Shown in pieces: positions 1-64,000 of a stretch of 64,000 nucleotides of DNA; within the stretch, counting starts at the first letter, position 1; every line of letters starts with the position of its first letter. The stretch is taken from NCBI GenBank assembly GCA_964466945.1, contig CAYXPA010000001.1, positions 5,516-69,515 of the forward strand. The letters are read 5' to 3'. The position numbers and the translations under genes were made by a program. The DNA is from an uncultured Verrucomicrobiota bacterium. GTDB taxonomy: Bacteria; Verrucomicrobiota; Verrucomicrobiia; Limisphaerales; J093. The notes beneath the pieces are model-generated. The model saw nothing but the letters and a program-made list of their open reading frames with translations. It ran no database searches and had not been told where the DNA came from.

Positions 1-153
1 GCCCAGTCGCGCCAGGGCCTCGGCGGTGGGCAGGGCCTGGAAGCTGTGCGCCGAGAGGTCCAGCGGCAGCAAAATCCGGCGCGGCGGAAACTGGGCCCGG
101 GCCGACCCGGGCGGGGGCGCGGCGGCGGGCGCGGGGTTCGGATTCGAGTTCAT
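1..153 (-). CDS. universal stress protein (UspA)-like, N-terminal part only (gene runs off left edge)
   Basis: Reverse-strand ATG at 153-151, open to position 1. It is absent from the ORF track because it has no stop in the window. Own translation: MNSNPNPAPAAAPPPGSARAQFPPRRILLPLDLSAHSFQALPTAEALARLG. The ILLPLDLS..S stretch resembles the first strand and loop of Usp domains. Confidence 0.3.
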   Translation of the reverse strand, partial: MNSNPNPAPAAAPPPGSARAQFPPRRILLPLDLSAHSFQALPTAEALARLG

Positions 154-309
154 GGCTGGCCAGGTGGTTTCCGCGGCAACCATACCGACGGCGCGCGGTT
201 TCTCAACCTCCATCGCCATCGAGGCGGTGGTCCGTTCCGGGCATGGCAACTGCTAAGCAAAACCCAGTCCGGGGACGCCGCCAAAACCAAGGTCGCCCCG
301 AAATCCGTG

Positions 310-642
310 ATGACGCCATCGCCTGCTTCGCCGCACTCCGCCGCGCCCGGCCGGGGCCTGCACCGTTACTCGGCCCGGCGCATGACCAAGCCCGTCACCT
401 TCATCGTGTTCGCTCCGGGGGCCCGCCAGGTCAGCCTGGTGGGCGACTTCAACGATTGGCAGCCGGATGCCCACCCCATGCAACGGCAGCCCGATGGGGC
501 CTGGATTCTCCAGGTGCCGCTGCACCACGGCCATCACCTGTACCGCTTTTGGGTGGACGGCCGCCCGGTGCTCGACCCCCGCGCCCAGGGCGTGGCCCGG
601 GATGCCCGCAACGAGCCGGCCTCCGTGCGGGCGGTCAGTTGA
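310..642 (+). CDS. small stand-alone CBM48/AMPK-beta-type glycogen-binding domain protein
   Basis: C-terminal part of ORF 46..642: KPVTFIVFAPGARQVSLVGDFNDWQPDAHPMQRQPDGAWILQVPLHHGHHLYRFWVDGRPVLDP is the typical CBM48 / isoamylase N-domain pattern. Start is ATG 310, with ATG 382 as an alternative. The ORF upstream of 310 is Arg/Gly junk overlapping the divergent gene. Confidence 0.6.
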   Translation: MTPSPASPHSAAPGRGLHRYSARRMTKPVTFIVFAPGARQVSLVGDFNDWQPDAHPMQRQPDGAWILQVPLHHGHHLYRFWVDGRPVLDPRAQGVARDARNEPASVRAVS

Positions 643-663
643 ATCGGCCGCCGCCGGCCGCGC

Positions 664-1779
664 TCAACCCGGCGCGGTTTCGCCGTTCTTGCCGGACCGG
701 TGCGCGCGGAAGAAGTCGAGCAACAGCCGCCGGCAATCCTCCAGCCGCACGCCGCCGGTGACCTGGCAGCGGTGGTTGGCGGCGGACCACTGGAGGAGAT
801 TGAGCGCGCCGCCGGCCGCGCCTGCCTTGGAGTCCGGCGCGCCGAAGACCACCCGCCCGACACGCGCCTGGACGATGGCCCCGGCACACATCGGGCAGGG
901 TTCCTTGGTCACGTAGAGCGTGCAGGCGTTCAAGCGCCAGTCCCCCAGCGCCGCCTGGGCCTGGGTCAGCGCCAGCATCTCGGCGTGGGCCGTGGCGTCT
1001 TTGAGCAGCTCGACCTGGTTGTGGGCGCGCGCGATCACCCGGCCGGCATGAGTAATGACCGCGCCGACCGGCACCTCGGCCGCGGCCGCTGCCCGTCGGG
1101 CTTCGCGCAACGCCTCGGCCATGAAGTGCGCGTCGCTGTGCAGATCAATCACCGGCTCCACGGCCGCAGCGTCTGCCGGCGCCGCCTCGGAAGGCCGGTG
1201 CTCGCTCGGCGTGGCGGCAGCAACGAGAGGCGTGATTTCCGGCGCGGCCGGCGGTCCCGGGAGTTGGTCCGTCGCGGCGGGCCGGCGCTTGCGGGTTTCC
1301 TCCACCCGCCACTTGCGGCGACCGTCGGCGTGCACGTGGCAGTGCGCGGCGAAGAAGCCGCCGCGGTGCCGCCAGAACAGCGGCCAGATCATCTCGCGGT
1401 CGGTGGGCGGCAGCGGCAGGTCCGCCAGCGCGGCGCGGGCGAAGAAGGCAAAACGCCCCTCGGGGCCTGGCGGGGGCAGGTGGTCGAGGCGGGGTTTGAC
1501 CTCGAAGAGGAACATCAACCAGTGGGCCTGGCCTTCGTAGCCGTGTTCGCTCACCAGGCCGGCGAGGTGCAGGTCGGCCGGCGTGAGTTCGAGGCCGATT
1601 TCCTCGCGGGCCTCGCGGCAGGCGCAGGCGTAGGGCGACTCGCCCGCGGCGGTGTGGAGCTTGCCGCCGCAAGGGCTCCAGAGGCCGCGGTTGGGCTCGC
1701 GCGCGCGCTCGAGCAGCAGGACCTCGCCGCGGCGGTTGAAGCAGTACAGCAGCGTGGCGATGTGGTAGGGCAGGCCCAT
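664..1779 (-). CDS. tadA: NUDIX hydrolase fused to tRNA-specific adenosine deaminase TadA
   Basis: N-terminal half has the NUDIX box GGKLHTAAGESPYACACREAREEIGLE. The C-terminal half has the CDA-fold motifs HAEMLAL and PCPMCAGAI with TadA-like context (VPVGAVI...NQVELLKDATAHAE). An Ala/Pro-rich linker lies between the two halves. Confidence 0.85.
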   Translation of the reverse strand: MGLPYHIATLLYCFNRRGEVLLLERAREPNRGLWSPCGGKLHTAAGESPYACACREAREEIGLELTPADLHLAGLVSEHGYEGQAHWLMFLFEVKPRLDHLPPPGPEGRFAFFARAALADLPLPPTDREMIWPLFWRHRGGFFAAHCHVHADGRRKWRVEETRKRRPAATDQLPGPPAAPEITPLVAAATPSEHRPSEAAPADAAAVEPVIDLHSDAHFMAEALREARRAAAAAEVPVGAVITHAGRVIARAHNQVELLKDATAHAEMLALTQAQAALGDWRLNACTLYVTKEPCPMCAGAIVQARVGRVVFGAPDSKAGAAGGALNLLQWSAANHRCQVTGGVRLEDCRRLLLDFFRAHRSGKNGETAPG

Positions 1780-1785
1780 GCGGGC

Positions 1786-2928
1786 TCAGAGGCCGGTCCG
1801 GGCCGCCTCGCGGGCCCAGGCGTCGGCCTCGAGGAGTTGTTCGAGGGTGGGATGCTCGATCACCGCGTGGCGGTCCATCACGCGGGCCACGGTTTCGGTG
1901 ATGGCCGGGAAGTTGAGGCGGCCCTGGCAGAAGGCCTCGACCGCCACCTCGTTGGCGGCGTTGAGCACGGCGGGCAGCGTGCCGCCCACCAGCCCGGCCC
2001 GCCGGGCCAGGCGCAGGGCGGGGAAACGGTCCTCGTCCGGCGCTTCGAAGGTCAGTTGGCCGATGCGGGCGAAATCGGTCTGCACGCGCTCACTGGGCAC
2101 GCGCTCGGGGTAGGTCAAGGCGCACTGGATGGGCAGGCACATGTCGGGGGTCGAGAGTTGGGCCAGGAGCGAGCCATCCACGAACTCGACCATCGAGTGC
2201 ACCACGCTCTGGGGGTGCACCAGCACGCCCACCCGCGGCATGTCCACGTCGAAGAGCCAGCGCGCCTCGATCATCTCCAGGCCCTTGTTGAAGAGCGTGG
2301 CCGAGTCAATGGTGATCTTGCGGCCCATGACCCAGGACGGATGCGCCAGGGCGCGCTCGACCGTGATGGCGGCAAACTCCGCCCTGGGCGTCTGGCGAAA
2401 CGGTCCGCCCGAAGCGGTCAACCACAGCCGGCGCACCGAGGCCGACGGCCGGCCGTCCAGGCACTGGAAAATGGCCGAGTGCTCGCTGTCCACCGGCAGC
2501 ACCCGCACGCCGTGGCGGCGCGCCTCGGCCATGACGATCTCCCCGGCCAGGACCAGGATTTCCTTCGAGGCCACGGCGATGTCCTTGCCGGCGCGGATGG
2601 CTGCCAACGCCGGAGCCAGGCCGGCCGTGCCCACGATGGCAATGAGCACGATGTCCGCCGCGGGCAGCGTGGCCAGACGCACGAGCCCTTCCGGGCCGGC
2701 AAACACCTCCGGGCGCGGGCCCACCGCGCGGGCCAGTGCGGCGGCGCACGCGGGGTCGCTCAGGCAAACCGCCTCGGGTTGGAAGCGCTGGATTTGCTCG
2801 AGCAACCGGCCGACGTTTCGGCCCGCGGCCAGCCCCACCAGCCGGAGGCGGTCGGGCAGGTCGCCCACCACCTTGAGGGTGCTGGTGCCGATCGAGCCGG
2901 TGCTGCCGAGCAGGACGACGTTTTTCAT
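1786..2928 (-). CDS. dxr: 1-deoxy-D-xylulose 5-phosphate reductoisomerase
   Basis: MKNVVLLGSTGSIGTSTLKVV start, LPVDSEHSAIFQC, and full-length 380 aa Dxr pattern. Classical cdsA-dxr synteny. Confidence 0.95.
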   Translation of the reverse strand: MKNVVLLGSTGSIGTSTLKVVGDLPDRLRLVGLAAGRNVGRLLEQIQRFQPEAVCLSDPACAAALARAVGPRPEVFAGPEGLVRLATLPAADIVLIAIVGTAGLAPALAAIRAGKDIAVASKEILVLAGEIVMAEARRHGVRVLPVDSEHSAIFQCLDGRPSASVRRLWLTASGGPFRQTPRAEFAAITVERALAHPSWVMGRKITIDSATLFNKGLEMIEARWLFDVDMPRVGVLVHPQSVVHSMVEFVDGSLLAQLSTPDMCLPIQCALTYPERVPSERVQTDFARIGQLTFEAPDEDRFPALRLARRAGLVGGTLPAVLNAANEVAVEAFCQGRLNFPAITETVARVMDRHAVIEHPTLEQLLEADAWAREAARTGL

Positions 2929-2980
2929 GCAGCCAAGTGCGGCGTGCGCCCGCGGACGACCGGTTCCCGGGCCGGGCGTT

Positions 2981-3904
2981 TCAGGCCGGCCGCGTCAGCA
3001 CGTGCCGCAAATATAGGTACATCAGCGGGGCGTTGAACAGAATGCTGTCCAGCAGGTCCAGGATGCCGCCGATGCCGGGGAAAAGCCGGCCCGAGTCCTT
3101 GACGCCCGCCTCGCGTTTGAACAGCGACTCGACCAGGTCGCCGATCACCGCGCCCACGGCCAGGATCAGGCCCAGTCCCACCGCGTGCCCGGGGTGCATT
3201 CCCGCCAGCCGGCCCCCGGCCAGGTGGGCCAGGAGCAGGCTTGCTCCCACCGCAAACCCCACCGCCCCGGCGAAGCCCTCCCAGGTCTTGCCCGGGCTGA
3301 TGTGCGGCACCATTTTGTGCCGCCCGATCAGCGAGCCCACCACGTACGCGCCGGTGTCGCTGAACTTGGTCACGACCAGGAAATAGACCAGGTACCAGCG
3401 GCCCTCGATGCCCGGGAAGAAGTTGATTTTTTGGATGAAGTTCAAGAGCCAGGGCACGTACATCAGGCCGAAGAGCGTCGTCGAAATGGCCAGCAGGCCG
3501 GCGGACTGGTGCCGGGCCACAAACCGCCACAAGCACAGGCCCAGCACGAACACCACCAGGATGCCGGTCTCGAAGTCGTTGGCCTTGGCCGGCAGGCGCG
3601 GCGCGCCGATCAAGCCCGAGAGGTACACAAACGTGCTCCCGATCAACAGCCAGCCGGCCAGCAGCCCCCAGCCGCGAAAACACTCCAGCCCCCGCTGCCG
3701 GACCAGGCCGTAAAACTCCCACAACCCCAGCCCGGCCAGCACCAGCAGGATGCCGGCAAAACAAATGCCCGCCATCACCGGGTGCGGCGCGAAAAGCGCC
3801 CCCGCCGTGACCGACCACAGCAAGAGCGAGCTGGCCAGGCGGCGGCGGAACACGACGGCCCGGCTCGGCGCGGCGGGCGGGGTGGGGGCGGTGTCGGCGG
3901 CCAT
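2981..3904 (-). CDS. cdsA: phosphatidate cytidylyltransferase
   Basis: Multi-TM protein with ISPGKTWEG and the C-terminal signature SLFKREAGVKDSGRLFPGIGGILDLLDS. Start is taken at the internal ATG (3904, MAADTAP...). The upstream part of ORF 2981..4078 is Pro/Arg-rich and non-membrane. Confidence 0.9.
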   Translation of the reverse strand: MAADTAPTPPAAPSRAVVFRRRLASSLLLWSVTAGALFAPHPVMAGICFAGILLVLAGLGLWEFYGLVRQRGLECFRGWGLLAGWLLIGSTFVYLSGLIGAPRLPAKANDFETGILVVFVLGLCLWRFVARHQSAGLLAISTTLFGLMYVPWLLNFIQKINFFPGIEGRWYLVYFLVVTKFSDTGAYVVGSLIGRHKMVPHISPGKTWEGFAGAVGFAVGASLLLAHLAGGRLAGMHPGHAVGLGLILAVGAVIGDLVESLFKREAGVKDSGRLFPGIGGILDLLDSILFNAPLMYLYLRHVLTRPA

Positions 3905-4135
3905 GTGGAGCGGGGATTTAGCCGGGCGGGCGGGGAAAGTCGAGCCGGGGCTGCGCCAGGGCGGGGCGTCGGGCGTGACAAGGCGCGGGCGGAACCCGCG
4001 TGGGGTGGGCGCCACTTGGTAGGGCGCCGGTGCCCCAGCGCCGCCCAGGGCTCGACTGGCGTGAAGTGGCCAAAGCACACGGCGAGGGCGGTCACGGGCT
4101 GCGTGCGTGTGTCCGGCGCGGCGGCGGGCGGGATT

Positions 4136-5161
4136 TTACGGCCGGGCGGAGATTTCGAGCATCCGCTCGATGGGGCGGCGGGCGCGTTCGAGGAGGTCCG
4201 GCGGCAACTCGATGCGAGGCTGGAGCCGCACCATGCAGTCGCGGAGTTTTTCGAGCGTGTTCAGCTTCATGTACCGGCACTCGCTGCACCGGCAGTTGTC
4301 CGCCGGCATCCGCATCACGTCATAGACCGGCGTGCAGATGAATTCCTTGCCCGGGCATTCCTTTTGCATCCGGTGGATGATGCCCGACTCGGTCACCACG
4401 ATGAAGCGCCGCACGGGGCTGCGTTTGCAGTAGGCCACCATTTGCTCGGTCGAGCAGACGGCGTCGGCCAGCTCGCGGACCTCGCGCAGGCTCTCCGGGT
4501 GCACCACCACCGGGGCGTCGGGGTAGCGCTGCCGCAGCCGCAAGATGGCGTCGCGGCGGAACTCGACGTGGGCATAGCAGTTGCCCCGCCACAGGGTCAT
4601 GGGCCGCCCGGTGCGTTCCATGACCCACTGGCCGAGGTTTTCGTCCGGCACGAAGAGCAGGTCGCGCTCCGCGGGGGCGGCGCGGACGATTTTCTCGGCG
4701 TTGCCGCTGGTGCAGATCACGTCGCTGAGCGCCTTCACCGCGGCCGAGCAGTTGATGTAGGCGATGGTGTAGAAGTTGGGGTTGGTGGCCTGGAGCGCGG
4801 CGAGCTGTTCGGCCGGGCAACTTTCCTCGAGCGAACAGCCGGCGTCCTTGTCCGGGAGCACGACCAGCTTGTCCGGGTTCAGAATCTTGGCCGTCTCGGC
4901 CATGAAGTGGACGCCGCAGAACACGATCACGTCGGCCCGGGTGCGGGCGGCCTGCTGGGCCAGGCCGAGCGAGTCGCCCACGTAATCAGCCACGTCCTGG
5001 ATTTCGGGCACCTGGTAGTTGTGGGCGAGGATGACCGCGTTGAGGCGGCGGCGCAGTTCGAGGATTTCGAGCGTCAGTTCTTCCCGGCGCGCCGCGGTAA
5101 GCGTGGGTCGCGCGGCGGTCAGGGCGGAGGCGCCGCCGGGCGCCCTGTCGAGCACATCCAT
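4136..5161 (-). CDS. nadA: quinolinate synthase
   Basis: ILAHNYQVPEIQDVADYVGDSLGLAQQAA, VFCGVHFMAETAKIL, and conserved Cys positions. Start is ATG 5161 (MDVLDR), with 5221 as an alternative. Confidence 0.9.
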   Translation of the reverse strand: MDVLDRAPGGASALTAARPTLTAARREELTLEILELRRRLNAVILAHNYQVPEIQDVADYVGDSLGLAQQAARTRADVIVFCGVHFMAETAKILNPDKLVVLPDKDAGCSLEESCPAEQLAALQATNPNFYTIAYINCSAAVKALSDVICTSGNAEKIVRAAPAERDLLFVPDENLGQWVMERTGRPMTLWRGNCYAHVEFRRDAILRLRQRYPDAPVVVHPESLREVRELADAVCSTEQMVAYCKRSPVRRFIVVTESGIIHRMQKECPGKEFICTPVYDVMRMPADNCRCSECRYMKLNTLEKLRDCMVRLQPRIELPPDLLERARRPIERMLEISARP

Positions 5162-5273
5162 CACGCGGAGAACGTAGGCAGCCGCGGCCCGGGACGCAAC
5201 TTTGGCGCGGCGCACGCGCACCGGCCCGAAGCGCCGGCGGGCCTTTCCATGGAAGCCGCCGTCGCGAAGCGGC

Positions 5274-7160
5274 TCAGGGGCGGCGCCCGCGGATGGCGGC
5301 CAGGAGCTCGGCGATGGCTTCGGCCTTGGGCCGGGCGCCGAGGTTGCCCCGGCCGTGCACGCGCACGCTCACCTGGCCGGCGGCCAGGTCGCGCGGGCCG
5401 ATGACGAACATCGTGTGGACCTTGGCGCGTTCGGCGTCCTGGATTTTGCCGTTGAGTTTGTTGGCCGAGAAATCGCCCGTGGCCCGGACGAAGTGCGCGC
5501 GCAGCTCGGCCACAAGCTGCCGGGCGTAATGCACCAGGGGTTCGTCGTCGCCGAGGGTGAGCACGCGCACCTGTTCGGGCGCCAGCCAGAGCGGGAAGTT
5601 GCCGGCGTAATGCTCGATCAAGAAGCCGATGAACCGCTCGTGCGTGCCCAGCGGGGCGCGGTGGATGCACAGCGGCGTTTTCTCGGTGTTGTCGCGGTCG
5701 CGATAGACCAGCCCGAAACGCGCCGGCACGGCGAAATCCACCTGGTTGGTCGCCAGGGTGAATTCGCGCCCGATGACGCTCCAGACCTGCACGTCAATCT
5801 TGGGGCCGTAGAACGCGGCCTCGTTGGGCACCTCGACGTAATTGATGCCCGAGTCCTGCAGGACGCGGCGCACCATGTCCTCGGTCTTTTTCCAGAGCTC
5901 GGGTTCGTTGACGTACTTCTTGCCCAGGCCCTCGGGGGCGTGGGTGCTGAAGCGCATGACGTACCGCTCAATGCCGAAGATTTTGAAGTACTTCAGGTAC
6001 ATCTGGTTCACCGCGTTGAACTCCTCGGCGAACTGCTCCTCGGTGCAATAGATGTGCGCGTCGTTCATGTTGAGCGAGCGCACGCGCATCAGGCCGAACA
6101 GTTCGCCGGACTGCTCGTAGCGGTAGCAGGTGCCGTATTCGGCCAGGCGCAGGGGCAGGTCGCGGTAGCTGCGCGGCTGGGCGGCGAAGATGCGGTGGTG
6201 GTGCGGGCAGTTCATCGCCTTGAGGTAGTAGCGGTCGGGTTCGGCGGCCGCGCCCGGGGCCCGCTCCGCCGCCGGCCGGTCTTCGCGCAGTTCCATCGGC
6301 GGGAACATGCTCTCGGCGTAGTAGGGCAGATGACCGCTGGTCCGGTACATTTTCTCGCGGGCCAGGTGCGGGGTTTTCACGCGGAGATAACCGGCCTGGA
6401 ATTCGGTTTCCTTGGCGAGCTTCTCGAGTTCCTCGCACAGCACGGCGCCCGCCGGCAGCCACAGCGGCAGGCCCGAGCCGACGTACTCGGGGTCAATCAC
6501 GTACAGCCCCAGCTCGGCCCCCAGCTTGCGGTGGTCGCGTTGCTTCGCCGCCTCGAGCATGGCGAAGTACGCTTCGAGCTCCTGCCTGGTTTTGAACGCG
6601 GTGCCGTAGATGCGCTGGAGCTGCGGGCCTTTTTCGTCGCCCTTGTAGTAGGCGGCGGCCACGCTGGTGAGCTTGAACGCGCCGATGTTGCCGGTGCGCG
6701 GCACGTGCGGCCCGGCGCACAGGTCAATGAAGTCGCCATTGCGGTAGTAGGAGATGGGTTCGCCTTCGGGGATTTGCCCGAGCAGGTCGAGCTTGAACTT
6801 GCTGGGTTGGCCGGGCCGTTCGCTCAGGGCGCCCAACCGGCCGCTTTGCGCGTCGCGGAGGGCCTGCTCGCGGGTGACCTCGATCCGCTCGAAGGGGTGA
6901 TTGGCCCGGATTTCCTTGCGCATCTCCTCCTCGATCTTCGGGAAATCCTCCGGCGTGATCCGGTGTGAGCATTCGAGGTCGTAGTAAAAGCCGTTCTCCA
7001 CCGGCGGCCCGTAGGCGAACTGGGCATCCGGCCACAGGCGCAGGATGGCCGTGGCCATCACGTGGGCGCAGGAGTGGCGCAGCCGCTCGAGTTCGGACAT
7101 CCGCGCCCGCTCGTCGAGGGTTTTGCGTTCCGTTTTGGGCGATGGTTCGGTCGCTGCCAT
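5274..7160 (-). CDS. thrS: threonine--tRNA ligase (short N-terminus, apparently without the TGS domain)
   Basis: Editing-domain motif RHSCAHVMATAILRLWP, class II motifs (RDHRKLG, FRYEQSGEL.GLMRVRSL, HRAPLGTHERFIGFLIEHY) and an anticodon-binding end. Start is the internal ATG at 7160 (MAATEPSPK). The upstream 160 codons of ORF 5274..7640 are Arg/Pro junk. Confidence 0.95.
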   Translation of the reverse strand: MAATEPSPKTERKTLDERARMSELERLRHSCAHVMATAILRLWPDAQFAYGPPVENGFYYDLECSHRITPEDFPKIEEEMRKEIRANHPFERIEVTREQALRDAQSGRLGALSERPGQPSKFKLDLLGQIPEGEPISYYRNGDFIDLCAGPHVPRTGNIGAFKLTSVAAAYYKGDEKGPQLQRIYGTAFKTRQELEAYFAMLEAAKQRDHRKLGAELGLYVIDPEYVGSGLPLWLPAGAVLCEELEKLAKETEFQAGYLRVKTPHLAREKMYRTSGHLPYYAESMFPPMELREDRPAAERAPGAAAEPDRYYLKAMNCPHHHRIFAAQPRSYRDLPLRLAEYGTCYRYEQSGELFGLMRVRSLNMNDAHIYCTEEQFAEEFNAVNQMYLKYFKIFGIERYVMRFSTHAPEGLGKKYVNEPELWKKTEDMVRRVLQDSGINYVEVPNEAAFYGPKIDVQVWSVIGREFTLATNQVDFAVPARFGLVYRDRDNTEKTPLCIHRAPLGTHERFIGFLIEHYAGNFPLWLAPEQVRVLTLGDDEPLVHYARQLVAELRAHFVRATGDFSANKLNGKIQDAERAKVHTMFVIGPRDLAAGQVSVRVHGRGNLGARPKAEAIAELLAAIRGRRP

Positions 7161-7242
7161 AAAAAGATGCGGGGGGCGGTCCCCGGCAGCCGGGTCGGCG
7201 GGCGTTGGCCGGACGGCCCGGACGGGAGGCGGCCGCGGCGGC

Positions 7243-7286
7243 AAATAAAAACGCCCCGGACCGCGACAGTCAGAGGCGTGGGCGTC
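7243..7286 (-). terminator. possible intrinsic terminator after the 7415..8785 oxidoreductase gene
   Basis: Minus-strand RNA reads GACGCCC...(23-nt loop)...GGGGCGUUUUUAUUUGC. That is a 6-7 bp GC stem followed by a U-tract that is rare in this GC-rich DNA. The large loop makes this a weak call. Confidence 0.3.
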
Positions 7287-7414
7287 ACCAGCGGCCGGCC
7301 GGGACGCTACCGCGTCGTAGTGGTGTTGTACCCCGCGTTTTCCACGCCCGCAGGCTAGGGCGGAGCCGCTCACTTGGCAACGGGTTTCCGCGCGCCGCGC
7401 GCCGGGCCGGTGGC

Positions 7415-8785
7415 TCAGCCGCGCAGGTATTCCTTGGGGAACTTCCACGGCGCGCGATACCGCGGCACGGCCAGTTCGGAGGCTTCCCGGTCGCCCACGA
7501 TCCATTCGCGCGTCGGGTCGAAGCGGATCGAGCGGCCCAGCTTCAGGGCGAGCAGGCTCAGCACGATCGGCACGTCCACCCGCACGTGGTAAAAGACGCT
7601 GCAACCGGGTTGCTGCCGGGTCTTGATGCAGTCCAGCCACTCGCGCTCGTGCCCGGGCGAGGGCGGGATCGAGGGCGGCGGCGCCTCCTTGCCGTCGAGC
7701 CGGTTACCCTCGGCCAGCACCCGGAACATGCCGTAGTTGGCGTACAGGGTGCCGTTTTCGCCCTGGAAGTAGATGCCCAGGCGGCGCTCGGGCGACTGGG
7801 CCTTCATTTGGAAGTCGTAGCTGTTGGTGAGGGTGGACATCCAGGTCAGCGTGCAGCCGGGGTATTGCCAGAGCACCTCGTGGTGATCGTAGGCGTCGCC
7901 GTCGTCGCGCAGGATGTACCGTCCCCCGACGGCGCAGGTCAGGGTGGGATAGCCCAGGTCCAGGGCCCAGACCGGCAGGTCAATGATGTGCGGCGCCATG
8001 CCGGGGGTCCAACCGCCCGAGTAGGCCAGCCAGGAGCAGTGGTGGTAGGAGTCGGCGGCCAGGAGGGGATTGAAGTCGCACCGCGGCGCCGGTCCGCACC
8101 ACAGGTCCCAGTCCAACCCCTCCGGCACGGGCGTGGGCCGGGCGCGTCCGATGCCCTCGGGCGACTGGTTCATCACGTTGAAGGTGCGGACCACGCCGAG
8201 GCGGCCCAGCAGCCCGGCGCGGAGGTACTCGACGACGCGCCGGTAGTTCTCGCCGGCGTGAATCTGGGTGCCGATCTGGCTGATGACGCCGTGGCGCTGG
8301 ACCGCGTTGCGCACGGCCAGGCTTTCGCCCAGGTGCAGGGTCATCGGCTTTTGCAGGTAGATGTCCTTGCCCGCCTCGCAGGCAGCGATGGCCTGGAGGG
8401 CGTGCCAGTGCGGCGGCGTGGCGATGATGACCGCGTCCACGTCCGGCCGGGCCAGCAGCTCGCGGAAGTCGTGGTAGGGTCGGCAGGTGTCCTTGAATTG
8501 CGCCACGACACTGTCCCGGCGCTGCGCCCAGACGTCGCAGGCGGCGGTCACCACCACGTCCGGGTACTGGGCGCAGTTGTTCAGGTTGGCGCGGCCCATG
8601 CCGCCGCAGCCGATGAGTCCGAGGTGGATTTTGCTGTTCGGCCCCGGGGGCAGGCGCGGCACGGAGCGGGGCGCCGGTCGGGCGGCGGCGGCCGTGGCAG
8701 CCAGGGCGGTCGCGGCGGTGGTGCGTTGCAGGAAATCCCGGCGCGTGAGCCGGGTCCGGGGCAGGGAAGGGGACCTCGGGTTCAT
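7415..8785 (-). CDS. Gfo/Idh/MocA-family oxidoreductase with twin-arginine signal
   Basis: N-terminus has TRLTRRDFLQRTTAATALAATAAAA (TAT motif), followed by the Rossmann motif IHLGLIGCGGMG and the GKDIYLQKP motif typical of the family. Confidence 0.85.
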   Translation of the reverse strand: MNPRSPSLPRTRLTRRDFLQRTTAATALAATAAAARPAPRSVPRLPPGPNSKIHLGLIGCGGMGRANLNNCAQYPDVVVTAACDVWAQRRDSVVAQFKDTCRPYHDFRELLARPDVDAVIIATPPHWHALQAIAACEAGKDIYLQKPMTLHLGESLAVRNAVQRHGVISQIGTQIHAGENYRRVVEYLRAGLLGRLGVVRTFNVMNQSPEGIGRARPTPVPEGLDWDLWCGPAPRCDFNPLLAADSYHHCSWLAYSGGWTPGMAPHIIDLPVWALDLGYPTLTCAVGGRYILRDDGDAYDHHEVLWQYPGCTLTWMSTLTNSYDFQMKAQSPERRLGIYFQGENGTLYANYGMFRVLAEGNRLDGKEAPPPSIPPSPGHEREWLDCIKTRQQPGCSVFYHVRVDVPIVLSLLALKLGRSIRFDPTREWIVGDREASELAVPRYRAPWKFPKEYLRG

Positions 8786-8868
8786 GCGGCGAGTTGAACC
8801 CGGTCCGCCCGGGCGGGCAAGCCCGCTCGCAAGGAGGCACCGCGGGGGGCGCGTCGGGCCGACCCGGC

Positions 8869-9330
8869 TCAGCGCGTCTGGGCGAAGAGCATGAGCACGC
8901 GCGGCCCCTTGTCGGTCTGGAGCTGGAATTGCTCCTCCTGAAAGCCGTGCGGCACGGCCAGGCCGTCGCAGGTTTTGTCGTAGGTGGGCTGGCCGTCCAC
9001 CAGGAGCATGTAATGGTGGGTGCGGTTGCCGGGGATGTGGTGGATGGTCACGTGCCAGGCGTCCAGTCGGCCGTCGCGGATCAGCGGCACGGGTTTCCAG
9101 TGGGTGAACGAGCCGACCACTTCGACCCGTTCGGGTTCCTTGGTCTGGCCGTCGGGCAGCCGGTAGCGAAAGACCTTGCTGTAGGTCTGGCCCCGGTTCT
9201 GGTTGCCCGGCGCGGGCGGGCGCGGCCCGGCCGGTGGCTCGGGCACCATCGGTCCACCCACGCGTGCGGGGGGCTTACGCGAATCCAACAAACTGCGCAG
9301 ATATCCAATCATGTCGGCTCGGAATTCCAT
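8869..9330 (-). CDS. small CBM48/AMPK-beta-type glycogen-binding domain protein (paralog of 310..642)
   Basis: The 3' end of ORF 8869..10428 reads VEVVGSFTHWKPVPLIRDGRLDAWHVTIHHIPGNRTHHYMLLVDGQPTYD. Start is ATG 9330 (MEFRADMIGYL) or 9312. The rest of the long ORF is antisense to the DHPS-like gene. Confidence 0.6.
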   Translation of the reverse strand: MEFRADMIGYLRSLLDSRKPPARVGGPMVPEPPAGPRPPAPGNQNRGQTYSKVFRYRLPDGQTKEPERVEVVGSFTHWKPVPLIRDGRLDAWHVTIHHIPGNRTHHYMLLVDGQPTYDKTCDGLAVPHGFQEEQFQLQTDKGPRVLMLFAQTR

Positions 9331-9516
9331 CCCCGCGTCGCGGCGAACCCGGCGGCTGCCGCCCGGCAGGGGAGGGCAGAGCGTAACGGTTGGCCGGGGG
9401 ACTGCAACCGGGGAGCGCGCACGGACGTACATTTTTTTCGCGTACGGGTTGGCGACCGGGCGACGACCGGGGCCGCACGATTTGGCAGGGCGTTTCGCGC
9501 GGGTATAGTGCCGCCC

Positions 9517-10404
9517 ATGTTGAGCCTGGAGCATTTGGCCGAACTGGCCGCCACGCACCGCGAGGCCCTGGGCGCGCGCGTCCGGGAATTTGAGCTGCGC
9601 GGCCGCCGCTTCGCCTTTAACTCGCGCCCGGCCATCTTGGGCGTGATCAACCTGTCCGCCGATTCCTGGTACCGCGAAAGCGTGTGCCTCACCGCCGAGC
9701 GCGCCGTCCAGCGTGGCCGCGTGTTGGTCGCCCAGGGGGCCGATCTGGTGGACGTGGGCGCCGAGTCCACCCTGGCCCACGCGGCTCGGGCTGACGAGGC
9801 GGTTCAGAACAGTCGCCTCCTGCCCGTGGTGCGCGAACTGGCCGCCGCCGGCGTGCTGGTGTCTGTGGAGACCTACCAGCCGGCGGTCGCCCGTGCCTGC
9901 CTGGAGGCCGGCGCCGCGGTGTTGAACCTCACCGGCACGGCCGGGGCCGAGGAAATGTTCCGCCGGGTGGCCGACCACGACGCGGCGGTCATCTTGTGTT
10001 ACGTCCAGGGCGAACACGTGCGGGCGGTGGGCGATTTTGATTTCGGCGCCGACCCGGTGGGCCTGATGGAGGACTACTTCGCCCGGCAGATCGAAACCGC
10101 CACGCGGTGCGGGGTGGAGAAAATCCTCGTGGACCCCGGGCTGGGTTTTTACTACCGGAACCTTCAGGACAGCGCCGTGCGGGTGCGGCACCAGATGCGC
10201 GTGTTTTTGAACACCTTTCGGCTGCGCCGGCTGGGGTTCCCGGTCTGCCACGCCCTGCCGCACGCCTTCGAGTACTTCGGCGAGGAGGTGCGGTGCGCCG
10301 AACCGTTCTTCGCCGTGCTGGCGGCGCTGGGCCGCACCGACTTGTTTCGCACGCACGAAGTGCCGCGCATCCGGGCCGTGCTCGACACGCTGGCAGTGTA
10401 CTGA
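9517..10404 (+). CDS. dihydropteroate synthase-like pterin-binding protein
   Basis: ILGVINLSADSWY..., GADLVDVGAEST, LVSVETYQP, ILVDPGLGF and the C-terminal FRTHEV follow the DHPS TIM-barrel motif order. The canonical DSFSDGG is replaced by DSWYRES, so true FolP function is uncertain. Start is ATG 9517 inside ORF 8794..10404. Confidence 0.7.
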   Translation: MLSLEHLAELAATHREALGARVREFELRGRRFAFNSRPAILGVINLSADSWYRESVCLTAERAVQRGRVLVAQGADLVDVGAESTLAHAARADEAVQNSRLLPVVRELAAAGVLVSVETYQPAVARACLEAGAAVLNLTGTAGAEEMFRRVADHDAAVILCYVQGEHVRAVGDFDFGADPVGLMEDYFARQIETATRCGVEKILVDPGLGFYYRNLQDSAVRVRHQMRVFLNTFRLRRLGFPVCHALPHAFEYFGEEVRCAEPFFAVLAALGRTDLFRTHEVPRIRAVLDTLAVY

Positions 10405-10476
10405 ACTTTGGCGCGCTACGAGGGCCAACCTCCACCGGCCGCCGCCGACACGGGCAAGTTCTCGCCCGCGGACCGT

Positions 10477-10905
10477 TCAGGCCCGTTGGGGGAACACGTG
10501 GTAAAGCAGCCAGTAAATCAGCACACCGGTCACGCTCACGTACAGCCACAGCGGCCAGGTCCAACGGGCGATGCGGCGGTGCTGCTCGAAGCGCCCGCGC
10601 CACGCCCGCCACAACGTGAGCAGGACCAGCGGCACGATGGCAATGGCGCCCACCAGGTGCGTGAACAGGAGGCCCAGGTAAATCGGTCGGAACCACGCCG
10701 GCTCCATGAACCGCGTGTGGCCCACCTGGGCGTGGTAAATCAGGTACGAGGTCAGAAAGGCCAGCGAGGTGACACAAGCGGCCAACATGCAGTTGCGGTG
10801 CGCCACGCGCTGCTGGCGGCGGATGCAGACGTAGCCCGCCAGCAAGAGCAGCGTGCTCGTGGTGTTCAGGGCTGCGTTCAGGGCCGGTAGGTCGGTCAGG
10901 CTCAT
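10477..10905 (-). CDS. DUF420-family membrane protein (cytochrome oxidase-associated, CtaM-like)
   Basis: 142 aa with four TM helices (LNTTSTLLLLAGYVCIRR...HRNCMLAACVTSLAFL...). The ATG at 10905 overlaps the stop of the SCO1 gene (ATGA), which indicates translational coupling. Confidence 0.7.
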   Translation of the reverse strand: MSLTDLPALNAALNTTSTLLLLAGYVCIRRQQRVAHRNCMLAACVTSLAFLTSYLIYHAQVGHTRFMEPAWFRPIYLGLLFTHLVGAIAIVPLVLLTLWRAWRGRFEQHRRIARWTWPLWLYVSVTGVLIYWLLYHVFPQRA

Positions 10906-11636
10906 GGCGTGTCGCGCGCAGGCCAAGGTGCTTCGGCCGCCAGTTTCGGCAAGTCCACCAGCACGGCTTCCAGAGCGGCCGGGTCCTCGCCGTCGTAACT
11001 GGCGCGCACCCGTCCCCGGGCGTCCACCAACACCACGCGCGTGCTGTGGATGAACAGGTCCTCGGGCCGCGCGCGGGCCGGGTCCGGATTTTCCCCCACA
11101 GCGAGGAGCAGTTGGCGCGTGGCCAGGGTGTACAGTTCCACCTGCGGGCCGGTCAGGAAGTGCCAGCGCCGGGTGTCCGCGCCGAAGGCCGCGGCGTAGC
11201 GACGCAGCACCTCCGGGGTGTCGAAAGCCGGGTCGGCGGTGAGCGTGACGAAGCAGAGGTCGGCCGCATCCGGCAGGCGTTTTTGGAGCGCGGCCAGATT
11301 GCGCGTCATCCGCACGCACGGGCCGGGGCAGCGGGTGAAGATGACGCACGCCAGCCAGGGACGGCCCCGCAGCGTCTCGGCGGTGACGACTGCTCCGGCC
11401 TGGTTGATGAGCGTGAAGCCGGTCACCTGGCTCAACACCGGCAGCGGCGGACCGGCCGGGCGGGGCGCCGGCGCGAGCCGCGAGTAGGCGAAGGCGCCGA
11501 GCACCAGGCCCACGGCCAGGCCCAGCCCGCTCCAGACCAGCCACTCGAGTTTTGGCGGCGGCGGTTGATTCATCAAAGCCCGCAGCATGCCGCAGGTCGG
11601 GCCGTGAGACAACGCCCACAGAAGGTTGGCCGCCAC
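10902..11636 (-). CDS. SCO1/SenC copper chaperone (thioredoxin fold)
   Basis: VIFTRCPGPCVRMT (CxxxC copper site) and the downstream HSTRVVLVD His motif, with an N-terminal TM anchor. The start could be 11636, 11588 or 11573. Confidence 0.85.
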   Translation of the reverse strand: MAANLLWALSHGPTCGMLRALMNQPPPPKLEWLVWSGLGLAVGLVLGAFAYSRLAPAPRPAGPPLPVLSQVTGFTLINQAGAVVTAETLRGRPWLACVIFTRCPGPCVRMTRNLAALQKRLPDAADLCFVTLTADPAFDTPEVLRRYAAAFGADTRRWHFLTGPQVELYTLATRQLLLAVGENPDPARARPEDLFIHSTRVVLVDARGRVRASYDGEDPAALEAVLVDLPKLAAEAPWPARDTP

Positions 11637-11683
11637 CGGCGGCGCATTTCATTTTCTGACCACGGGTCGCCGGGGGGCGCTGC

Positions 11684-11821
11684 GCGTAGCGCAGACTTCC
11701 AAGTCTGCCGTACCGCGGATTTCCAATCCGCCAACGCGGCGAACTCCCGGACAGTCACGACCGGTCTGGGCCCGCCGACTGGAAGTCGGCGATACGGCAG
11801 GTTGGGAAACCTGCGCTACGC
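11684..11821. repeat. 138-bp MITE/REP-like palindromic element made of four short hairpins with ~45-bp terminal inverted repeats
   Basis: Four hairpins: GCAGACTT-cc-AAGTCTGC (11691-11708), GCGGATT-tcc-AATCCGC (11715-11731), CGCCGACT-gga-AGTCGGCG (11773-11791) and GCAGGTT-ggga-AACCTGC (11797-11814). The ends, gcgtagcgcag... and ...ctgcgctacgc, are reverse complements. A partial second copy lies at 45478..45568. Confidence 0.7.
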
Positions 11822-11879
11822 CGGGGATGACCGCCGGCCATAAACTGAAATGCGCCCCGCGACCGGGGCGGGAGTGGCT

Positions 11880-13196
11880 TCAGCCAAACCGCCGCCGCAA
11901 CCGCCAGGCGTCGTAGGTCAGGCGCTGGGCGGAGTTCATCCGGGCAAAGTCCGGCGCGCCGTCCGGTCGCACGGGCCAGGCGGGAGCGGATTCGGGGGCG
12001 GACGGAGCAACGGTCGGCGCGGTTCCGGAGGGCGGTCGAGGAGTTTGGACTTCCGCGGGCGGAGTTGCGGGGCGCGGAGCGGCCAGGGGGTTGTGACGGA
12101 TTTCGACCGTGGACCGCGTCGAGCCGCCGCCGTAGCTCATGGCCGGGTCGGTCAGCTCGAGGTCTTTTTCCAACGGCCGGTGTGGTTTGATGCCCTTGGC
12201 CTGGAGGACGCCGTGGTAGGCGCGCACGGCTTCTTCGGGCGTGAGGCGGCCGTCGGTGATGAGCCGGAGCATCTCGATGAAAGCGAGCTGGTGCTCGGCG
12301 TGGTTGATCTTGCGGCCGAACAGAGCCACGCGCGCGCCGTATTTCTGCGCGTCGTGGATGAGTTTGAAGGCGTCGTACGTGGTGCCGGCGCTGCCACCCA
12401 GGATGCCCACGACCATGTTGGGGTCGTACTGGCAAAGCTCCTCGAGCGCGCGCGGGCCGTGATAGACGATTTTGAGGAAGAGCGGTCGGCCGGCCTCGGG
12501 CACGCCGGCCAGCGTGCGCAGGATGTTGTCATTGATGAATTCGCCCAGTTTCTCGGGCGGGATGCCGCTGTCCACGTTCGGGTCGAACACCTCGAGGAAG
12601 TGCCGGAACCGCTTGCGCTCGGCCTCTTCGCGGAAGGCCTTGTAGGCCTCGAGGGTGCGACGGTCCTGCTCGACGTCGTTGACCCAGGTGACGCTGTACA
12701 AGCCGAGGTTGGCGCCGGGGAACTCCTCGGTGGAGCGGTCGCACTCGACGCGTCCGCACTGGATGTGGTCAATGCTGGCGCTGCGAAAGGGCTGCGCCGG
12801 CTCGCGGGTGTAGCTGCCGTGGCGGGCGGCCCAGACGTCGGTGGTGTCGTTGGCGCGCGCAGCGGGGGTGACGGGGGAATCGCGGAACAACCCTTCCCGG
12901 ATGGTCAGCAGGTCGTTCACGTAGGCGGACATGAGCATGATGTCCACCAGGCCCTGGTGCACCACCTCGCGGATGATGTCCAAGAACTCGGGCAGGTTGC
13001 GGTAGCCGAACTCCTCGCGGGTCCACACCTCGGGCGAGAACTGGGCGGGCCGGGCGCCGCGCGCGGAGAGGTAGGTGCGCGGGCCGGGCGCGCGCACGCC
13101 GAAGGCCATGTCCGCGTCCTTCGCGTCGGCGAGGATGAAGGTGCGCGTGCGCGGGTGGGCCTTGATCTCGGCCAGTTTGACGTCGAGGGATTTCAT
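11880..13196 (-). CDS. class I aldolase-like TIM-barrel protein (DhnA/FbaB/LacD-like) with Pro-rich linker and C-terminal basic helix
   Basis: 438 aa from ATG 13196 (MKSLDVKLAEIK). It contains ILADAKDADMAFG, FLKIVYHG (candidate Schiff-base Lys strand) and GARVALFGRKINHAE, which resembles the GxxGxxxGRN motif of DhnA-type aldolases. The tail reads AAPRPATPPAEVQTPRPPSGTAPTVAPSAPESAPAWP...FARMNSAQRLTYDAWRLRRRFG. The family assignment is by motif only. Confidence 0.55.
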   Translation of the reverse strand: MKSLDVKLAEIKAHPRTRTFILADAKDADMAFGVRAPGPRTYLSARGARPAQFSPEVWTREEFGYRNLPEFLDIIREVVHQGLVDIMLMSAYVNDLLTIREGLFRDSPVTPAARANDTTDVWAARHGSYTREPAQPFRSASIDHIQCGRVECDRSTEEFPGANLGLYSVTWVNDVEQDRRTLEAYKAFREEAERKRFRHFLEVFDPNVDSGIPPEKLGEFINDNILRTLAGVPEAGRPLFLKIVYHGPRALEELCQYDPNMVVGILGGSAGTTYDAFKLIHDAQKYGARVALFGRKINHAEHQLAFIEMLRLITDGRLTPEEAVRAYHGVLQAKGIKPHRPLEKDLELTDPAMSYGGGSTRSTVEIRHNPLAAPRPATPPAEVQTPRPPSGTAPTVAPSAPESAPAWPVRPDGAPDFARMNSAQRLTYDAWRLRRRFG

Positions 13197-13461
13197 GGGG
13201 CCGCCCCCTCTGCCGCGAAGCGCACCCGGCATGAACGCCGCGGGTTGTGGTTTCGAAACCATCCGACCGTGGCGGGGCGTTCGAGCGCGTCCGCCCTGAC
13301 GAACCGCGGCCCTTTGACTGCTGGTGCCGAACCGGCAGGCAACCCGGGATGACCGGGGAACGTGCTTTGCCGGCCGGCGTCCTGACCCGTCCCCGTCCCG
13401 GCGTGTTGCGGGCGTCTGTGGGCGGCGGTTTCCACTTTCGGGTTTCTTGGGGCGTTGGGGC

Positions 13462-14523
13462 TCACTTCATCTGGGCCATGATCTGGTCGGTCACGGCCTG
13501 CACCACCGCCTCGGCCTCGGGGTCGAAGCCCGCGCCGGCGTCGGCCCGGGCGGGCACCTGGCAGGTGACGCCGGGGCGCCACTCCTCGTTGTCGCACAGC
13601 TCGCATTCCTTGAGGCCGTAGCGCGGGTCCACGTAGCCCAGGCTTTGCTTGATCTGGAGCAGCTCGCGGAGTTGCTGGGGGGTGAAGGTGTTGGGTTTGA
13701 CGCCCAGTTGGGTGGTGACCAGAAGGGTGCGGCAGTAGGCCTCGATGATCTCCATGCGCCAGTAGGCCTCTTCGAGGTTGTTGTGGCTCCAGGTCACCAC
13801 GCCGTGGTTGGCCATGAGGATGGTGTTGTGCTGGTCCACCAGGTCGGCCACCAGCTTGCCCATCTCGGGCGTGCCGGGCGTGCGGTACGGCGCCACGGCC
13901 ACGGCGCAGAAGACCTCGTACTCGGGCAACATGCAGGTGGGCGGGGCCATGCCGGCCACGGCGAAGCCGGTGGCGTAAGGCGGGTGCGCGTGGCACGTGG
14001 CCACGGCCTTGGGCTGGCGCTGCATGATCTGCAGGTGCATGAGGATTTCGCTGGTGCGCTTGCGCGTGCCCAGGAGCTGGTTGCCCTCGAAGTCCACCAG
14101 ACACATGTCCTCCGGCTTGAGCGCGCCCTTGCTGACCAGCGTGGGGGTGCAAAGGGCGATGTCCTCGCCCACGCGGATGGCCATGTTGCCGCCGTTGCCG
14201 TCCACGTAGGCGCGCAGCCACAGGCGCCGACCCATCTCGCAAATCTGCTGCTTGAGTTCGAGGGCTTGCGGCGAGTGGAAAAAGGCCTCGAGCTCGGCGC
14301 GCGGGGATTTGGAAGTGAGCGGCCGGGCGGGGGCGCTCGGCGGGCCGCCGCGGGCGAGCGACGCGGCGGCGGCCGGGCGCGCCGCGCCGCGGCCGGATTC
14401 GAGCACGTCGCGGATCAAATCGCGGGCCGAAGGGGTCAGCAGCGCATCGGCCGGGATCGAGTTCAGGTCTCCGCCCCGGCGGAGCAGGTCTTCAACGTCG
14501 CGGGCACTGATGACTTTTTTCAT
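13462..14523 (-). CDS. class II aldolase/adducin-family aldolase (PVM-BMC signature enzyme, fuculose/rhamnulose-1-P aldolase-like) with terminal extensions
   Basis: Core motifs GNGGNMAIRV, TSEILMHLQIM..., ATCHAHPPYATGFA and ILMANHGVVTW. The C-terminal amphipathic peptide is EAEAVVQAVTDQIMAQMK. The N-terminal ~75 aa extension is MKKVISARDVEDLLRRGG...TPSARDLIRDVL plus an Ala/Pro linker. Confidence 0.9.
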   Translation of the reverse strand: MKKVISARDVEDLLRRGGDLNSIPADALLTPSARDLIRDVLESGRGAARPAAAASLARGGPPSAPARPLTSKSPRAELEAFFHSPQALELKQQICEMGRRLWLRAYVDGNGGNMAIRVGEDIALCTPTLVSKGALKPEDMCLVDFEGNQLLGTRKRTSEILMHLQIMQRQPKAVATCHAHPPYATGFAVAGMAPPTCMLPEYEVFCAVAVAPYRTPGTPEMGKLVADLVDQHNTILMANHGVVTWSHNNLEEAYWRMEIIEAYCRTLLVTTQLGVKPNTFTPQQLRELLQIKQSLGYVDPRYGLKECELCDNEEWRPGVTCQVPARADAGAGFDPEAEAVVQAVTDQIMAQMK

Positions 14524-14674
14524 GGCGGGAAAGGGCGAAAGGTGGCGAAGGGCAGCGCGGGGGCGACACTTGCGGGCGACGGGCCACGGCGTGGGAAAAT
14601 CGTCGGCCCGGGGGCCGGGAGGGCCCCGCTTTGCGAGTTGCGGCCAGATTCAGGGGCGCACGCGCGCGCCGGCG

Positions 14675-14917
14675 TCAGGCCGTTTGCGGGGAGGGCTGCA
14701 ACAACTCGACACGCACCACGTGCAGCGGCGAAGCGTGAACGATTTTTTCCGGAACACCGGTTTCCGCATCGGGTGCCAGGGCAATCTCGAGGGTGTGCTT
14801 GGTGATCATCAAAAAATCCCGGTGCGGAATGTCGAAGCTTCGGCCGTCCGTAAACACGATCCGAAACGGGACAAAGGGCTGCTGATCGCGCAGGGCTTTG
14901 AGGTCTTCCGGACGCAT
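14675..14917 (-). CDS. small conserved-looking hypothetical protein inside the BMC operon
   Basis: MRPEDLKALRDQQPFVPFRIVFTDGRSFDIPHRDFLMITKHTLEIALAPDAETGVPEKIVHASPLHVVRVELL. The composition is globular rather than low-complexity, and the gene is co-oriented between BMC-P and the aldolase. Start is ATG 14917, with 14932 or GTG 14980 as alternatives. No family recognised. Confidence 0.4.
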   Translation of the reverse strand: MRPEDLKALRDQQPFVPFRIVFTDGRSFDIPHRDFLMITKHTLEIALAPDAETGVPEKIVHASPLHVVRVELLQPSPQTA

Positions 14918-15010
14918 AATGCAGGGGACCATGCGCCAGGGCTGGCCCGGACGGCAAGACGGTTGTTTTGGCGCTTGCACGTGCGCGGGAGTTGCGGGGC
15001 GGCGGCTGGG

Positions 15011-15316
15011 TCATGGTGGGAAAGGCGAGTAGAAGACCGCGTCAATGAGCGCGGTGTTGATGGCGTCCACCGGCGTGGGCCGGTCAAAGGGTTGGGCGGC
15101 TTCGCGGCCCTCGACGTAGCCGATCACGTCGCCCACGCCCCCGCCCAGGTTGTCATAGACCACCAGGCTGGGGTCCTTGCCGAGGGTGATGGGCCGCTCG
15201 CCGTCGCGCGGGAAATGGTCGCGCGTGAACGGGCTGACCAATAGCCAGCGCCCGCCGGCAAACGCCGGGATGGTGCGGTTGAGCGTCACGCGGCCGATGA
15301 CGGTGCCCAGTTTCAT
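15011..15316 (-). CDS. BMC vertex (pentamer) protein, EutN/CcmL family (BMC-P)
   Basis: MKLGTVIGRVTLNRTIPAFAGGRWLLV...DPSLVVYDNLGGGVGDVI is the typical EutN/CcmL pattern. The ATG overlaps the stop of the upstream BMC-P gene (ATGA at 15313-15316). Confidence 0.9.
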   Translation of the reverse strand: MKLGTVIGRVTLNRTIPAFAGGRWLLVSPFTRDHFPRDGERPITLGKDPSLVVYDNLGGGVGDVIGYVEGREAAQPFDRPTPVDAINTALIDAVFYSPFPP

Positions 15317-15660
15317 GGCTGACGTGCCGGCGCCGGAGTGATTGCCGGCGGAGGAGGGGGATGGCCGCCCGCGGCGTCTTCGAGCGCGTTGGTGCCGGGC
15401 GTCACTTCGTCCACGATGCCGATGATCATCCAGCGGGCGGGGCTTTTGTCGTCGCCCACCGCGCGGCGCGCGGCCAGGCCGTCGCTGGACAAGATCACCC
15501 GCTGGTGGAGGCCGGCGCCGAGGGCGTCGAGGGCGACCAGGGGCGCGGCCTCCGGCTGACCCTCGCGGCCGATGGGCTGGCAGAGGATCAGCCGCCAGCC
15601 CGCGAAGCTGGGGTGCTTCCGGGTGGCGGTGACGTGACCTTCGACGCGGGCGAGCAACAT
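15313..15660 (-). CDS. BMC vertex (pentamer) protein, EutN/CcmL family (BMC-P)
   Basis: MLLARVEGHVTATRKHPSFAGWRLILCQPI...LVALDALGAGLHQRVILSSDG...MIIGIVDEV, followed by a Pro-rich tail. Confidence 0.9.
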   Translation of the reverse strand: MLLARVEGHVTATRKHPSFAGWRLILCQPIGREGQPEAAPLVALDALGAGLHQRVILSSDGLAARRAVGDDKSPARWMIIGIVDEVTPGTNALEDAAGGHPPPPPAITPAPARQP

Positions 15661-15699
15661 GGAAGCGAGGAGTGGGAAGTGAGGAGTGGGAAGCGGGAA

Positions 15700-16110
15700 T
15701 TATCCGGGCCCGGCACAGGGACCGGCTATGGCTTTTGTGTACCCGCTGAGCAGCCGTGCGACCTCCTCGTAGCCGACGAGCAACGCCGAGGGATCGGCGT
15801 AGCCCAAGTCCCGGGCGAGAATCAGGTAGTAGTGAACCTCTTCGAGTGAGCCGCGTGCGATGTTCATGTACCGGGCCTTGTCGGATGCGCCCCGTTTGAC
15901 AAAGCCTTCGGCGATGTTGGCCGGCACCGACACCGCCGCCCGGCGCAGTTGCGAGGTCAGCCCGTAGAGTACCACCGCCGGGAAGTTTTGGGTTACCTGG
16001 TAGATTTTCAGGACGAGTTCGTGGGCTTTACGCCAAACCAAGAGGTCTTCGAAACTCCTGGCCGGACCGGTCCACGGCCTGTCTTGCTCGCTGGCGGCCT
16101 CGCTTCTCAC
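15700..16110 (-). CDS. four-helix-bundle protein (23S rRNA intervening-sequence protein family)
   Basis: SFEDLLVWRKAHELVLKIYQVTQNFP...LTSQLRRAAVSVPANIAEG...ARGSLEEVHYYLILARDLGY is the characteristic pattern of this family. There is no in-frame ATG. The likely start is GTG 16110, preceded by AGGAGCGAGGAGCAAGAA. The remainder of ORF 15700..17508 is out of frame over the aldehyde dehydrogenase gene. Confidence 0.8.
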   Translation of the reverse strand: MRSEAASEQDRPWTGPARSFEDLLVWRKAHELVLKIYQVTQNFPAVVLYGLTSQLRRAAVSVPANIAEGFVKRGASDKARYMNIARGSLEEVHYYLILARDLGYADPSALLVGYEEVARLLSGYTKAIAGPCAGPG

Positions 16111-16127
16111 TTCTTGCTCCTCGCTCC

Positions 16128-17642
16128 TCAGAAAATCCTCAAATTGTCCACCATCACGCAGCGGCGCACGCGGGTGAAGGTGCGGGGGTTGCAGATGCCC
16201 TCGCCGGTGGTGGTGGCGATCGAGAAGTTGGCGTAGCCCTCGCCGCCCTTGCCCAGACCGGCCATGCAGGAGCCGTTTTTCACGAAGAGCGTGGTCTCCA
16301 GCGCCCGCGCCATGGCGGTCATGTGCGCCACGTTGTGGGAATGGATCATGGCCGAGTGCCGGTAGCCGTGCTCGGCCCGCTTGGCCAGGGCGATGCCTTC
16401 CTCGACGGATTTGACGCGCACGATCGGCAGGAAGGGCATCATCTGCTCCTCCTCGACAAACAGGTGGTCGGCGGGCGTCTCGGCAAAGAGCAGTTGCGTC
16501 CCCGCCGGAATAGTGGCGCCGGCGGCGGCGGCCAGCACGGCCGGGTCTTTGCCGATGAAGTCGCGGTTGACCACCGGGTGCGGGCAGCCCGCGCCCTGGC
16601 CCGGCGGGAAGACGAAGGCGGCCTTGGTGAGGCGCTCGACCTGGGCGGGGTTGAGCCGGTGGGCCCCGTGTTTTTCGAGGGCGGCCAGGAAGGGTTGGAA
16701 GACCGCGTCGAGCACGAACACCTCCTTTTCGCCGATGCACAGGAGGTTGTTGTCGTACGAGGCGCCATAGACCACGTTGCGCGCGGCGCGGTCCAGGTCG
16801 GCGGTGTCGTCCACCAGCACGGGCGGGTTGCCGGGGCCGGCGCAGATGGCGCGCTTGCCGGTCTGCATGGCGGCCTTGACCACGCCCGGGCCGCCGGTCA
16901 CGCAGAGCAAGCGGACGAACTCGTTCTTGGCGATGGCCTGGAAGGAGTCGAGGGTGGGTTGCTCGATGATGCAGGCGAGGTTTTCGATGCCCAGTTCGGC
17001 ATGGATGGCCTCGTTGAAGGCACGGATGGCCGTGACCGCGCACCGCACCGCCGCCGGGTGGGCGTTGAAGACCACCGCGTTGCCCGCGGCGGCCATGCTG
17101 ATGATGTTGCAGGCGGCGGTGGGGATCGAGTGGGTGCTGGGGGTGACCGCACCGATGACTCCGACCGGCGCGTACTCCTCGAGGGTGATGCCGTGGTCGC
17201 CGCTCAGGCCGTCGGGGTGCAGGAACTCGACGCCGGGGATGCCGCGCTGGGCCTGGAGTTTTTCGATCTTGTGATCGAGTCGCCCGATCTTGGTTTCCTC
17301 GAGCTCCAGCCGCGCCCAGGGCACGGCGTTGAAATCGCAGAGGCGCTTGACGATTTCGACCACCTTCACGCGCCCGGCCACGCCTTTTTCGGACAACTGC
17401 AGGTACGCCTCGTGCGCGGCGGCGCAGGCTTCGTTGGCATCTTGAAAGACGCCGAACGTCCCGCGCCGGGCCGACGAGGGCGCCCGGCCGCCGGTCGGAC
17501 AGCCGCACGCGGGCGCCGTTGGCGGGGCCGGTGCGGGCGCGGGAGCAGCCGGAGGTGGAGCGGCGGGCGCGGCGGTGCCGCCCAGGCGGCTCAACACTTC
17601 GCTGACAATGTCGCGGATTAAGGCTTCGTTCACGGTGCTCAT
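16128..17642 (-). CDS. CoA-acylating aldehyde dehydrogenase (PduP/EutE-like) with N-terminal encapsulation peptide
   Basis: N-terminus is MSTVNEALIRDIVSEVLSRLGG followed by a poly-Ala/Pro linker. The ALDH core has the catalytic-Cys context DNNLLCIGEKEVFV and no C-terminal oligomerisation extension, as in BMC aldehyde dehydrogenases. Confidence 0.9.
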   Translation of the reverse strand: MSTVNEALIRDIVSEVLSRLGGTAAPAAPPPAAPAPAPAPPTAPACGCPTGGRAPSSARRGTFGVFQDANEACAAAHEAYLQLSEKGVAGRVKVVEIVKRLCDFNAVPWARLELEETKIGRLDHKIEKLQAQRGIPGVEFLHPDGLSGDHGITLEEYAPVGVIGAVTPSTHSIPTAACNIISMAAAGNAVVFNAHPAAVRCAVTAIRAFNEAIHAELGIENLACIIEQPTLDSFQAIAKNEFVRLLCVTGGPGVVKAAMQTGKRAICAGPGNPPVLVDDTADLDRAARNVVYGASYDNNLLCIGEKEVFVLDAVFQPFLAALEKHGAHRLNPAQVERLTKAAFVFPPGQGAGCPHPVVNRDFIGKDPAVLAAAAGATIPAGTQLLFAETPADHLFVEEEQMMPFLPIVRVKSVEEGIALAKRAEHGYRHSAMIHSHNVAHMTAMARALETTLFVKNGSCMAGLGKGGEGYANFSIATTTGEGICNPRTFTRVRRCVMVDNLRIF

Positions 17643-17704
17643 GGCTGGAGGGGACGGAAATTAGGGGGCAGAAGGCGCGGCCTGGCTGCGGCGCGCGCCC
17701 TGGC

Positions 17705-18022
17705 TCAGGTCGAGTTGCGGGCGCTGTAGATGACCTTTCCGAGCACGTCCACGGTGTCCACGATGCCGACGATGACCGCGTCCACGGGAGCGTCCTTGAG
17801 CCCGGGGGCCAGGCGGGCGCTGCTGCCCTGGCAGAACATGACCATTTCGCCCAGGCCGGCGCCCACGCTGTCCACGGCCACGATGGTGTTTACGCCGGGG
17901 CGGAAACGGGTGGGGTCTTTGTCGTCCACCAGCATGGGCCGGAGCAGGAGCAGCTTGCGGCCGCTCATGGCCGTGTCCTTTTTGGTGGCCACCACCGCGC
18001 CTTCGACCTTGGCGAGGAACAT
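17705..18022 (-). CDS. BMC vertex (pentamer) protein, EutN/CcmL family (BMC-P)
   Basis: MFLAKVEGAVVATKKDTAMSGRKLLLLRPM...VAVDSVGAGLGEMVMFCQGSSAR...AVIVGIVDTV. This is the third BMC-P paralog, a hallmark of PVM-type loci. Confidence 0.9.
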   Translation of the reverse strand: MFLAKVEGAVVATKKDTAMSGRKLLLLRPMLVDDKDPTRFRPGVNTIVAVDSVGAGLGEMVMFCQGSSARLAPGLKDAPVDAVIVGIVDTVDVLGKVIYSARNST

Positions 18023-18046
18023 GGGAGAGGAGTCAGAATTGAGAGC

Positions 18047-18107
18047 TCAGAAGTCAGAAGGCCGGGCCGGCAGCCAGGAGTGGTGACTCCCGGCTTCTGA
18101 CTGCTGA
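18047..18107 (-). other. strong intergenic stem-loop between a BMC-H gene and a BMC-P gene
   Basis: The arms tcagaagtcagaaggccgg (18047-18065) and ccggcttctgactgctga (18089-18107) are reverse complements apart from one mismatch and one bulge. An inner GGAGT-ggtg-ACTCC hairpin lies at 18077-18090. The element sits in the 92-nt gap downstream of the 18115 stop. Confidence 0.5.
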
Positions 18108-18114
18108 CTCCCGG

Positions 18115-18396
<282 letters not shown>

Positions 18397-18433
18397 AGTC
18401 GGTATCTGCGTTGTGCTTTGGGTTTGCGGAAAG

Positions 18434-19663
18434 TCAGGCGACGGTGCGCTCCAAATAGCGCTTCACTTCGCGGGCCACGACCAGTTCTTCGTTGGTGGGG
18501 ATGACCCACACCTGCACCGGCCGGTCGGGCGGGCTGATGCGGGCTTCCCGGCCCCGCGCGGCGGCGTTTTGGGCCGGGTCCAGCGCGATGCCAAAGGCCT
18601 CGAGGCCGGCGCAAACGGCGGCGCGGATTTCCGGGCGGTTTTCGCCGATGCCGGCGGTGAAGACCAGGGCGTCCAGGCCGCCCAGTGCGACCAGGTAGGC
18701 GCCCAGCCAGCGGCGGATTTCGTGGACGAAAAAGTCCAGGGCAGCGCGGGCGCGGGGATGCCCCTGTTCGGCGGCCGCCTGGATGTCTCGGATGTCGTTC
18801 GAGACGCCGCTGATACCCTTGAGGCCGGCTTCGCGGCAGAGTTGACGTTCGACTTCGTCCAGGTTCAGGCCCAAGGTGCGCATCACCCAGGGCACGGCCA
18901 TGGCGTCGAGGTCGCCCACGCGGTTGTTGTGGGGGAGGCCGGATTGCGGGCTCAAGCCGAGGCTGTTGCCGATGGCTACGCCGTTGCGGAGGCCGGTCAG
19001 GCTGGAGCTGCCGCCCAGGTGGCAGGAGATGACGCGCAGCGCGGGTTCGCGCACCGGCGTGGCGCCGCCGTTCACGTACAGGTCGCGCGCGCGAGCGGCC
19101 ACATCGGGCCGGCCCAGGAGTTCGGCGGAGCGTTCGGCGATGAATTTGTGGCTGGCGCCGTGGTAGCCCCAACGGCGCACGCCGGCTTCGTGCCAGGCGG
19201 CCGGTACGCCGTAGCGTGTGGCGGCATCGGGCAACCACTGGTAAAAGGCGGTCTCGAACAGGCCGACCAGGGGCACGCCGGGCAGGCGTTGGGCGAAAAG
19301 CCGGATGCCGGAGACGTAGGGCGGGTTGTGGGCGGGGGCGATGGGATTGCAGGCTTCCATGGCCTGCAAGACCGATTCGTCCAGGCGCACGCAGCCGGTG
19401 ACGCCCCGGGCCAGGACGGTTTTGAATCCCACCGCCGCCAGGTCGCCGGGGCCGGTGATGTGGCCGGCGTCCCGGAGCTGGGCCAGGCACTGCTCGAGGG
19501 CTTGCGCGTGGTCGCTGACGCGCTCCAGGCCGCCCTTGTGGAGCAGGCGCTCCCCGCCGCCGGCGAAATCGAACAGTCGCCACTTCAGCGAGGTGCTGCC
19601 GAGATTGGCGACGAGGATTTTCACGGCGCGAAGACGAGGCTGGTTAGCTCGGGGCGCAGTCAC
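18434..19663 (-). CDS. ackA: acetate/propionate kinase
   Basis: KILVANLGSTSLKWRLFD, GYHGASH, ISCHLGGSSS and FTAGIGEN motifs. The true start may be the GTG at 19624 (VKILV...). Confidence 0.95.
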   Translation of the reverse strand: MTAPRANQPRLRAVKILVANLGSTSLKWRLFDFAGGGERLLHKGGLERVSDHAQALEQCLAQLRDAGHITGPGDLAAVGFKTVLARGVTGCVRLDESVLQAMEACNPIAPAHNPPYVSGIRLFAQRLPGVPLVGLFETAFYQWLPDAATRYGVPAAWHEAGVRRWGYHGASHKFIAERSAELLGRPDVAARARDLYVNGGATPVREPALRVISCHLGGSSSLTGLRNGVAIGNSLGLSPQSGLPHNNRVGDLDAMAVPWVMRTLGLNLDEVERQLCREAGLKGISGVSNDIRDIQAAAEQGHPRARAALDFFVHEIRRWLGAYLVALGGLDALVFTAGIGENRPEIRAAVCAGLEAFGIALDPAQNAAARGREARISPPDRPVQVWVIPTNEELVVAREVKRYLERTVA

Positions 19664-19714
19664 CGGGCCGGCGTGGAGGCCGGGGCGGCGGCCGGTGGCT
19701 GGCGGGGAGGCCGG

Positions 19715-19993
19715 TCACTGAAGCCATTTGCCCAGGCTGGCGAGGCCTTCGTGTGGCCGGGGGATGACCTGGACGCTGACGACCTGGCCGACCTGCGCGG
19801 CGGCGGCGGCGCCGGCGTCGGTGGCGGCCTTGACCGCCGCCACGTCGCCCCGGAAGAAGGAGGTGACGTAGCCGCTGCCGATTTTCTCCCAGCCGACCAG
19901 GGTGACGTTGGCGGCCTTGAGGGCGGCGTCGCTGGCTTCGAGCAGGGCGCACAGGCCCTTGGTTTCAATCATGCCGAGTGCTTGGGTGGCCAT
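19715..19993 (-). CDS. BMC shell hexamer protein (BMC-H)
   Basis: [61 protein letters not shown]...VIPRPH. Confidence 0.95.
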
Positions 19994-20034
19994 AAAACGG
20001 GTCTCGGGTTTTGGTTTCGGGTTTCCGGGGGCGG

Positions 20035-20331
20035 TTACTTCGCGGGTTTGGCCGGCGCGGCCTCGCCCAAGAAGGACTTGAGCAGGTCTTCGTGCGGCCG
20101 GGCGATAATGTGGGCGCTGATGAGTTCGCCCACCTTGCCGGCGGCCTTGGCGCCGGCGTCCACGGCGGCTTTGACGCTGCCGACGTCGCCTTTGCAGAGG
20201 ACGGTGATCATGCCCCCGCCGATGGGGATGGTTTTGACGAGGCTGACGTTGGCGGCCTTGACCATTGCGTCGCTGGCTTCCACCGAGCCGACGTAGCCTT
20301 TGGTTTCGATCATTCCGAGTGCTTCGCTCAT
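20035..20331 (-). CDS. BMC shell hexamer protein (BMC-H)
   Basis: [60 protein letters not shown]...IIARPH. Confidence 0.95.
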
Positions 20332-20365
20332 GGGTGTGTGGAGTTGGGAGTTGGAAGGAAAGGGT

Positions 20366-21043
20366 TCAGCGGATCAGTTCGCACGGGGTGTGGGGCTGGA
20401 GGTTGCAGGCGTTGCCCTCGTCAGTGTCAATGTGGACCTCGAGCTTGAAGGCGGGGTCCACGCGACAGAGCAGCTTGTCGAAGGTCACGCCGCAGGGCCC
20501 GCCCACTTTGAGCCGCATCTCGTCGCCCTGCTTGACCCCGTAAAAGGCCGCGTCGTCCGGGTGCATGTGGACATGCCGCAACGCCCGGATCACGCCCTGC
20601 TTCATCTCGAAGAAGCCGGCCGGCCCCATCAACATGCAGCCCGGGGTGTCCTTGATGTCGCCCGAGAGCCGCAACGGAATCTCGAAGCCCAGGGCGATGG
20701 CGTCGGTGTAGGCCAGCTCGACCTGGTTTAAGGTCCGGCACGGCCCCAAGATGCGCAGGTTCGAGATGACCCGGCTGCGCGGGCCGATGAGCGTGACCGT
20801 CTCCTTGGCGGCGAACTGACCTTCTTGGTAGAGCCACTTGAGGACCTGGAGTTGGTGCCCTTTTCCGAAGAGGGCCTCGACGGCCTGCTGGGTCAGGTGG
20901 CAGTGCCGGGCGCTGACGTTGACCACCAAAGGGTTGGGCGCGGTGGCCGGACGGGGCAACGGCTTGCCCAGCCGCTGGTAAACCACCTGGCGAACCAAGT
21001 GTTCAACCACCGCTCGGGGCAGAGATTGCGGCACTGCTGACAT
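20366..21043 (-). CDS. pduL: phosphate acyltransferase PduL with N-terminal encapsulation peptide
   Basis: Two PduL repeats ([12 protein letters not shown]... and [14 protein letters not shown]...) plus the N-terminal amphipathic peptide [17 protein letters not shown]. Start is ATG 21043 inside the much longer ORF 20366..22723. Confidence 0.9.
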
Positions 21044-21130
21044 GTTCCGGGCGCGAATTGAAGCGAATCTGCGCCGGATGTCAACAAAATTCTTGCAAGT
21101 TCTTCCAGAATCTTTCACCAATTTGCCAAA
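21044..21130. promoter_or_regulatory. divergent promoter/operator region between the BMC operon (minus) and the deoR-family gene (plus)
   Basis: An 87-bp gap that is visibly AT-richer than its surroundings (caacaaaattcttgcaagttcttccagaatctttcaccaatttgccaaa). It contains repeated TTCTT/ATCTT half-site-like words and a GGCGC..GCGCC hairpin. The call rests on position only; no operator was defined. Confidence 0.3.
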
Positions 21131-21913
21131 ATGACGCCTGAAGAGCGCCAGCAACGGCTCGAGGAATACCTGCAAAAGGTGGAGTTTGCCTCGCTCGAAG
21201 AGCTGGCCCAAGCCGTGGAAGCTTCCGTGTCCACCGTCCGACGGGACGTTACCCTCTTGGAAGCGCGCGGCACGGTCCGGCGCACGCACGGCGGGGCGCG
21301 GATTGTTAACCCGCGCAGTGACGAGTTTGTCTTCAACGCCCGCGACACGCATCAACTGGCCGAGAAGGAGGCGATCGGCCGCAGTTGCGCCGAGTTGATC
21401 CAACCCCGGCAGAGCGTGATCGTGGACGCCGGCACCACGTGCTACCACGTGGCGCGGTTTTTGGAGCCCAAGAAGCCGCAGGTGATCACCAATTCGCTGC
21501 CGGTGGCCAACCTGTTCGCCGCCTCGAGTCAGGTCGAGGTCGTCATGTCCGGCGGGGTGCTGTATCCGCGGTTGGGCGTGCTGGTGGGGCCGCTGGCCGT
21601 CGAGTCCTTCTCGAAGATGCACGCGGACGTGGCGGTGATGAGCGCGGGGGGCATCACGGCCGAGGGGCTGACCAATTCGCACGGCCTGCTGATCGAAATC
21701 CAGCGGGCGATGATGCGCGCGGCCCAGCGGGTGATTTTCTGTCTGGACCACACCAAATTGGGCCGGCGTTCCATCAGCCTGTTGAGCGGCCTGGAAGGCA
21801 TTCACACACTGGTCACCGACTGGCAGGCGCCGGCCGAATGGGTGGAGATGTTTCGCGCGCGCGGCCTGGAAGTACTGGTGGCGCCCGCCCCCAACGGCGA
21901 AAAGCCGGCCTGA
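21131..21913 (+). CDS. DeoR-family transcriptional regulator (likely BMC operon regulator)
   Basis: N-terminal HTH LEELAQAVEASVSTVRRDVTLLEARG and a C-terminal DeoR sugar-phosphate-binding domain (VIVDAGTTC..., VMSGG..., ADVAVMSAGGI). Divergent to the BMC operon, as in described PVM loci. Confidence 0.9.
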   Translation: MTPEERQQRLEEYLQKVEFASLEELAQAVEASVSTVRRDVTLLEARGTVRRTHGGARIVNPRSDEFVFNARDTHQLAEKEAIGRSCAELIQPRQSVIVDAGTTCYHVARFLEPKKPQVITNSLPVANLFAASSQVEVVMSGGVLYPRLGVLVGPLAVESFSKMHADVAVMSAGGITAEGLTNSHGLLIEIQRAMMRAAQRVIFCLDHTKLGRRSISLLSGLEGIHTLVTDWQAPAEWVEMFRARGLEVLVAPAPNGEKPA

Positions 21914-22135
21914 ACTCCGCGCCCCGGAGCAAAGCTCGATGGCTGTTCGGCAATAATCGCTTCGCCCATGCCCGCCCCGCCGGTCTGGGAAGCCCGGAAT
22001 TTGGAAACGAAACCCGGAAGCCGAGGAGCGAAAAAACGACCTCGGAGTGCGCGGCAGCGGGCGCGAGACCGCGCGGGGGTGGCGGGCGCGGAAAAGATTT
22101 TGCTTTTGCCGCAGAGCTTGCCCACCGTTGGCGCC

Positions 22136-22522
22136 ATGACCAGACCGCTGGCCCTGATCTTCTACGAAGGCCTGCTGGCCGGCAACCAGTTGATCAACCG
22201 GCTGGACGCGCTCGAGTACCGGACCCAATCGGTGAGCGACCTGGGGCAACTGCACGAACTGGCCGCCCGGGAGCGGCCGCTGGTGGTTTTGCTCGAGCTG
22301 GGCGCGCTGGCCGACCGCGTTTGCGCGGCCATACGCAGTCTGCGCGCCGACCCCCTGACCGCGCACATCCCGGTCGTGGCCTTTGTGGCCAGCCAGGACC
22401 CCGACGCGGCGGCGCACGCGACGGCACTGGCGCAGAACTCCGGCGCCCGGGTGGTGGTGGGTGAAGCTGCCCTGCTGGCGCACTTGCCCGCAATTCTTGA
22501 GCAGGCCCTTCAGGTGGAATGA
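22136..22522 (+). CDS. CheY-like receiver-fold protein with degenerate phospho-acceptor site (pseudo-receiver)
   Basis: 128 aa from ATG 22136. The alternating beta/alpha pattern is ALIFYEG...LVVLLELG...IPVVAFVAS...ARVVVGEA. The acidic pair and the acceptor Asp are replaced (YEG, LLELG). Confidence 0.45.
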   Translation: MTRPLALIFYEGLLAGNQLINRLDALEYRTQSVSDLGQLHELAARERPLVVLLELGALADRVCAAIRSLRADPLTAHIPVVAFVASQDPDAAAHATALAQNSGARVVVGEAALLAHLPAILEQALQVE

Positions 22523-22704
22523 AGGGGCAAAACCCGGACCCGGCCGGTGCACGACGCGGGCGGGGAGGCCGGGCTCGCTGGTGGAAGGGGTGAATGCGCG
22601 CTGGTGTTTGGGCGTGGCAGGGGTGTGGTCGTGCTGCGTACCCCCGATACCCGAGCCCTCCAAAGTCGTTTCCCAAAAAACTCGTCTTCGGTAAGCTGCC
22701 GGCC

Positions 22705-23721
22705 ATGACAAAGCGCAACCCACGATTGCCGAAATTGCCGGTCCGCCCGGAGGCCGGGCCGGTCAGTACGTTTCTCGAACATCACTACCGGCACTTCAAC
22801 GCGGCCACGCTGCTCGATGCCGCCCGCGCCTACCGCCAGCAACTGGAGCAGGGCAATCACATGATGATCACGCTGGCCGGCGCCATGAGCACGGCCGAGC
22901 TGGGGTTGTCCCTGGCCGAAATGATCCGCCAGGACAAGGTCCACCTGATCTCCTGCACCGGGGCCAACCTCGAGGAGGACGTGTTCAACCTCGTGGCCCA
23001 CGATTACTACGAGCGCGTGCCGCATTACCGCGAGCTCACCGCCGGCGATGAGGAAGCCCTGCTCAAACGACACCTCAACCGCGTCACCGACACCTGCATC
23101 CCCGAGGGCGAAGCCATGCGGCGCATGGAAAAAGCCATGCTCGAGGTGTGGACCGCCGCCGACCGCCGGGGCGAGCGCTACTTCCCCCACGAGTTTTTCT
23201 ATCAGGTCCTGCGCAGCGGCAAGTACGCGAAGTACTATCAGATTGACCCGAAAGATTCCTGGGTGCTGGCCGCGTGCGAGAAGAACCTGCCGCTGGTGGT
23301 GCCCGGTTGGGAAGACTCGACGCTGGGCAACATGTATGCCGCCGCCTGCCTGCGCGGCGATGTCCGCAACGTCCACACCGTGCGCACGGGCATCGAGTAC
23401 ATGACCTGGCTGGCCGGGCATTATCGGACCGTCACGAAAGAGCGGGGCCTGGGCATGTTCCAGATCGGCGGCGGCATCGCCGGCGATTTCCCCATCTGCG
23501 TGGTCCCGATGCTCGAGCAGGACCTGGGCGTCAAGACGCGGCTTTGGTCCTACTTTTGCCAGATCAGCGACTCGACCACCAGCTACGGCTCCTACTCCGG
23601 CGCCGTGCCCAACGAGAAAATCACCTGGGGCAAGCTCGGTCGGGACACACCGAAGTTCATCATCGAATCCGACGCCACCATCGTGGCCCCGCTGATTTTT
23701 GCCTATGTCCTGGGGTGGTAA
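22705..23721 (+). CDS. deoxyhypusine synthase-like protein
   Basis: TLAGAMSTAELG, ISCTGANLEEDVFNLV, FQIGGGIAGDF and DSTTSYGSYSGA...EKITWGK follow the DHS-family motif order. Start is ATG 22705. Confidence 0.85.
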   Translation: MTKRNPRLPKLPVRPEAGPVSTFLEHHYRHFNAATLLDAARAYRQQLEQGNHMMITLAGAMSTAELGLSLAEMIRQDKVHLISCTGANLEEDVFNLVAHDYYERVPHYRELTAGDEEALLKRHLNRVTDTCIPEGEAMRRMEKAMLEVWTAADRRGERYFPHEFFYQVLRSGKYAKYYQIDPKDSWVLAACEKNLPLVVPGWEDSTLGNMYAAACLRGDVRNVHTVRTGIEYMTWLAGHYRTVTKERGLGMFQIGGGIAGDFPICVVPMLEQDLGVKTRLWSYFCQISDSTTSYGSYSGAVPNEKITWGKLGRDTPKFIIESDATIVAPLIFAYVLGW

Positions 23722-23883
23722 AGGTCCGGTGGGCTGGTTGGGCTCGCCGGGAGTAAACCGTAAATGGCGCCCGCGCCGAACTCCGCGCGCCGGAGCACAA
23801 AACTGCCCGGGGGCCGCATAAATTTTCGCGGACCTTTCCCGGTTGTCACCTTCACGAACCATAGTGTGCCAACCCTGACCCGC

Positions 23884-24723
23884 ATGAAGCGCCTCACCGT
23901 GTTGCCGCCGCGCTGTCCCCGGGCCTTTACCCTCATCGAGCTGTTGGTGGTCATCGCCATCCTCGGCATCTTGGCGGGGATGCTGCTGCCCGCCCTGGCC
24001 CGGGCCAAAAGCCGGGCGCACGACATCCGCTGCCGCAGCAACCTGCGGCAACTGGCCATCGGCATGCACCTGTACGCCGAGACCCACAGCTACCTGCCTC
24101 CGCATCAGGTGCGGCTGGCGGATGGCTCGCGCGCACGGTGGTTCAACCTCTTTGCCCGGGAGGTTACCTCAGGGTACGAGTTGATGCGCGATCCGGCGGT
24201 GCCCCACTGGACGGCCAGCCGCAACTCGCCCTACGGCTACAACTACAAGTTCCTTGGCAGCGCCCGGGTTAAGTTTTCCGGCGAATACGAACGCTTCCCC
24301 GTGCCGCTGAGCGCGCTGCCGGCCGCCTCGCAAACCCTGGCCTTCGGCTGCGCCAACGGCACCGGCACGCGCGAACCCTACGAGCCGATGACGCCCGACC
24401 AGGCCCGCAGCGCGTTGCCCGCCGAGGAAAGCGTCCAGCGCATCGGCAACCACGGCTACGTCATTGATCCGCCCCACATTCCCACCTACAGCCATGACCA
24501 GGAAGAACGCTGGGCGTACTACGAGTACGCCTCTTTCTTGAGTGACCGGCACCTGGGTCGCGGCAACGCGGCCTTCCTTGACGGGCACGTGGAATCCCTC
24601 AAGCCGGAGACCGCCTACCGCAACAACCGTTTGTGGAACGGGTTCAACGACCCCGCCGCCGTGGCGGTCATGCCGGATTTCCCCCTGAACTGGCCCATCG
24701 CCTGGCAGCGCGACCCGCCGTGA
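23884..24723 (+). CDS. prepilin-type N-terminal cleavage/methylation domain protein, DUF1559 (H-X9-DG) family
   Basis: RAFTLIELLVVIAILGILAGMLLPALARAK is a class III signal, and the C-terminal HLGRGNAAFLDGHVESL is the H-X9-DG motif. This is a typical PVC pseudopilin-like family. Confidence 0.85.
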   Translation: MKRLTVLPPRCPRAFTLIELLVVIAILGILAGMLLPALARAKSRAHDIRCRSNLRQLAIGMHLYAETHSYLPPHQVRLADGSRARWFNLFAREVTSGYELMRDPAVPHWTASRNSPYGYNYKFLGSARVKFSGEYERFPVPLSALPAASQTLAFGCANGTGTREPYEPMTPDQARSALPAEESVQRIGNHGYVIDPPHIPTYSHDQEERWAYYEYASFLSDRHLGRGNAAFLDGHVESLKPETAYRNNRLWNGFNDPAAVAVMPDFPLNWPIAWQRDPP

Positions 24724-24841
24724 GCGGCTGACCGGTTTTCTCCGGGCAATCGTTCCCCGGGCAATCGTCCCGAGACAGGGCGCCACGCCGGCCCGCGGCA
24801 ATTCGGTTTGCCTTCCCGGCCCGGCGGGGAATCATACCGGC

Positions 24842-25411
24842 ATGGCAACGGCCACCCTGTCGCGTTCCAAACCCCGCCGGCTCTGGACGTACGCGGAGCT
24901 GCGCGCCGCGCGGCCCGAGACCAACCAGCCCACCGAGTTGTGGAATGGAGAAATCGTCATGGCTCCCGCCCCCAGTCCCGGACATCAATCGGTCATTTTC
25001 CGCCTCGCCCAAATCTTCGATGCCCACGTCACCCCGCTCGGCTTGGGCAAGGTGTACCTCAGCCCCATTGACGTCGTCCTGTCCGAGCGGCGCGTGGTGC
25101 AACCGGACCTGGTCTTCATCGCCCGCGAAAACCTGGGCATTGTGCAGGACTGCATCCGCGGCGTGCCGGACCTGACGCTCGAGGTCGTCTCGGAGTCGTC
25201 CTGGCATCGCGACCGCATCGAAAAAAAGGCTCTCTACGAGCAGTACGGCGTCAAGGAGTACTGGTTGGTGGACCCGGACAGCCGCACCCTCGAGGTCTTT
25301 GCGCTCGTCAAGGGCGCTTTCCGCCTGCACGCCAAGGCCACGGCCGCCCAAGCCGCCCGCTCCCGCCTGTTGTCCGGCCTGACCGTGACCTGGCCGCAAA
25401 TCTCGTCCTGA
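24842..25411 (+). CDS. Uma2-family (DUF820) putative endonuclease
   Basis: ELWNGEIVMAPAPSPGHQ..., QPDLVFI, VPDLTLEVVSESS...D...K...Y...GV.EYWLVDP is the PD-(D/E)xK-like Uma2 pattern. Confidence 0.85.
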   Translation: MATATLSRSKPRRLWTYAELRAARPETNQPTELWNGEIVMAPAPSPGHQSVIFRLAQIFDAHVTPLGLGKVYLSPIDVVLSERRVVQPDLVFIARENLGIVQDCIRGVPDLTLEVVSESSWHRDRIEKKALYEQYGVKEYWLVDPDSRTLEVFALVKGAFRLHAKATAAQAARSRLLSGLTVTWPQISS

Positions 25412-25454
25412 CCCGGCTTGGACCGCCGCGAACTTTCTTTCACCCTTGGCCGTG

Positions 25455-26738
25455 ATGAACCGTGCCCGCTCTGAAGCCCTGTTTGCCGAGGCGCTCCGTT
25501 ACCTGCCCGGCGGCGTCAACTCGCCCGTGCGCGCCTTCCGCGCCGTGGGCGGCCAGCCGTTTTTCGTGGACCGCGCGGCCGGGGCGCGGGTGTGGACGGT
25601 GGATGGGGAGGAACTGCTGGATTACGTGGGCACGTGGGGCCCGGCCATCCTGGGGCACGCGCATCCGGGCACGATCGCCGCGGTGAAGGCGGCTGCCGAG
25701 CGCGGCACCAGCTTCGGCATCCCCAATCCCCTCGAGGTGGCTCTGGCCCGGCGCATCTGCACCCAGGTGCCCGGGGTCCAAAAAGTCCGGCTTTGCAACT
25801 CCGGCACCGAGGCCTGCATGGCCGCCATCCGGCTGGCGCGCGGCTTCACCCGGCGGGACACCATCGTGAAGTTCGCCGGCTGCTACCACGGCCACGGCGA
25901 TGCGCTGCTGGTCAAGGCTGGCTCGGGCGCGCTCACCTTTGGGCACCCGGACAGCGCGGGCGTGCCGGCAGATTTCGCGCGGCACACGTTGGTGCTGCCC
26001 TTCAACGACCCCGAGGCCCTGCAGGCCGCGTTTGCCGCCCACGGCCCGAACCTCGCGGCGGTCATTCTCGAGTTGGTCCCTGCCAACGCCGGTCTGTACC
26101 TGCCGCAGCCGGGCTTCCTCGAAGGGCTCCGGCAACTGTGCACCCGGCATGGCACGGTGCTCATCGCCGACGAAGTGATGACCGGCTTCCGCCTCGGCCC
26201 CGCCGGCGCGCAGGGCCTCTACGGCCTGACGCCGGACCTCTCGACCTTCGGCAAAATCATCGGCGGCGGCCTGCCGGTGGGCGCCCTGGGCGGGCGGGCG
26301 GACATCATGGATTACCTGGCGCCGGTGGGACCGGTGTACCAGGCCGGCACGCTCAGCGGCAACCCGCTGGCCATGGCCGCCGGCCTGGCCACGCTGGAGG
26401 CGCTCGAAAACGCCCGTGCCTACGAGTACCTCGAGACCCTGGGCCAACAGCTCGAGACCGGTCTGAACGACGCGGCCCGCGCCGCCGGCGTGGCCGTGCG
26501 CGTGCAACGCCTGGGCTCGATGTTCTGCGCCTACTTCACCGACCAGCCGGTCTGGAATCTCGCCGATGCCCTGCGGGCCGACCGCGACCGCTTCGCCCGC
26601 TTCTTCCACGGCATGTTGGCGCGCGGCATTTATCTCGCGCCCTCCCAGTTCGAGGCGGGTTTCCTGAGCACCGCCCACACGCCGGCGGACATCGAGCGCA
26701 CCGTGCGCGCGGCGGCTGAAGTCTTCAAAACCCTCTGA
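25455..26738 (+). CDS. hemL: glutamate-1-semialdehyde 2,1-aminomutase
   Basis: LPGGVNSPVRAF, FIADEVMTGFR, and the FGKIIGGGLPVGA PLP-lysine context. ATG 25455 is preferred over the TTG at 25446 that opens the ORF. Confidence 0.95.
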   Translation: MNRARSEALFAEALRYLPGGVNSPVRAFRAVGGQPFFVDRAAGARVWTVDGEELLDYVGTWGPAILGHAHPGTIAAVKAAAERGTSFGIPNPLEVALARRICTQVPGVQKVRLCNSGTEACMAAIRLARGFTRRDTIVKFAGCYHGHGDALLVKAGSGALTFGHPDSAGVPADFARHTLVLPFNDPEALQAAFAAHGPNLAAVILELVPANAGLYLPQPGFLEGLRQLCTRHGTVLIADEVMTGFRLGPAGAQGLYGLTPDLSTFGKIIGGGLPVGALGGRADIMDYLAPVGPVYQAGTLSGNPLAMAAGLATLEALENARAYEYLETLGQQLETGLNDAARAAGVAVRVQRLGSMFCAYFTDQPVWNLADALRADRDRFARFFHGMLARGIYLAPSQFEAGFLSTAHTPADIERTVRAAAEVFKTL

Positions 26739-26742
26739 CCCC

Positions 26743-27159
26743 ATGCGCATCCTGGCCCTGGACCCCGGCACCGTGCGGATCGGCCTGGCCCTCAGCGACG
26801 AGCTGCACATGATCGCCTCGCCGCTGGAGTACGTGCCGGCCGAGCCGTTCGCCAAAGTGCTCGAACGACTCCGGCAACTGATCCGCGAAAAGGAGGTGGG
26901 CCTCATCCTCGTGGGCCTGCCGCGGAACATGGACGGCAGCTACGGCCCGGCCGCGCTCAAGGTGCAGGAGTTCGTGGCCGCCCTGCGCGCCGCCCTCACC
27001 GTACCCATCCAGACCTGGGACGAACGCCTGACCTCCGTGCAGGCCCAGCGTCTGCTCGTGGAGGGCGGCGTGCGCCGTCGCGACCGGAAGCAAAAAGTGG
27101 ACAAAATGGCCGCCGCGATTCTTCTGCAGTCCTATCTCGATGCCCGCTCCGGCGCCTAG
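26743..27159 (+). CDS. ruvX: Holliday-junction-resolvase-like pre-16S rRNA nuclease YqgF/RuvX
   Basis: MRILALDPGTVRIGLALSD..., GLPRNMDGS, DERLTS. Confidence 0.9.
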   Translation: MRILALDPGTVRIGLALSDELHMIASPLEYVPAEPFAKVLERLRQLIREKEVGLILVGLPRNMDGSYGPAALKVQEFVAALRAALTVPIQTWDERLTSVQAQRLLVEGGVRRRDRKQKVDKMAAAILLQSYLDARSGA

Positions 27160-27985
27160 CCCGCGCGCGGCCGCGGAGCCGGCGCGGAAATTCAAACTGG
27201 TCATCGCCTACGACGGCACCGCGTACGCCGGCTGGCAGGTTCAAAAAATCGGCGTCGGCGTGCAGGAAAAGGTCGAGGCCGCGCTGGCGCAGCTCTATCC
27301 CAGCCGGCCGCGCCTGCACAGCTCCAGCCGCACGGACACGGGCGTGCACGCGCTGGGACTGGTGGCCCACTTCTCGGTGCCCCGGGCCGAGGACCGCGTC
27401 TCCCCGCGCAAGCTGGTGCTGGCCCTCAACGCCTGGCTGCCTGCGGACATCCGCGTGCTCGAGGCCCGCCGCGCCCGGCCGGACTTCCACGCGCGCTTCG
27501 ACGCCACCGGCAAGCAGTACCGCTATTTTGTCTGGAACCATCCGGCCATGAACCCGCTCTTGCGCCACACGGCCTGGCACGTCCCGCGCAAGCTGGACCT
27601 GGCCGCCATGCGCGAGGCCGCCCGGCGGCTTTGCGGCCGGCACGATTTCCGCGCCTTCACCGCCAATCCCGGTTACGCCCGCGCCTCGACCGTACGCACG
27701 CTGCGGCGCTGCGCGATTCACCGGCGCGGGCCGCTGCTGACCTTCGTGCTCGAAGGCGACGGGTTCCTCTACAAGATGTGCCGCGGCCTCGTGGGCACGC
27801 TGGTCCAGGTGGGGCTGGGCAAATTCACCCCCGCCGCGGTGGGCGAACTCCTGGCCGGCCGCGACCGCGCGCAGGCCGGCATGACCGCCCCCGCCCACGG
27901 CCTGGTGCTGTGGAAGGTGTTTTACGGACGGCGGGCCAAGCGCGCGGCCGCGGCTGCCGCGGACGAGACCGAGCTTGAAGGTTGA
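27140..27985 (+). CDS. truA: tRNA pseudouridine(38-40) synthase
   Basis: FKLVIAYDGTAYAGWQVQ, SSSRTDTGVHA (catalytic Asp) and GDGFLYKMCR. Overlaps ruvX by 20 nt. Confidence 0.9.
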   Translation: MPAPAPSPRAAAEPARKFKLVIAYDGTAYAGWQVQKIGVGVQEKVEAALAQLYPSRPRLHSSSRTDTGVHALGLVAHFSVPRAEDRVSPRKLVLALNAWLPADIRVLEARRARPDFHARFDATGKQYRYFVWNHPAMNPLLRHTAWHVPRKLDLAAMREAARRLCGRHDFRAFTANPGYARASTVRTLRRCAIHRRGPLLTFVLEGDGFLYKMCRGLVGTLVQVGLGKFTPAAVGELLAGRDRAQAGMTAPAHGLVLWKVFYGRRAKRAAAAAADETELEG

Positions 27986-27988
27986 GCC

Positions 27989-28468
27989 ATGCCGCCCGCG
28001 GTCCTGCACGTGGTGTTGGTGGAGCCGGAGATCGCGCCCAACACGGGCAACATCGCCCGCCTGTGCGCCGCCACGCACGCCGTGCTGCACCTCATCGAGC
28101 CGCTGGGCTTTCGGCTGGACGACGCCCAGTTGCGCCGCGCCGGCATGGATTACTGGCGTCAGGTCACCTGGCAACGCTGGCCGGGTTGGCCGGCCTTCGC
28201 CCGGGCGCTCCCCGCCGGGGCGCGGCTCTGGTTGGTGGAGCAGGGCGGGCCGCGCCGCTATACCGAGGCGCGGTTTGCGCCGGGCGACTATCTCGTCTTC
28301 GGCCGAGAGACCGCCGGATTGCCGCGCGCCTTGCTCGAGGAATACCGCGCGCATTGGCTGCGGGTGCCGATGTTCAATCCCGCGGCGCGGTCGCTGAACC
28401 TGGCCAACTGCGTGGCGCTGGTGCTTTACGAGGCGCTGCGCCAGCAGGGGTTCCCGGGTGAAGTATGA
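27989..28468 (+). CDS. trmL: tRNA (cytidine/uridine-2'-O)-methyltransferase, SpoU/TrmL type
   Basis: LHVVLVEPEIAPNTGNIARLCAAT..., LVFGRETAGL and SLNLANCVALVLYEALRQ follow the SPOUT knot motif order. Confidence 0.9.
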   Translation: MPPAVLHVVLVEPEIAPNTGNIARLCAATHAVLHLIEPLGFRLDDAQLRRAGMDYWRQVTWQRWPGWPAFARALPAGARLWLVEQGGPRRYTEARFAPGDYLVFGRETAGLPRALLEEYRAHWLRVPMFNPAARSLNLANCVALVLYEALRQQGFPGEV

Positions 28469-28515
28469 TGCGGCGCCAAGGCGGCGGTGGCGCAAGGCCG
28501 CGGCCGCGCCGCGTG

Positions 28516-30591
28516 CTACGTGGAAGCCGCCCGTAGTGTCGCGGCCAACTCGGCGGGGTTCTGAATCGGCGGCCGGCACGTCGTGCCCACGCACACGTAG
28601 GCGGTGGCCCGGCCGTCGCAGGCGGGGAGGGTGGTGGCAAAGGCCTCGGCGGGCGGCTGGTTGCCCAACACGACGCGGTGCGGCGCGAAGACCCGGTGTG
28701 CCGCGGCCAGGAGCTCCGCCCGGCCGGCGGCGTCGCGGTCGCCGGCGATGACCACGCGTACGCGTTTACCTTGGAGGAAGTCCAGCGCGGCGAGCATCGC
28801 GGGCAGGGCCTCGGGCAGGCGGCGCAGGCGCTCGGCGAAGAGACGCAGCGTGCCTTCGGCCAGTTCGCGCAGGTCCGCGCGGCCGGTCATTTCGGCCAGG
28901 CGCAACAGGCCCAGGGCGGCGGTGGAGTTGCCCGCGGGCTCGGCGCCGTCGTAGGCGTCTTTCACCCGCAGGATGAGGTCGCCGGCCTGGGGCGGCGCCT
29001 GCCAGAAACCGCCGTGGACCGGGTCGTAAAAGCGGGTGCGGAGGGCCTCGGCCAGTTGCAGGGCGAAGGCGAGGTGTTGCGGGTCCAGCGTGGCCTCGTA
29101 CAGGTCGAGCACGCCACCCAGGAGGAAGGCGTGGTCCTCGAGCAATTGCGTGGAATCGCGTTCGCCCTCGCGCCAGCGGTGGTAGAGCGTGGCGGTGTCG
29201 GCGTCCCAGAGCCGGCTTTTAAGGAAGGCCAGCGCGCGCTCGGCGGCGGCCAAGTAGGCGGGTTCGCCCAGCACCACGCTCGCCCGGGCGAAGGCGCCGA
29301 GCATCAGGCCGTTCCAGGAGGTCAGCACCTTGTCGTCTCGCAACGGGCGCACGCGGCGGGCGCGGGCGGCGAGGAGGGTCTTTTGGGCGGCGCGCAGCAG
29401 TTCAGCTTCGGCCGGAGTGAGGTCGGGGTCGGCCACGTGGAGGACGTTTTGGCCGGGCAGGGGCTCGGGGTCGCTGTGGTCTACGAAATTGCCCTGGGCC
29501 GTGACGCCGTAGTAGCGCGCGGCCACGGCGAATTGGTCCGGCGGCAACAACGCCTGCATCTCGGCCAGCGTCCAGCAGTAAAACTTGCCTTCCTTGCCCT
29601 CGCTGTCGGCGTCTTCGGCCGAGCAGAAGCCGCCCTCGGGCAGGGTCATGTCGCGCCGCACGTACTCGAGGAGGTCGCGCACGACCGAGGCGTAACGCAG
29701 CTCACCGCTGACCAAGAAGGCGTCCAGGTAGAGCTGGGCGAGCTGGGGGTTGTCGTAAAGCATCTTCTCGAAGTGCGGCACCTGCCAGGCGGCGTCCACG
29801 GCGTACCGGGCAAAGCCGCCGCCGAGCTGGTCGTGGATGCCGCCCGCCGCCATGCGGTCGCAGGTGTGCAGGACCATGCGGCGTGCCTCGGCGTCGCCGG
29901 TGCGGTGGGCCCAGCGCAGCAAGCAGGCCGGTTGGCTGGGGCGGGGAAACTTGGGTGCGCCGCCGAAGCCGCCGTGTTCGGGGTCGTACTGCGCCTTGAA
30001 GCGCGCGGCGGCGTGGTCGAGGACCTCGGGGCCGGGCAGGTCCGGGCCGGCCGGCTCGAAATGCAGTGACTGGCCGAGTTGTTGGAGGAGCACTTCGGCC
30101 GATTCGCGCAGGTCAGCCCGGCGGGTTTGCCAGAGCCGGTGGAGTTGTTCGAGTACGTCGAGGAAGCCGGCTCGTCCATGCCGGCCGCGGGGCGGGAAGT
30201 AGGTGCCGCCGAAAAACGGCTTGCGCTCGGGGGTCAGGAAAACGCTCAGCGGCCAGCCGCCGTTGCCGGTGGTGGCCTGGACGAAGGTCATGTAAATCTG
30301 GTCCACGTCCGGGCGTTCCTCGCGGTCCACCTTGATGCTGACAAAGTGGGCGTTGAGGAAACGCGCCACCTCGGGGTCCTCGAAGGACTCGCGTTCCATG
30401 ACGTGGCACCAGTGGCAGGTCGCGTAGCCGATGCTCAGGAACACGGGTTTGTCCTCGGCGCGGGCGCGGGCGAAGGCCTCCTCGCCCCACGGGTACCAGT
30501 CCACCGGGTTGTGCTGGTGCTGGAGCAGGTAAGGCGATTTTTCGCGCGCCAGGCGGTTGACAGGGCGGGGCGGCTGGTTCGTAGCGTTCAA
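28516..30591 (-). CDS. thioredoxin-domain protein, DUF255/YyaL (SSP411-like) family
   Basis: [43 protein letters not shown], then an (alpha/alpha)6 epimerase-like body ending ..CVGTTCRPP. There is no in-frame ATG. The probable start is TTG 30591 (M)[13 protein letters not shown]. The upstream 1100 codons of ORF 28516..33900 are antisense to the cox operon. Confidence 0.85.
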
Positions 30592-30715
30592 GGCGGGGGA
30601 GGTTAGCCGGGCGGGGGCGGTGCGGCAAATCGCACCGCGGCGGCGGGGCGCTGGTGCATAAGCGTGCGCTGGATTTGCTTGCGGGACGCGAAGCAAGGAT
30701 TGCCGCGCGGACCGG

Positions 30716-30744
30716 TTGACACCTGCCGGGACGGGCACTAGGCT
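30716..30744 (+). promoter_or_regulatory. candidate sigma70-type promoter for the cytochrome oxidase operon
   Basis: TTGACA (30716-30721), a 17-nt spacer, then TAGGCT (30739-30744), about 120 nt upstream of the ctaD ATG. It is followed by the overlapping hairpins GCAAC-attg-GTTGC and GTTGCC-ctcgg-GGCAAC (30751-30777). This is a pattern match only. Confidence 0.3.
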
Positions 30745-30864
30745 GCGCGCGCAACATTGGTTGCCCTCGGGGCAACAATAGAGGCCAAAGCCGGTCGGCA
30801 CAGGCGGCAAAGCGGGCAGGCAGGACAACGCCGACGGCGGCCCGTGCTTTCGGCAGAAATACCT

Positions 30865-32712
30865 ATGGCAGGAACCATCGCCTCCGCGAGCGAGCACCAC
30901 GCGCCTCAGAGTTTCTGGCGGCGCTACATCTTTTCCACCGACCACAAGGTGGTGGGCATCCAGTACGGGCTGACCGCGCTGGTGTTTTTGTTCATCGGGT
31001 ACGGGTTGATGGCGCTGATGCGCTGGCAGCTCGCTTACCCGGGTCAGCCGATCCCGGTTTTCGGCAAGCTGCTGCTGGCGGTGTTGGGCCCGGACATGGC
31101 GGACAAGGGCATCATGTCGCCGGACCTGTACAACTCGTTCGGGGCGATGCACGGCACCATCATGGTCTTTCTGGCGATCGTGCCGCTGGCGGCCGGGGCC
31201 TTTGGCAACTACGTGGTGCCGCTGCAAATCGGCGCGCCGGACATGGCCTTCCCGCGGCTGAACATGATGAGCTACTGGGTCTATTTCTGCGGCGGGGTCA
31301 TCATGCTGGTGAGCTTTTTCATCCCGGGCGGCGCGGCCAAGTCGGGGTGGACCTCGTACTCGCCGCTGGCCACAGTGACGGACGCAGGGTACCTGATCAA
31401 CGGGCAAACCTTGTGGCTGATCGGGATGGTGTTTTTGATCACTTCGTCGTTGCTCGGCTCGATCAACATCATCACCACCATCACGCAATTGCGCGCCCGG
31501 GGTTTGGGATGGATGCGGCTGCCGTTTTTCGTGTGGGCGCAGTTGGTGACCGCCTTCATCCTGCTGCTGGCCTTTCCGCCGCTGGAGGCGGCGGGGGTGT
31601 TGCAATTGTGCGACAACCTGTTCGGCAGCTCGTTTTTCCTGCCGACCGGTCTGGTGGTGGGCGGCAAGCCGCTCGAAGTCAGCGGCGGGGGCAGTCCGCT
31701 GTTGTGGCAGCACCTGTTTTGGTTCCTGGCGCATCCGGAGGTGTACGTGTTGATCCTGCCGGCGATGGGGATCGTGGCTGAGGTGCTGGCCAACAACACC
31801 CGCAAGCCGTTGTTCGGGTACAAGTCGCTGGTGTACTCGGCGATGGCCATCGGGTTTATTTCCTTCCTGGTGTGGGCGCACCACATGTACCTGACCGGCA
31901 TGGGCGCCAAGATCAGCACCTTCTTCCAGACCACCACTATGCTGATCTCGATTCCGTCGGTGATCATCCTGACCACCCTGATGCTCACGCTCTGGGGCGG
32001 TTCGATCCGCTTCAACACCCCGATGCTCTTCGCGCTGGCCTTCCTGCCGATGTTCGGCATCGGCGGGCTCACCGGCCTGCCGCTGGGCTTCAGCGCGACG
32101 GATATCCACCTGCACGACACCTATTACGTGATCGGGCATTTCCATTACGTGGTGGCGCCGGGCACGATCTTCGCGCTCTTTGCCGGGATTTACTACTGGT
32201 ACCCCAAGGTGACCGGACGGCTGATGAACGAGTCCTGGGGCAAGGTGCATTTCGCGTTGTCGCTGGTGTTCATGAACCTGGTGTTTATGCCCATGTTCAT
32301 TCAGGGCCTCGAGGGTATGCACCGGCGCATGTACAACGGCGGTGCGACCTACGCCGCGGGGCCGGACGTGGCCTACGGCCTCTCGCTGGCGCTCAAACTC
32401 AACGTCGGCATCTCCCACGCCGCGTGGTTGCTCGGGCTGGCGCAGGTGCCCTTCATCGTCAACTTCTTCTGGAGCCTGTTCCGCGGCAAACGGGTCGAAT
32501 CGGACAACCCCTGGCAGGCGACCACCTTGGAATGGGCCACGCCCACGCCGCCCCCGCACGGAAACTTCCTTGAAGAGCCGGTCGTTTGCCGCGGCCCCTA
32601 CGAATACGTGCCCGACGCGACCGGCCGGGATTTTCAGCCGCAAAACGCGCCCGGCACGACGCCGGTGCGCCCGTCCGCGCCCGCCCTGGCGCCGCAGACC
32701 CAGCCCGCCTGA
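30865..32712 (+). CDS. ctaD: cytochrome c oxidase subunit I
   Basis: [33 protein letters not shown] and [13 protein letters not shown] are the haem-copper oxidase signatures. Start is ATG 30865. Confidence 0.95.
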
Positions 32713-32715
32713 GCC

Positions 32716-33555
32716 ATGAGCGCCCACGCCCACGCCCACGCGATGACCATCCCCCACACGGTCGAGCCGCGACCGGACACCGGCCTGTACAACGCGCGGC
32801 TGGGCCTGTGGTTGTTTCTGGCCTCGGAGGTGATGCTCTTTGGCGCGTTGTTCTCGTCGTACATCCTCTTGCGGGTGGGCGCCGAGACCTGGCCGCAGCG
32901 GCAACTGAGCATCCCCCTGGGCACGCTGAACACGTTTGTGCTGATCCTGTCCAGCATCTCGGTGGTGATGGCCTGGCTGTCGCTCAAGCGCAAAGATTTC
33001 GGCCGGTTCAAGCTCTGGCAGGGCGCCACGGTGCTCTTGGCGTTGCTGTTCATCACGGTCAAGAGCTTCGAGTACCACGACAAGTTCACGCATTACTACG
33101 TGCAAACCCGCGACGGTCGGGAAATGACCGGCCATCTCGAGGGCAAGCCGTTCAACCTGAGCCTGGCGCGGCTGCAGGCGCTGCCCAACCCGCCCGCCGA
33201 AATCACCTTTCACCCCGATGCGCCCGCCCACGGCCCTGCTGCCGCCCACGGCCACGCCGCCGGCCCGGCCGCCCACCCCGAGCCGCTCCGGCTCAAGCTC
33301 GCCGACCTGGTCAAGCTCGAGGCCTTCGGCCCGTGGCGGGGCACGTTCTACGCGATTTATTTCGTGCTCACCGGCCTGCACGCGCTGCACGTCCTCGGCG
33401 GCATCCTCGTGCTGGGGTACTTCTGGGGGCCGGGCAGTCGGATGTGGTTCACCGAGCCGGAGCGGTTCACCAATCGCATCGAGGTAGCCGGCCTGTACTG
33501 GCACTTTGTCGAACTGGTCTGGATTTTCCTCTTCCCCACCCTGTACCTGCTTTGA
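32716..33555 (+). CDS. ctaE: cytochrome c oxidase subunit III with a ~80-aa His/Ala/Pro-rich insertion
   Basis: [18 protein letters not shown].. at the N-terminus and [18 protein letters not shown] at the C-terminus are subunit III hallmarks. Between the helices lies [20 protein letters not shown]...[25 protein letters not shown]. Confidence 0.85.
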
Positions 33556-33558
33556 GTC

Positions 33559-33882
33559 ATGACCTCGCCCGTTGAACCCCGCTCCGACACCGCTCCGGAA
33601 AGCTCGGCCCACCGGCACAAGCTGATCCTCGCCGCGCTGGTCGCCTGCACGTTGGTCATGGTCACCCTGGCCCTGCTGCCGCTGGGCACGGGCCTGAAGG
33701 TTGGTCTGGTGCTCACCGTCGCCACGCTCGAAGCGGGCCTGGTGGCCGGCGTGCTCATGCACCTGGTCGAGGAGCGCAAACTCATCGTCAGCATCCTGGT
33801 CCTCACCGGCATCTTTTTTGTGAGTTTGCTCCTGCTGCCGATTCTTTCCGAAGTGGACCACGCCCGGCACTTCTTCAAATAG
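33559..33882 (+). CDS. cytochrome c oxidase subunit IV (prokaryotic COX4 family)
   Basis: 107 aa with three TM helices and the MHLVEERK motif typical of bacterial subunit IV, positioned directly after subunit III. Confidence 0.7.
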
Positions 33883-33889
33883 CCCGGCC

Positions 33890-34096
33890 ATGTCGCTCAA
33901 AGCCTTTCACCTCGTGTTCGTGATTTCGACCATTCTGCTGTGCTTCGGGTTTGGCGCCTGGGCCATTCACGACCGCCTGCAGGGCGGTGGGGCGGTCGAG
34001 TTTGTGCTCGGGCTGCTGGCGCTGGCCGGGGGGCTGGCCATGATCGTGTACTTCAAGGCGGTGCTCAAAAAGCTCCGCGACATCAGCCTGTATTGA
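33890..34096 (+). CDS. small two-TM membrane protein in the cox operon
   Basis: [62 protein letters not shown]. Tightly packed between coxIV and the next ORF. No family recognised. Confidence 0.4.
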
Positions 34097-34100
34097 GCCC

Positions 34101-34373
34101 ATGAAACGGGTCCGTCTCTTCCTGAACGCCGCTGCGGGCGCGGGGCTCTGGAGCCCGGCGGCGCTGGCTTGCGTCACCTGCTTCGGGCGCTCGGATTCGC
34201 CCCTGGCCGAGGGCATGAACATGGGCATCCTCTTCCTGCTGGGCGTGGTGCTGGCGGTGCTGGCCGCGCTGACCTGCTTCTTTGTGTATCTGGGGCGCCG
34301 CGCGGCCGCGGCCGCGAATGCCGACGCTCCCGCGCCCGCCAACGCTTCCGACTCGCCGACATGCAAGACCTGA
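34101..34373 (+). CDS. small membrane protein with signal-like N-terminus, CxxC motif and one TM helix, in the cox operon
   Basis: MKRVRLFLNAAAGAGLWSPAALACVTCFGRSDSPLAEGMNMGILFLLGVVLAVLAALTCFFVYL. Overlaps the coxB start by 13 nt. Confidence 0.45.
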   Translation: MKRVRLFLNAAAGAGLWSPAALACVTCFGRSDSPLAEGMNMGILFLLGVVLAVLAALTCFFVYLGRRAAAAANADAPAPANASDSPTCKT

Positions 34374-35140
34374 TCATCAAACTGCTGCACCTGCCTCCGC
34401 TGGCCTCCGAACATGGCGCCCAGGTGGACCGCCTCCTGTTTTTCGTCCACCTGCTCATGGTGGTGCTGTTTGTCGGCTGGGGCGTGTTTTTCCTCTACAC
34501 GGTCTGGCGTTACCGCCAGCGCAAGCATCCCCGGCCGGATACCGTGGGCGTGCGCGGGCATCTTTCGAGCTACCTCGAAGTGGGCGTGGCGGGCGTTGAG
34601 GCGTTGCTCCTGATCGGCCTGGCTGTGCCCATTTGGGCCCGCACCGCGTCGGCCGGCAACTTCCCCAAACCCGAGGAATCCACCGTCCTTCGCGTCATCG
34701 GTCGGCAGTTCAACTGGATCGCCCGGTACCCGGGGCCCGACGGCGTTTTCGGCCGCGGCGACGCGCGTTACGTGTCCCAGCAAAACCCGCTGGGCATGGA
34801 CCCCGAGGACCCCGCGGGCAAGGACGACATCGTGGTCGAGTCGAGCGAGGTGGTTGTGCCGGTGGGCAAGCCGGTCATTGCCTATGTCTCGTCGCTGGAC
34901 GTGATCCACGGTTTCGCGGTCAAGCCGCTGCGCGTGTCCTACGACGCGATTCCCGGCCTGAGCAATCCCACCTGGTTCACCCCCACGCGCGAGGGCACCT
35001 TCCTCATCACCTGCTCCCAGCTTTGCGGCAACGGCCACTCGAACATGCGCGGGTTGTTGCGGGTGGTGAAACCGGAGGAATTCGCGACCTACCTCAAGAG
35101 CAAGGCGCCCAGTGCGGGCGGACCGGTCAGCTACGAGTAG
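34361..35140 (+). CDS. ctaC: cytochrome c oxidase subunit II (CuA cupredoxin, no fused cytochrome c)
   Basis: Two N-terminal TM helices, then DVIHGFAV and CSQLCGNGHSNM (CuA ligands). Start is ATG 34361 inside ORF 34169..35140. Confidence 0.9.
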   Translation: MQDLIIKLLHLPPLASEHGAQVDRLLFFVHLLMVVLFVGWGVFFLYTVWRYRQRKHPRPDTVGVRGHLSSYLEVGVAGVEALLLIGLAVPIWARTASAGNFPKPEESTVLRVIGRQFNWIARYPGPDGVFGRGDARYVSQQNPLGMDPEDPAGKDDIVVESSEVVVPVGKPVIAYVSSLDVIHGFAVKPLRVSYDAIPGLSNPTWFTPTREGTFLITCSQLCGNGHSNMRGLLRVVKPEEFATYLKSKAPSAGGPVSYE

Positions 35141-35198
35141 TTGCCCCGGCCCACCGACCCGCCGCGAGGCCGGCGCGCCTCTCCGGTAAAACTGGCGT

Positions 35199-36245
35199 TC
35201 AGCCCAGCCCGGCCATGTCGGGCTCCCGCAAGAGTTCCGGCCCGCGTTCCAAAAAGGCCAGGGCCCGCGCCTCGAGCTCCGCCGCGGTGCGCGCGGCCTG
35301 ACTGGCCCGGAACAACTCGTGGCCGAACCGGAAATTGCGGGCGAAATACGCGGTGAAAGTCTGCAGTCGAGGAAAGACCTCCGCCTTGGGGAAGTCCTCG
35401 CGCACGTAAGCCAAAAACCGCCGCCACGTTTCCAGCGGGTCCGGCATGAACCCCGGGTCCGTCCAGGCGCGAAACGCCCACGGCTGCACCGCCGCCCGGC
35501 GGCCCACCAGGATGCCGGCCACGCCCGCCAGCGCGCCCGCCTGACGCCGCACGGTGGCGGCGTCGTGCAGGTCCCCGCTGGCCAGCAACGGCAGGCTGGT
35601 CCGGGCGACCAGTTCGGGAAACAACTCGTGCCGCGCCCGGCGTTTCAACTTCTCGTCGGTGAAGCGCGGATGGAGAATCACCGCGTCCACGCCGCAGTCG
35701 GCGAAGAGCGCCAGGCGGTCCAGCAGCGTTTCCCGCCAGTCCGGCGCCGGCCGGCCCAGCCGGATTTTTACCGTCAACACGCCCGGCCATGCGCGGCGCA
35801 ACGCCCGCAACACGCCCTCCAGCCGCGGGCGGTCAGCGAAGAGCTCACATCCGGCGCCACGGTGGCGGATTTTGGGGGCGGGGCAGGCGCAGTTGAGGTC
35901 CAGCGCATCCGGTCGCCACACGGCCAGCCGCTCGATCGCCGGGGCGGCGGTCTCCGGCTCGGTGACCATGAGCTGGTAGATGACCCTCCCCTCGGCGGGT
36001 CGGCGCTTGAGCGTGGGCGATTGCCGGACATCCTCGCGCAGCAGCCAGCGCGCGCAGATCATTTCGGTGAACAGCGCGCCGGGCCCGCCGAAATCCGCCA
36101 CCAGCCGGCGAAACGCGCTGTGCGTCACCCCGGCCATCGGCGCGCAAAACCGGGCCGGCGCGAAGGTGAGACCACGCAGCGTCAGCGGGCCGGCTCCCGG
36201 CTCCGGAGTCGTCGCCGTTGGCGCTGGCAGAGCCGCGGTGGGCAT
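35199..36245 (-). CDS. tRNA-dihydrouridine synthase
   Basis: FCAPMAGVTHSAFRRL, DLNCACPAPK (catalytic Cys), VKIRLG and HPRF follow the Dus TIM-barrel motif order. Confidence 0.9.
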   Translation of the reverse strand: MPTAALPAPTATTPEPGAGPLTLRGLTFAPARFCAPMAGVTHSAFRRLVADFGGPGALFTEMICARWLLREDVRQSPTLKRRPAEGRVIYQLMVTEPETAAPAIERLAVWRPDALDLNCACPAPKIRHRGAGCELFADRPRLEGVLRALRRAWPGVLTVKIRLGRPAPDWRETLLDRLALFADCGVDAVILHPRFTDEKLKRRARHELFPELVARTSLPLLASGDLHDAATVRRQAGALAGVAGILVGRRAAVQPWAFRAWTDPGFMPDPLETWRRFLAYVREDFPKAEVFPRLQTFTAYFARNFRFGHELFRASQAARTAAELEARALAFLERGPELLREPDMAGLG

Positions 36246-36330
36246 GGTTCAGACCGGTCCGAACTGACCGCTCCGATGGGTCTGCCCGGTGGAGCCTGTG
36301 CTGGGCAGGCCGGTGAACGAAATGGCCACG

Positions 36331-37695
36331 TCAGACCTGGTCCGGCTCGGGGTGGACCCACGGCGCGCGGTAGGGCCGGCGCAGGCGGCGGTTGGCCTCG
36401 GGGTCGTTCACGCAGGTGTGCGTGGCCGGGTCCCAGGTGAGGGTGCGGCCCAGGTCCATCGCGATGTTGGCCAGGAAACAACTCGCGCTGGAGATGTGCG
36501 CCTGCTCGATGTCCGCCACGGGCCGCAGCTCGTCGCGCCGGTCGCAGGCCTCGAGGAAGTTCCGCCAGTGCGCGCGCATCGCGCTGGCCACGTGGCGCTC
36601 AAGGTCCTTTTCGGTGCGGTCCTCGGGGTACTTATCGTACTCGAGCACGGCCTCGGCGCTGCGGCGCGGGCTGCCGTCGGCGGGGATGAACTCGTACTTG
36701 AAGACGCTGGCCTTGAGGGTGCCCTTTTCGCCGTGGAAGATGGCGGCCCAGGGATAATCCGGGTCGGGCATGGGGCCCCAAGTGCGGTGGTTCCAGGTCA
36801 CCGGCAGGCCGTCGAAGTCAAAGGCCGCCGTCTGGGTGTCGGTGATGTTGGCCCGGCTGGCGCGGTCGTGGAGGATGCCGCCCCAGGAGGTGATGGTCTT
36901 GGGCCAGCCCAGGTCGAGCATCCAGCGCACCATGTCGAGCATGTGCACGCACATGTCGCCCACGATGCCGTTGCCGTATTCCATGAAGGCGCGCCAGCCG
37001 CGGGGGTGGTGGATTTTGGTGAAGGGCCGCAGGGGCGCCGGGCCGGTCCACAGCTCGTAGTCCAGGTGCGCGGGCGGCGGGATGTCCGGCGCGGTCTGGA
37101 GGGTGTCGCGGTTGCGCATGTGCCAGTAGCAACAGATGTCCACGCTGCGCAGCTTGCCGAGCTGGCCGGACTGGAGAATCTCCCGGGCCGGCTGCAGGTG
37201 CGGGGTGCTGCGGCGCTGGGTGTTGACCTGGACCACCCGGTGGTACTTGCGCGCGGCGGCCAGCATGGTCCGGCTCTCGATCACGTCCACCCCGGTGGGT
37301 TTTTCGCAGTACACGTCGGCTCCGGCCCGGAGGGCCTCGATGACCGGCAGGGCGTGCCAGTGGTCGGGCGTGGAGACCTGGACGATGTCCAGGTCCTTTT
37401 CGCGGAGCATGTCGCGGTAGTCGCGATAGGTGCGCGGCGTTTTGCCGGACTTCTGGCGCTCGGCCACCATCCGGGCCGCCTCGGCCAGCATCTGCTGGTC
37501 GGGATCGCAGAGCGAGACCACCTCGACCGGCTCGATTTGGAGCAGGCGGAACAGGGCGCTCTTGCCGTACCAGCCGCAGCCGATCAGGCCCACGCGGCGG
37601 ACCTTCTCGGCGGCGAAGGCGGTGGGGAGGTATCGGGCGGTGGCGGCCAGGGCCAGCGCGCGGGACGTGGTCCGGAGGAAGTGGCGGCGATGCAT
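36331..37695 (-). CDS. Gfo/Idh/MocA-family oxidoreductase with twin-arginine signal
   Basis: MHRRHFLRTTSRALALAATA (TAT), VGLIGCGWYG and GADVYCEKP. Paralogous in architecture to 7415..8785. Start is ATG 37695. Confidence 0.85.
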   Translation of the reverse strand: MHRRHFLRTTSRALALAATARYLPTAFAAEKVRRVGLIGCGWYGKSALFRLLQIEPVEVVSLCDPDQQMLAEAARMVAERQKSGKTPRTYRDYRDMLREKDLDIVQVSTPDHWHALPVIEALRAGADVYCEKPTGVDVIESRTMLAAARKYHRVVQVNTQRRSTPHLQPAREILQSGQLGKLRSVDICCYWHMRNRDTLQTAPDIPPPAHLDYELWTGPAPLRPFTKIHHPRGWRAFMEYGNGIVGDMCVHMLDMVRWMLDLGWPKTITSWGGILHDRASRANITDTQTAAFDFDGLPVTWNHRTWGPMPDPDYPWAAIFHGEKGTLKASVFKYEFIPADGSPRRSAEAVLEYDKYPEDRTEKDLERHVASAMRAHWRNFLEACDRRDELRPVADIEQAHISSASCFLANIAMDLGRTLTWDPATHTCVNDPEANRRLRRPYRAPWVHPEPDQV

Positions 37696-37840
37696 GGCCG
37701 CACTTAACCACACCCGCCCTGTCGGCTCAATGCTGGAAAAACGTCCGCATTAAGTTCCCGTCCGCCCTCCTGGCGGGGATCCGAGCCTCGCGGCGGCAAT
37801 GCGTGGAAGGCTTGGCGGGTGCGGAAGCTGGGCGGAGATT

Positions 37841-37925
37841 TGGTGCGCGCGGCAGGACTTGAACCTGCACGGTGTTACCCACTAGAACCTGAATCTAGCG
37901 CGTCTGCCAATTCCGCCACGCGCGC
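37841..37925 (-). tRNA. tRNA-Leu (anticodon CAG), CCA encoded
   Basis: The reverse complement reads GCGCGCGTGGCGGAATTGGCAGACGCGCTAGATTCAGGTTCTAGTGGGTAACACCGTGCAGGTTCAAGTCCTGCCGCGCGCACCA. It has a 7-bp acceptor stem, an anticodon stem CTAGA/TCTAG with loop TTCAGGT, the long variable arm typical of Leu, and a T-arm GCAGG-TTCAAGT-CCTGC. Confidence 0.95.
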
Positions 37926-38275
37926 ACCGCGGGCAGCGACGCCTCGCGGCGTCGCCACGCCCGGGTTATGTAGGCCAGCGGCCCCTGGTTCGCAAGTCCA
38001 AACCCGGCCCGGCAGGCGGAGGGTCGAATCCTGGCGGGGTTTTAGGCAACGAGAGGAGTTCGTTTGGTCCGACTGGACGCCACTGGGCCCGCCCAAGTGC
38101 CCCAGTGGCCGCCCTACACCCTGGTGGATACGAACGCGATGCGTCTGCCCTGTGCTTTTTATCGCTTGGCGCCCTGAGTGGGAAGAGGCCCGGAGCGCCC
38201 TGAAATCCCGGGCCTTTCCCGAAGGGCGCGGCAGACGGAGGGGAGCGTAGGCAACCGGTGAGGATGTAGGCGACG

Positions 38276-38839
38276 TCACTCCTGCCCGGGGCGGCCGCGT
38301 TGGGCCAGCTTGTGGGCGGGATGTTCGGCCTGGCGACCGTGCACGAACACCGCCACCCACTCGGCCAGCCGCTGGCCCAGCACCCGGCAGGCGATCTGCG
38401 CGTCCTCGGTCCGCGGCGCGCGCGCGGTGACCGCGCCGTAGTGGAGGGTGTGGAGCTTGGTGGCGTAATCGGTGACGCCGAAGACCAGGAAGCCGAAGTT
38501 CATCAGCACGGTGAGCAAGGACTGGCAGGCCAGTTCCATGCCCCCGCCCCAGCCGCCGGCCGAGCTGAAGGCGCAGGCGATTTTGCCGTCGAGCTTCATC
38601 CAGTGCTCGTTCATGACCTCGTCCCAGAAGCGTTTCATCTTCCAGGACAACAGGCCCATGTTGGTGGGGCTGCCCACGGCCAGGCCATCGCACCAGTACA
38701 CGTCCTGAGCGGTGGCTTCGTCCACCGAGCGCAGGCGGACGTCGGTGTCGGCGATGGCGGCGGCGCCCTCGGCCACCAGGCGGGCCATCTGGGCGGTGTT
38801 GCCGGTGCGGGAGTCGTAAAGCACGAGGATGCGGTTCAT
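38276..38839 (-). CDS. flavodoxin-like NAD(P)H:quinone oxidoreductase (WrbA-like)
   Basis: MNRILVLYDSRTGNTAQMARLVAEGA..., GLAVGSPTNMG and ACAFSSAGGWGGG follow the flavodoxin-fold FMN-binding motif order. Start is ATG 38839 inside ORF 38276..41026. Confidence 0.8.
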   Translation of the reverse strand: MNRILVLYDSRTGNTAQMARLVAEGAAAIADTDVRLRSVDEATAQDVYWCDGLAVGSPTNMGLLSWKMKRFWDEVMNEHWMKLDGKIACAFSSAGGWGGGMELACQSLLTVLMNFGFLVFGVTDYATKLHTLHYGAVTARAPRTEDAQIACRVLGQRLAEWVAVFVHGRQAEHPAHKLAQRGRPGQE

Positions 38840-39043
38840 GGCGGGCGGCAGGTTAGGAGGAGTCGGGTCGCCCGCCAAGGCGGGAGCGCCGGTCCGGCGA
38901 AACGTGGAGCGCCGGCTTGAATGGCCGGGCCGTTGCCGCCGGTGCGGCGCAGGCCCCGCGGCGGCAAGCACAAGGGCGCCGGCGCTTCCCCGGACCGTTT
39001 TGCGCGTGTCGGCGCTGCGGGCGGCGGTTAGGCTGGGCGCCGG

Positions 39044-40168
39044 ATGAACCTTGCCCCTGGTCGAGCCCGAGCCTGGCGCAAATGGGTGCTGTTGTGGGCG
39101 GCTTGGACGTTGATCGCGCTGGCGTTTGCCAGCCAGGTGAACTTCACCCAGGCCCGCCGCGGGTACATCGTCACCTGGAAGTTCGCGCTGACCACCGCGC
39201 TGGCGGACTGGTACACCTTCGGCGTGCTCTCGGTGCCGGCGCTGTGGCTGGCGCGGCGGTTTCACTTCGACGAAGCCGGCTGGCGGCGCGGCCTGGCCGT
39301 GCACCTCGGGGCCGGGGCGGTGTTTGCGGTGGCCTGGGTGGGCTTGCGGGTGGGCCTCGAGATGGTGCGGGCGCGGGAGCGCCAGCCGAACTTCGACTTT
39401 TACGAGGCGTTCCACTGGACCCTGGTGCGCTCGTTCTACTTCAACCTGCTGGTGTACTGGGTCATCGTGGGGGCCAGCCACGGCATCGAGTACTACCGCC
39501 GTTACCGGGAGCGCGAGTTGCGCGCCAGCGAGCTGGAGAAGCTGCTGGTCGAGGCGCGCCTCCAGGCCCTGCAAGCGCAGCTCAACCCGCATTTCCTCTT
39601 CAACACCCTCAACAGCATCTCGACACTCATGCACCGGGACGTGGCGGCGGCCGACCGCATGATCGTGCGCCTGAGCGAATTGTTGCGTCTGGCCCTGGGC
39701 AGCCGGGGCGCGCAGGAAGTTCCCTTGCGCGAGGAGCTCGAGTTCCTGCGCCGTTACCTCGAGATCGAGCAAATCCGCTTCGGCCCGCGCCTGGCGGTCG
39801 AAATTGACGCCCCGCCGGACACGCTCGAACTGGCCGTGCCCAACCTCTTGCTTCAACCCCTGGTCGAAAACGCCATCAAGCACGGCATCGCCCCGCGCAA
39901 GCAGGGCGGCCGCATCGAGGTCCGCGCCCGCCGCGCTGGCGACCGCCTCGAGTTGAGCGTCACCGATGACGGCGCCGGCAACAGCACGCACACCCGCGGC
40001 AGCGGCCTGGGCCTGGCCAACACGCGCGCCCGGCTCGAGCACCTCTACGGCGCGCAGCAGCAATTCGAGTTTGGTCCGCGTCCCGAGGGCGGCTTCGCCG
40101 TGCGCATCACCCTGCCCGCGCGGCCGCTCGGCGCGGTTCAGGAGACGCGCGGGGGCGGCGCCGACTGA
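39044..40168 (+). CDS. sensor histidine kinase, LytS/YehU family (no partner regulator in window)
   Basis: Multi-TM N-terminus, then LQAQLNPHFLFNTLNSISTLM (His_kinase/PF06580-type H-box) and the HATPase_c motifs LLQPLVENAIKHG and DDGAG...GSGLGLANTR. Confidence 0.85.
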   Translation: MNLAPGRARAWRKWVLLWAAWTLIALAFASQVNFTQARRGYIVTWKFALTTALADWYTFGVLSVPALWLARRFHFDEAGWRRGLAVHLGAGAVFAVAWVGLRVGLEMVRARERQPNFDFYEAFHWTLVRSFYFNLLVYWVIVGASHGIEYYRRYRERELRASELEKLLVEARLQALQAQLNPHFLFNTLNSISTLMHRDVAAADRMIVRLSELLRLALGSRGAQEVPLREELEFLRRYLEIEQIRFGPRLAVEIDAPPDTLELAVPNLLLQPLVENAIKHGIAPRKQGGRIEVRARRAGDRLELSVTDDGAGNSTHTRGSGLGLANTRARLEHLYGAQQQFEFGPRPEGGFAVRITLPARPLGAVQETRGGGAD

Positions 40169-40902
40169 GCCGGGGTGGGGGAAGGCTCGGCGGCCGCAGC
40201 GCGGGCGCGTTGCTTGTGCCGCACGCGCCGCCACGCCAGCCAGCCGACCCCGAACAATACCAGCGCCAGCGCGCCGAAGTGCACCGGATGGCCCAGATTG
40301 CGGTCCACCCAGCCCGCGCCCAGCAGCACCAGCGGCGCGGCTTCGGGGATCAACCCGATGAGCGTTCCGAACAGGTACTTGCGCCGACCCACCCCCGAGA
40401 GCGAGAGCGCCAGCGTGATGAGCATCCCCGGCAACGGCAGCAGCCGGGCCAGGATCACCCCGGACATGCCCGGGTCCCGGGCCAGGAAGCGCAGCCCCGG
40501 CGGCAGGTCCGGCAGCGGCCCTTCCGCGCGCCCGCGCAAAGCCAGAAAGGTCAGGAAATAACTCGTCGCCGGCGCGGCCAGCGACAGGGCCAACCCGCCC
40601 CAGAAGCCGTACAACGCCCCGGCCAGCGGACAAAACACCAGGCGCGGCACACCCAGAAAAATCAGCAGCGCGGTGCCGGCATAGAACAACAGCGCACCCG
40701 GCCAGCCGCGCGCGCGCACCCACGCGGCCACGGCTCCGGCCGGCTCGAGCCATTCGCGCAGAGCGGTGAGCCGATAGACCAACAGGCCGCAAATCACCAC
40801 CCCCAGCAGCACGGCCGCTCGCAGCAAGATGCGCCGGCCGGAAACGGCGCCGGAGCCGCCGGGCGCGGGCTTTTCCCGCGGTGGAAGGGGCGCCGTGCTC
40901 AT
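40138..40902 (-). CDS. TVP38/TMEM64 (DedA-related) family membrane protein
   Basis: Multi-TM with FLGVPRLVFCPLAGALYGFWGG and ILARLLPLPGMLITLALSLSGV, typical of the family. The ATG at 40902 overlaps the stop of the GT2 gene (ATGA). The 3' end overlaps the convergent kinase gene by 31 nt. Confidence 0.7.
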   Translation of the reverse strand: MSTAPLPPREKPAPGGSGAVSGRRILLRAAVLLGVVICGLLVYRLTALREWLEPAGAVAAWVRARGWPGALLFYAGTALLIFLGVPRLVFCPLAGALYGFWGGLALSLAAPATSYFLTFLALRGRAEGPLPDLPPGLRFLARDPGMSGVILARLLPLPGMLITLALSLSGVGRRKYLFGTLIGLIPEAAPLVLLGAGWVDRNLGHPVHFGALALVLFGVGWLAWRRVRHKQRARAAAAEPSPTPAQSAPPPRVS

Positions 40903-41651
40903 GCCGCGGGCGGATGGTCCGGGCCGGTTTCGGGCAGGAGCCGGTCGGCCGGGATGACGCGGGCGGCGTACCAGCGCATGGCCAGGCAATCGCGCAGGCC
41001 GCGCCAGAGCCGGTTGCCCACGCCATACTTCGAGACGCCGCGGGTGCGGGGCCGGTGGTGGACCGGCAGCTCCACCACCGTGAAGCCCTGCCAGCGGAGC
41101 AGGGTGGGGAGGAACCGGTGCATGCCGTTGAACACCGGCACCTCGCGCAGCGCCGCCCGGCGCACGGCTCGGAAAGTGCAGCCGGCGTCGGTCACACGGT
41201 CGCCGGTGATCCAGTTGCGGAAAGCATTGGCCACGCGGCTGGAGAGGCGTTTGACCCAGGTGTCCCGGCGGCGGGTGCGGATGCCGGTCACGCCGTCCAC
41301 GCCGGGGCGCAGCGCCGCCAGCAGGGCCGGGATGTCGTGCGGGTCGTTCTGGCCGTCGGCATCGAGGGTCACCACCACCTCGCCGCGGGCGCGGGCGAAG
41401 CCGGAGGCGTAGGCGGCGCTCTGGCCGTAGTTGCGGCGGTGGCGCAGGACGCGCAGTTCGGGGTACTGCGCCCGCAAGCCCTCGAGCACGGCCACGCTGG
41501 CGTCCGTGCTGGCGTCGTCCACCGCCAGCACCTCGAAGCGCAGGTTCAGCGGGCGCAACGTGCCGGTGATCTCCGCCAGCAGGGGCGCGAGGTTCTCGGC
41601 CTCGTTGAAGACCGGCAACACCACGCTGAGCTGGAGCGGGTCCGGGTTCAT
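40899..41651 (-). CDS. family 2 glycosyltransferase (polyprenyl-phosphate sugar transferase, ArnC/DPM1-like)
   Basis: LSVVLPVFNEAENL, VLAVDDASTD, VVTLDADGQNDP and NRLWRG follow the GT2 motif order. Confidence 0.85.
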   Translation of the reverse strand: MNPDPLQLSVVLPVFNEAENLAPLLAEITGTLRPLNLRFEVLAVDDASTDASVAVLEGLRAQYPELRVLRHRRNYGQSAAYASGFARARGEVVVTLDADGQNDPHDIPALLAALRPGVDGVTGIRTRRRDTWVKRLSSRVANAFRNWITGDRVTDAGCTFRAVRRAALREVPVFNGMHRFLPTLLRWQGFTVVELPVHHRPRTRGVSKYGVGNRLWRGLRDCLAMRWYAARVIPADRLLPETGPDHPPAA

Positions 41652-41903
41652 GCGCGGAAGGGTGGGAGCGGAAAAGCCCGGGCGGCGGCGTCCGGGGCGG
41701 CCGGGCGCGAGGGCGCCGGCAGGGGGCGGATTCGCGGCAGGTTCACAAACGTCGCCGCAGTGTCGCCGCAAACCGGCGGGCGAAGCAAGCGCCGGGGCGG
41801 GCGGGGCTGCCCGGGCCGCGGCCGCCGCCGGAGCGGGAAATGCGTTGGAGTCCGCGGCGCGGCGCGCATAAGCTGCGGGCAATCCGGCCGCGGGCCGGGG
41901 CGC

Positions 41904-42683
41904 ATGAGCCGGTTTGCGAATCTCGAGTTTGGCGGCCACCACGAGGACACCCGGGCCGAGCAGGTCCGGGCCGCGGCGGATGAGGAGGCGCACTTGCTGG
42001 CCGAGGCCGAGCGCGCGTTCCGGGGCGGTTACTTCGAGTCGGCCCTGCGCCGGTACGGCCGCGTGCTCGGGACCCACCCCCATAGCGTGGCAGCCTGGGT
42101 CGGGCAGGTGCGACTCTTGCTCGAGTTGGGCGAAACCGCCGAGGCCAACGGCTGGGCCGACAAGGCCCTCGAGCGCCTGCCCGAGACGCCCGATCTGCTC
42201 GCCCTCAAGGGCGTGGCCTTGGCGCGGAGTGGGGACCTCGAGGCGGCGCTGGCCTTCTCGGATGCCTCGATCCGGGGCGGCGAAGCGCCGCCCGGCGTGT
42301 GGCTGGCGCGGGGCGAGGTCCTGCTGGCACGGCGCGAGAAAAGCGCGGAGTACTCGTTTGCAAAGGCGGTCACGGCCGCGCCCGGCGAGTGGCTCTGGCT
42401 GTGGCTGGCTTCGCGGGCGCACTTGTTTCACCGCCAGTTTTCCCGCGCGCTCAAGCTGGCCCGCCAGGCGCTCAGCCTCGAGGAGACGGCGCCGGTGATC
42501 TGGCTGCAACTGGCCCGCTGTCAGTGGGTCCTGGGCCTGGCCACGGAGGCGGGGCGGTCCCTGGCCCAGGCCGAACAACTGGACCCGGCTTGCCCGGAAC
42601 TGGTCCCGGTGCGCGAGACCCTGCGCCGGCCGGACGCGTGGCAGGTCTGGGTGGGCCGCTGGCGCCGCTGGTGGCACGCCTGA
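41904..42683 (+). CDS. TPR-repeat protein
   Basis: Repeated 34-aa Ala/Leu/Gly/Tyr-pattern helices (FRGGYFESALRRYGRVLGTHP..., ETAEANGWADKALERLPETP..., GDLEAALAFSDASI...). Start is ATG 41904. The stop lies 2 nt before pilT. Confidence 0.6.
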   Translation: MSRFANLEFGGHHEDTRAEQVRAAADEEAHLLAEAERAFRGGYFESALRRYGRVLGTHPHSVAAWVGQVRLLLELGETAEANGWADKALERLPETPDLLALKGVALARSGDLEAALAFSDASIRGGEAPPGVWLARGEVLLARREKSAEYSFAKAVTAAPGEWLWLWLASRAHLFHRQFSRALKLARQALSLEETAPVIWLQLARCQWVLGLATEAGRSLAQAEQLDPACPELVPVRETLRRPDAWQVWVGRWRRWWHA

Positions 42684-42685
42684 CC

Positions 42686-43753
42686 ATGAGCCTGGACCGG
42701 TTCAATCAACTGTTGGCCGAGGCCCTCGAACGCGGCGCCTCGGACCTGCACCTGATCGCTGACCTGCCGCCCGTGCTGCGCGTCAACGGCGAGATTTTCC
42801 CCCTGCCCGCCGCGCCGCTGGGCGCGGCCGAGTTGAACGCCCTGACCGCGGTGTTGCTCACCCCGGAGCAGCGGGCCGCCTTCGACCTTGACCAGGAGTT
42901 GTGCGCCACACTCCCCTGTCCGCGGGTGGGCCGGGTGCGGGTGACGCTGTACCGGCGGGCGGGGCATCCGGGGTTTGCGCTGCGGCTTCTGGACGAGGAA
43001 ATCCCGGGCCGCGAGGAACTGGGGTTGCCGGCCAAGCTCGAGGAGCTGGCGCGCCGCCCGGTGGGCCTGTTGCTCATCACCGGCCCTGCCGGCTCGGGCA
43101 AGACCACCACGCTCAATTATCTGGTGGACCTCATCAACACCGAGCGCCGGTGCAAGATCGTGACCATCGAGGACCCCATCGAGTTTGTGCACCGGTCCAA
43201 GCGCGCCGTGGTGGTGCAACTGGAGGTGCTCACGGACACGCCCTCCTTTCCGCGCGCGCTGGTCCACGTGTTGCGGCAAGACCCGGACGTGATCGCCATC
43301 GGCGAGATGCGCGAGCGCGAGGCCATTGCGACGGCGTTGACGGCGGCGGAGACGGGGCATTTGGTGCTGGCTACGCTGCATTCGCCCAGCGTGGCCCACG
43401 CGCTGGAGCGCATCACCGGGGTCTTCGAGGGTGCGGCCCAGCGGCAGGTGCTCCTCCAGTTGGCCAGTTGCCTGCAGGGCATCATCAGCCAGGAGCTCTT
43501 GCCCAGCGTGGACCGCGCCCGGCGCACGCTGGCTTACGAGCTGCTCGTGGCCACCGGCGCCGTCCGCAACCTCATTCGCGAAAACCAGCTTCACCTGCTC
43601 GAAACCATCCTCCAAACCGGCGCCAGGGACGGGATGGTTTTGTTCGACAACTGTCTGTACGAGTTGTACTGCCGGTGTCAGATCAGCTACGACGTGGCGC
43701 TGAGCCGGGCGCGGCGGCCGGAACGCATCACCAAGACCGGCAACGCCGTTTAA
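42686..43753 (+). CDS. pilT: type IV pilus retraction ATPase PilT
   Basis: ASDLHL, Walker A GPAGSGKTTT, IVTIEDPIEF, RQDPDVIAIGEMRE and GHLVLATLHS (His box). Its 355 aa length matches PilT/PilU. Confidence 0.9.
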   Translation: MSLDRFNQLLAEALERGASDLHLIADLPPVLRVNGEIFPLPAAPLGAAELNALTAVLLTPEQRAAFDLDQELCATLPCPRVGRVRVTLYRRAGHPGFALRLLDEEIPGREELGLPAKLEELARRPVGLLLITGPAGSGKTTTLNYLVDLINTERRCKIVTIEDPIEFVHRSKRAVVVQLEVLTDTPSFPRALVHVLRQDPDVIAIGEMREREAIATALTAAETGHLVLATLHSPSVAHALERITGVFEGAAQRQVLLQLASCLQGIISQELLPSVDRARRTLAYELLVATGAVRNLIRENQLHLLETILQTGARDGMVLFDNCLYELYCRCQISYDVALSRARRPERITKTGNAV

Positions 43754-43796
43754 GCCCGGGGCCGCGGCGGGTGGCTGGCCGGCGGGAAAGCGGGTT

Positions 43797-45017
43797 ATGC
43801 GTGTGCTCCAAATTCTGGTGTTCGCCGTGGTGTGGTTGGGCTTCCTGGCCGCCGTGGTTTGGGCCGTCCGCCGGCTCTGGCAGCGCAGCGAGGATCGGCT
43901 GGGCTTGCTCGCGCGCTGGCTGTGCACGGCGGCGGCCCTGGCCTTCATCATCTTCGTGCTGGGGCCCCTCTTTGAGCTATGGGACGCCACCACCGCCTTC
44001 GTGGGAATACCGTTTGCCGCCGTCGCCGGCCTGATCCTGGCCCTGATCTGGGTGCCCAGCCTCACCGAGAGCCTCGGACGATGGGCCGGCACCCTCTACG
44101 ACGGCGGCGCGCGCGCGCCGGAGCCCGAGCCGTTTTTTTCCATCGCCGAAGCGCGGCGCAAGCAGGGTCGCTACGCCGAGGCCGTGGCCGCCGTGCGCGG
44201 GCAACTGGCCCGGTTCCCCGACCATTTCCGCGGCCACATGCTGCTGGCGGAAATCCAGGCCGAAAACCAGCGCGACCTGCCCGCCGCCGCGGCGACCGTG
44301 GAAAACTGCCTCCAGCAGCCCGGCCGCACGCCACAACAAATCGCCTTCGCCCTGCAGCGCCTGGCCGAGTGGCACCTGCGCCTGGCCGGCGACCGCGCGG
44401 CGGCCCGGGCCGCCCTTGAACGGATCGAGCAATTGCTGCCCGACAGTCCGGAGGCGCACCTGGCCCGCCAACGCCTGGCGCATTTGACCCCGCAGGCCAT
44501 GCTCGAAGAACGTCGGGAGCGCCCCCGCCTTGAAGTGCCCCGCGCCCCGGAACGGCTGGGCGTGTTGGGCGAGTCCCCCAAAATCACGCCGCGCGACAGC
44601 GATCCGGACGAGCGCGCCCGGCGGTTGGTGGATCAATTGGACCGGTTCCCCGAGGACAATCAGACGCGGGAAGAATTGGCCCTGCTTTACCACCACGAGT
44701 TCCAGCGACCGGACCTGGCGGCGGAACAGCTCGAGCAACTGATCGCCCAGCCTCATGCGCCCCCGGCCCAGGTCGTGCGTTGGCTGCAATTGCTGGCCGA
44801 GGTGCACGTGGAGGGCACGGGCGACGCCGAGGCCGCCCGCGGCGCGCTGCAACGGATCATAGACCTGAACCCGGCGGGGTCGGCGGCCGAAGCGGCGCGA
44901 CGGCAACTGGCCCTGTTGCCCAGGCGGCTGGCGGCAAAAAAACCGGGCCAAGCCCTCAAGCTTGACCCGGCGGATCCCCGGATGGGATTGAAAAGCGGCC
45001 CGCCTCAGCGCGCCTGA
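43797..45017 (+). CDS. membrane-anchored TPR-like helical repeat protein
   Basis: Three to four N-terminal TM helices, then helical repeats (RKQGRYAEAVAAVRGQLARFPDHF..., IAFALQRLAEWHLRLAGDRAAARAALERI..). Co-oriented immediately after pilT. Confidence 0.55.
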   Translation: MRVLQILVFAVVWLGFLAAVVWAVRRLWQRSEDRLGLLARWLCTAAALAFIIFVLGPLFELWDATTAFVGIPFAAVAGLILALIWVPSLTESLGRWAGTLYDGGARAPEPEPFFSIAEARRKQGRYAEAVAAVRGQLARFPDHFRGHMLLAEIQAENQRDLPAAAATVENCLQQPGRTPQQIAFALQRLAEWHLRLAGDRAAARAALERIEQLLPDSPEAHLARQRLAHLTPQAMLEERRERPRLEVPRAPERLGVLGESPKITPRDSDPDERARRLVDQLDRFPEDNQTREELALLYHHEFQRPDLAAEQLEQLIAQPHAPPAQVVRWLQLLAEVHVEGTGDAEAARGALQRIIDLNPAGSAAEAARRQLALLPRRLAAKKPGQALKLDPADPRMGLKSGPPQRA

Positions 45018-45391
45018 AGTTCGAGCGCGATGCGCTTGTCCACCTCGCTGGCCAGGTCCACGTTGCCGGCCAACGAGCTGCGCCGGGCCTGCACCCACAC
45101 CTGGCTGATGCCGGGCTCGACTTCGGCGACCTTCACCCAGACGGTGTTGTTGTCCACCTTCGCCTCGAGCGTGCTGGCGATGGTGTTCTCACCGGTCAAC
45201 GTGCCCATCTGGGCCAGCACCACCTTGGCGGCGGCAAAGACTTCCGCCGGCTTGCGCTCGTAGCGGCTTTCGATCCGGTCCTTGCGCAGCGGCATGCCCG
45301 CCTTCTTGTGCCCCTCGACGGTCGTGTAGCAACCCGGGGTCAGCGAGATCAGGCAAATCGCGGCGAGCAAAGCGTAGAGATTGCATTTCAT
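45005..45391 (-). CDS. small lipoprotein (DUF3568-like)
   Basis: Lipobox LISLTPGC after a hydrophobic signal (MKCNLYALLAAICLISLTPGCY). 128 aa, mixed alpha/beta. The family name is tentative. Confidence 0.6.
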   Translation of the reverse strand: MKCNLYALLAAICLISLTPGCYTTVEGHKKAGMPLRKDRIESRYERKPAEVFAAAKVVLAQMGTLTGENTIASTLEAKVDNNTVWVKVAEVEPGISQVWVQARRSSLAGNVDLASEVDKRIALELQAR

Positions 45392-45477
45392 GCGGCGGAT
45401 GCAACCCCAGTCCGGCCCGCAGCGTCAAGCCCGAACCCGCGCGGTGGCCGGGCGCGCCGACCCGGCGCCTGTTGTTT

Positions 45478-45568
45478 CGCGGATTTTCAATCCGCGCGGG
45501 CGGCGAACAATCCAGCCCGCCAGCCGGATTGAAGCCGGCGATACGGCAGGTTTGAAACCTGCGCTACG
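45478..45568. repeat. partial copy of the hairpin-cluster MITE/REP-like element
   Basis: CGCGGATT-ttc-AATCCGCG (45478-45496), followed by cggcgatacggcaggtttgaaacctgcgctacg (45537-45568). The latter is nearly identical to 11788-11820 (cggcgatacggcaggttgggaaacctgcgctacg). Confidence 0.6.
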
Positions 45569-45656
45569 AAGCGAGGCGCTCGGCCACCCGGCAGCAGGGC
45601 CGCGCGTGCGGCCATGCCGGCCGGTAGTGACCGGCATTCAAGACCGCGGCCTCGGA

Positions 45657-45697
45657 CAAAAAAGCCGCCGCCGGCGGTGCGGACCAGCGGCGGCGGC
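45657..45697 (-). terminator. rho-independent terminator of the PQQ-like propeller gene
   Basis: Minus-strand RNA has GCCGCCGCCG, a 14-nt loop, CGGCGGCGGC, then UUUUUUG. This is a perfect 10-bp GC stem plus U-tract, 19 nt downstream of the stop at 45716. Confidence 0.7.
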
Positions 45698-45715
45698 CCA
45701 TTGCGGCGGGCAAGC

Positions 45716-46984
45716 CTATCGGGCGCGGAGGTCGTAGCAGAGCAACATGTCCTGGTCGCGCAGGTAGAGCCGGCCGTTGGCGATGACCGGGTGCGGCCAG
45801 GCCTCTTTGCCGCTGGGGTCGGGCTGCGCGAAGACGCCCTTTTCCTTGTAGCCGGCAGGGCTGGCCTCGATGAGAAACACGCGGCTGCCCGTTTTCTTTT
45901 CCTCGCGCAGGATCAGGTGGTCGTCGGCGTACACGCAGGAGCCCTTGCCCGGGCCGTCCTCGTGCTGCCAGACCGCCTCGCCGGTGCGGAGGTTCTGGCA
46001 GGTCCAGCCGCGGCGCTCGTCGTGGCCGTAGAGGTGGTCGCCCACCCGGATGACGCCGCCGTGGTGGTTGATCAGGACGCGGTTCTTGTACAGCTCGGTG
46101 GCGGTGAAGGTGTCGCTGTTGCGGGCCACTTTGAAGAGGTTGCAGCCGATGTTGTAGCCGGAGGTCACGTAAACCAGGTCCAGGTCCTCGGCGACCACGG
46201 GCGTGGGGATGACGGCCGTGGCGCCCTTGCGGGGCGCGCGCCAGAGCACCCGGCCCGCGGGGGAGATGCCCACCACGCTGGCCATGGTCAGTTGCACGTA
46301 CTGTGGCGCGCCGGCCAGCGTGGCCGGGACCAGCGAGGCGTACTGGGCTTCGTCGGTGAAGTCCGCCGTTTGCCAGAGCAGGGCGCCGGTGCGTTTGTGG
46401 ACGGCCACGACGGCGCCCTTTTCGCCGCCGGGGGTGAAGATCAACTTGTCGCCGTCCACCAAAGGAGACTCGCTGAAGCCCCACTCGGGCAGCTTGCCGC
46501 CGTAGTCTTGGATGAAGTCCCGGCGCCAGAGTTCCTTGCCGGTGGCGGCTTCGAAGGCGGCGATTTCGCCGTATTGGCCGATGGCAAAGACCAGGTCGCC
46601 GTCCACTGTGGGGGTACCGCGCACGCCGGCGAAGCCGCCCCAGCCGGGGGCGCCCGCCTTGCCGAGCCGGGCTTTCCAGAGCGGCTGGCCGTCCGATTCG
46701 CGGAAGGCCAGCACGAAGTTTTCGTCGCCCAGGTCGCCGGCGGTGTAGAGGACGCCCTTGGCAATTGCGACGGTGGCATAGCCGGCGCCCAGGCCGGTGA
46801 TTTTCCAAACCTGCGGAGGGCCGCCGGCGGGCCAGGTTTTGAGGAGACCGGTCTCGGCCGACTTGCCGTCGCGGTGCGGGCCGCGCCATTGCGGCCAGTC
46901 CTCCGCGCGGGCGGTCAAGACCAGGCCGAGCAGGGGCCAGAGCAGGGTGAGGTTCATCGGAAGGATGCGCGTTGGTTCAAACAT
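45716..46984 (-). CDS. secreted PQQ-like (BamB-like) beta-propeller repeat protein
   Basis: Signal peptide MNLTLLWPLLGLVLTARAEDWPQWRGP, then repeated blades of the form ..G.LY.......L.A.D..TGK.LW. The start may be ATG 46957. Confidence 0.8.
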   Translation of the reverse strand: MFEPTRILPMNLTLLWPLLGLVLTARAEDWPQWRGPHRDGKSAETGLLKTWPAGGPPQVWKITGLGAGYATVAIAKGVLYTAGDLGDENFVLAFRESDGQPLWKARLGKAGAPGWGGFAGVRGTPTVDGDLVFAIGQYGEIAAFEAATGKELWRRDFIQDYGGKLPEWGFSESPLVDGDKLIFTPGGEKGAVVAVHKRTGALLWQTADFTDEAQYASLVPATLAGAPQYVQLTMASVVGISPAGRVLWRAPRKGATAVIPTPVVAEDLDLVYVTSGYNIGCNLFKVARNSDTFTATELYKNRVLINHHGGVIRVGDHLYGHDERRGWTCQNLRTGEAVWQHEDGPGKGSCVYADDHLILREEKKTGSRVFLIEASPAGYKEKGVFAQPDPSGKEAWPHPVIANGRLYLRDQDMLLCYDLRAR

Positions 46985-47122
46985 GCGGCGTTAGATTGGA
47001 GCAGGTGGGGACAAATTCAAATCGCCCGCGGCGACGCGCTCCGCTGCGTCGGCCGCGCCGGCGCTCCGCTTTTGGATTGTCAACCCGGGACGGTCAGGTT
47101 GTGATGCAGGCTCGTTTGTCAC

Positions 47123-48091
47123 ATGGCCGAGACATCACCAAAGCAAGCGACCTTGTTGGACGAACTCCGGGAAGAGCTCCCGGTGGCGTGGCGGGCCATT
47201 CCGCGCAAGGGGATGTTTTTCGGGCTCTTGGCGGTGTGGCTGGCGGTGTTTCATTTTCTGGGCAACCCGACGCTGGGTTACGTGGCCACGCCCTCGCTGC
47301 TGGGCTGGTTGAACATGATGTACAACCGGCCGGGCTCGGAGGACGGACACGGGCAGTTGATGCCGCTGGTGGTGCTCGGGTTGTTGTGGTGGCGGCGGGA
47401 GCGGCTGGCGCGCGTGCCCACCGAGGTGTGGGGGCCGGGTTTGTGGTGGTTGGCCGGGGCGGGGGTGTTGCACTGGCTGGGGTTCGCCGTGCAACAGCCG
47501 CGGGTGTCGGTGGTGGCGTTGTGGCTGGGCGTGTACGGCCTGGTGGCTGCGGTGTGGGGCCGCGCGCTGGCCCGGGCGATCGCGTTTCCTTACGTGCTGC
47601 TGATTTTTTGCGTGCCGCTGGGCGATCTGGCCGATCCGGTGACAGTGCCGTTGCGGCGGTTTTCCACGGATGTCACGGTGGTGATCGTGCGGCATCTGCT
47701 GGGCATCCCGGTGTTGCAGGAAGGGGTGCAGTTGATTGACCCCAAGGGGACCTACCAGTACGAAGTGGCGGCGGCGTGCAGCGGGATCAACAGCCTGCTG
47801 ACGCTTCTGGTGCTGACTTCGGTGTACGGCTTCGTGAGTTTTGCCTCGCCCTGGAAGCGGCTGGCGATGGTGGCCCTGGCGCTGCCGCTGGCGGTGGCGG
47901 GCAATGTATTGCGGCTGGTGAGCATCATCGTGGCGGCGGAGGGGTTCGGTCGGGGAGTCGGGGAGTTTGTGCATGAGTGGTTCGGGTTTGTGACCTTCGC
48001 GCTGGGGTTGGTGGTGATTTTCGCGGTGGGCAATTGGTTGCAGGAACCCCGGGGCGAGGCAGCGGGGCCGGCGGTTTCCCAAGCGACATGA
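47123..48091 (+). CDS. exosortase (EpsH/Xrt family)
   Basis: Polytopic membrane protein with the catalytic context AAACSGINSLLTLL (Cys), AVAGNVLRLVSII (Arg) and EFVHEWFGFV (His). Confidence 0.85.
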   Translation: MAETSPKQATLLDELREELPVAWRAIPRKGMFFGLLAVWLAVFHFLGNPTLGYVATPSLLGWLNMMYNRPGSEDGHGQLMPLVVLGLLWWRRERLARVPTEVWGPGLWWLAGAGVLHWLGFAVQQPRVSVVALWLGVYGLVAAVWGRALARAIAFPYVLLIFCVPLGDLADPVTVPLRRFSTDVTVVIVRHLLGIPVLQEGVQLIDPKGTYQYEVAAACSGINSLLTLLVLTSVYGFVSFASPWKRLAMVALALPLAVAGNVLRLVSIIVAAEGFGRGVGEFVHEWFGFVTFALGLVVIFAVGNWLQEPRGEAAGPAVSQAT

Positions 48092-48813
48092 ACCGGGGCA
48101 CGACCATCATCGTGGGAGCGCTGGCCATTATGGGGCTGACGGCCGGGGCCGTGGCCCACCTCAAGTACCACCAGCGGCTGGGCGAGCCGGGGGTGCGCTG
48201 GGAGGCGAACGGGGCCGGGTTGCGGGGGCGGATCGTGCTGCCCGAGCGGGTGCTGGACTATGTGTCCACGAACGTCGAGCCGGCGCAGGTCGAGTGGGAC
48301 GTCCTGCCCAAAGACACCAGTCTGGCGCGGCGCTTGTACCGGGCGCCGGACGGGTTCGAGGTGTTGCTGGGGGTGGTGTTGATGGGGACCGACCGCACCA
48401 GCATCCACAAACCCGAGTACTGTCTGACTTCGCAGGGCTGGCAGATCGTGGAGCGGGCCACCACGCGCCTGGGCGTGGACCAACCGCATCCGTACACGCT
48501 GCCGGTGCGGCGGTTTGTCACCCGGCGGCTGGGCCAGTTGCCCGGCGGCCGCCAGGTGCGGTGGAGCGGGGTGTACCTGTTTTGGTTTGTGGCCGACGGC
48601 CGGCTCACGGCCAGTCACGCCGGGCGGATGGGGTGGCTGGCGTGGGACCTGATCCGGCACGGGGTGATGCCCCGTTGGGCGTATGTGAGCGCGTTTGTGG
48701 TGTGTCCGCCCGGCCAGGAAGACCGCGCCACGGCGCGGGCCGGGGAGTTTTTGCGGGCGGCGGTCCCGCTGTTTCAGACCACGGCCGGGCCGCGCGAGGA
48801 CCGGCGGCCGTGA
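48088..48813 (+). CDS. exosortase-associated EpsI-family protein
   Basis: N-terminal TM helix, then DRTSIHKPEYCLTSQGW (the H-x-PE-x-C...GW EpsI motif). The ATG overlaps the exosortase stop (ATGA at 48088-48091). Confidence 0.75.
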   Translation: MNRGTTIIVGALAIMGLTAGAVAHLKYHQRLGEPGVRWEANGAGLRGRIVLPERVLDYVSTNVEPAQVEWDVLPKDTSLARRLYRAPDGFEVLLGVVLMGTDRTSIHKPEYCLTSQGWQIVERATTRLGVDQPHPYTLPVRRFVTRRLGQLPGGRQVRWSGVYLFWFVADGRLTASHAGRMGWLAWDLIRHGVMPRWAYVSAFVVCPPGQEDRATARAGEFLRAAVPLFQTTAGPREDRRP

Positions 48814-48913
48814 ACGTCCCGCCGTGAAGTTCCCGACCGACCGGAAAGAAGTTTGCCCTCGCGCGGCGCGGGCTGGCAGGATGGGCGGACTTTGACGCGT
48901 TTGCGCGAAATCC

Positions 48914-50311
48914 ATGCTGCGCCAACAGCGAGACCTTCAAACCCAGGTACAGATGGTGGTGGACGCCGGGCTTTTCGGCCTGAGCTTCTATCTGGCGCAC
49001 GCCATCCGGGAACGCTGGCCCTTCGAGTTGTTCGGCGGCACGCGGGAGATTTTCGACTTTTCGTACTACTTCTGGCTGTTTGTGGTGATCGTGCCGCTGG
49101 CGCCGCTGGTGTTGCGGTTGAGCGGATTTTACCGGCGGCCGTGGTTGCCCTCGCGCTGGCAGACGGCGGCGGTGTTGCTGCGGGCGTGCACGACGCTGGT
49201 GCTGGGGCTGGTGGTGCTCTTGTGGATCATGCGCGAGACCGGGGGGATCGCGCGCTCGGTGCTGATTTACTTCGGCGGGATCAGCTTCGCGCTGGTGTTT
49301 GCCAAGGAGGAGTTGCTGTTGCGCTGGCGCACCAGCCGGTTGGGCCGGGCCCGGCTGCAGCGGCGCTTGATCCTGGTGGGCACGCCGGAGGAGACCCGGC
49401 AGGTGCGGGAGGAAATCCGGCGGGACCCGAGCCGGCAGTTTGAGATCGCGGCGGAGGTTAACCTGAACGTGGAGCCGGTCGAGCGGCTGGTGGAATTGAT
49501 GCACGAGCACTCGCCCAACGGCGTGATCATGGCCGCGCAGCACACCTACTTTGGCCAGCTCGAACAGGCCATCGCGGTGTGCGAACGCGAAGGGGTCGAG
49601 GTGTGGGTGATCGCGGACTTCTTCAAGCCGCGCATCTCGAAGACGACCGTGGGGGTGTTTCAGGGCCGGCCGGTGCTGGTGTACCGCTCGGTGCCGGCGA
49701 GCACCTGGCCGTTGCTGGCCAAACAGATGCTGGATTTTTGCGGGGCGCTCGTGTTGCTGATCCTGACCGCGCCGCTGATGCTGCTGGCGGCCGTGGGCAT
49801 CAAGCTGACTTCGCCCGGCCCGATCCTTTTCCGTCAGGAACGTTGCGGGCTGAACGGGCGGCCGTTCACGATGTTGAAATTTCGCTCGATGGTCAGCGAT
49901 GCCGAGCAGCGCAAGCACGAGCTGGAGGCGCTCAACGAAATGAACGGGCCGGTCTTCAAGGTGAGCAACGACCCGCGGGTCACGCCCTTTGGCCGGTTTT
50001 TGCGCAAGTACAGCATTGATGAGCTGCCGCAGTTGTTCAACGTGCTGGCCGGGCAGATGAGCCTGGTCGGGCCGCGGCCCCTGCCGGTGAACGAGGTCAA
50101 GCGGTTCGACGACCCCGCGCATCGCCGCCGGCTCAGCGTGAAACCCGGCCTGACCTGCCTGTGGCAGATTCGCGGGCGGAGCGACCTGCGGGATTTCCGG
50201 GAATGGGTGCGCCTGGACCTCGAGTACATTGACAACTGGTCCCTGGGCCTGGACCTGAAAATCCTCCTGCTCACCATCCCGGTGGTCCTGCGCGGGCAGG
50301 GGGCCAAATGA
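48914..50311 (+). CDS. polyprenyl glycosylphosphotransferase (exopolysaccharide priming sugar transferase, WbaP/EpsB-like)
   Basis: Four to five N-terminal TM helices and a central Rossmann-like region. The C-terminal bacterial sugar transferase domain shows [39 protein letters not shown] and KPGLTCLWQ. Confidence 0.9.
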
Positions 50312-50351
50312 ACCGGCCGGGCCGACCGCGATTGTTTTTCAGCCGCCACGC

Positions 50352-51350
50352 ATGAAAACGAAAATCCGCAAACGCCCGGTCCGGAGCCAAAGCCCCCCGG
50401 TGTCGGTGGTGACCGGCGGGGCCGGGTTTCTGGGCTCGCACCTGGTGGACCTGCTCCTGGCGCGCGGGCACCGGGTCATTGTCCTGGACAACCTGGTTAC
50501 CGGCACGGTGGACAACATTGCCCACCATGCCGGCGACCCGAACTTCCGGTTCATCCATCAGGACGTGACCGAGTACCTGTTCCTGGACGGGCCGGTGGAT
50601 TACATCTGGCACTTCGCCTCGCCGGCCAGTCCGGTGGATTACCTCGAGCTGCCCATTCAGACCCTCAAGGTGGGCTCGCTGGGCACGCACAAGGCGCTGG
50701 GTCTGGCCCGGCACAAGGGCGCCCGGTTCCTGCTGGCCTCAACTTCAGAAGTGTACGGCGACCCGACGGTGCATCCGCAGCCGGAGACCTACTGGGGCAA
50801 CGTCAACCCCATCGGTCCGCGGGGTTGCTACGACGAGGCCAAGCGGTTCGCCGAGGCCCTGACCATGGCGTACCACAACGAGCACGGGTTGGAGACGCGG
50901 ATTGTGCGCATCTTCAACACCTACGGGCCGCGGATGCGCATGGGGGACGGTCGGGTGGTGCCGGCGTTCATCGCCGCCGCGCTGCGCAATCAGCCGCTCT
51001 CGGTCTTCGGCGACGGCACGCAGACGCGCAGTTTTTGCTATTGCTCGGACCTGATCGAGGGGGTGTACCGGCTGATGATGTCCGACTACCACCTGCCGGT
51101 GAACATCGGCAACCCGGAGGAACTGACCATGCGCGAGTTCGCCGAGGCGGTGATCCGGGCGGTGGGGTCGCGCAGCCGGATCGTGTACCGGCCGTTGCCG
51201 CAAGACGACCCCAAGCAGCGCCGGCCCGACATCACGCGAGCACAGAACTTGCTAAAATGGAACCCGCAGGTTCCCTTGGCCGAAGGCCTCGAGAAGACCA
51301 TCGAGTGGTTCCGATCGCGCCTCGGGGCTCGGTCCAAGACTGCCCGCTAA
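50352..51350 (+). CDS. UDP-glucuronate decarboxylase (UDP-xylose synthase), extended SDR
   Basis: [32 protein letters not shown] (YxxxK) and [10 protein letters not shown]; the overall pattern is UXS-like. Confidence 0.85.
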
Positions 51351-51484
51351 AACATCGCCGTGAAACGACGTTTGTGTTTGACCCGCAGGGTCAATTCCAG
51401 TAACCACCCTGCACCATCTCGACGTTGTGCCGGGCCGGGCCGAGGCGTAAGCTGGTCCCGGCGGGCGCAGCCCGGGCGGAAACC

Positions 51485-53431
51485 ATGCTGAATTCGTCGA
51501 AATCCTTTCTGTGCGTTGATTTTGGCGCCGGCACCCTGAAGGTTGCCGAGTTCGACGCCACTGAGGCGGGGGCCTTGCGCTTGCTGCGGTATGCGGTTCG
51601 CCCCCTGGGCCTGGCCGGCAGCCAGGACGCGGCACGGGACGGGGTGGTCCAACGGGCCTTGCAGGAAATCATGTCCGGCAAGACCTACACCGCCAAGCGC
51701 TGCAACGTGTCGGCGCCCGGGTTCCAGACCTTCTCGAAGTTCATCAAGCTGCCTCCGGTGGACGCCTCGAAGGCGACGCAGATCATCCAGTACGAGGCGC
51801 AGCAGAACGTGCCCTTCCCGCTTGAAGAGGTGGTGTGGGATTACCAAATCCTCGGCGCCCTGCCTTCCGGCGAACTGGAGGTGCTCCTGGTCGCCATCAA
51901 GACCAGCCTGGTCGAGGGCATGTTCAAGGCCGCCGAGTCGCAGGGGTTGCGCCTGGACCTGGTGGACGCCAGCCCGGCCGCGCTGGCCAACGCCTTTCGC
52001 TACAACTACAGCGACATGGAGGGCTGCTCCATGTTGCTGGACATCGGCGCCAAGACCAGCAACGTGCTGTTCTTCGAGAAGGACAAGGTTTACGCCCGCA
52101 CCATCAACATCGGCGCCAACGCCATCACCCAGGAATTTGCGGCCGAGGCCAAGCTGCCTTTCGCCGAGGCCGAGAAGATCAAGATCGCCGAAGGTTTCGT
52201 GAGCCTGGGCGGGGCCTACGAGGAACCGGAAAACCCCCGCCAGGCGGCCATCTCGAAGATCGCGCGGCAGGTGATGACCCGCCTGCACATCCAGGTCAAT
52301 CAGACCATCCAGTTTTACCGCAGCCAACAGGGCGGCTCGGCGCCGCAACGGGTGTTCCTGGCCGGGGGCGCCTCGATCATGGCCTACACGGCCCAGTTCT
52401 TCGCCGAGAAGCTCAACCTCCCGGTGGATTACTTCAATCCGTTCCGCAACGTCGAGATTGACCCCTCGGTCAACATCGAGGAGCTGGCCAAGGTCGCCCA
52501 CGCGTTTGGCGAGGTGGTGGGGTTGGGCCTGCGCAACCCGGCGCAGTGCCCGATCGAGCTGAACCTCATCCCCAAGACCATCCTCAAGCGCCAGCAGCTC
52601 AATCAGAAAAAACCGTACTTCATCGCTGCGGCCATCAGCCTCATTCTGGCCGTGCTGGCCATGGGGGTGTTCTTCGACCGCGTGGCGGCGGTCAAGCAGC
52701 AGGCCATTACCGAACGCGAACCCAAAGTGGCGCGCCTCCAACAAAAGGCCGACCAGCTCCGGGCGGCACTCAAACAACGCGACGAGGCCCAAAAGCTCGT
52801 GGACCAGTACACCGAGTGGCTGGAGACCCGGTTTTCTTGGGGGGACGTGCTCACCGAACTTCGCAACGCCCTGGTCAACACCGAGCGGGTGACCACCCAG
52901 CCGGGCATGCAGACCGCCGTTTGGGTCGAGCGCATGAGCGCCGAAAACCTTCAAGCGCCTCCCGAGGAGCAACAGGAAGAAACCGGAACCCGGCCCATGA
53001 TGATGGATTGGCGCATGATGCTCCGCTACGGCATCGGTCTTCCGCCCGAGGTCATGCGAAAACTCCGGGAAATGCAGGCTTCCGGGGAGCTGGACCAGGC
53101 CGCCCAAAGTGGTGGCGGGGAGGCCGGGGGGGCGGAAGGAGAGGCCGGAGGGGGCATGGACATGGGCGGCGCTCCGGCAGCGCCGAGCCGGCCCAACACC
53201 AACGAAGTCTCGATTATCAACCTCACCTGCCGGGCCATCAGTTGGAGCCGGGCCGACCCCCGGGCCGACCGTCAACTGGTGGACACCCTCGCCAACGTGC
53301 TCCTGCAAAGCCCGCTTTTTGTGGGCGGCACCAACGGCACCCGGCTTTCCGGGCAGATGCGACCGGACGAAGGCACCAATACCTTCCGGTTTGATGTCAA
53401 GCTCGTGCTCGCCAAGTCGATCAAACTGTAA
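51485..53431 (+). CDS. pilM: type IV pilus assembly PilM (actin-like ATPase) fused to a PilN-like TM/coiled-coil/periplasmic module
   Basis: N-terminal ~370 aa: FLCVDFGAGTLKVAEF..., VDASPAALANAF, LLDIGAKTSNV and FLAGGAS are the PilM/FtsA-like motifs. Next come KKPYFIAAAISLILAVLAMGVFF (TM), a coiled coil, a Met-rich/acidic-Gly insertion and a C-terminal alpha/beta domain. Start is ATG 51485. Confidence 0.8.
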   Translation: MLNSSKSFLCVDFGAGTLKVAEFDATEAGALRLLRYAVRPLGLAGSQDAARDGVVQRALQEIMSGKTYTAKRCNVSAPGFQTFSKFIKLPPVDASKATQIIQYEAQQNVPFPLEEVVWDYQILGALPSGELEVLLVAIKTSLVEGMFKAAESQGLRLDLVDASPAALANAFRYNYSDMEGCSMLLDIGAKTSNVLFFEKDKVYARTINIGANAITQEFAAEAKLPFAEAEKIKIAEGFVSLGGAYEEPENPRQAAISKIARQVMTRLHIQVNQTIQFYRSQQGGSAPQRVFLAGGASIMAYTAQFFAEKLNLPVDYFNPFRNVEIDPSVNIEELAKVAHAFGEVVGLGLRNPAQCPIELNLIPKTILKRQQLNQKKPYFIAAAISLILAVLAMGVFFDRVAAVKQQAITEREPKVARLQQKADQLRAALKQRDEAQKLVDQYTEWLETRFSWGDVLTELRNALVNTERVTTQPGMQTAVWVERMSAENLQAPPEEQQEETGTRPMMMDWRMMLRYGIGLPPEVMRKLREMQASGELDQAAQSGGGEAGGAEGEAGGGMDMGGAPAAPSRPNTNEVSIINLTCRAISWSRADPRADRQLVDTLANVLLQSPLFVGGTNGTRLSGQMRPDEGTNTFRFDVKLVLAKSIKL

Positions 53432-53434
53432 GGT

Positions 53435-54538
53435 ATGGATTGGATCAAAAAGAACCTCGGGCTGGTCATCGGTGGCCTGCTGGTCCTGGCAGGGCTGGGC
53501 GCTTCCGGCTATTACCTCTATACCAAAATCCAGCACAGCAACGCCATCAGCGCCCAGTTGGAGGAGCAGGACCAGAAGCTCCAGTCCCTCATGCGCATGA
53601 GACCCCACCCGGGCAACCGCAAGGTGGACAACATCGCGCTGGCCAAGGAACAGGAAGCCCAGTTGACCAATTTCGCCGCCCGCGCCCGCGCCCAGTTCGC
53701 GCCTGTGCCCTATCCCACCAACATCGAGAGCAGCAACTTCGGCTTGCTCCTGACCGACACCCTCGACCACCTGCATCGCCGGGCCCGAATGACGGGAACC
53801 AAACTGCCCGACGGCTACGCGTTCACCTTTGCCGCGCAAAAGCAGGCGCTGTCCTTCGAGCCCAAGAGCATCGAGCCCCTGACCCGCGCGCTGATGGAGG
53901 TCAAGACCCTGAGCGAAATCCTGCTCGATGCTCGCGTGATCGAGCTCGAGCGCATCCGCCGACCCTCCGTTGCGGCCAATGACACGCCCGGCCTGACCCT
54001 GGGCGGTGGCCCCTCCGACTACTGGACGCGCAAGCCGGTCACCAACGACCTGGCCGTGATCATCCCTTACGAACTGGTCTTTCGCGGTTTCAGCAGCGAA
54101 TTGCAGGCCTTCATGGAAGGTTTGGCCCGCAGCCCCCACAACTTCCTGCTCAAAAATCTCATCGTGGACACTGGGGAGACCAACGAGGTGGACATGTTCG
54201 CGCCGGACATGGGCCTGGGCGGCGACGAGGGCAACATGCCCCGGATGAGTCCGCAGATGCTGATGATGCTCCGCTATGGCTTGCGGCCCGGGATGCGTGG
54301 CATGCCCATGATGCCCCAGCCGACCGATGCCGCCACGGAGGCGGCGCGGGCCGAGGCCAACATCATCGTCCGCGAAAAACCCTTCCGCGTGACGGCCTGG
54401 GTGGATGTGGTGCGCCTGCGCGATCCCGCCGAGGCGGCCGCCAGCCGTACCCGGTCCCGCCGGGGTCCGGCCGCGCCCGGCGCCGAGAGCACCGGCGCCG
54501 AAACCGCACCGGAGGCCTCGACGGCGGCCGCATTCTAG
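53435..54538 (+). CDS. PilO-like pilus-assembly membrane protein, Amuc_1100-like architecture
   Basis: MDWIKKNLGLVIGGLLVLAGLGASGYYLY (TM), a coiled coil, and a periplasmic domain (IPYELVFRGFSSELQAFMEGLARSPHNFLLKNLIVD ... EKPFRVTAWVDVVRL). The domain is interrupted by a Met/Pro-rich loop. The resemblance to Akkermansia Amuc_1100 comes from my recollection of that sequence and was not aligned. Confidence 0.5.
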   Translation: MDWIKKNLGLVIGGLLVLAGLGASGYYLYTKIQHSNAISAQLEEQDQKLQSLMRMRPHPGNRKVDNIALAKEQEAQLTNFAARARAQFAPVPYPTNIESSNFGLLLTDTLDHLHRRARMTGTKLPDGYAFTFAAQKQALSFEPKSIEPLTRALMEVKTLSEILLDARVIELERIRRPSVAANDTPGLTLGGGPSDYWTRKPVTNDLAVIIPYELVFRGFSSELQAFMEGLARSPHNFLLKNLIVDTGETNEVDMFAPDMGLGGDEGNMPRMSPQMLMMLRYGLRPGMRGMPMMPQPTDAATEAARAEANIIVREKPFRVTAWVDVVRLRDPAEAAASRTRSRRGPAAPGAESTGAETAPEASTAAAF

Positions 54539-54541
54539 CCT

Positions 54542-55357
54542 ATGGAGTTGCTCAAGAAGCATTACGAGAAGCTGATCCTGAGCGTGGTCCTGCTGGGGTT
54601 GGCCGTGGCGGCGGGGTATCTGCCCTTTGAAGTGGCCCGCGTGCGGGAGCGCCTGGCGGAAGTCACCACCGCCATCGAGGACGGCAAGGTTGAACCCCTC
54701 AAACCACTGGACCTGACCACCAACGAGGCGGTGCTTCGCCGGGCTACCTCGAAGGTCGAGTTCGCTTTTGGCAAAGGTCCACACGGCCTGTTCAACCCGG
54801 CGGGCACCTGGCGCAAGGGCACGGGGCCCGGCGGCTGGCCGCCCATCCCGCCGGCCCCATCCGGCGTGGAGGGTCTCGTCGTGACCAGCATTACCCCGCT
54901 CATGCTGAAGGTGGAATTCCAGGGCGTCTCTCAGGGTAGCAGCGCGGCCTTCGGACTGCGCTACCGGTTCTACATCCAAAACCAGGCCTCGACCAATTCC
55001 ACCCTCGCCCGGGGCCGCATCCTGAACCTGGCCACCAACGACAAGCCCGGTGCGGCCGACCCGCTTTTGATCAAGGATATCATCGGCGCGCCCGAGGACC
55101 CCGACGCCATTCAGTTACAGCTCACCGACGCGCGCACCGTCATCACGGTCACCAAGGACAAGCCCTATACCGAAGTGGCGGGTTACTCGGCCGACCTGCG
55201 GCACGAACGCGAGGGCCGTAATTTCACGCGGCAACGCCCCGGCGCCAAACTCACCATCGCCGGCGCCACTTACAATGTCGTTGCCATCAGCGAGCGCGAC
55301 GTTACCATCGAGGACGACAAGACCAAACGCCGCACGGTCATTGCGCTGAACCGGTGA
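54542..55357 (+). CDS. membrane-anchored hypothetical protein of the pilus-assembly cluster (PilP position)
   Basis: N-terminal TM (LILSVVLLGLAVAAGYL) and a beta-rich periplasmic part, located between the PilO-like and secretin genes with 3-28 nt gaps. Confidence 0.5.
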   Translation: MELLKKHYEKLILSVVLLGLAVAAGYLPFEVARVRERLAEVTTAIEDGKVEPLKPLDLTTNEAVLRRATSKVEFAFGKGPHGLFNPAGTWRKGTGPGGWPPIPPAPSGVEGLVVTSITPLMLKVEFQGVSQGSSAAFGLRYRFYIQNQASTNSTLARGRILNLATNDKPGAADPLLIKDIIGAPEDPDAIQLQLTDARTVITVTKDKPYTEVAGYSADLRHEREGRNFTRQRPGAKLTIAGATYNVVAISERDVTIEDDKTKRRTVIALNR

Positions 55358-55385
55358 GGGGTCGCTGAGTGATCTGGATTGCTTT

Positions 55386-57905
55386 ATGTCTTCCGTTTCG
55401 AGAAAAACCACGCCCATGATTCGTTTCGCCTTCACCCTGCTGGCCGGCGCGGTGGTGTTGTCGGGCCCGCTGCCCGCCCGGGCCGCGCAACCGGACGCCG
55501 CCGCCCTTGCCGCCGAAGAAGCCGTGCGCCGGCAGGAACTGACCATCCTCCTGCGCAAAACCCTCCAAGAAGCGGCCGACGTGCGCGCGCGGGATGACCT
55601 GGCCAACGCCGTGCGCCTCTATGAGGAGTGCTGGAGCCTGGTCCAGCGCATCGGCGATGCCAGCATCGAGGCCGAGCGCAAACAAACCATCGCCGGGTTC
55701 ACCGAGGCCTACCTCACCCAGGCCCGCCGCTCCTATGCCAGCGCCGATTACGAGGAGGCCAACCGGCAACTCGCCCGGGTGTTGCGCGTGGACCCGCGCA
55801 ACGACGAAGCGCAAAAACTCAAGGCCCGTGTGGACCAGGCCCTCGAGGAACTCAAAGGGCGCGTGCCCAGCAAGGAAATCGTGGCCCAACTGCCCGAGGC
55901 GGCCCAGACGCGCACCGATGCCGCCACGCTGGTCCAGGATGGCAAGCTGCTTTATGAAATGGGGAAACTGGACGAGGCCGAGGCCAAGTTGCGCAAGGCC
56001 CGCGAGCTCGATCCTACCAACCGCGCCGCCCCCTACTACCTGACCCTGGTTCAAGAGGCCCGCTACTCTCAGGATGCCGTCAAGCGGGAAGTTATGGCCC
56101 GCCAGAAAATGGTCGAGGTCGAGCAGGCTTGGAATCCACCGCTGGCGCGGGAGAAAATGCCGCCGGGCAACCCATTTGCCCGCACCAACACCGTGCACAC
56201 CGGCCCGGGGCGGCGGATGATTTACGCCAAGCTCGACAAAATCCGGCTTGACCGGGTCGAGTTCCCCGGCGTGCCCTTGAGCGAAGTGGTGGCGTATCTG
56301 GACACGGAAGTTCGCCTGCGCGACCCGGACAAACGCGGCATCAATTTCATCCTGGCTCCCACCGTGGATTCGCAGGCTCCGGCTCAACTTGGTGTGCCTG
56401 GCCTCACCACGTTCGATCCGACGACCGGCGCGGCCGTACCCGCCGTCCCCCAGCAGGAGCAATTCGAGCTCGCCGATGTCGTGATCAAAATCTCGCCCCC
56501 GTTGCGCGACGTACGCCTGGCAGACTTGCTTGACGCCGTCATCAAGGTGGCCGACAAGCCGATCAAGTACTCGGTCGAGGAATACGCGGTCGTGTTCAGC
56601 AAAAAGACCCCGGAACCTCAGCAGCTTTTCACGCGCACTTTCCGGGTGAACCCGAACACGTTCGTGCAGGGCTTGGAAGGGGTGTACGCCATTGACTACT
56701 CGAGCGTCCTGGGCGGTGGTGGGTTCGGTGGAGGCGGTTTTGGTGGTGGCGGCTTTGGCGGCGGCGGTTTCGGCGGGGGTGGTGGGTTCGGTGGTGGTGG
56801 GTTCGGTGGCGGCGGTTTTGGCGGTGGCGGCTTCGGCGGCGGGGGCTATGGCGGCGGGGGGTTGACCATCGGACGCGTAACGATTGGCGGCGGCTACGGA
56901 GGCGGCGGTTTTGGCGGGGGTGGCTTCGGGGGTGGTGGTGGCTTCGGCGGGGGTGGCTTCGGGGGCGGCGGCCTGGGCGGCGGCGGCCTGGGCGGCGGCG
57001 GCCTGGGCGGCGGTGGCTTCGGCGGCGGTGCCGGCGGATTGGGCAGTGGGGGGACGCCCACCGGCGTGGCCGGGTCCACGTTGATGTCGTACGTCAACGA
57101 ATTGGTGCGCGCGTACTTTGTGGCCGCCGGGGTGGACCTGGGCGGGCCCAACATCCTGGGTCAGGGTTTCGGCGGGGCAGCCGGTGGCGCGTTTCCGGGA
57201 GCGGCCGGTGCGGGCGTGGGCTTCCAAAACGCCCAGGGCAAGGCCCTGTTCTTCAACGACCGCACGGGCATCCTGCTGGTGCGGGCCACGCTCGAGGACC
57301 TGGACATCATCGAGCAGGCCATTCAGGCGCTGAACTTCACTCCCGACCAGGTGACCATCGAGGTCAAGTTTGTCGAAATCGGCCAGGACGATGCCAAGGC
57401 CCTGGGTTTTGATTGGTTCCTGGGCAACTGGAACATGGCTGGCGGCAACCTCGGGCTCTCGGGCGGGACGGCGCCTTCTTATGCGGGCGCTCCTTCCGCC
57501 GCCAATCCGTACGGGGTGTTCCCCGGCAACTTCGGTGTTCCGGCCTTTGCCCCCAATCCTTCGACGGATCAGTTGATCACTTCCGGTCTGCGCGGAACCG
57601 AGATTGGCGGGACGGCCATCCCGACCCTGGCCACGCTGACCGGGATCATGACCGATCCCCAGTTTCGCGTGGTCATCCGCGCCCTCGAGCAACGGGGCGG
57701 GGTGGACATCCTCTCCGCGCCCAAGGTGACCACGGTCAGCGGCCGCCAGGCGCAGATTCAGATCATTGATCTCCAGACCATCGTCTCCTACAACCAGACC
57801 GGGGGCATCGGGGGCGGAGTGGGCACCGTGGGCGGAGTGGGCACCGTCGGAGGCGGCGTCGGCGCTGTGGGCGGCGGTGGGGTCGGGGTGGGCGTGGTGC
57901 AGTAA
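55386..57905 (+). CDS. secretin, N-terminal polypeptide: signal peptide, TPR region, N-domains with Gly-repeat insertion, and the first strands of the secretin domain
   Basis: Signal MIRFAFTLLAGAVVLSGPLPARAA, TPR-like helices, and N-domain patterns (ILLVRATLEDLDIIEQAIQALN; VTIEVKFVEI..DDAKALGFDW). The secretin-domain start is FRVVIRALEQRGGVDILSAPKVTTVSGRQAQIQI. The ORF ends in a Gly/Val tail and TAA 57903-57905. Confidence 0.8.
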   Translation: MSSVSRKTTPMIRFAFTLLAGAVVLSGPLPARAAQPDAAALAAEEAVRRQELTILLRKTLQEAADVRARDDLANAVRLYEECWSLVQRIGDASIEAERKQTIAGFTEAYLTQARRSYASADYEEANRQLARVLRVDPRNDEAQKLKARVDQALEELKGRVPSKEIVAQLPEAAQTRTDAATLVQDGKLLYEMGKLDEAEAKLRKARELDPTNRAAPYYLTLVQEARYSQDAVKREVMARQKMVEVEQAWNPPLAREKMPPGNPFARTNTVHTGPGRRMIYAKLDKIRLDRVEFPGVPLSEVVAYLDTEVRLRDPDKRGINFILAPTVDSQAPAQLGVPGLTTFDPTTGAAVPAVPQQEQFELADVVIKISPPLRDVRLADLLDAVIKVADKPIKYSVEEYAVVFSKKTPEPQQLFTRTFRVNPNTFVQGLEGVYAIDYSSVLGGGGFGGGGFGGGGFGGGGFGGGGGFGGGGFGGGGFGGGGFGGGGYGGGGLTIGRVTIGGGYGGGGFGGGGFGGGGGFGGGGFGGGGLGGGGLGGGGLGGGGFGGGAGGLGSGGTPTGVAGSTLMSYVNELVRAYFVAAGVDLGGPNILGQGFGGAAGGAFPGAAGAGVGFQNAQGKALFFNDRTGILLVRATLEDLDIIEQAIQALNFTPDQVTIEVKFVEIGQDDAKALGFDWFLGNWNMAGGNLGLSGGTAPSYAGAPSAANPYGVFPGNFGVPAFAPNPSTDQLITSGLRGTEIGGTAIPTLATLTGIMTDPQFRVVIRALEQRGGVDILSAPKVTTVSGRQAQIQIIDLQTIVSYNQTGGIGGGVGTVGGVGTVGGGVGAVGGGGVGVGVVQ
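56712..57053 (+). repeat. in-frame 15-bp tandem array encoding about 19 GGGG[F/Y/L] pentapeptides within the secretin gene
   Basis: The 114 codons read GGGGF x8, GGGGY, GGGGL, TIGRVTI, GGGY, GGGGF x4, GGGGL x3, GGGGF.... The DNA is imperfect ggcggNggNggcttc units. Confidence 0.9.
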
Positions 57906-57941
57906 GTTCCACTGGCTTTTCAATCTCGAACGAACGCAGAC

Positions 57942-58553
57942 ATGAAAATCGAACGCGTTTTGGCAACCCTCGGCTTGGTCGCGGGCCTCGGCATGTGGGG
58001 CGCGCGGGCGCAGGTGGTTCAACAGGCCGCGGCAACCCCGACCATTCAGCCCACCACCGTGCCCGTGCCCATCGGGCCGACCTTGGACGTGATCCCGCAC
58101 GTCTCGGCCGACGGCTATACCATCCAGCTCAATCTGCTGCCCACGGTGACCGAGTTCCTCGGTTACGACGACCCCGGCCAGTTCCGCGCGGTGGTGGGCA
58201 ACCTCGCCGCGCCGGTGCCGCTGCCGCGCTTTCGCATCCGCCAGGTCGTCACCAGCTCGATCGTCTGGGACGGCCAGACGGTCGTTTTGGGCGGCCTCAT
58301 TTCCGAGCGTGTGGCCAAGCGCAAGGACAAGGTGCCCGTGCTGGGCGACCTGCCGTTGGTGGGCCGGCTCTTCCGCAGCGAGGCCAATTCGAGTCAAAAG
58401 AAGAACCTCGTCATCTTCGTGACCCCCACCATCATTGACCCCCAGGGCAACCGGGTGCACGATGAGAACAACCTGCCGTTTGACCCCACCAAGTTGCCGC
58501 CCCAGACGCCCTTTGCGCCCGTGCCCACCCCGGCGTCGGAGGTTTCCAAGTGA
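57942..58553 (+). CDS. secretin, C-terminal polypeptide: own signal peptide plus the remainder of the secretin beta-barrel domain
   Basis: MKIERVLATLGLVAGLGMWGARAQ (signal-like), then IGPTLDVIPHVSADGYTIQLNLLPTVTEF, RFRIRQVVTSSIVWDGQTVVLGGLI and KVPVLGDLPLVGRLFRSEANSSQKKNLVIFVTPTII. These are the C-terminal hallmark motifs of secretin domains. Confidence 0.8.
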   Translation: MKIERVLATLGLVAGLGMWGARAQVVQQAAATPTIQPTTVPVPIGPTLDVIPHVSADGYTIQLNLLPTVTEFLGYDDPGQFRAVVGNLAAPVPLPRFRIRQVVTSSIVWDGQTVVLGGLISERVAKRKDKVPVLGDLPLVGRLFRSEANSSQKKNLVIFVTPTIIDPQGNRVHDENNLPFDPTKLPPQTPFAPVPTPASEVSK

Positions 58554-58637
58554 AACGCTGTGTGGGCCCAAAGTTGGCTGAAAACTTGCCGTCAACGTTG
58601 AATTCGGGCGGAGCGCGGACCTCCGTCACCAGTTGAG

Positions 58638-60557
58638 ATGCGAGGAATGCAAATCAAATTCTCTCAGGCCCGGCCGTCGGGCGGTTCTCGATTGGGGCGC
58701 GCCACAGTGTTGTTGGCCGCGGCCGCGGTGGCCGTGTTGTCCGGGGTCTCGGTCCGGGCCGACCTGACCCTGTCCCCCCAGGGCACCGAGTACCCGCTGA
58801 GTCGCGGCCTCATCGGCGACCAGACCCGGCCGGCCCTGAGCCTGACGAGCACCGGCGGTTACGTGGTTTGGCAGGACAACGCCGCGGACGGCGACGGCCT
58901 GGGGGTCATGGTCGCCGAACTCAACGCCTCGCTTTCCCCGATCCCGACGCGCATTTTCCGGGTGAACCAGACCACCACCGGGGACCAAGAAGCACCTGCT
59001 GTGGAAGCCCTGGCGGATGGGGGCGCCTTGGTGGTCTGGCAGGGCGGGAAGCAGGGCGAACAAGACATCTGGGCGCGCATCATCCAGCCCGGCGGCACCT
59101 TTCTGGGCGGCGAATTCCGCGTCAACACCTACACCAACGGCCAGCAAAGCTCACCCAGGCTGACCCGCCTTGGCGACGGCAACTTGGTGGTGGTCTGGAG
59201 CAGTTGGAACCAGGACGGCATGTACCAGGGCGTGTTCGGCCAGCGGCTTGCTCCTACAGGGCAAAAGCTGGGCAGCGAGTTTCAGGTCAACGAGTTTACT
59301 GCTTATAACCAGCGCGACCCGGCCCTCACCACCCTGGCCGACGGTTCGTTTGTCGTGGCCTGGGTCAGCGAGCAGCAGCGCTTCGAGAACAGCGTGGACA
59401 TTTTTGCCCGTCGCTACCTGCCCGACGGCACCCCGGCCGGAGGTGAGGTGCGGCTGAACACCACCACCAACCTGTGCGCCAATCCCGCACTGGCCCCGGG
59501 TTGGAACGGCGGGTTCATGGCTGCTTGGAGCCAACGCAACACCACCGAAATCACCAACATGTGGGACGTGGTGATGGGCAGCTACGAGGCCAACGGGAAT
59601 CTCCTGGGCTCGGTGGTGCTGGCCAATCAGTACCGCCCGCACAACCAGTTCTTCCCGCGGATCGCCGCCTTGGGCGGAACCCGCTTGGTGGTCTGGACCA
59701 GCTACGGCCAGGACGGCTCGCGCGAAGGCATCTACGGGCGGCTGGTGGGGCAGTTCGGGCCTCTGGGTGACGAGTTCCTCGTCAACACCGCCACCATCGG
59801 TCCGCAATTGCAGCCGGCGGTGGCCGCCGATGGCGACGGCCGCTTTCTTGTGACGTGGGCCGGTTTCGTGGGCGGAGACGCCAGCTTCGAGATTCTGGGC
59901 CAACGCTACGCGGGCGAGCTGGCCCTGCCGGCCCCCGGCGCGCCGTTGGTCACGGCCCTGGACGCCTACTCGCTGCTGGTGAGCTGGGCCCCGCTGGCCG
60001 GTTATCCCGATTTCGCCGCCTACCACTTGTACGTGGACGGCGCGGCCACGCCCCGGGTGCTGACCGAGAATTTCGTCATCCTCGACGATTTCAACCCGGC
60101 CACCACCCATACCTTCCGGTTGGCGTATGCGCTCAAGGACGGCCGTATTTCGCCGTTGTCCGAGCCGGCGACCGGCCAGACCTGGGGGCGGGACCGGAAC
60201 AACGACGGCTTGCCGGATGACTGGCAGGCCCGTTACTGGGGGCCGAACGCGGCGGCCTGGCCGGTCCCGGGGTTGGACCCGGACGGCGATGGTGCGTCCA
60301 ACCTGGCCGAGTTTTTGGCCGGGACCGACCCGCTGAACCCCGAGAGCGTCTTGCGGGTGTCCATCCAGCCCACCACCGGCGGGTTGTTACTGCAATGGAA
60401 TGCGGTGGCCGGCTCGATTTACCAACTGCAGGCGTCCGCCGACTTGAAGACCTGGTCCGACGCGGCCGGTCCGGCCTTTGCGCCGGGTGACCGCGCGTCC
60501 TCGGTGGTGCCCACCAACGCCGCGACCGTGTATTACCGTGTCATCCGCATCCGGTGA
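58638..60557 (+). CDS. secreted 7-bladed propeller-like repeat protein with FN3, Ca-binding DxDGDG and C-terminal beta-sandwich modules
   Basis: Signal LGRATVLLAAAAVAVLSGVSVRA. Seven repeats of about 50 aa follow the pattern F(R/Q)VN..T.G.Q..P.V..L.DG.FVV.W.S..QDG...G.FG.R. Next come an FN3-like module (LLVSWAPL...YHLYVDG) and DPDGDGASNLAEFLAGTDPLNP. Confidence 0.7.
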   Translation: MRGMQIKFSQARPSGGSRLGRATVLLAAAAVAVLSGVSVRADLTLSPQGTEYPLSRGLIGDQTRPALSLTSTGGYVVWQDNAADGDGLGVMVAELNASLSPIPTRIFRVNQTTTGDQEAPAVEALADGGALVVWQGGKQGEQDIWARIIQPGGTFLGGEFRVNTYTNGQQSSPRLTRLGDGNLVVVWSSWNQDGMYQGVFGQRLAPTGQKLGSEFQVNEFTAYNQRDPALTTLADGSFVVAWVSEQQRFENSVDIFARRYLPDGTPAGGEVRLNTTTNLCANPALAPGWNGGFMAAWSQRNTTEITNMWDVVMGSYEANGNLLGSVVLANQYRPHNQFFPRIAALGGTRLVVWTSYGQDGSREGIYGRLVGQFGPLGDEFLVNTATIGPQLQPAVAADGDGRFLVTWAGFVGGDASFEILGQRYAGELALPAPGAPLVTALDAYSLLVSWAPLAGYPDFAAYHLYVDGAATPRVLTENFVILDDFNPATTHTFRLAYALKDGRISPLSEPATGQTWGRDRNNDGLPDDWQARYWGPNAAAWPVPGLDPDGDGASNLAEFLAGTDPLNPESVLRVSIQPTTGGLLLQWNAVAGSIYQLQASADLKTWSDAAGPAFAPGDRASSVVPTNAATVYYRVIRIR

Positions 60558-60561
60558 TTTT

Positions 60562-62091
60562 ATGCGCGCCTCACTGAACCGAATTCTGCTGATTCTGGCG
60601 CTGGTGGGCGGGTTACCGCGCGCACAGGCCTTCGCCCTCTTGGGGGCCTTGGACACGTGGATGACTGAGGAAATCGGGTACAACCTGGCCGACCCGGGCG
60701 GTCCGATGAATCTGGGTGAGGAATACCGGTGGAACATGCCGATCGTCACCTATGGTTTCGACGAGTCGTTTTTGAACTACTTTGGTCAGCGGGGGGTCGA
60801 GGAGGTCGAAAAGGCCATCAAGATTCTCAACGACCTGCCGCCGGTCTCGCAGATGAGCCCGGACCTGTCCGAGTTTCCGCTGGACACCCGGAGGATGAAC
60901 TACCGGGCCAACGCGCTGTCCGTTTACGACATGAAGTCTTGGGCTCTGGCCTCGTTGCTGGAAAGTATGGGGTTGGCGCCGGCCGAGCGCTATGTCTGGA
61001 CCTTGCGCGCGCGCTTCGCCGGCCCGCCGGTTACCTACTCGGTGATCAAGCGCAACTTTGACCCGGTGACTTTCAACCCCTCCAGCTATGTCAACGGGGT
61101 GCTGTACACTTACCAGATCATTCAAACGTACACGACGCCCACTTGGGAGGCCGTGGAATTCGAGGTGGACCCAAGTGTCCCCAGCGTCAGCTCCGTGACC
61201 GCCTTGAACTTGTGGGGAGGTACCGTACTCGCCAGTGGGATTTCCGCCGTTCTCTCGCCCGGCCTGTTTTTTACCGGGCTGACCCGGGACGATGTCGGCG
61301 GTCTGCGATACATCTATCGCCCGGACAACCCCAACGTTGAAACCCTGATGACCAACGCCGTTCAGGCTCCCTTGGGTACTCAGCGGGGCAATTACGTGAT
61401 CGGGGTGGATTCGCAGGGCAAGGTCAACGGCTGGGGCGCGCCGCCCGGCTTCACCAACGTCGTGGCCGGGACCAACGCCCCGGCGGTCAACATCGCCCTG
61501 CGGCCGGGCGTGGACAAAATCACCTTCGTGCGCGTCAATTTCGACTCGCTGGTGGGGGCCTGGGTTACCCAGACCAACGTGTACGAAGACCGGTACATCT
61601 CGAACTTCGTCCAACGCACTCAATTGGTTCAGCGCACCTTACCCGCACCGGACATCCTCTTCGATGCCGCAGACTTGGGGGTGGTGGATGCCATTCCGCT
61701 GGTGTATGGCAAGTCCATGAACTTGGTCAGCCAGGATGCCATCAACGGGATCACCGTCTTGGCCGGCCCGGGGCAAATTTTTCCGCCCCACACGATTACT
61801 TTCGGCAAGCTGGGGGAGTATCTGATCAACATACCGGAGGGCGGCCAGACCGATGTTCTGGTGGGCTTTATCTGGGGAGCCTACGACGGCTCCGAAGCCG
61901 AACCCTACATCTTCCCGCAGGGCGCCAGCATCCGGGCGTTGGAGCGACTGATCTTCGACGGCAAGCTGCGGGACCGCAATCAGAACCCGTGGCTTTCCCC
62001 GTTCATCATTGTCAATGCCGGGACCGGGCAAGGACAGGGCGGGCAAACGGGCACGGGCGGTTTTGGCGGCGGCGGAGGCACTACTCCGTGA
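60562..62091 (+). CDS. secreted hypothetical protein with Gly-rich C-terminus
   Basis: Signal MRASLNRILLILALVGGLPRAQA, then FALLGALDTWMTEEIGYNL..GGPMNLGEEYRWNMPIVTYGFDESFLNYFG. The protein ends GTGQGQGGQTGTGGFGGGGGTTP. Start is ATG 60562. No family name recalled. Confidence 0.6.
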   Translation: MRASLNRILLILALVGGLPRAQAFALLGALDTWMTEEIGYNLADPGGPMNLGEEYRWNMPIVTYGFDESFLNYFGQRGVEEVEKAIKILNDLPPVSQMSPDLSEFPLDTRRMNYRANALSVYDMKSWALASLLESMGLAPAERYVWTLRARFAGPPVTYSVIKRNFDPVTFNPSSYVNGVLYTYQIIQTYTTPTWEAVEFEVDPSVPSVSSVTALNLWGGTVLASGISAVLSPGLFFTGLTRDDVGGLRYIYRPDNPNVETLMTNAVQAPLGTQRGNYVIGVDSQGKVNGWGAPPGFTNVVAGTNAPAVNIALRPGVDKITFVRVNFDSLVGAWVTQTNVYEDRYISNFVQRTQLVQRTLPAPDILFDAADLGVVDAIPLVYGKSMNLVSQDAINGITVLAGPGQIFPPHTITFGKLGEYLINIPEGGQTDVLVGFIWGAYDGSEAEPYIFPQGASIRALERLIFDGKLRDRNQNPWLSPFIIVNAGTGQGQGGQTGTGGFGGGGGTTP

Positions 62092-62139
62092 GCAGGTCCG
62101 GTTGACCGCGGGCACGGTTCTGACGACTTTTACGTGGCT

Positions 62140-64000
62140 ATGAAGCGGATTTGCAAACTGGCGGTGGCGGTGGGCCTGCTGTCCTGGCTGGAGGCGCAGG
62201 CGGTCGGGCCGCAGCCCTTGTACGTCAACAGCGGCGCCACCAGTTATGCGGTGAAGCCGAATGCGCCGCCGGGCAATTTCGCCTGGCTGCAACCCCGCGT
62301 GCTGCCCGCGCCGGAGGTGCCGCCCATTTTCGTGAATCCCGGCTCGGTGACGTTCACCAATCCTCCCCAAATCAACGCCACGGCCTTTTTGAACCTGGGC
62401 ACCTTCGGGGTCCAGACGCTGCTGCCCTTCGACTTCCAAAACACCCTGTATTTCACCAACCGGGGCACCATGATCAGCGCGCCGGGCTTCCGGTTTGATT
62501 ACACGGACGACTTCGGCATCCGGCGGCCGGCGGCGCGGTTCGTCAACGAAGCGTCCGGCATCATTCAATGCGTGGACGCGAACCAATACTTGGGGTACAG
62601 CAACGTGTACTTTCAGACCATGCTGCAAATCCGGGCGACGAACATCCTCAACCCTGGCTACGTGCAGGTCGGAAACAACGGGACCATCCGCATCGAGGGC
62701 CAGAATGTGAACCTCAGCCGGGGCGGCTTGGAAGTCGTGCCCATCGAAAGTTCACCCTTTGCCAACGTGTATTTCGACAACACCGGCGACGGCATCCCGG
62801 ATTCCTTCTTGGGTGACAACGCCATCTACGACCTGTACTGGGGGGCCGGCATTCAGCAGGTTCCGGTTCCCGGCCCGTTGAACACGGCCAGCGTGCTGCG
62901 GTTTTTGGGCACGGATTTGCTCGCCAGTTCCGGCCCTCATGTGGTGCAGGTCGCTCCCACTTGGCAGAACCAAACCGTGGCCTTCTCGACGTACGTCTTG
63001 GGCGAGTACTTTACGGCCTTCGCCAACACCGGGGTGGTGGCCTCGACCTTCCTGACGCTGACCAACGCGGACGGCAGCACCACCAACATTCTTCTGCCGA
63101 CCAACATTTTCCGCCAAGCCGTGGTGGTGGGGGTCAACGATACCAACTTCACCGTGCGCACCCGATTCGGGCCGCCGGGTCCGGCAGGGCTGGGCTTTGG
63201 GTTGGTCGCGGTCGAGATTGCCTCACAGACCACGAATGTGGCCCAAGGGGCTCCCCAGACCGACACCTTGTACTTTGTGGATTACCTTGGTTACGACACC
63301 AACACCTTGGTGGTGACCAATTTGGGGGTTTGGGTTCCGACGGGCCGCCCTTACGCGTACGAGATTTACCGGGAGCTGCCGGCGTTTGATTTCCTGGGTT
63401 CCTACGGCAACACCTCGCTCTTCAGCGGGTTCCTGTACAGCACCAATTTTTCCAATGTTTTTGCCACCAACTTGTACGCGGGTTATTGGGCCTCGATTGA
63501 CAGCATCCAGTCGCGTCCGCCGCAGGTGCCCGGGGTGGCTCCCACCAATACGCCCGGGCGCATTGAGATCGTGGCGGATACCCTCAACTTGAACCGCACC
63601 CGGATTCGTGGCGAGACGCTGGTGGAAATCAAGGCCGCCCACTTGCAGAGCAGTGACGGGACCTTGGTGGACGTGGAAAATCTGGTCTATGACCTGGCTT
63701 CCACCAACGGGCTGCTGACGGTGCGCAACCTGGCCAAGGATTCATTCCACGCGATCCGCGGGGAATTGCGGGCGTGGACGGGCATCTGGTCCAACCAGTT
63801 CGCCCTGGTGTTGTCCAACTGGTTCATTGACGCCAACACCAACTACTACAACCCGGTCACCAACCCGATTGACATCAACCTGTACTGCCTGATCCTGAGC
63901 GCGGATTTCCTCACCCGCACCCAGCAGGTCATCACCCACACCCTGTCCCTCAACAGCACCAATGTGGTGGTGGATGACCCCTACCTGGTCAGCGACAAGC
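62140..64000 (+). CDS. large secreted Asn/Thr-rich protein, N-terminal 620 codons only (runs off right edge)
   Basis: Own translation from ATG 62140: MKRICKLAVAVGLLSWLEAQAVGPQPLYVNSGATSYAV...FTNRGTMISAPGFRFDY...GNNGTIRIEGQNVNLSRGG... It is open to position 64000 with no stop, which is why it is missing from the ORF track. The repetitive beta-helix-like N/T/G pattern suggests an adhesin-type giant protein. Confidence 0.6.
   Translation, partial: MKRICKLAVAVGLLSWLEAQAVGPQPLYVNSGATSYAVKPNAPPGNFAWLQPRVLPAPEVPPIFVNPGSVTFTNPPQINATAFLNLGTFGVQTLLPFDFQNTLYFTNRGTMISAPGFRFDYTDDFGIRRPAARFVNEASGIIQCVDANQYLGYSNVYFQTMLQIRATNILNPGYVQVGNNGTIRIEGQNVNLSRGGLEVVPIESSPFANVYFDNTGDGIPDSFLGDNAIYDLYWGAGIQQVPVPGPLNTASVLRFLGTDLLASSGPHVVQVAPTWQNQTVAFSTYVLGEYFTAFANTGVVASTFLTLTNADGSTTNILLPTNIFRQAVVVGVNDTNFTVRTRFGPPGPAGLGFGLVAVEIASQTTNVAQGAPQTDTLYFVDYLGYDTNTLVVTNLGVWVPTGRPYAYEIYRELPAFDFLGSYGNTSLFSGFLYSTNFSNVFATNLYAGYWASIDSIQSRPPQVPGVAPTNTPGRIEIVADTLNLNRTRIRGETLVEIKAAHLQSSDGTLVDVENLVYDLASTNGLLTVRNLAKDSFHAIRGELRAWTGIWSNQFALVLSNWFIDANTNYYNPVTNPIDINLYCLILSADFLTRTQQVITHTLSLNSTNVVVDDPYLVSDK

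Follow-up and report, generated by a model that had tools for sequence, protein, structure and literature searches.

Large gated pores called secretins serve secretion of types II and III, type IV pili and the export of filamentous phage, and how so wide a channel stays tight when idle is debated. In the 64,000-nucleotide stretch of DNA analysed here (the window), a secretin-like open reading frame carries 114 residues of Gly-rich pentapeptides, and the question that this locus raises is whether such an array has a role in the channel and, if so, which. A first-pass annotation, made from the letters and their translated ORFs, had proposed that the array lies in a periplasmic N domain of the secretin, that it is old and maintained, and that it recalls Phe-Gly meshwork barriers or Gly-rich elastic proteins.

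ORF1 (55386..57905, + strand; 839 aa; assigned by Pfam, NCBIfam and AF2) and ORF2 (57942..58553, + strand; 203 aa) are the N-terminal and C-terminal parts of a split type IV pilus secretin of the Amuc_1098 kind. On the secretin identity, Pfam, NCBIfam, a PDB profile search and Foldseek comparison of a fused homologue agree with the earlier annotation. Positions 1-41 of Pfam Secretin (PF00263) match ORF1 residues 766-806 and positions 45-169 match ORF2 residues 32-166 (E 8e-30), and the PDB profile search returned PulD and GspD matches down to E 1e-23. Foldseek with the ORF1 model gave TPR matches only, owing to the poor model of its truncated secretin part, and AF2 was therefore applied to a fused homologue, P0018 (51% identical). 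It is on P0018, and not on the split protein itself, that the secretin fold is seen, with a double β-barrel and two inner gate hairpins; its best Foldseek match was VcPilQ (6w6m; E 7e-19), and further matches were BfpB, GspD, PulD, PaPilQ, InvG and pIV.

Amuc_1098, the PilQ of Akkermansia muciniphila, has 907 residues comprising TPRs and a secretin domain and is the most abundant outer-membrane protein of that organism (PMC4960237). The protein in the window shares its TPR N-terminus followed by a secretin, and an operon with PilM and an Amuc_1100-family protein; it differs in being split into two ORFs and in its profile scores. Against NF042912 (Amuc_1098_fam, equivalog; cut-off 750 bits), ORF1 scored 252.5 bits and ORF2 126.4 bits, and the fused homologues P0018 and P0014 scored 338 and 344 bits, so the split secretin is a relative of Amuc_1098 rather than an equivalog. 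The upstream partners (51425..55357, + strand) are a PilM-like ORF of the Amuc_1101 family (51425-53431; 493 bits against NF045709, cut-off 650), a 367-aa Amuc_1100-family ORF (53435-54538; 54 bits against NF038287, cut-off 180) and, at 54542-55357, a 271-aa protein of no known family. The first two thus score below their equivalog cut-offs; Pfam PF28028 (Amuc_1100) matches the orthologues of the 367-aa protein in two related loci, L001 and L002, where the gene order is the same. The closest matches overall are MAGs labelled Verrucomicrobiales.

ORF1 had been taken as the whole secretin, which proved incomplete: the frame ends where the first gate hairpin has its tip, and ORF2 supplies the remainder. 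Within ORF1 the secretin domain covers 57348..57800 (+ strand) and reaches as far as the first strand of that hairpin, as judged from Pfam Secretin positions 1-41, a profile alignment to Vibrio cholerae GspD and NF042912 positions 418-610. A second Gly/Val tract, GGIGGGVGTVGGVGTVGGGVGAVGGGGVGVGVVQ (57801..57902, + strand), does end the ORF as described before, forming its C-terminal tail at the hairpin tip. This tail aligns with the GspD segment just after the hinge Gly453 and with the PulD 462-470 region (PMC7545093, PMC6882859), and the equivalent tract of P0018 (residues 727-742) is the low-confidence tip of a hairpin whose strands AF2 places at residues 712-725 and 744-766. ORF2 begins with its own signal peptide, MKIERVLATLGLVAGLGMWGARA/Q (57942-58010, + strand), and also matches NF042912 positions 646-804. 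The same split is found in 28 of 76 related loci, and each of the best 120 homologues of ORF2 is a separate protein, 177-253 aa in length. The idea that a frameshift or a sequencing error had produced the break was rejected, since the C-terminal part lies in any of the three relative reading frames depending on lineage and always starts with a signal peptide.

Upstream of the secretin domain, ORF1 consists of a predicted Sec signal peptide, MSSVSRKTTPMIRFAFTLLAGAVVLSGPLPARA (55386..55484, + strand; read from the sequence, with low AF2 confidence at residues 1-34), a TPR or helical-repeat region (55497..56132, + strand; residues 38-249; Pfam TPR, AF2 helices with pLDDT >90 and Foldseek TPR matches), and an N0-like α/β domain (56205..56603, + strand; residues 274-406; AF2 secondary structure, pLDDT ~90), whose sequence pattern appears typical of secretin N0 domains. 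Next comes an N3 domain interrupted by the insert. Its first strand and first helix, FTRTFRVNPNTFVQGLE (56628..56678, + strand; residues 415-431; AF2 strand 415-420, helix 423-431), contain R417, P423, F426 and G429, which are invariant in 119 sequences. Its second and third strands and second helix, ALFFNDRTGILLVRATLEDLDIIEQAIQAL (57243..57332, + strand; residues 620-649; AF2 strands 620-624 and 629-634, helix 636-649), align in the family profile to PulD 317-373, the end of N3 leading into the secretin domain. The β-α-β-β-α topology of N3 directly before the secretin domain is therefore evident from both AF2 and the profile alignment, and the AF2 model of P0018 has the same N3 with a disordered insert. 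The array is an enlarged variable loop of the N3 ring domain, lying between its first helix and second strand, the site of the variable loop in other secretins (PMC6155069). The earlier placement of the array in a loop of an N domain is supported, the domain being the one directly before the secretin domain, and the loop can now be named as the one tied to the periplasmic constriction (PMC6155069, PMC6882859).

The N3 variable loop of InvG and PulD lacks order when the secretin is on its own and has been tied to the constriction (PMC6155069, PMC6882859); that of InvG has been proposed to form the constriction, and with a needle in place it threads outwards (PMC6155069). The site is the same in InvG (217-267), in PulD (288-303) and here. 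At its ordered ends the InvG loop has a short helix and a segment resembling a strand (PMC6155069), and the insert in the window likewise contains a strand motif and a helix. The InvG loop is about 50 aa long and that of PulD has 16 unmodelled residues; the insert here comprises 188 residues, 55% of them Gly, with quasi-repeats in two uncharged Gly-rich arms around a central strand motif; an amphipathic helix comes next, and then a short Gly tract, the third of the insert. The helix, MSYVNELVRAYFVA (57084..57125, + strand; AF2 helix 567-580, pLDDT 68-85), carries the family motif VRxFFxAAGV, found in 117 of 121 family members. The third, Gly/Ala-rich tract, LGQGFGGAAGGAFPGAAGAGVG (57156..57221, + strand; residues 591-612; AF2 pLDDT <50), is variable among homologues and present in only part of the family. 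The ~180-aa insert spans only about 40 positions of the NF042912 profile, and when searched alone it had no match among NCBIfam profiles.

The coordinates and repeat pattern first given for the array were borne out by the ORF translation and by Tandem Repeats Finder (period 15, 20.5 copies, 72% matches, 56712-57028). Positions 56712-57053 encode 114 residues, 86 of which are Gly, compared with 73 Gly in the other 725 residues of ORF1, and one of the 114 is charged. Nineteen G3-5-F/Y/L units (13 F, 2 Y, 4 L) are distributed over two arms, so that ORF1 reads RTFRVNPNTFVQGLEGVYAIDYSSVL, arm 1, TIGRVTI, arm 2, TPTGVAGS. Arm 1 (56712..56861, + strand; residues 443-492) has 10 units: seven GGGGF, one GGGGGF, one GGGGY and the GGGG of a GGGGL unit. 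Arm 2 (56886..57053, + strand; residues 501-556) has GGGY, four GGGGF (one of them GGGGGF), three GGGGL and GGGGF, and ends in a GGGAGGLGSGG tail. Both arms are predicted to be disordered (AF2 pLDDT ~30 over residues 443-558). The segment between them, LTIGRVTI (56862..56885, + strand), which with its following Gly had been described as a mere interruption, is a conserved motif of consensus h-x-h-[P/G/A]-R-V-x-V (in short, h-x-h-P-R-V-x-V); a strict form of it occurs in 81 and a loose form in 105 of 121 family members, and AF2 places a 4-residue strand in it at 495-498 with low confidence. It is probably a short β-strand or docking element, and the array is accordingly better described as two arms flanking a probable docking strand. 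The ORFs on the opposite strand over the array, such as the poly-Pro/Lys frame at 56894-57154, simply mirror its Gly codons.

A Gly-rich tract is present at the same site in all of the 120 best homologues (41-94% identity). Relatives of the secretin, not individually checked for the tract, are encoded at no fewer than 540 loci in a genome scan of a one-genome-per-species collection, nearly all in Verrucomicrobiota. The residue between the Gly runs varies with lineage: the commonest among the 121 proteins is Phe in 35, Leu in 16, Ile in 15 and Tyr in 12, with Ala (8), Arg (8), Gln (5) and Met (3) less usual, and about one family member in five has a polar or charged residue (Arg, Gln or Ser) there. 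It is Gly-richness, usually with hydrophobic residues, that is conserved, and not the FG motif; insert length ranges from 65 to 192 aa. Farther out, the region upstream of the FFNDRxGxLxVRAT motif is Gly-poor in 66 of 96 representative relatives, and the eight of these that were read have short non-Gly linkers in place of the array. Gly-poor relatives retain the VRxFFxAAGV helix and lack both arms and the central motif; since they share the same N3 motif, the arms are an added property that folding does not need. The gate-tip segment follows the same division: its median length is 61 aa, with 21% Gly, in the Gly-rich class, whereas Gly-poor relatives have a median of 43 aa, with 7% Gly (Spearman 0.57, without phylogenetic correction).

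Could the array have been created by assembly or sequencing? Contigs of many related MAGs end inside it, as might be expected of a stretch that short reads handle poorly, which makes the array lengths of other short-read genomes less certain. The same gene was, however, recovered from two independent JGI metagenome assemblies (L083 and L084), in which it differs at 0 and 2 nucleotides and the array is equally long, so that three independent assemblies of this lineage agree; the frame stays open throughout, and homologues from hundreds of samples have the same architecture. An artefact is hardly credible, and for the array in the window the identical lengths in L083 and L084 argue directly against it.

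Selection and slippage have both left traces. Per-codon differences of the array from L001 are 0.446 at position 3 versus 0.043 at positions 1 and 2, and from L002 0.607 at position 3 versus 0.17 and 0.11, and amino-acid divergence of the array is not above that of the rest of the protein; with changes falling at third codon positions, array composition is under purifying selection. The codon variation noticed earlier was also confirmed, the Gly codons being heterogeneous (GGC 53%, GGT 27%, GGG 15%, GGA 5%). The notion that the array is old and maintained, and not a product of recent slippage, therefore stands for its presence and composition but not for its unit number. Comparison of orthologues, as had been suggested, found the tract throughout the best homologues and its length drifting between close strains: arrays span 94-120 aa among sequences 99.4-99.9% identical in one species-level group, which suggests that slippage is active. 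Arrays are identical in four pairs at ≥99.9% nucleotide identity; one pair at 99.86% shows a difference of 7 aa, and at ~99.4% the arrays are 2-20 aa apart, differences to which short-read assembly error may contribute. Between P0014 and P0016, which are >99% identical, a 51-aa deletion removes arm 1 and the central motif. With a 15-nt in-frame unit, 72% matches and the frame kept by every length variant seen, the array does not behave as a phase-variable repeat. Arm lengths have 5th percentiles of 33 and 21 aa and do not co-vary (Spearman 0.10). A rigid two-stranded stalk, for which the arms would need to co-vary in length, was rejected on that ground. Polyglycine-II or another ordered Gly structure was likewise rejected as the main reading, there being no fixed periodicity, as judged from Gly runs of 3 to 11 residues within and between proteins and from the very low AF2 confidence.

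Slippage of GGC-rich codons might by itself have inflated a permissive surface loop of no specific role, with selection doing no more than excluding harmful residues. Such a nearly neutral expansion suits a genome of 68% G+C, shifts in unit number at 0.1-0.6% nucleotide divergence, the P0014/P0016 deletion, the wide range of lengths and inter-run residues, the only exact repeat of at least 30 nt in the array (the three GGGGL units), which points to recent duplication, and the fact that related secretins work with a short linker. We consider it rather unlikely. The tract has not been lost from any of the 120 best homologues, down to 41% identity; third-position substitutions outnumber those at the first and second positions about tenfold, among mixed Gly codons; both arms hold lower length bounds; a conserved motif is embedded between them; and other Gly-rich stretches of at least 20 aa in the window are short, reaching 25 aa at most.

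Our own reading, put forward tentatively and with more doubt than conviction, is that the disordered, cohesive, two-armed loop serves as a displaceable plug or gasket below the gate. Solely from loop-position homology with InvG and PulD, we infer that in an assembled 12-15-mer the arms would start at a lumen-facing N3 position, the constriction site of those two secretins. While the channel is idle they may collapse into a cohesive, compliant mass of about 100-130 kDa of polyglycine with hydrophobic side chains, sealing the vestibule under the gate; a pilus filling the lumen would push this mass aside, much as the loop of InvG passes outwards between N3 and N1. By docking as a strand on some folded portion of the ring, the central motif would probably hold the arms at their middle, so that each subunit would contribute two closed loops rather than a free tail, and the Gly-rich extension of the gate-hairpin tip, which co-occurs with N3 arrays in the same clade, might belong to the same soft seal. 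The earlier arithmetic of more than 1000 repeat residues for 12-15 subunits is right, with oligomer size, like pilus production, assumed from other secretins. The compact volume of 12-15 arrays was computed as 124,000-155,000 Å3, and an N3 lumen 60-75 Å wide and 30-40 Å high holds 85,000-177,000 Å3 (diameters from PMC7545093 and PMC6155069). Against a plug stand the position of the equivalent InvG loop outside the lumen when the needle is bound, the changes in insert length and unit number, the P0014/P0016 deletion, the uncorrelated arm lengths, and the variable inter-run residue; as this is polar or charged in part of the family, cohesion by hydrophobic side chains cannot be universal.

The insert may instead exit between N3 and N0, with the Gly arms as flexible leashes and the central strand and helix docking on neighbouring subunits, on N0/TPR, on Amuc_1099/1100-type partners or on peptidoglycan, thereby stabilising or spacing the periplasmic rings without occluding the channel. 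We regard this possibility as doubtful. In its favour, the ordered loop ends of needle-bound InvG enter the interface of the N3 ring, with a short helix packed between N1 and N3 (PMC6155069), and what is conserved in the insert of the window is likewise a strand motif and a helix. By the volume estimate, moreover, the lumen has no room for a pilus plus the arrays, and a family with a TPR region instead of AMIN domains may need other anchoring. Yet a leash does not call for 40-60 residues of conserved composition on both sides, the two arm lengths are uncoupled, the helix is kept in Gly-poor relatives that have neither arms nor central motif, and the arrays co-occur with a Gly-rich gate tip that is certainly in the lumen.

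Cohesive FG domains of the GLFG type are uncharged, Gly-rich and disordered; they contain Phe at repeated positions, and the ring symmetry of a channel multiplies their number. The array in the window shares each of these sequence traits by composition or prediction, its arms are comparable in composition to cohesive GLFG domains, and the Phe-Gly repeats of all subunits could on that basis form a selective phase, a sieve deciding passage; we know of no transport-receptor-like partner or carrier. The arms, with 13 Phe and 2 Tyr spaced by 4-5 Gly, begin at the loop linked to the channel constriction (PMC6155069, PMC6882859). Even so, a sieve of this kind seems quite improbable. The first-pass likening to FG repeats holds for the Gly-Phe repeats and their predicted disorder, but Phe is not the conserved repeat residue among the 121 proteins: it is the commonest in only 35, Phe or Tyr in 47, and its place is taken by Leu, Ile, Tyr, Met, Ala, Arg or Gln according to lineage, which weakens a strict nucleoporin reading. 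The spacers here are moreover pure Gly rather than polar, the loops are closed and not free tails, and the expected cargo is a filament: a pilus, rigid and 5-8 nm thick (PMC7545093), would displace a meshwork, not partition into it. A bolder form of the plug, improbable though slightly less so than the sieve, is that a polymer seal partly replaces the rigid gate, N3 loops and gate-tip flaps together making a self-healing, gel-like plug pierced by the pilus. In about a third of lineages the flaps would be free chain ends, as the gene is split exactly at the gate tip. Such a seal, if real, would be a bacterial counterpart, in an outer-membrane channel, of the nuclear-pore permeability barrier.

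A plug would be a material solution to channel sealing undescribed for bacterial outer membranes; should the plug prove false, the array would still be a clear case of fast length turnover with composition held by selection. The family has relatives of Akkermansia PilQ among its members, and nature supplies in this clade several variants that bear on the problem of the idle channel: a disordered, Gly-rich N3 loop of 65-192 aa, a Gly-rich extension of the gate tip, and, in many lineages, a secretin cut at that tip and exported as two pieces, with related short-linker secretins and fused genes as built-in controls. Such Gly arrays were not found described in the literature on Gly-rich or disordered secretins, PilQ, Verrucomicrobia or the N3 constriction. 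Quasi-repeats of the GGGGF, GGGGY, GGGGL or GGGGM kind have almost the composition of the glycine loops of keratin and loricrin, of abductin and other Gly-rich elastomeric proteins and of plant Gly-rich proteins, which would suit flexible loops that adhere to one another; these proteins are unrelated and eukaryotic, and the analogy is one of material alone, with no homology implied. Among secretins, Neisseria PilQ carries octapeptide 'small basic repeats' in its periplasmic part, which are in frame and vary in copy number between strains. It thus resembles the protein in the window in being a secretin with a strain-variable, in-frame peptide repeat, and differs from it in that its repeats are basic, rich in Ala, Lys and Gln rather than in Gly, and located near the N-terminus, not in the N3 loop.

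The array lies within ORF1 (55386-57905, plus strand; 839 residues), the N-terminal part of a split secretin, and is a 114-residue run (56712-57053) of 86 Gly, 13 Phe, 5 Leu, and 2 Tyr. It comprises, in order, ten G4-5-F/Y/L units, the octapeptide LTIGRVTI, nine more units, and a short GGGAGGLGSGG tail; the Gly-rich halves around the octapeptide are referred to here as arm 1 and arm 2. Tandem Repeats Finder detected a period of 15 with 20.5 copies and 72% matches in the encoding DNA, where the Gly codons are mixed (GGC 53%, GGT 27%, GGG 15%, and GGA 5%) and an exact repeat of at least 30 nucleotides is common to three GGGGL units only. The same gene is present in two independent JGI metagenome assemblies (L083 and L084) with 0 and 2 nucleotide differences and an array of equal length. 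Composition, unit order, repeat scan, and these matching assemblies together bear out the array and its coordinates as described in the first-pass annotation, which was made from the sequence alone.

A Gly-rich tract occupies the equivalent place in all 120 of the best homologues (41-94% identity). The insert that carries it, measured from the first helix to the FNDRxG strand, is 65-192 residues long (median 127) and 26-57% Gly, with Gly runs of 3-11 residues, and its layout is the same throughout: Gly arm 1, a short hydrophobic motif, Gly arm 2, a VRxFFxAAGV helix and, sometimes, a third Gly tract. The helix was found in 117 of 121 proteins and the central motif, h-x-h-[P/G/A]-R-V-x-V, in 81 (strict form) or 105 (loose form), so that LTIGRVTIG, previously taken for a mere interruption of the repeats, is a conserved motif of the insert. 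When the array was compared with those of two relatives, per-codon differences were 0.446 and 0.607 at position 3, values inflated by the alignment of non-orthologous units, and 0.043-0.17 at positions 1 and 2. This concentration of differences at position 3, together with an amino-acid divergence of the array that is not above that of the rest of the protein, indicates at the sequence level that array composition is under purifying selection.

The structure of ORF1 was predicted by AF2 using a 119-sequence alignment. The model contains a TPR region, helical and predicted with confidence (residues 38-249), an N0-like domain (274-406), the first strand (415-420) and helix (423-431) of N3, the ring-building domain directly before the secretin domain, and then the array (443-558), predicted to be disordered, at a pLDDT of about 30. 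These are followed by a helix (567-580; pLDDT 68-85), a second low-confidence tract (591-612), and strands 620-624 and 629-634 with helix 636-649, the last three of which align by profile to PulD 317-373, where N3 ends and leads into the secretin domain. The AF2 order and this alignment place the array after the first helix of N3 and before its second strand, in agreement with its earlier assignment to an N-domain loop, and we regard the identity and topology of the array-bearing secretin as highly probable. Among known features, the N3 variable loop of the secretins InvG, PulD, and GspD comes closest: the array site is that of the InvG "variable insertion" (InvG residues 217-267), for which the equivalent loop lacks order in the structures of other secretins and which has been proposed as the source of the periplasmic constriction in the closed channel (PMC6155069). 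By homology, the array would face the channel lumen in this protein as well.

An exhaustive HMMER search returned 556 representative clusters at E ≤1e-30. Among 96 representatives with the N3 strand motif FFNDRxGxLxVRAT, the region upstream is Gly-rich in 23 and Gly-poor in 66, the latter being mostly longer proteins (1000-2187 residues). In the Gly-poor examples read, the linker from the first helix to the VRxFFxAAGV-type helix is short and non-Gly (about 10-15 residues in the shortest) and lacks the central motif; the arms are thus a clade-specific addition that the fold does not need.

In ORF1, Pfam detects TPR repeats and, at residues 766-806, the Secretin profile from position 1 to 41; profile positions 45-169 fall in the next ORF (ORF2, 57942-58553, plus strand; 203 residues, E 8e-30). 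The nearest NCBIfam model for both is NF042912, "Amuc_1098 family type IV pilus outer membrane protein"; with 252 and 126 bits, far under the equivalog cut-off of 750 bits, the split secretin falls outside what is its nearest named family. Three ORFs upstream encode a PilM-like protein (Amuc_1101 family; 51425-53431, 668 residues, 493 bits), an Amuc_1100-family protein (53435-54538, 367 residues; 54 bits to NF038287, below its cut-off, with Pfam PF28028 matching the orthologues), and a 271-residue protein of unknown family, and a PilT-family ATPase (42299-43753) lies ahead of this pilus-like operon. On the basis of the PilM-like, Amuc_1100-family, and PilT-family neighbors and the NF042912 match, the locus is related to the Amuc_1098-1102 pilus-like cluster of Akkermansia, in which PilQ (907 residues, TPR and secretin) is the most abundant outer-membrane protein of the organism (PMC4960237). 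The closest public genomes are Verrucomicrobiales MAGs (96-97% amino-acid identity), and a pattern scan of one genome per species identified at least 540 related loci labeled almost exclusively as Verrucomicrobiota, Limisphaerales, Pedosphaera, or "subdivision 3". With the 367-residue ORF, an environmental verrucomicrobium encodes a member of the Amuc_1100 family, to which an intensively studied immunomodulatory protein of Akkermansia belongs. The PilM-like ORF has a C-terminal extension past the PilM domain with a Gly/Glu/Ala-rich stretch, GGGEAGGAEGEAGGGMDMGG, at 53111-53170.

The Gly/Val tract at the end of ORF1 (57801-57902) aligns to the segment of V. cholerae GspD right after Gly453, the gate hinge (PMC7545093), and to the region of PulD 462-470, which is unmodelled in the PulD structure. 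An AF2 model of P0018, a fused homologue, has VcPilQ, BfpB, GspD, PulD, InvG, and pIV as its best Foldseek matches and shows the equivalent tract (727-742), with low confidence, as the tip of a long hairpin (E712-725 / E744-766). The alignments and the hairpin model thus place the end of ORF1 at the first gate hairpin's tip. After a 36-nucleotide spacer, ORF2 opens with its own Sec signal peptide (MKIERVLATLGLVAGLGMWGARA, with Q directly after it), and the returning hairpin strand and the remaining barrel come from this ORF. An error at the ORF1/ORF2 break was considered and rejected: among 76 related loci, 28 are split (46 are fused), and the C-terminal part, which can occupy any one of the three relative frames, invariably begins with a signal peptide. 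The best 120 of 1934 ORF2 homologues are all stand-alone proteins of 177-253 residues; stand-alone C-terminal halves form a large family. The gate segment has a median of 61 residues and 21% Gly in the fused class with Gly-rich N3, versus 43 residues and 7% Gly in the Gly-poor class, and N3 Gly and the gate tip are associated with a Spearman's rho of 0.57, uncorrected for phylogeny. A literature search for these Gly arrays and for the split secretin found no description of either, and the split at the gate tip adds to the interest of the array. The cultured relative Limisphaera sp. VF-2 (locus L022) could serve as an experimental system; its secretin is fused, with Gly-Phe arms that are shorter, a VVPRVNVAGG motif, and a gate tip rich in Gly and Ala.

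In a secretin of 12-15 subunits, the arrays would total 1368-1710 residues (103-128 kDa), with a compact volume of about 124,000-155,000 Å3. This would be near that of the whole N3 lumen, estimated at 85,000-177,000 Å3 for a ring 60-75 Å wide and 30-40 Å high (diameters from PMC6155069 and PMC7545093). Were the central motif to dock as a strand, each subunit would contribute two closed loops. A poly-Gly chain that is uncharged and carries hydrophobic side chains is expected to collapse and to adhere to itself. Given this expected self-adhesion and the similarity of the array and lumen volumes, we favor, tentatively and as a proposal that may well prove wrong, a compliant plug or gasket beneath the gate, which would have to give way to a pilus of 5-8 nm width, as in InvG.

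The array might instead serve as an outward-threaded tether or ring stabilizer. The InvG loop threads out between N3 and N1 when the needle occupies the lumen (PMC6155069). A literal FG-nucleoporin-like selective phase, close to the first-pass reading of FG-repeat-like material at a channel entrance, draws on a likeness of the material to GLFG nucleoporin domains (it also resembles keratin or loricrin glycine loops), but the key FG feature, a conserved Phe, is absent: the residue between Gly runs is lineage-specific, with F commonest in 35 of 121 proteins, L in 16, I in 15, Y in 12, A and R in 8 each, Q in 5, and M in 3. The behavior of array length would fit a permissive loop that has expanded nearly neutrally. 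Array lengths in a sister lineage, which shares 91% nucleotide identity with the window, are 94, 113, 113, 114, 116, 116, and 120 residues; the arrays are identical in four pairs at ≥99.9% identity, 7 residues apart in one pair at 99.86%, and 2-20 residues apart in pairs at about 99.4%. Unit number therefore turns over quickly, and the earlier view of an old and maintained array holds for the retention of the tract and its constrained composition, the latter weighing against neutrality, but not for the number of units. Part of the length variation may be assembly error, since many contigs end inside the array. Such ends are very frequent among related MAGs and metagenomes (L003/L012, L005, L035, L050, L058, L076, and L091-L093), the secretin gene of the closest MAG (Verrucomicrobiales bacterium ETS170220_bin_174) is broken over two contigs, and the Gly array is a systematic short-read assembly breakpoint. 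Likewise, between P0014 and P0016, homologous proteins that are >99% identical, a clean in-frame 51-residue deletion takes out arm 1 and the central PRV motif and is either a natural and viable loss or the product of repeat collapse in assembly. These breakpoints are what an artefact has in its favor as an explanation of the array; the concordant JGI assemblies speak for a genuine sequence.

Elsewhere in the window, a 537-residue protein downstream of the secretin (60478-62091) has a C-terminal Gly/Thr tail, ending in GTGQGQGGQTGTGGFGGGGGTTP before the stop, that is similar to the GTGTTP ends seen in N-terminal parts of other split secretins, and an ORF from about 62140, which continues past the window edge, has a signal peptide (MKRICKLAVAVGLLSWLEAQA) at its start; the junction at 62014-62140 thus has the arrangement of Gly/Thr tail, stop, and signal peptide seen in the split secretin. 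Besides the PilT-family ATPase, the region before the pilus-like operon (42299-51350) carries genes for a TPR protein, an EpsH-family exosortase (47123-48091), a Bac_transf sugar transferase, and an NAD-dependent epimerase. Two related loci (L001 and L002) keep the order transferase-epimerase-PilM, which suggests that the secretin system is linked to an exopolysaccharide or PEP-CTERM locus. Further upstream, 13462-22723 encodes a class II aldolase and an aldehyde dehydrogenase, along with a protein whose C-terminal domain is a PduL (PTAC) phosphate propanoyltransferase, a set that recalls the fucose/rhamnose microcompartment genes of the Planctomycetes-Verrucomicrobia group. Genes for ThrRS, NadA, and Dxr lie upstream of this set and identify the window as ordinary chromosome.

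Follow-up and report, generated by a model that had tools for sequence, protein, structure and literature searches.

Known relatives and known split secretins

The closest described system is that of Amuc_1098 (PilQ) of Akkermansia muciniphila, a single chain of 907 aa in which a TPR/BamD-like N-terminus (PMC4960237) precedes a C-terminal secretin domain, and whose upstream neighbours are of PilM and Amuc_1100 type. Secretins encoded by more than one gene are also on record. In the rhizobial and Pseudomonas syringae T3SS-2 systems, the secretin is split into RhcC1 (NolW) and RhcC2, encoded by two and sometimes three genes, and this arrangement is conserved across the lineage (PMC3574062, PMC3973906). 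In Sinorhizobium fredii NGR234, NolW (234 aa) has the N0 and Secretin_N domains only, while RhcC2 (475 aa) combines a full-length Secretin domain (HMM 1-169) with N-terminal domains of its own. Outside the secretins, split OmpA provides an engineered, not natural, precedent for a beta-barrel made from two separately exported fragments: this outer-membrane barrel forms in vivo from two non-covalently linked pieces, with strand pairing starting in the periplasm (an observation revisited by Wang and Bernstein 2022, PMC8987393).

The secretin described here lies in a window of 64,000 nucleotides, the whole stretch of DNA that we analysed, and all of its features are on the forward strand. It shares with Amuc_1098 the TPR-like N-terminus, the C-terminal secretin domain, and the upstream neighbours, but is made of two chains instead of one. 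Like RhcC1/RhcC2, it draws secretin function from two genes in a lineage-conserved manner. The two splits nevertheless differ in kind, since RhcC2 keeps a complete secretin domain: the division there separates the periplasmic domains from the barrel, whereas the cut in the window falls between positions 41 and 45 of the Pfam Secretin model, inside the domain. Moreover, the RhcC1 and RhcC2 genes of pNGR234a are ~11.6 kb apart on opposite strands and serve a T3SS, whereas those of the window are adjacent, 36 nt apart, and stand in a pilus-like context. The first-pass annotation was not aware of such a split having been described for secretins; RhcC1/RhcC2 is a described split secretin, though of a different kind. 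What the sequence comparisons show here is a natural secretin split within the barrel domain, apparently where the Gate 1 loop has its tip, which sets it apart from the rhizobial pair. As for OmpA, its barrel is small and monomeric, with 8 strands, and depends on BAM, in contrast to the double-walled, many-subunit barrel of a secretin.

A pilus-type gene cluster with a divided secretin

The locus is an Akkermansia-type pilus cluster. Its first gene (51425..53431) encodes a PilM-like protein of the Amuc_1101 family (NF045709, E 1.5e-147; TIGR01175 pilM, E 1.2e-42; Pfam PilM_2) and is followed by a gene for an Amuc_1100-family pilus-like protein (53435..54538), which matches NF038287 at E 1.5e-14, under the curated cutoff, and carries the JGI Pfam assignment PF28028 Amuc_1100. 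Amuc_1101 and Amuc_1100 homologues are thereby found upstream of the split secretin, as in Amuc_1098-type clusters. Just upstream of the secretin is a 271-aa protein (54542..55357; also a gene call in JGI contig L085) with no Pfam or NCBIfam match. The host type is a subdivision-3 (Limisphaerales/Pedosphaera-type) verrucomicrobium.

The N-terminal secretin chain, ORF1 (55386..57905), is 839 aa long as an open reading frame, though its probable start is Met11 at 55416, in agreement with the JGI gene call, which gives 829 aa and a predicted signal peptide, MIRFAFTLLAGAVVLSGPLPARA (55416..55484), followed by AQ. Several weak Pfam TPR matches at residues ~95-223 mark a TPR-like N-terminal region (55668..56054), and a low-complexity (GGGGF)n linker occupies 56712..57028 (TRF period 15, 20.5 copies). 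From the GspD alignment and an AF2 model, 57231..57680 is assigned to an N3-like ring domain, the opening strands of the outer barrel together with the apical/lip region, and the next helix. The opening of the Pfam Secretin domain (VDILSAPKVTTVSGRQAQIQIIDLQTIVSY...; 57681..57803), predicted to run from the first inner-barrel strand into Gate 1, matches PF00263 HMM 1-41 at E 1.4e-05, and a Gly/Val-rich C-terminal tail (57804..57902) would form the ascending half of the Gate 1 loop. Within this tract, the tandem duplication noted at first reading was recovered by TRF at 57803-57847 (period 18, 2.5 copies, 92% matches). The chain ends ...GVGVVQ-TAA, with the stop at 57903..57905, inside the secretin domain.

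After an intergenic spacer of 36 nt (57906..57941), which contains no in-frame stop, ORF2 begins at ATG 57942 in the same frame and runs to 58553, encoding the 203-aa C-terminal secretin chain (PF00263 HMM 45-169, E 8.2e-30; Amuc_1098 model 646-804). It opens with a predicted Sec/SPase I signal peptide, MKIERVLATLGLVAGLGMWGARA (57942..58010), followed by QVV, and alignment to homologues and to GspD assigns to the mature N-terminus, QVVQQAAATPTIQPTTVPVPI (58011..58073), the descending half of Gate 1 up to the second hinge glycine (G45). The spacer has a GC content of 0.50 versus 0.66 in its flanks. These readings bear out the earlier description of the junction, including the AT-richer spacer and the size of 1055 aa for a hypothetical read-through fusion (839+1+12+203), whose junction peptide would be ..VVQ-x-VPLAFQSRTNADMKIER... 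No promoter- or terminator-like site was found between ORF1 and ORF2.

A sequencing or assembly error would be conceivable in a Gly-rich, high-GC region that holds both the 18-nt duplication and the (GGGGF)n array, and many related contigs do break within the ORF1 repeat. However, the 211-nt junction, TAA included, is 100% identical across contigs of three independent JGI metagenome samples, the same architecture recurs in 19 species-level loci (the window among them) from many studies and in no fewer than 115 distinct clusters at 90% identity, and an error would not create a spacer, a start codon, and a signal peptide together. The independent assemblies and the recurrence rule out this explanation, to which we assign next to no probability.

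Domain content and family membership

The secretin domain is truly divided, because PF00263 positions 1-41 map to ORF1 residues 766-806 (25.2 bits, slightly below the gathering score of 27.5 on its own) and positions 45-169 to ORF2 residues 32-166 (104.1 bits). ORF2 thus carries the remainder of the domain, as had been proposed, and it takes both chains together to make up the complete domain (120.2 bits, E 8.7e-35 for the joined sequence). Both chains match the Amuc_1098 family (NCBIfam NF042912) best, ORF1 with 252.5 bits over model positions 16-377 plus a second stretch, and ORF2 with 126.4 bits over 646-804; NF042912 is an equivalog model of 805 positions with a curated cutoff of 750 bits, of which even the summed scores fall short. 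The order of TPR matches followed by a secretin domain is that of Amuc_1098-type proteins, which are single polypeptides, while the window and 18 related loci have two ORFs. No Pfam Secretin_N match was found in ORF1 at E <= 0.1.

Compared with V. cholerae GspD and other solved secretins, the window secretin has the same domain order and motifs. The TIGR02517 GspD model (positions 295-450) aligns to ORF1 613-793, and the N3-like region aligns to V. cholerae GspD N3 and 'LGVQW ... ALINAV'; AF2 predicts for the part before the secretin domain a strand-strand-helix-strand arrangement (pLDDT ~90) and then a helix, with values above 90 in this region. In ORF2, KVPVLGDLPLVGRLFRS (58329..58379) aligns to V. 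cholerae GspD KVPLLGDIPLLGQLFRS and holds the motif VPxLGDxPxxGxLF, invariant among the aligned homologues; the invariant columns of this region across 29 aligned relatives are P132, G135, D136, P138, and G141-E147. We take this motif to be the amphipathic helical loop. The amphipathic helical loop is highly conserved in secretins (PMC6532946).

Position of the cut

Gate 1 is bounded by two hinge glycines, and its tip is disordered and variable (PMC8563730). In the GspD alignment, the Secretin opening of ORF1 falls on ILSSPSITVMDNGEASFIVGEEVP, which holds hinge Gly453 (mutated in 5wq9), and ORF2 G45, invariant among the aligned relatives, falls on the Gly of 'VGIKLKV'. The cut lies between these two glycines. 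The first hinge is itself not conserved in the split family, with Ile opposite GspD G453, so the exact boundaries of the Gate 1 loop are approximate. By this count, the loop would comprise ~68 residues, versus ~29-31 in GspD and pIV, and differs from that of solved secretins in being Gly-rich, in lacking the first hinge glycine, and in being physically severed. The secretin apical region has been defined previously (PMC10550240), and our alignments place the cut at the predicted Gate 1 loop tip of the inner barrel, not at the lip or cap, and not at an arbitrary point of the barrel.

An AF2 model of an artificial fusion of ORF1(616-839) and ORF2(24-203), folded as a monomer, reached a pLDDT of 75.5. 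In it, strands 180-191 and 235-255 flank a disordered segment, 192-234, that contains the junction, and the Gly/Val tail of ORF1 is disordered (pLDDT below 50). Foldseek searches of the joined model against the PDB returned secretins for all of the top 40 matches (E ~6.7e-14 to 9.2e-08, probability 1.00), with TM-scores of only ~0.3 and an rmsd of ~25 A, the low TM-scores being expected because a monomer model stands in for the protomer of an oligomer. What these predictions confirm is the local secretin architecture, as modelled, and not a reconstituted assembly.

It could also be that both genes are real but no longer form one barrel, ORF2 being, for example, a small accessory or plug subunit of variable stoichiometry, or ORF1 a periplasmic scaffold with an incomplete barrel. 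Such a loss of partnership would fit with the free gate tips, one of which is decorated with another domain in a relative, and with a Gate 2 region that has become shorter in part of the split family. We nonetheless find it unlikely: the two genes are adjacent in each split locus where both are visible, either half alone is missing strands that homology to solved secretins indicates are needed for both barrel walls, the positions through which the halves touch each other in canonical secretins are still conserved, and the fused AF2 model folds as one secretin unit.

Conservation of the split among relatives

We compared at least 19 species-level split loci, the window included. In 19 of 19, the ORF1 stop is followed by a spacer of 16-63 nt and then by ORF2, and wherever both chains are visible they are adjacent and intact. 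The length, frame, and sequence of the spacer are not conserved. The split relatives are all metagenome-assembled; no cultured organism carrying the split was identified among them. In a neighbour-joining tree of 18 split loci (again including the window), these form one clade without an unsplit member. Close unsplit relatives of ~900-1000 aa exist in the same phylum and have, exactly at the split point, a continuous Gly/Ser/Thr-rich loop of 30-40 aa with no hydrophobic segment, which in the unsplit sister group already contains VVQQAQ.

Read-through or frameshifting could in principle yield one fused, functional secretin of ~1055 aa, with the hydrophobic segment serving as an internal part of the gate loop. 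The window itself is compatible with this, given its in-frame ORF2 and open 36-nt spacer, and five further loci are also in frame. Across the 19 loci, however, ORF2 lies in frame 0, 1, or 2 relative to ORF1 in 6, 5, and 8 cases, so that 13 are out of frame (+1 or +2) and the 6 in frame match the one-in-three expectation of chance. Spacers are AT-richer than their flanks in 17 of 18 loci, like non-coding DNA, and the split loci were seen to share no slippery or read-through context. The segment after the ATG keeps the properties of a signal peptide, and the unsplit relatives have no counterpart to it. The variable frames and unconserved spacers exclude read-through as a conserved mechanism, and we regard a fused product as very improbable overall.

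A premature stop in a conserved domain also has the classic look of a pseudogene, in which ORF2 would be the leftover frame of a secretin inactivated by a nonsense mutation. ORF1 has Gln as its last residue in 13 of the 19 loci, and 16 of the 19 use TAA or TAG as the stop, a pattern compatible with a founding CAR-to-TAR nonsense change. Against inactivation, the split is common to a clade whose ORF2 sequences have diverged to ~60% identity with the canonical secretin motifs invariant, and dN/dS is low on both halves (0.15-0.24 for the C-terminal part of ORF1 and 0.18-0.27 for mature ORF2). Furthermore, a start codon and signal peptide were acquired and then maintained, and the split gene sits in the canonical position of the cluster. 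A recent pseudogene is ruled out by the single clade, the conservation of ORF2, and the dN/dS values, and we hold inactivation in any form to be exceedingly improbable.

A predicted export signal on the second chain

ORF2 homologues were examined as the best 120 of 1934, all 177-253 aa long (~200 aa). The suggestion that ORF2 starts with what looks like a cleavable signal peptide was supported, the pattern being present in 115 of these 120 with a median length of 23 aa. Among the 115, position -1 is Ala in 108, position +1 is Gln in all 115, and 106 have Ala, Gly, Ser, Thr, Val, or Leu at -3; 107 carry a net charge of +1 to +3, and the best 10-residue hydropathy has a median of 2.59. No lipobox was seen in this segment of the homologues. 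An alignment of 29 relatives reads M-K/R, a variable hydrophobic stretch, and AxA followed by QVV, with Q24 and V25 invariant. With its positive n-region, h-region, and small residues at -3 and -1, the ORF2 N-terminus is predicted to be a Sec/SPase I substrate. Because the sequence after the ATG varies while signal-peptide properties are kept, it is better read as a cleaved export signal than as a structural loop, and an export signal of its own on the second piece argues for a natural two-chain version of the barrel.

A proposed two-chain secretin protomer

Taken together, the single clade, the dN/dS values, the scattered frames, and the signal-peptide pattern support the genuine split that the first-pass annotation had favoured over its three other options. 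We consider it highly probable that the locus encodes a genuine, evolutionarily fixed two-gene secretin, the outer-membrane channel of an Akkermansia-type (Amuc_1098-1101) type IV pilus-like system. We hypothesize that a single ancestral gene for a protein of ~900-950 aa was cut once inside a long Gly-rich Gate 1 loop. This event would have introduced a stop codon and a short stretch of non-coding spacer and equipped the second piece with a start codon and a Sec signal peptide, both of them new. In secretins, the gate-loop tip faces the lumen of the channel from the periplasmic side and is the most variable and disordered part; since the cut falls at this tip, neither new end has to cross the membrane and the fold should be little disturbed.

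Under this two-gene model, ORF1 would begin with a signal peptide of its own and the TPR-like N-terminus, continue through the (GGGGF)n linker and the N3-like ring domain into the first two strands of the outer barrel, lip included, and the first strand of the inner barrel, and end as a free Gly-rich tail. ORF2, most likely co-transcribed, would be exported separately and cleaved after AxA to give a mature chain that starts with the invariant QVV and contributes the strand that returns from Gate 1, the Gate 2 hairpin, the final strands of the outer barrel, and the amphipathic helical loop. In the periplasm, the two chains may then complement each other's beta-sheets and, as heterodimeric protomers, build the double-walled outer-membrane barrel of 12-15 subunits that is usual for secretins. 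How the genes are arranged, how widely this is conserved, the selection acting on each half, the signal-peptide pattern, and where the cut falls are observed in the genomic record; that both chains are expressed, that the second is cleaved, that they co-assemble, and that gating may be altered are what we infer from these observations.

A further reading, which we offer as possible but doubtful, is that this would be the first case in nature of an outer-membrane barrel protomer made of two chains that are exported separately, with the cut within the barrel domain. Since Gate 1, the loop by which the channel is normally sealed, is severed by the cut, the gate might then consist of free-ended, Gly-rich flexible tails, making it altered, more compliant, or differently regulated, a state kept by selection throughout the clade. 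If true, the locus would offer a natural system for the folding, pairing, and insertion of secretin subunits, and for the role of chain continuity in gating.

The Gate 2 region of some split members is shorter than that of unsplit relatives. In one relative (L007), the ORF1 tail bears an extra self-cleaving Peptidase_S74 domain, as would be expected if this C-terminus is truly free.

The divided gene and its junction

The Secretin domain in the window is carried by two adjacent genes, as the first-pass annotation had described. ORF1, the N-terminal secretin chain (55386..57905, 839 aa), ends in ...GVGVVQ at a TAA (57903-57905); after a 36-nt spacer (57906-57941) free of in-frame stops, ORF2, the C-terminal chain (57942..58553, 203 aa), begins at ATG 57942 in the frame of ORF1. 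Pfam assigns positions 1-41 of the Secretin HMM to ORF1 residues 766-806 and positions 45-169 to ORF2 residues 32-166, and the two chains joined score 120 bits. For ORF1 and ORF2 alike, the best NCBIfam model is the Amuc_1098 family (type IV pilus outer-membrane protein, Akkermansia), with positions 16-377 of its 805 on ORF1 and 646-804 on ORF2, both at scores far below the curated cutoff. The tandem duplication reported in the Gly/Val tract was recovered by Tandem Repeats Finder as an 18-nt unit at 57803-57847 (2.5 copies, 92% matches).

The split is not an error. Over 211 nt, TAA and spacer included, the junctions from three JGI metagenome samples match the window at 100% identity, which disposes of the sequencing error that had been listed as one option. 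The ORF2 protein sequence is likewise identical on contigs of three different JGI samples, in each of which the upstream gene ends 36 nt before ORF2.

ORF1 also contains a low-complexity linker, (GGGGF/Y/L)n, between its TPR-like N-terminus and its N3 domain (56712-57028, period 15, ~20 copies in Tandem Repeats Finder). Among the loci fetched for comparison, the contigs of L001-L007, L011 and L015 start 0.1-1.5 kb 5' of ORF2, so that assemblies seemingly break within that part of ORF1.

Split and unsplit relatives

We compared 80 loci from species-representative genomes, using tblastn and stop-codon walking to find the parts that resemble ORF1 and ORF2. The same split occurs in 18 loci besides the window, with a Gly-rich ORF1 tail of ~15-45 residues, a spacer of 16-63 nt and then an ORF2 with a predicted signal peptide. 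What is kept among these loci is the split itself and the predicted signal peptide of ORF2. The sequence, length and frame of the spacer vary; its AT-richness relative to the flanks, observed earlier in the window, holds in 17 of 18 loci. Relative to ORF1, ORF2 lies in frame 0 in six, +1 in five and +2 in eight of the 19 split loci (window included), so its in-frame position in the window is what chance would give. These mixed frames and unconserved spacers rule out read-through, which had been raised as an option for the in-frame pair, as well as frameshifting, as the conserved route to the protein.

The remaining loci encode a single uninterrupted ORF of ~900-1000 aa, in which the cut site is occupied by a continuous Gly/Ser/Thr/Asn-rich loop of 30-40 residues with no hydrophobic segment. 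Uninterrupted relatives of this kind had been named as something that would refute a genuine split; they exist, alongside 18 loci divided like the window. In a neighbour-joining tree built on the shared parts (L002, too gappy, was omitted), the 18 split loci used, window included, form one clade with no unsplit member inside, and VVQQAQ, the motif opening mature ORF2, is already present in the loop of the unsplit sister group. Restricted to unsaturated synonymous divergence, dN/dS is 0.15-0.24 in the C-terminal part of ORF1 and 0.18-0.27 in mature ORF2; because dS is saturated in more distant pairs, the values cover the five closest comparisons and, in part, two others. A recent nonsense mutation leaving a pseudogene, also considered initially, is contradicted by a split common to a whole clade, window included, and by dN/dS of 0.15-0.27 across both halves.

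In the 50%-identity protein library, four clusters are of the split type (P0039, P0125, P0135, P0144); the other close relatives are, with few exceptions, long single chains. Further short representatives of ~200 aa (P0150, P0257, P0258, P0188 and others) were rejected as additional splits, being without a signal peptide and resembling fragments or internal starts; these short representatives gave no evidence of a second, independent fission. Taken together, the clade, the loci, the dN/dS values and the clusters point to one ancient gene fission maintained by purifying selection, and this comparative evidence supports the genuine split that the first-pass annotation had preferred.

The last residue of ORF1 is Gln in 13 of the 19 split loci (57900-57905 in the window, plus 18 relatives), and 16 of the 19 end ORF1 with TAA or TAG although GC is high. 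With the VVQQAQ of the sister group, these features would fit a founding CAR(Gln)-to-TAR nonsense change, which leaves the origin of the spacer, start codon and signal peptide unaccounted for.

Related genomes of the family are from Verrucomicrobiota, some loci being named Limisphaerales, Pedosphaera or subdivision 3. The secretins of four loci from MAGs titled 'Akkermansia muciniphila' (L024, L040, L065, L071; L040 is split-type) fall among Limisphaerales-type sequences from soil and freshwater, and these MAGs look like mislabelled bins.

The predicted export signal of ORF2

A search of 5.8 billion proteins returned 1934 relatives of ORF2, of which the best 120 are all 177-253 aa long, with identity down to 61%. 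In an alignment of 29 of these the N-terminus varies in sequence and is constant in its properties (Met, Lys/Arg, ~15 hydrophobic residues, AxA), followed by an invariant Gln-Val and then high conservation. Across 115 of the best 120, the median presequence is 23 aa long. The residue at -1 is Ala in 108 and that at -3 is small or aliphatic in nearly all; all 115 have Gln at +1, and the n-region is net positive in 111. None of these 115 presequences has a lipobox. The signal peptide proposed for ORF2 is thus predicted to be of the classical Sec type, presumably cleaved by signal peptidase I, and this pattern is kept throughout the 115 relatives.

Position of the cut in the secretin fold

Sequence and profile alignments to Vibrio cholerae GspD were used to map the cut. 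The ORF1 segment ...ILSAPKVTTVSGRQAQIQIIDLQTIV aligns with GspD ILSSPSITVMDNGEASFIVGEEVPVI, which holds Gly453, the residue altered in the G453A structure 5wq9, and ORF2 IGPTLDVIPHV aligns with GspD VGIKLKVVPQI. Our first expectation, a cut in the extracellular lip or cap, was abandoned: the apical (lip/top-gate) region lies between the QW and ALI motifs (PMC10550240), which places the lip upstream within ORF1, and Gly453 stands just before the loop. On this alignment the cut is assigned to the tip of Gate 1, the inner-barrel loop that seals the secretin channel between two hinge glycines. This loop extends to the pore centre, and its tip is disordered and variable across secretins (PMC8563730). 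In the window the loop is Gly-rich and, at ~68 residues, about double the usual length; this secretin family does not conserve the first hinge glycine.

By homology, the N3 ring domain, the lip with the first two strands of the outer barrel, a helix and the first strand of the inner barrel would come from ORF1. ORF2 would add the return strand of Gate 1, the Gate 2 hairpin, the rest of the outer strands and the conserved KVPVLGDLPLVGRLFRS motif. We take this motif to be the amphipathic helical loop. Such a loop is highly conserved in secretins (PMC6532946).

The presumed Gate 2 region (58170-58250, ORF2 residues ~78-100; ..PGQFRAVVGNLAAPVPLPRFRIRQ.. in the window) also differs in length: unsplit relatives and a few split members (..IIAQGGAGGTVGGSIRASVALPRLRVRQ..) have ~9-10 residues more there than the window and most of the split clade, which could reflect co-adaptation of the second gate loop.

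An AF2 model of ORF1(616-839) fused directly to mature ORF2(24-203), built on an alignment of 51 unsplit representatives, reached a mean pLDDT of 75.5 and a pTM of 0.66, with the N3-like unit and all long strands at ~90 or higher. The junction (residues 224/225) falls within residues 192-234, which are disordered and lie between strands 180-191 and 235-255. The top 40 Foldseek matches in the PDB were secretins only (T2SS GspD, T4P PilQ, T3SS InvG, pIV, RcpA and BfpB; E 6.7e-14 to 9.2e-08), at TM-scores of only ~0.3. The model supports a predicted secretin architecture along the whole joined chain, and is not to be read as evidence for a reconstituted assembly.

Genomic context and proposed assembly

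The genes immediately upstream of ORF1, all on its strand, are a PilM-like gene of the Amuc_1101 family (E 1.5e-147), a member of the Amuc_1100 family (E 1.5e-14) and a gene of 271 aa without a family match. The locus is the Akkermansia-type pilus-like cluster. A scan based on sigma-70, which may not suit the phylum, found no promoter- or terminator-like site between ORF1 and ORF2, as would fit co-transcription.

Secretins are the largest bacterial outer-membrane channels, and how their subunits fold, reach the membrane and seal a wide pore is still debated. We consider it probable that the window encodes a genuine, functional two-gene secretin, and hold the following picture of co-assembly with somewhat less confidence. 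Both chains would be translated from one transcript, each exported through Sec by its own signal peptide, which is then cleaved. They would pair in the periplasm through the strands of the Gate 1 hairpin and through both sheets, inner and outer, and build the usual double-walled multimer with a heterodimer as each protomer. Tolerance of the cut may come from the location of both new ends, which would sit in the channel lumen at the tip of the gate with no membrane crossing needed, and from the Gate 1 tip region being the least ordered part of secretins.

Relation to known systems

By homology and context the secretin of the window is of the Amuc_1098 type and belongs to its family, from which it differs in scoring below the curated cutoff and in being two chains instead of one. 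Amuc_1098 itself is one chain of 907 aa, more abundant in A. muciniphila than any other outer-membrane protein (PMC4960237).

That such a division had not been described for secretins holds in part. A "split secretin" is a recognised trait of rhizobial-type T3SS clusters (PMC3574062, PMC3973906), whereas an intra-domain split, in Verrucomicrobia or elsewhere, was not found in open-access papers and preprints, an absence that is not proof. In S. fredii NGR234 (pNGR234a), NolW/RhcC1 (234 aa) has N0 and Secretin_N domains only, and RhcC2 (475 aa) combines N-terminal domains of its own with a complete Secretin domain (HMM 1-169); the two genes lie ~11.6 kb apart on opposite strands. The rhizobial division thus separates periplasmic domains from barrel, while the cut in the window falls inside the barrel, and we reject an equivalence of the two since RhcC2 keeps the whole Secretin domain. 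In type IV filament systems, the gene fissions that have been discussed are those of TadB/TadC.

A long-lived lineage with a cut at the tip of the sealing loop would make chain continuity at Gate 1 dispensable, and suggests that a signal peptide can arise mid-gene. After separate export, the two halves would have to meet in the periplasm. Engineered split OmpA assembles its barrel in vivo from two fragments, with strand pairing starting in the periplasm (PMC8987393), and the secretin of the window may be a natural counterpart. Free termini at Gate 1 could also serve as a handle to label or manipulate the gate.

Other features of the locus and its relatives

Just 5' of the pilus-like cluster, at 47123-51350, a PEP-CTERM/exopolysaccharide module adjoins the pilus genes; it encodes an XrtA/EpsH-type exosortase (E 8.7e-45), a polyprenyl glycosylphosphotransferase (E 2.9e-118) and an NAD-dependent sugar epimerase/dehydratase. 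The gene 3' of ORF2 (58638-60557, 639 aa) has a signal-peptide-like N-terminus and only a weak match to the Amuc_1099 family and bacterial TSP3 repeats near residue 545-570; a homologue also lies 3' of ORF2 in the JGI contigs. Long antisense ORFs overlie the pilus genes (51347-54979, minus strand, 1210 aa; 55338-58595, minus strand, 1085 aa), and their Arg/Gly/Ala/Pro-rich translations, with a window GC of 67.8%, mark them as stop-free frames rather than genes.

In one split-type locus (L007:690-1027; JBEKGJ010000049.1, Verrucomicrobiota MAG SPRUCE 250), ORF1 runs past its Gly-rich tail into a self-cleaving intramolecular chaperone, the 'chaperone of endosialidase' domain Peptidase_S74 (PF13884; above the gathering score, with E 1.3e-10), and a ~45-aa coiled coil, after which ORF2 with its signal peptide follows in a different frame. 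An autoprocessing domain of the phage-tailspike type on a secretin gate loop was unexpected.
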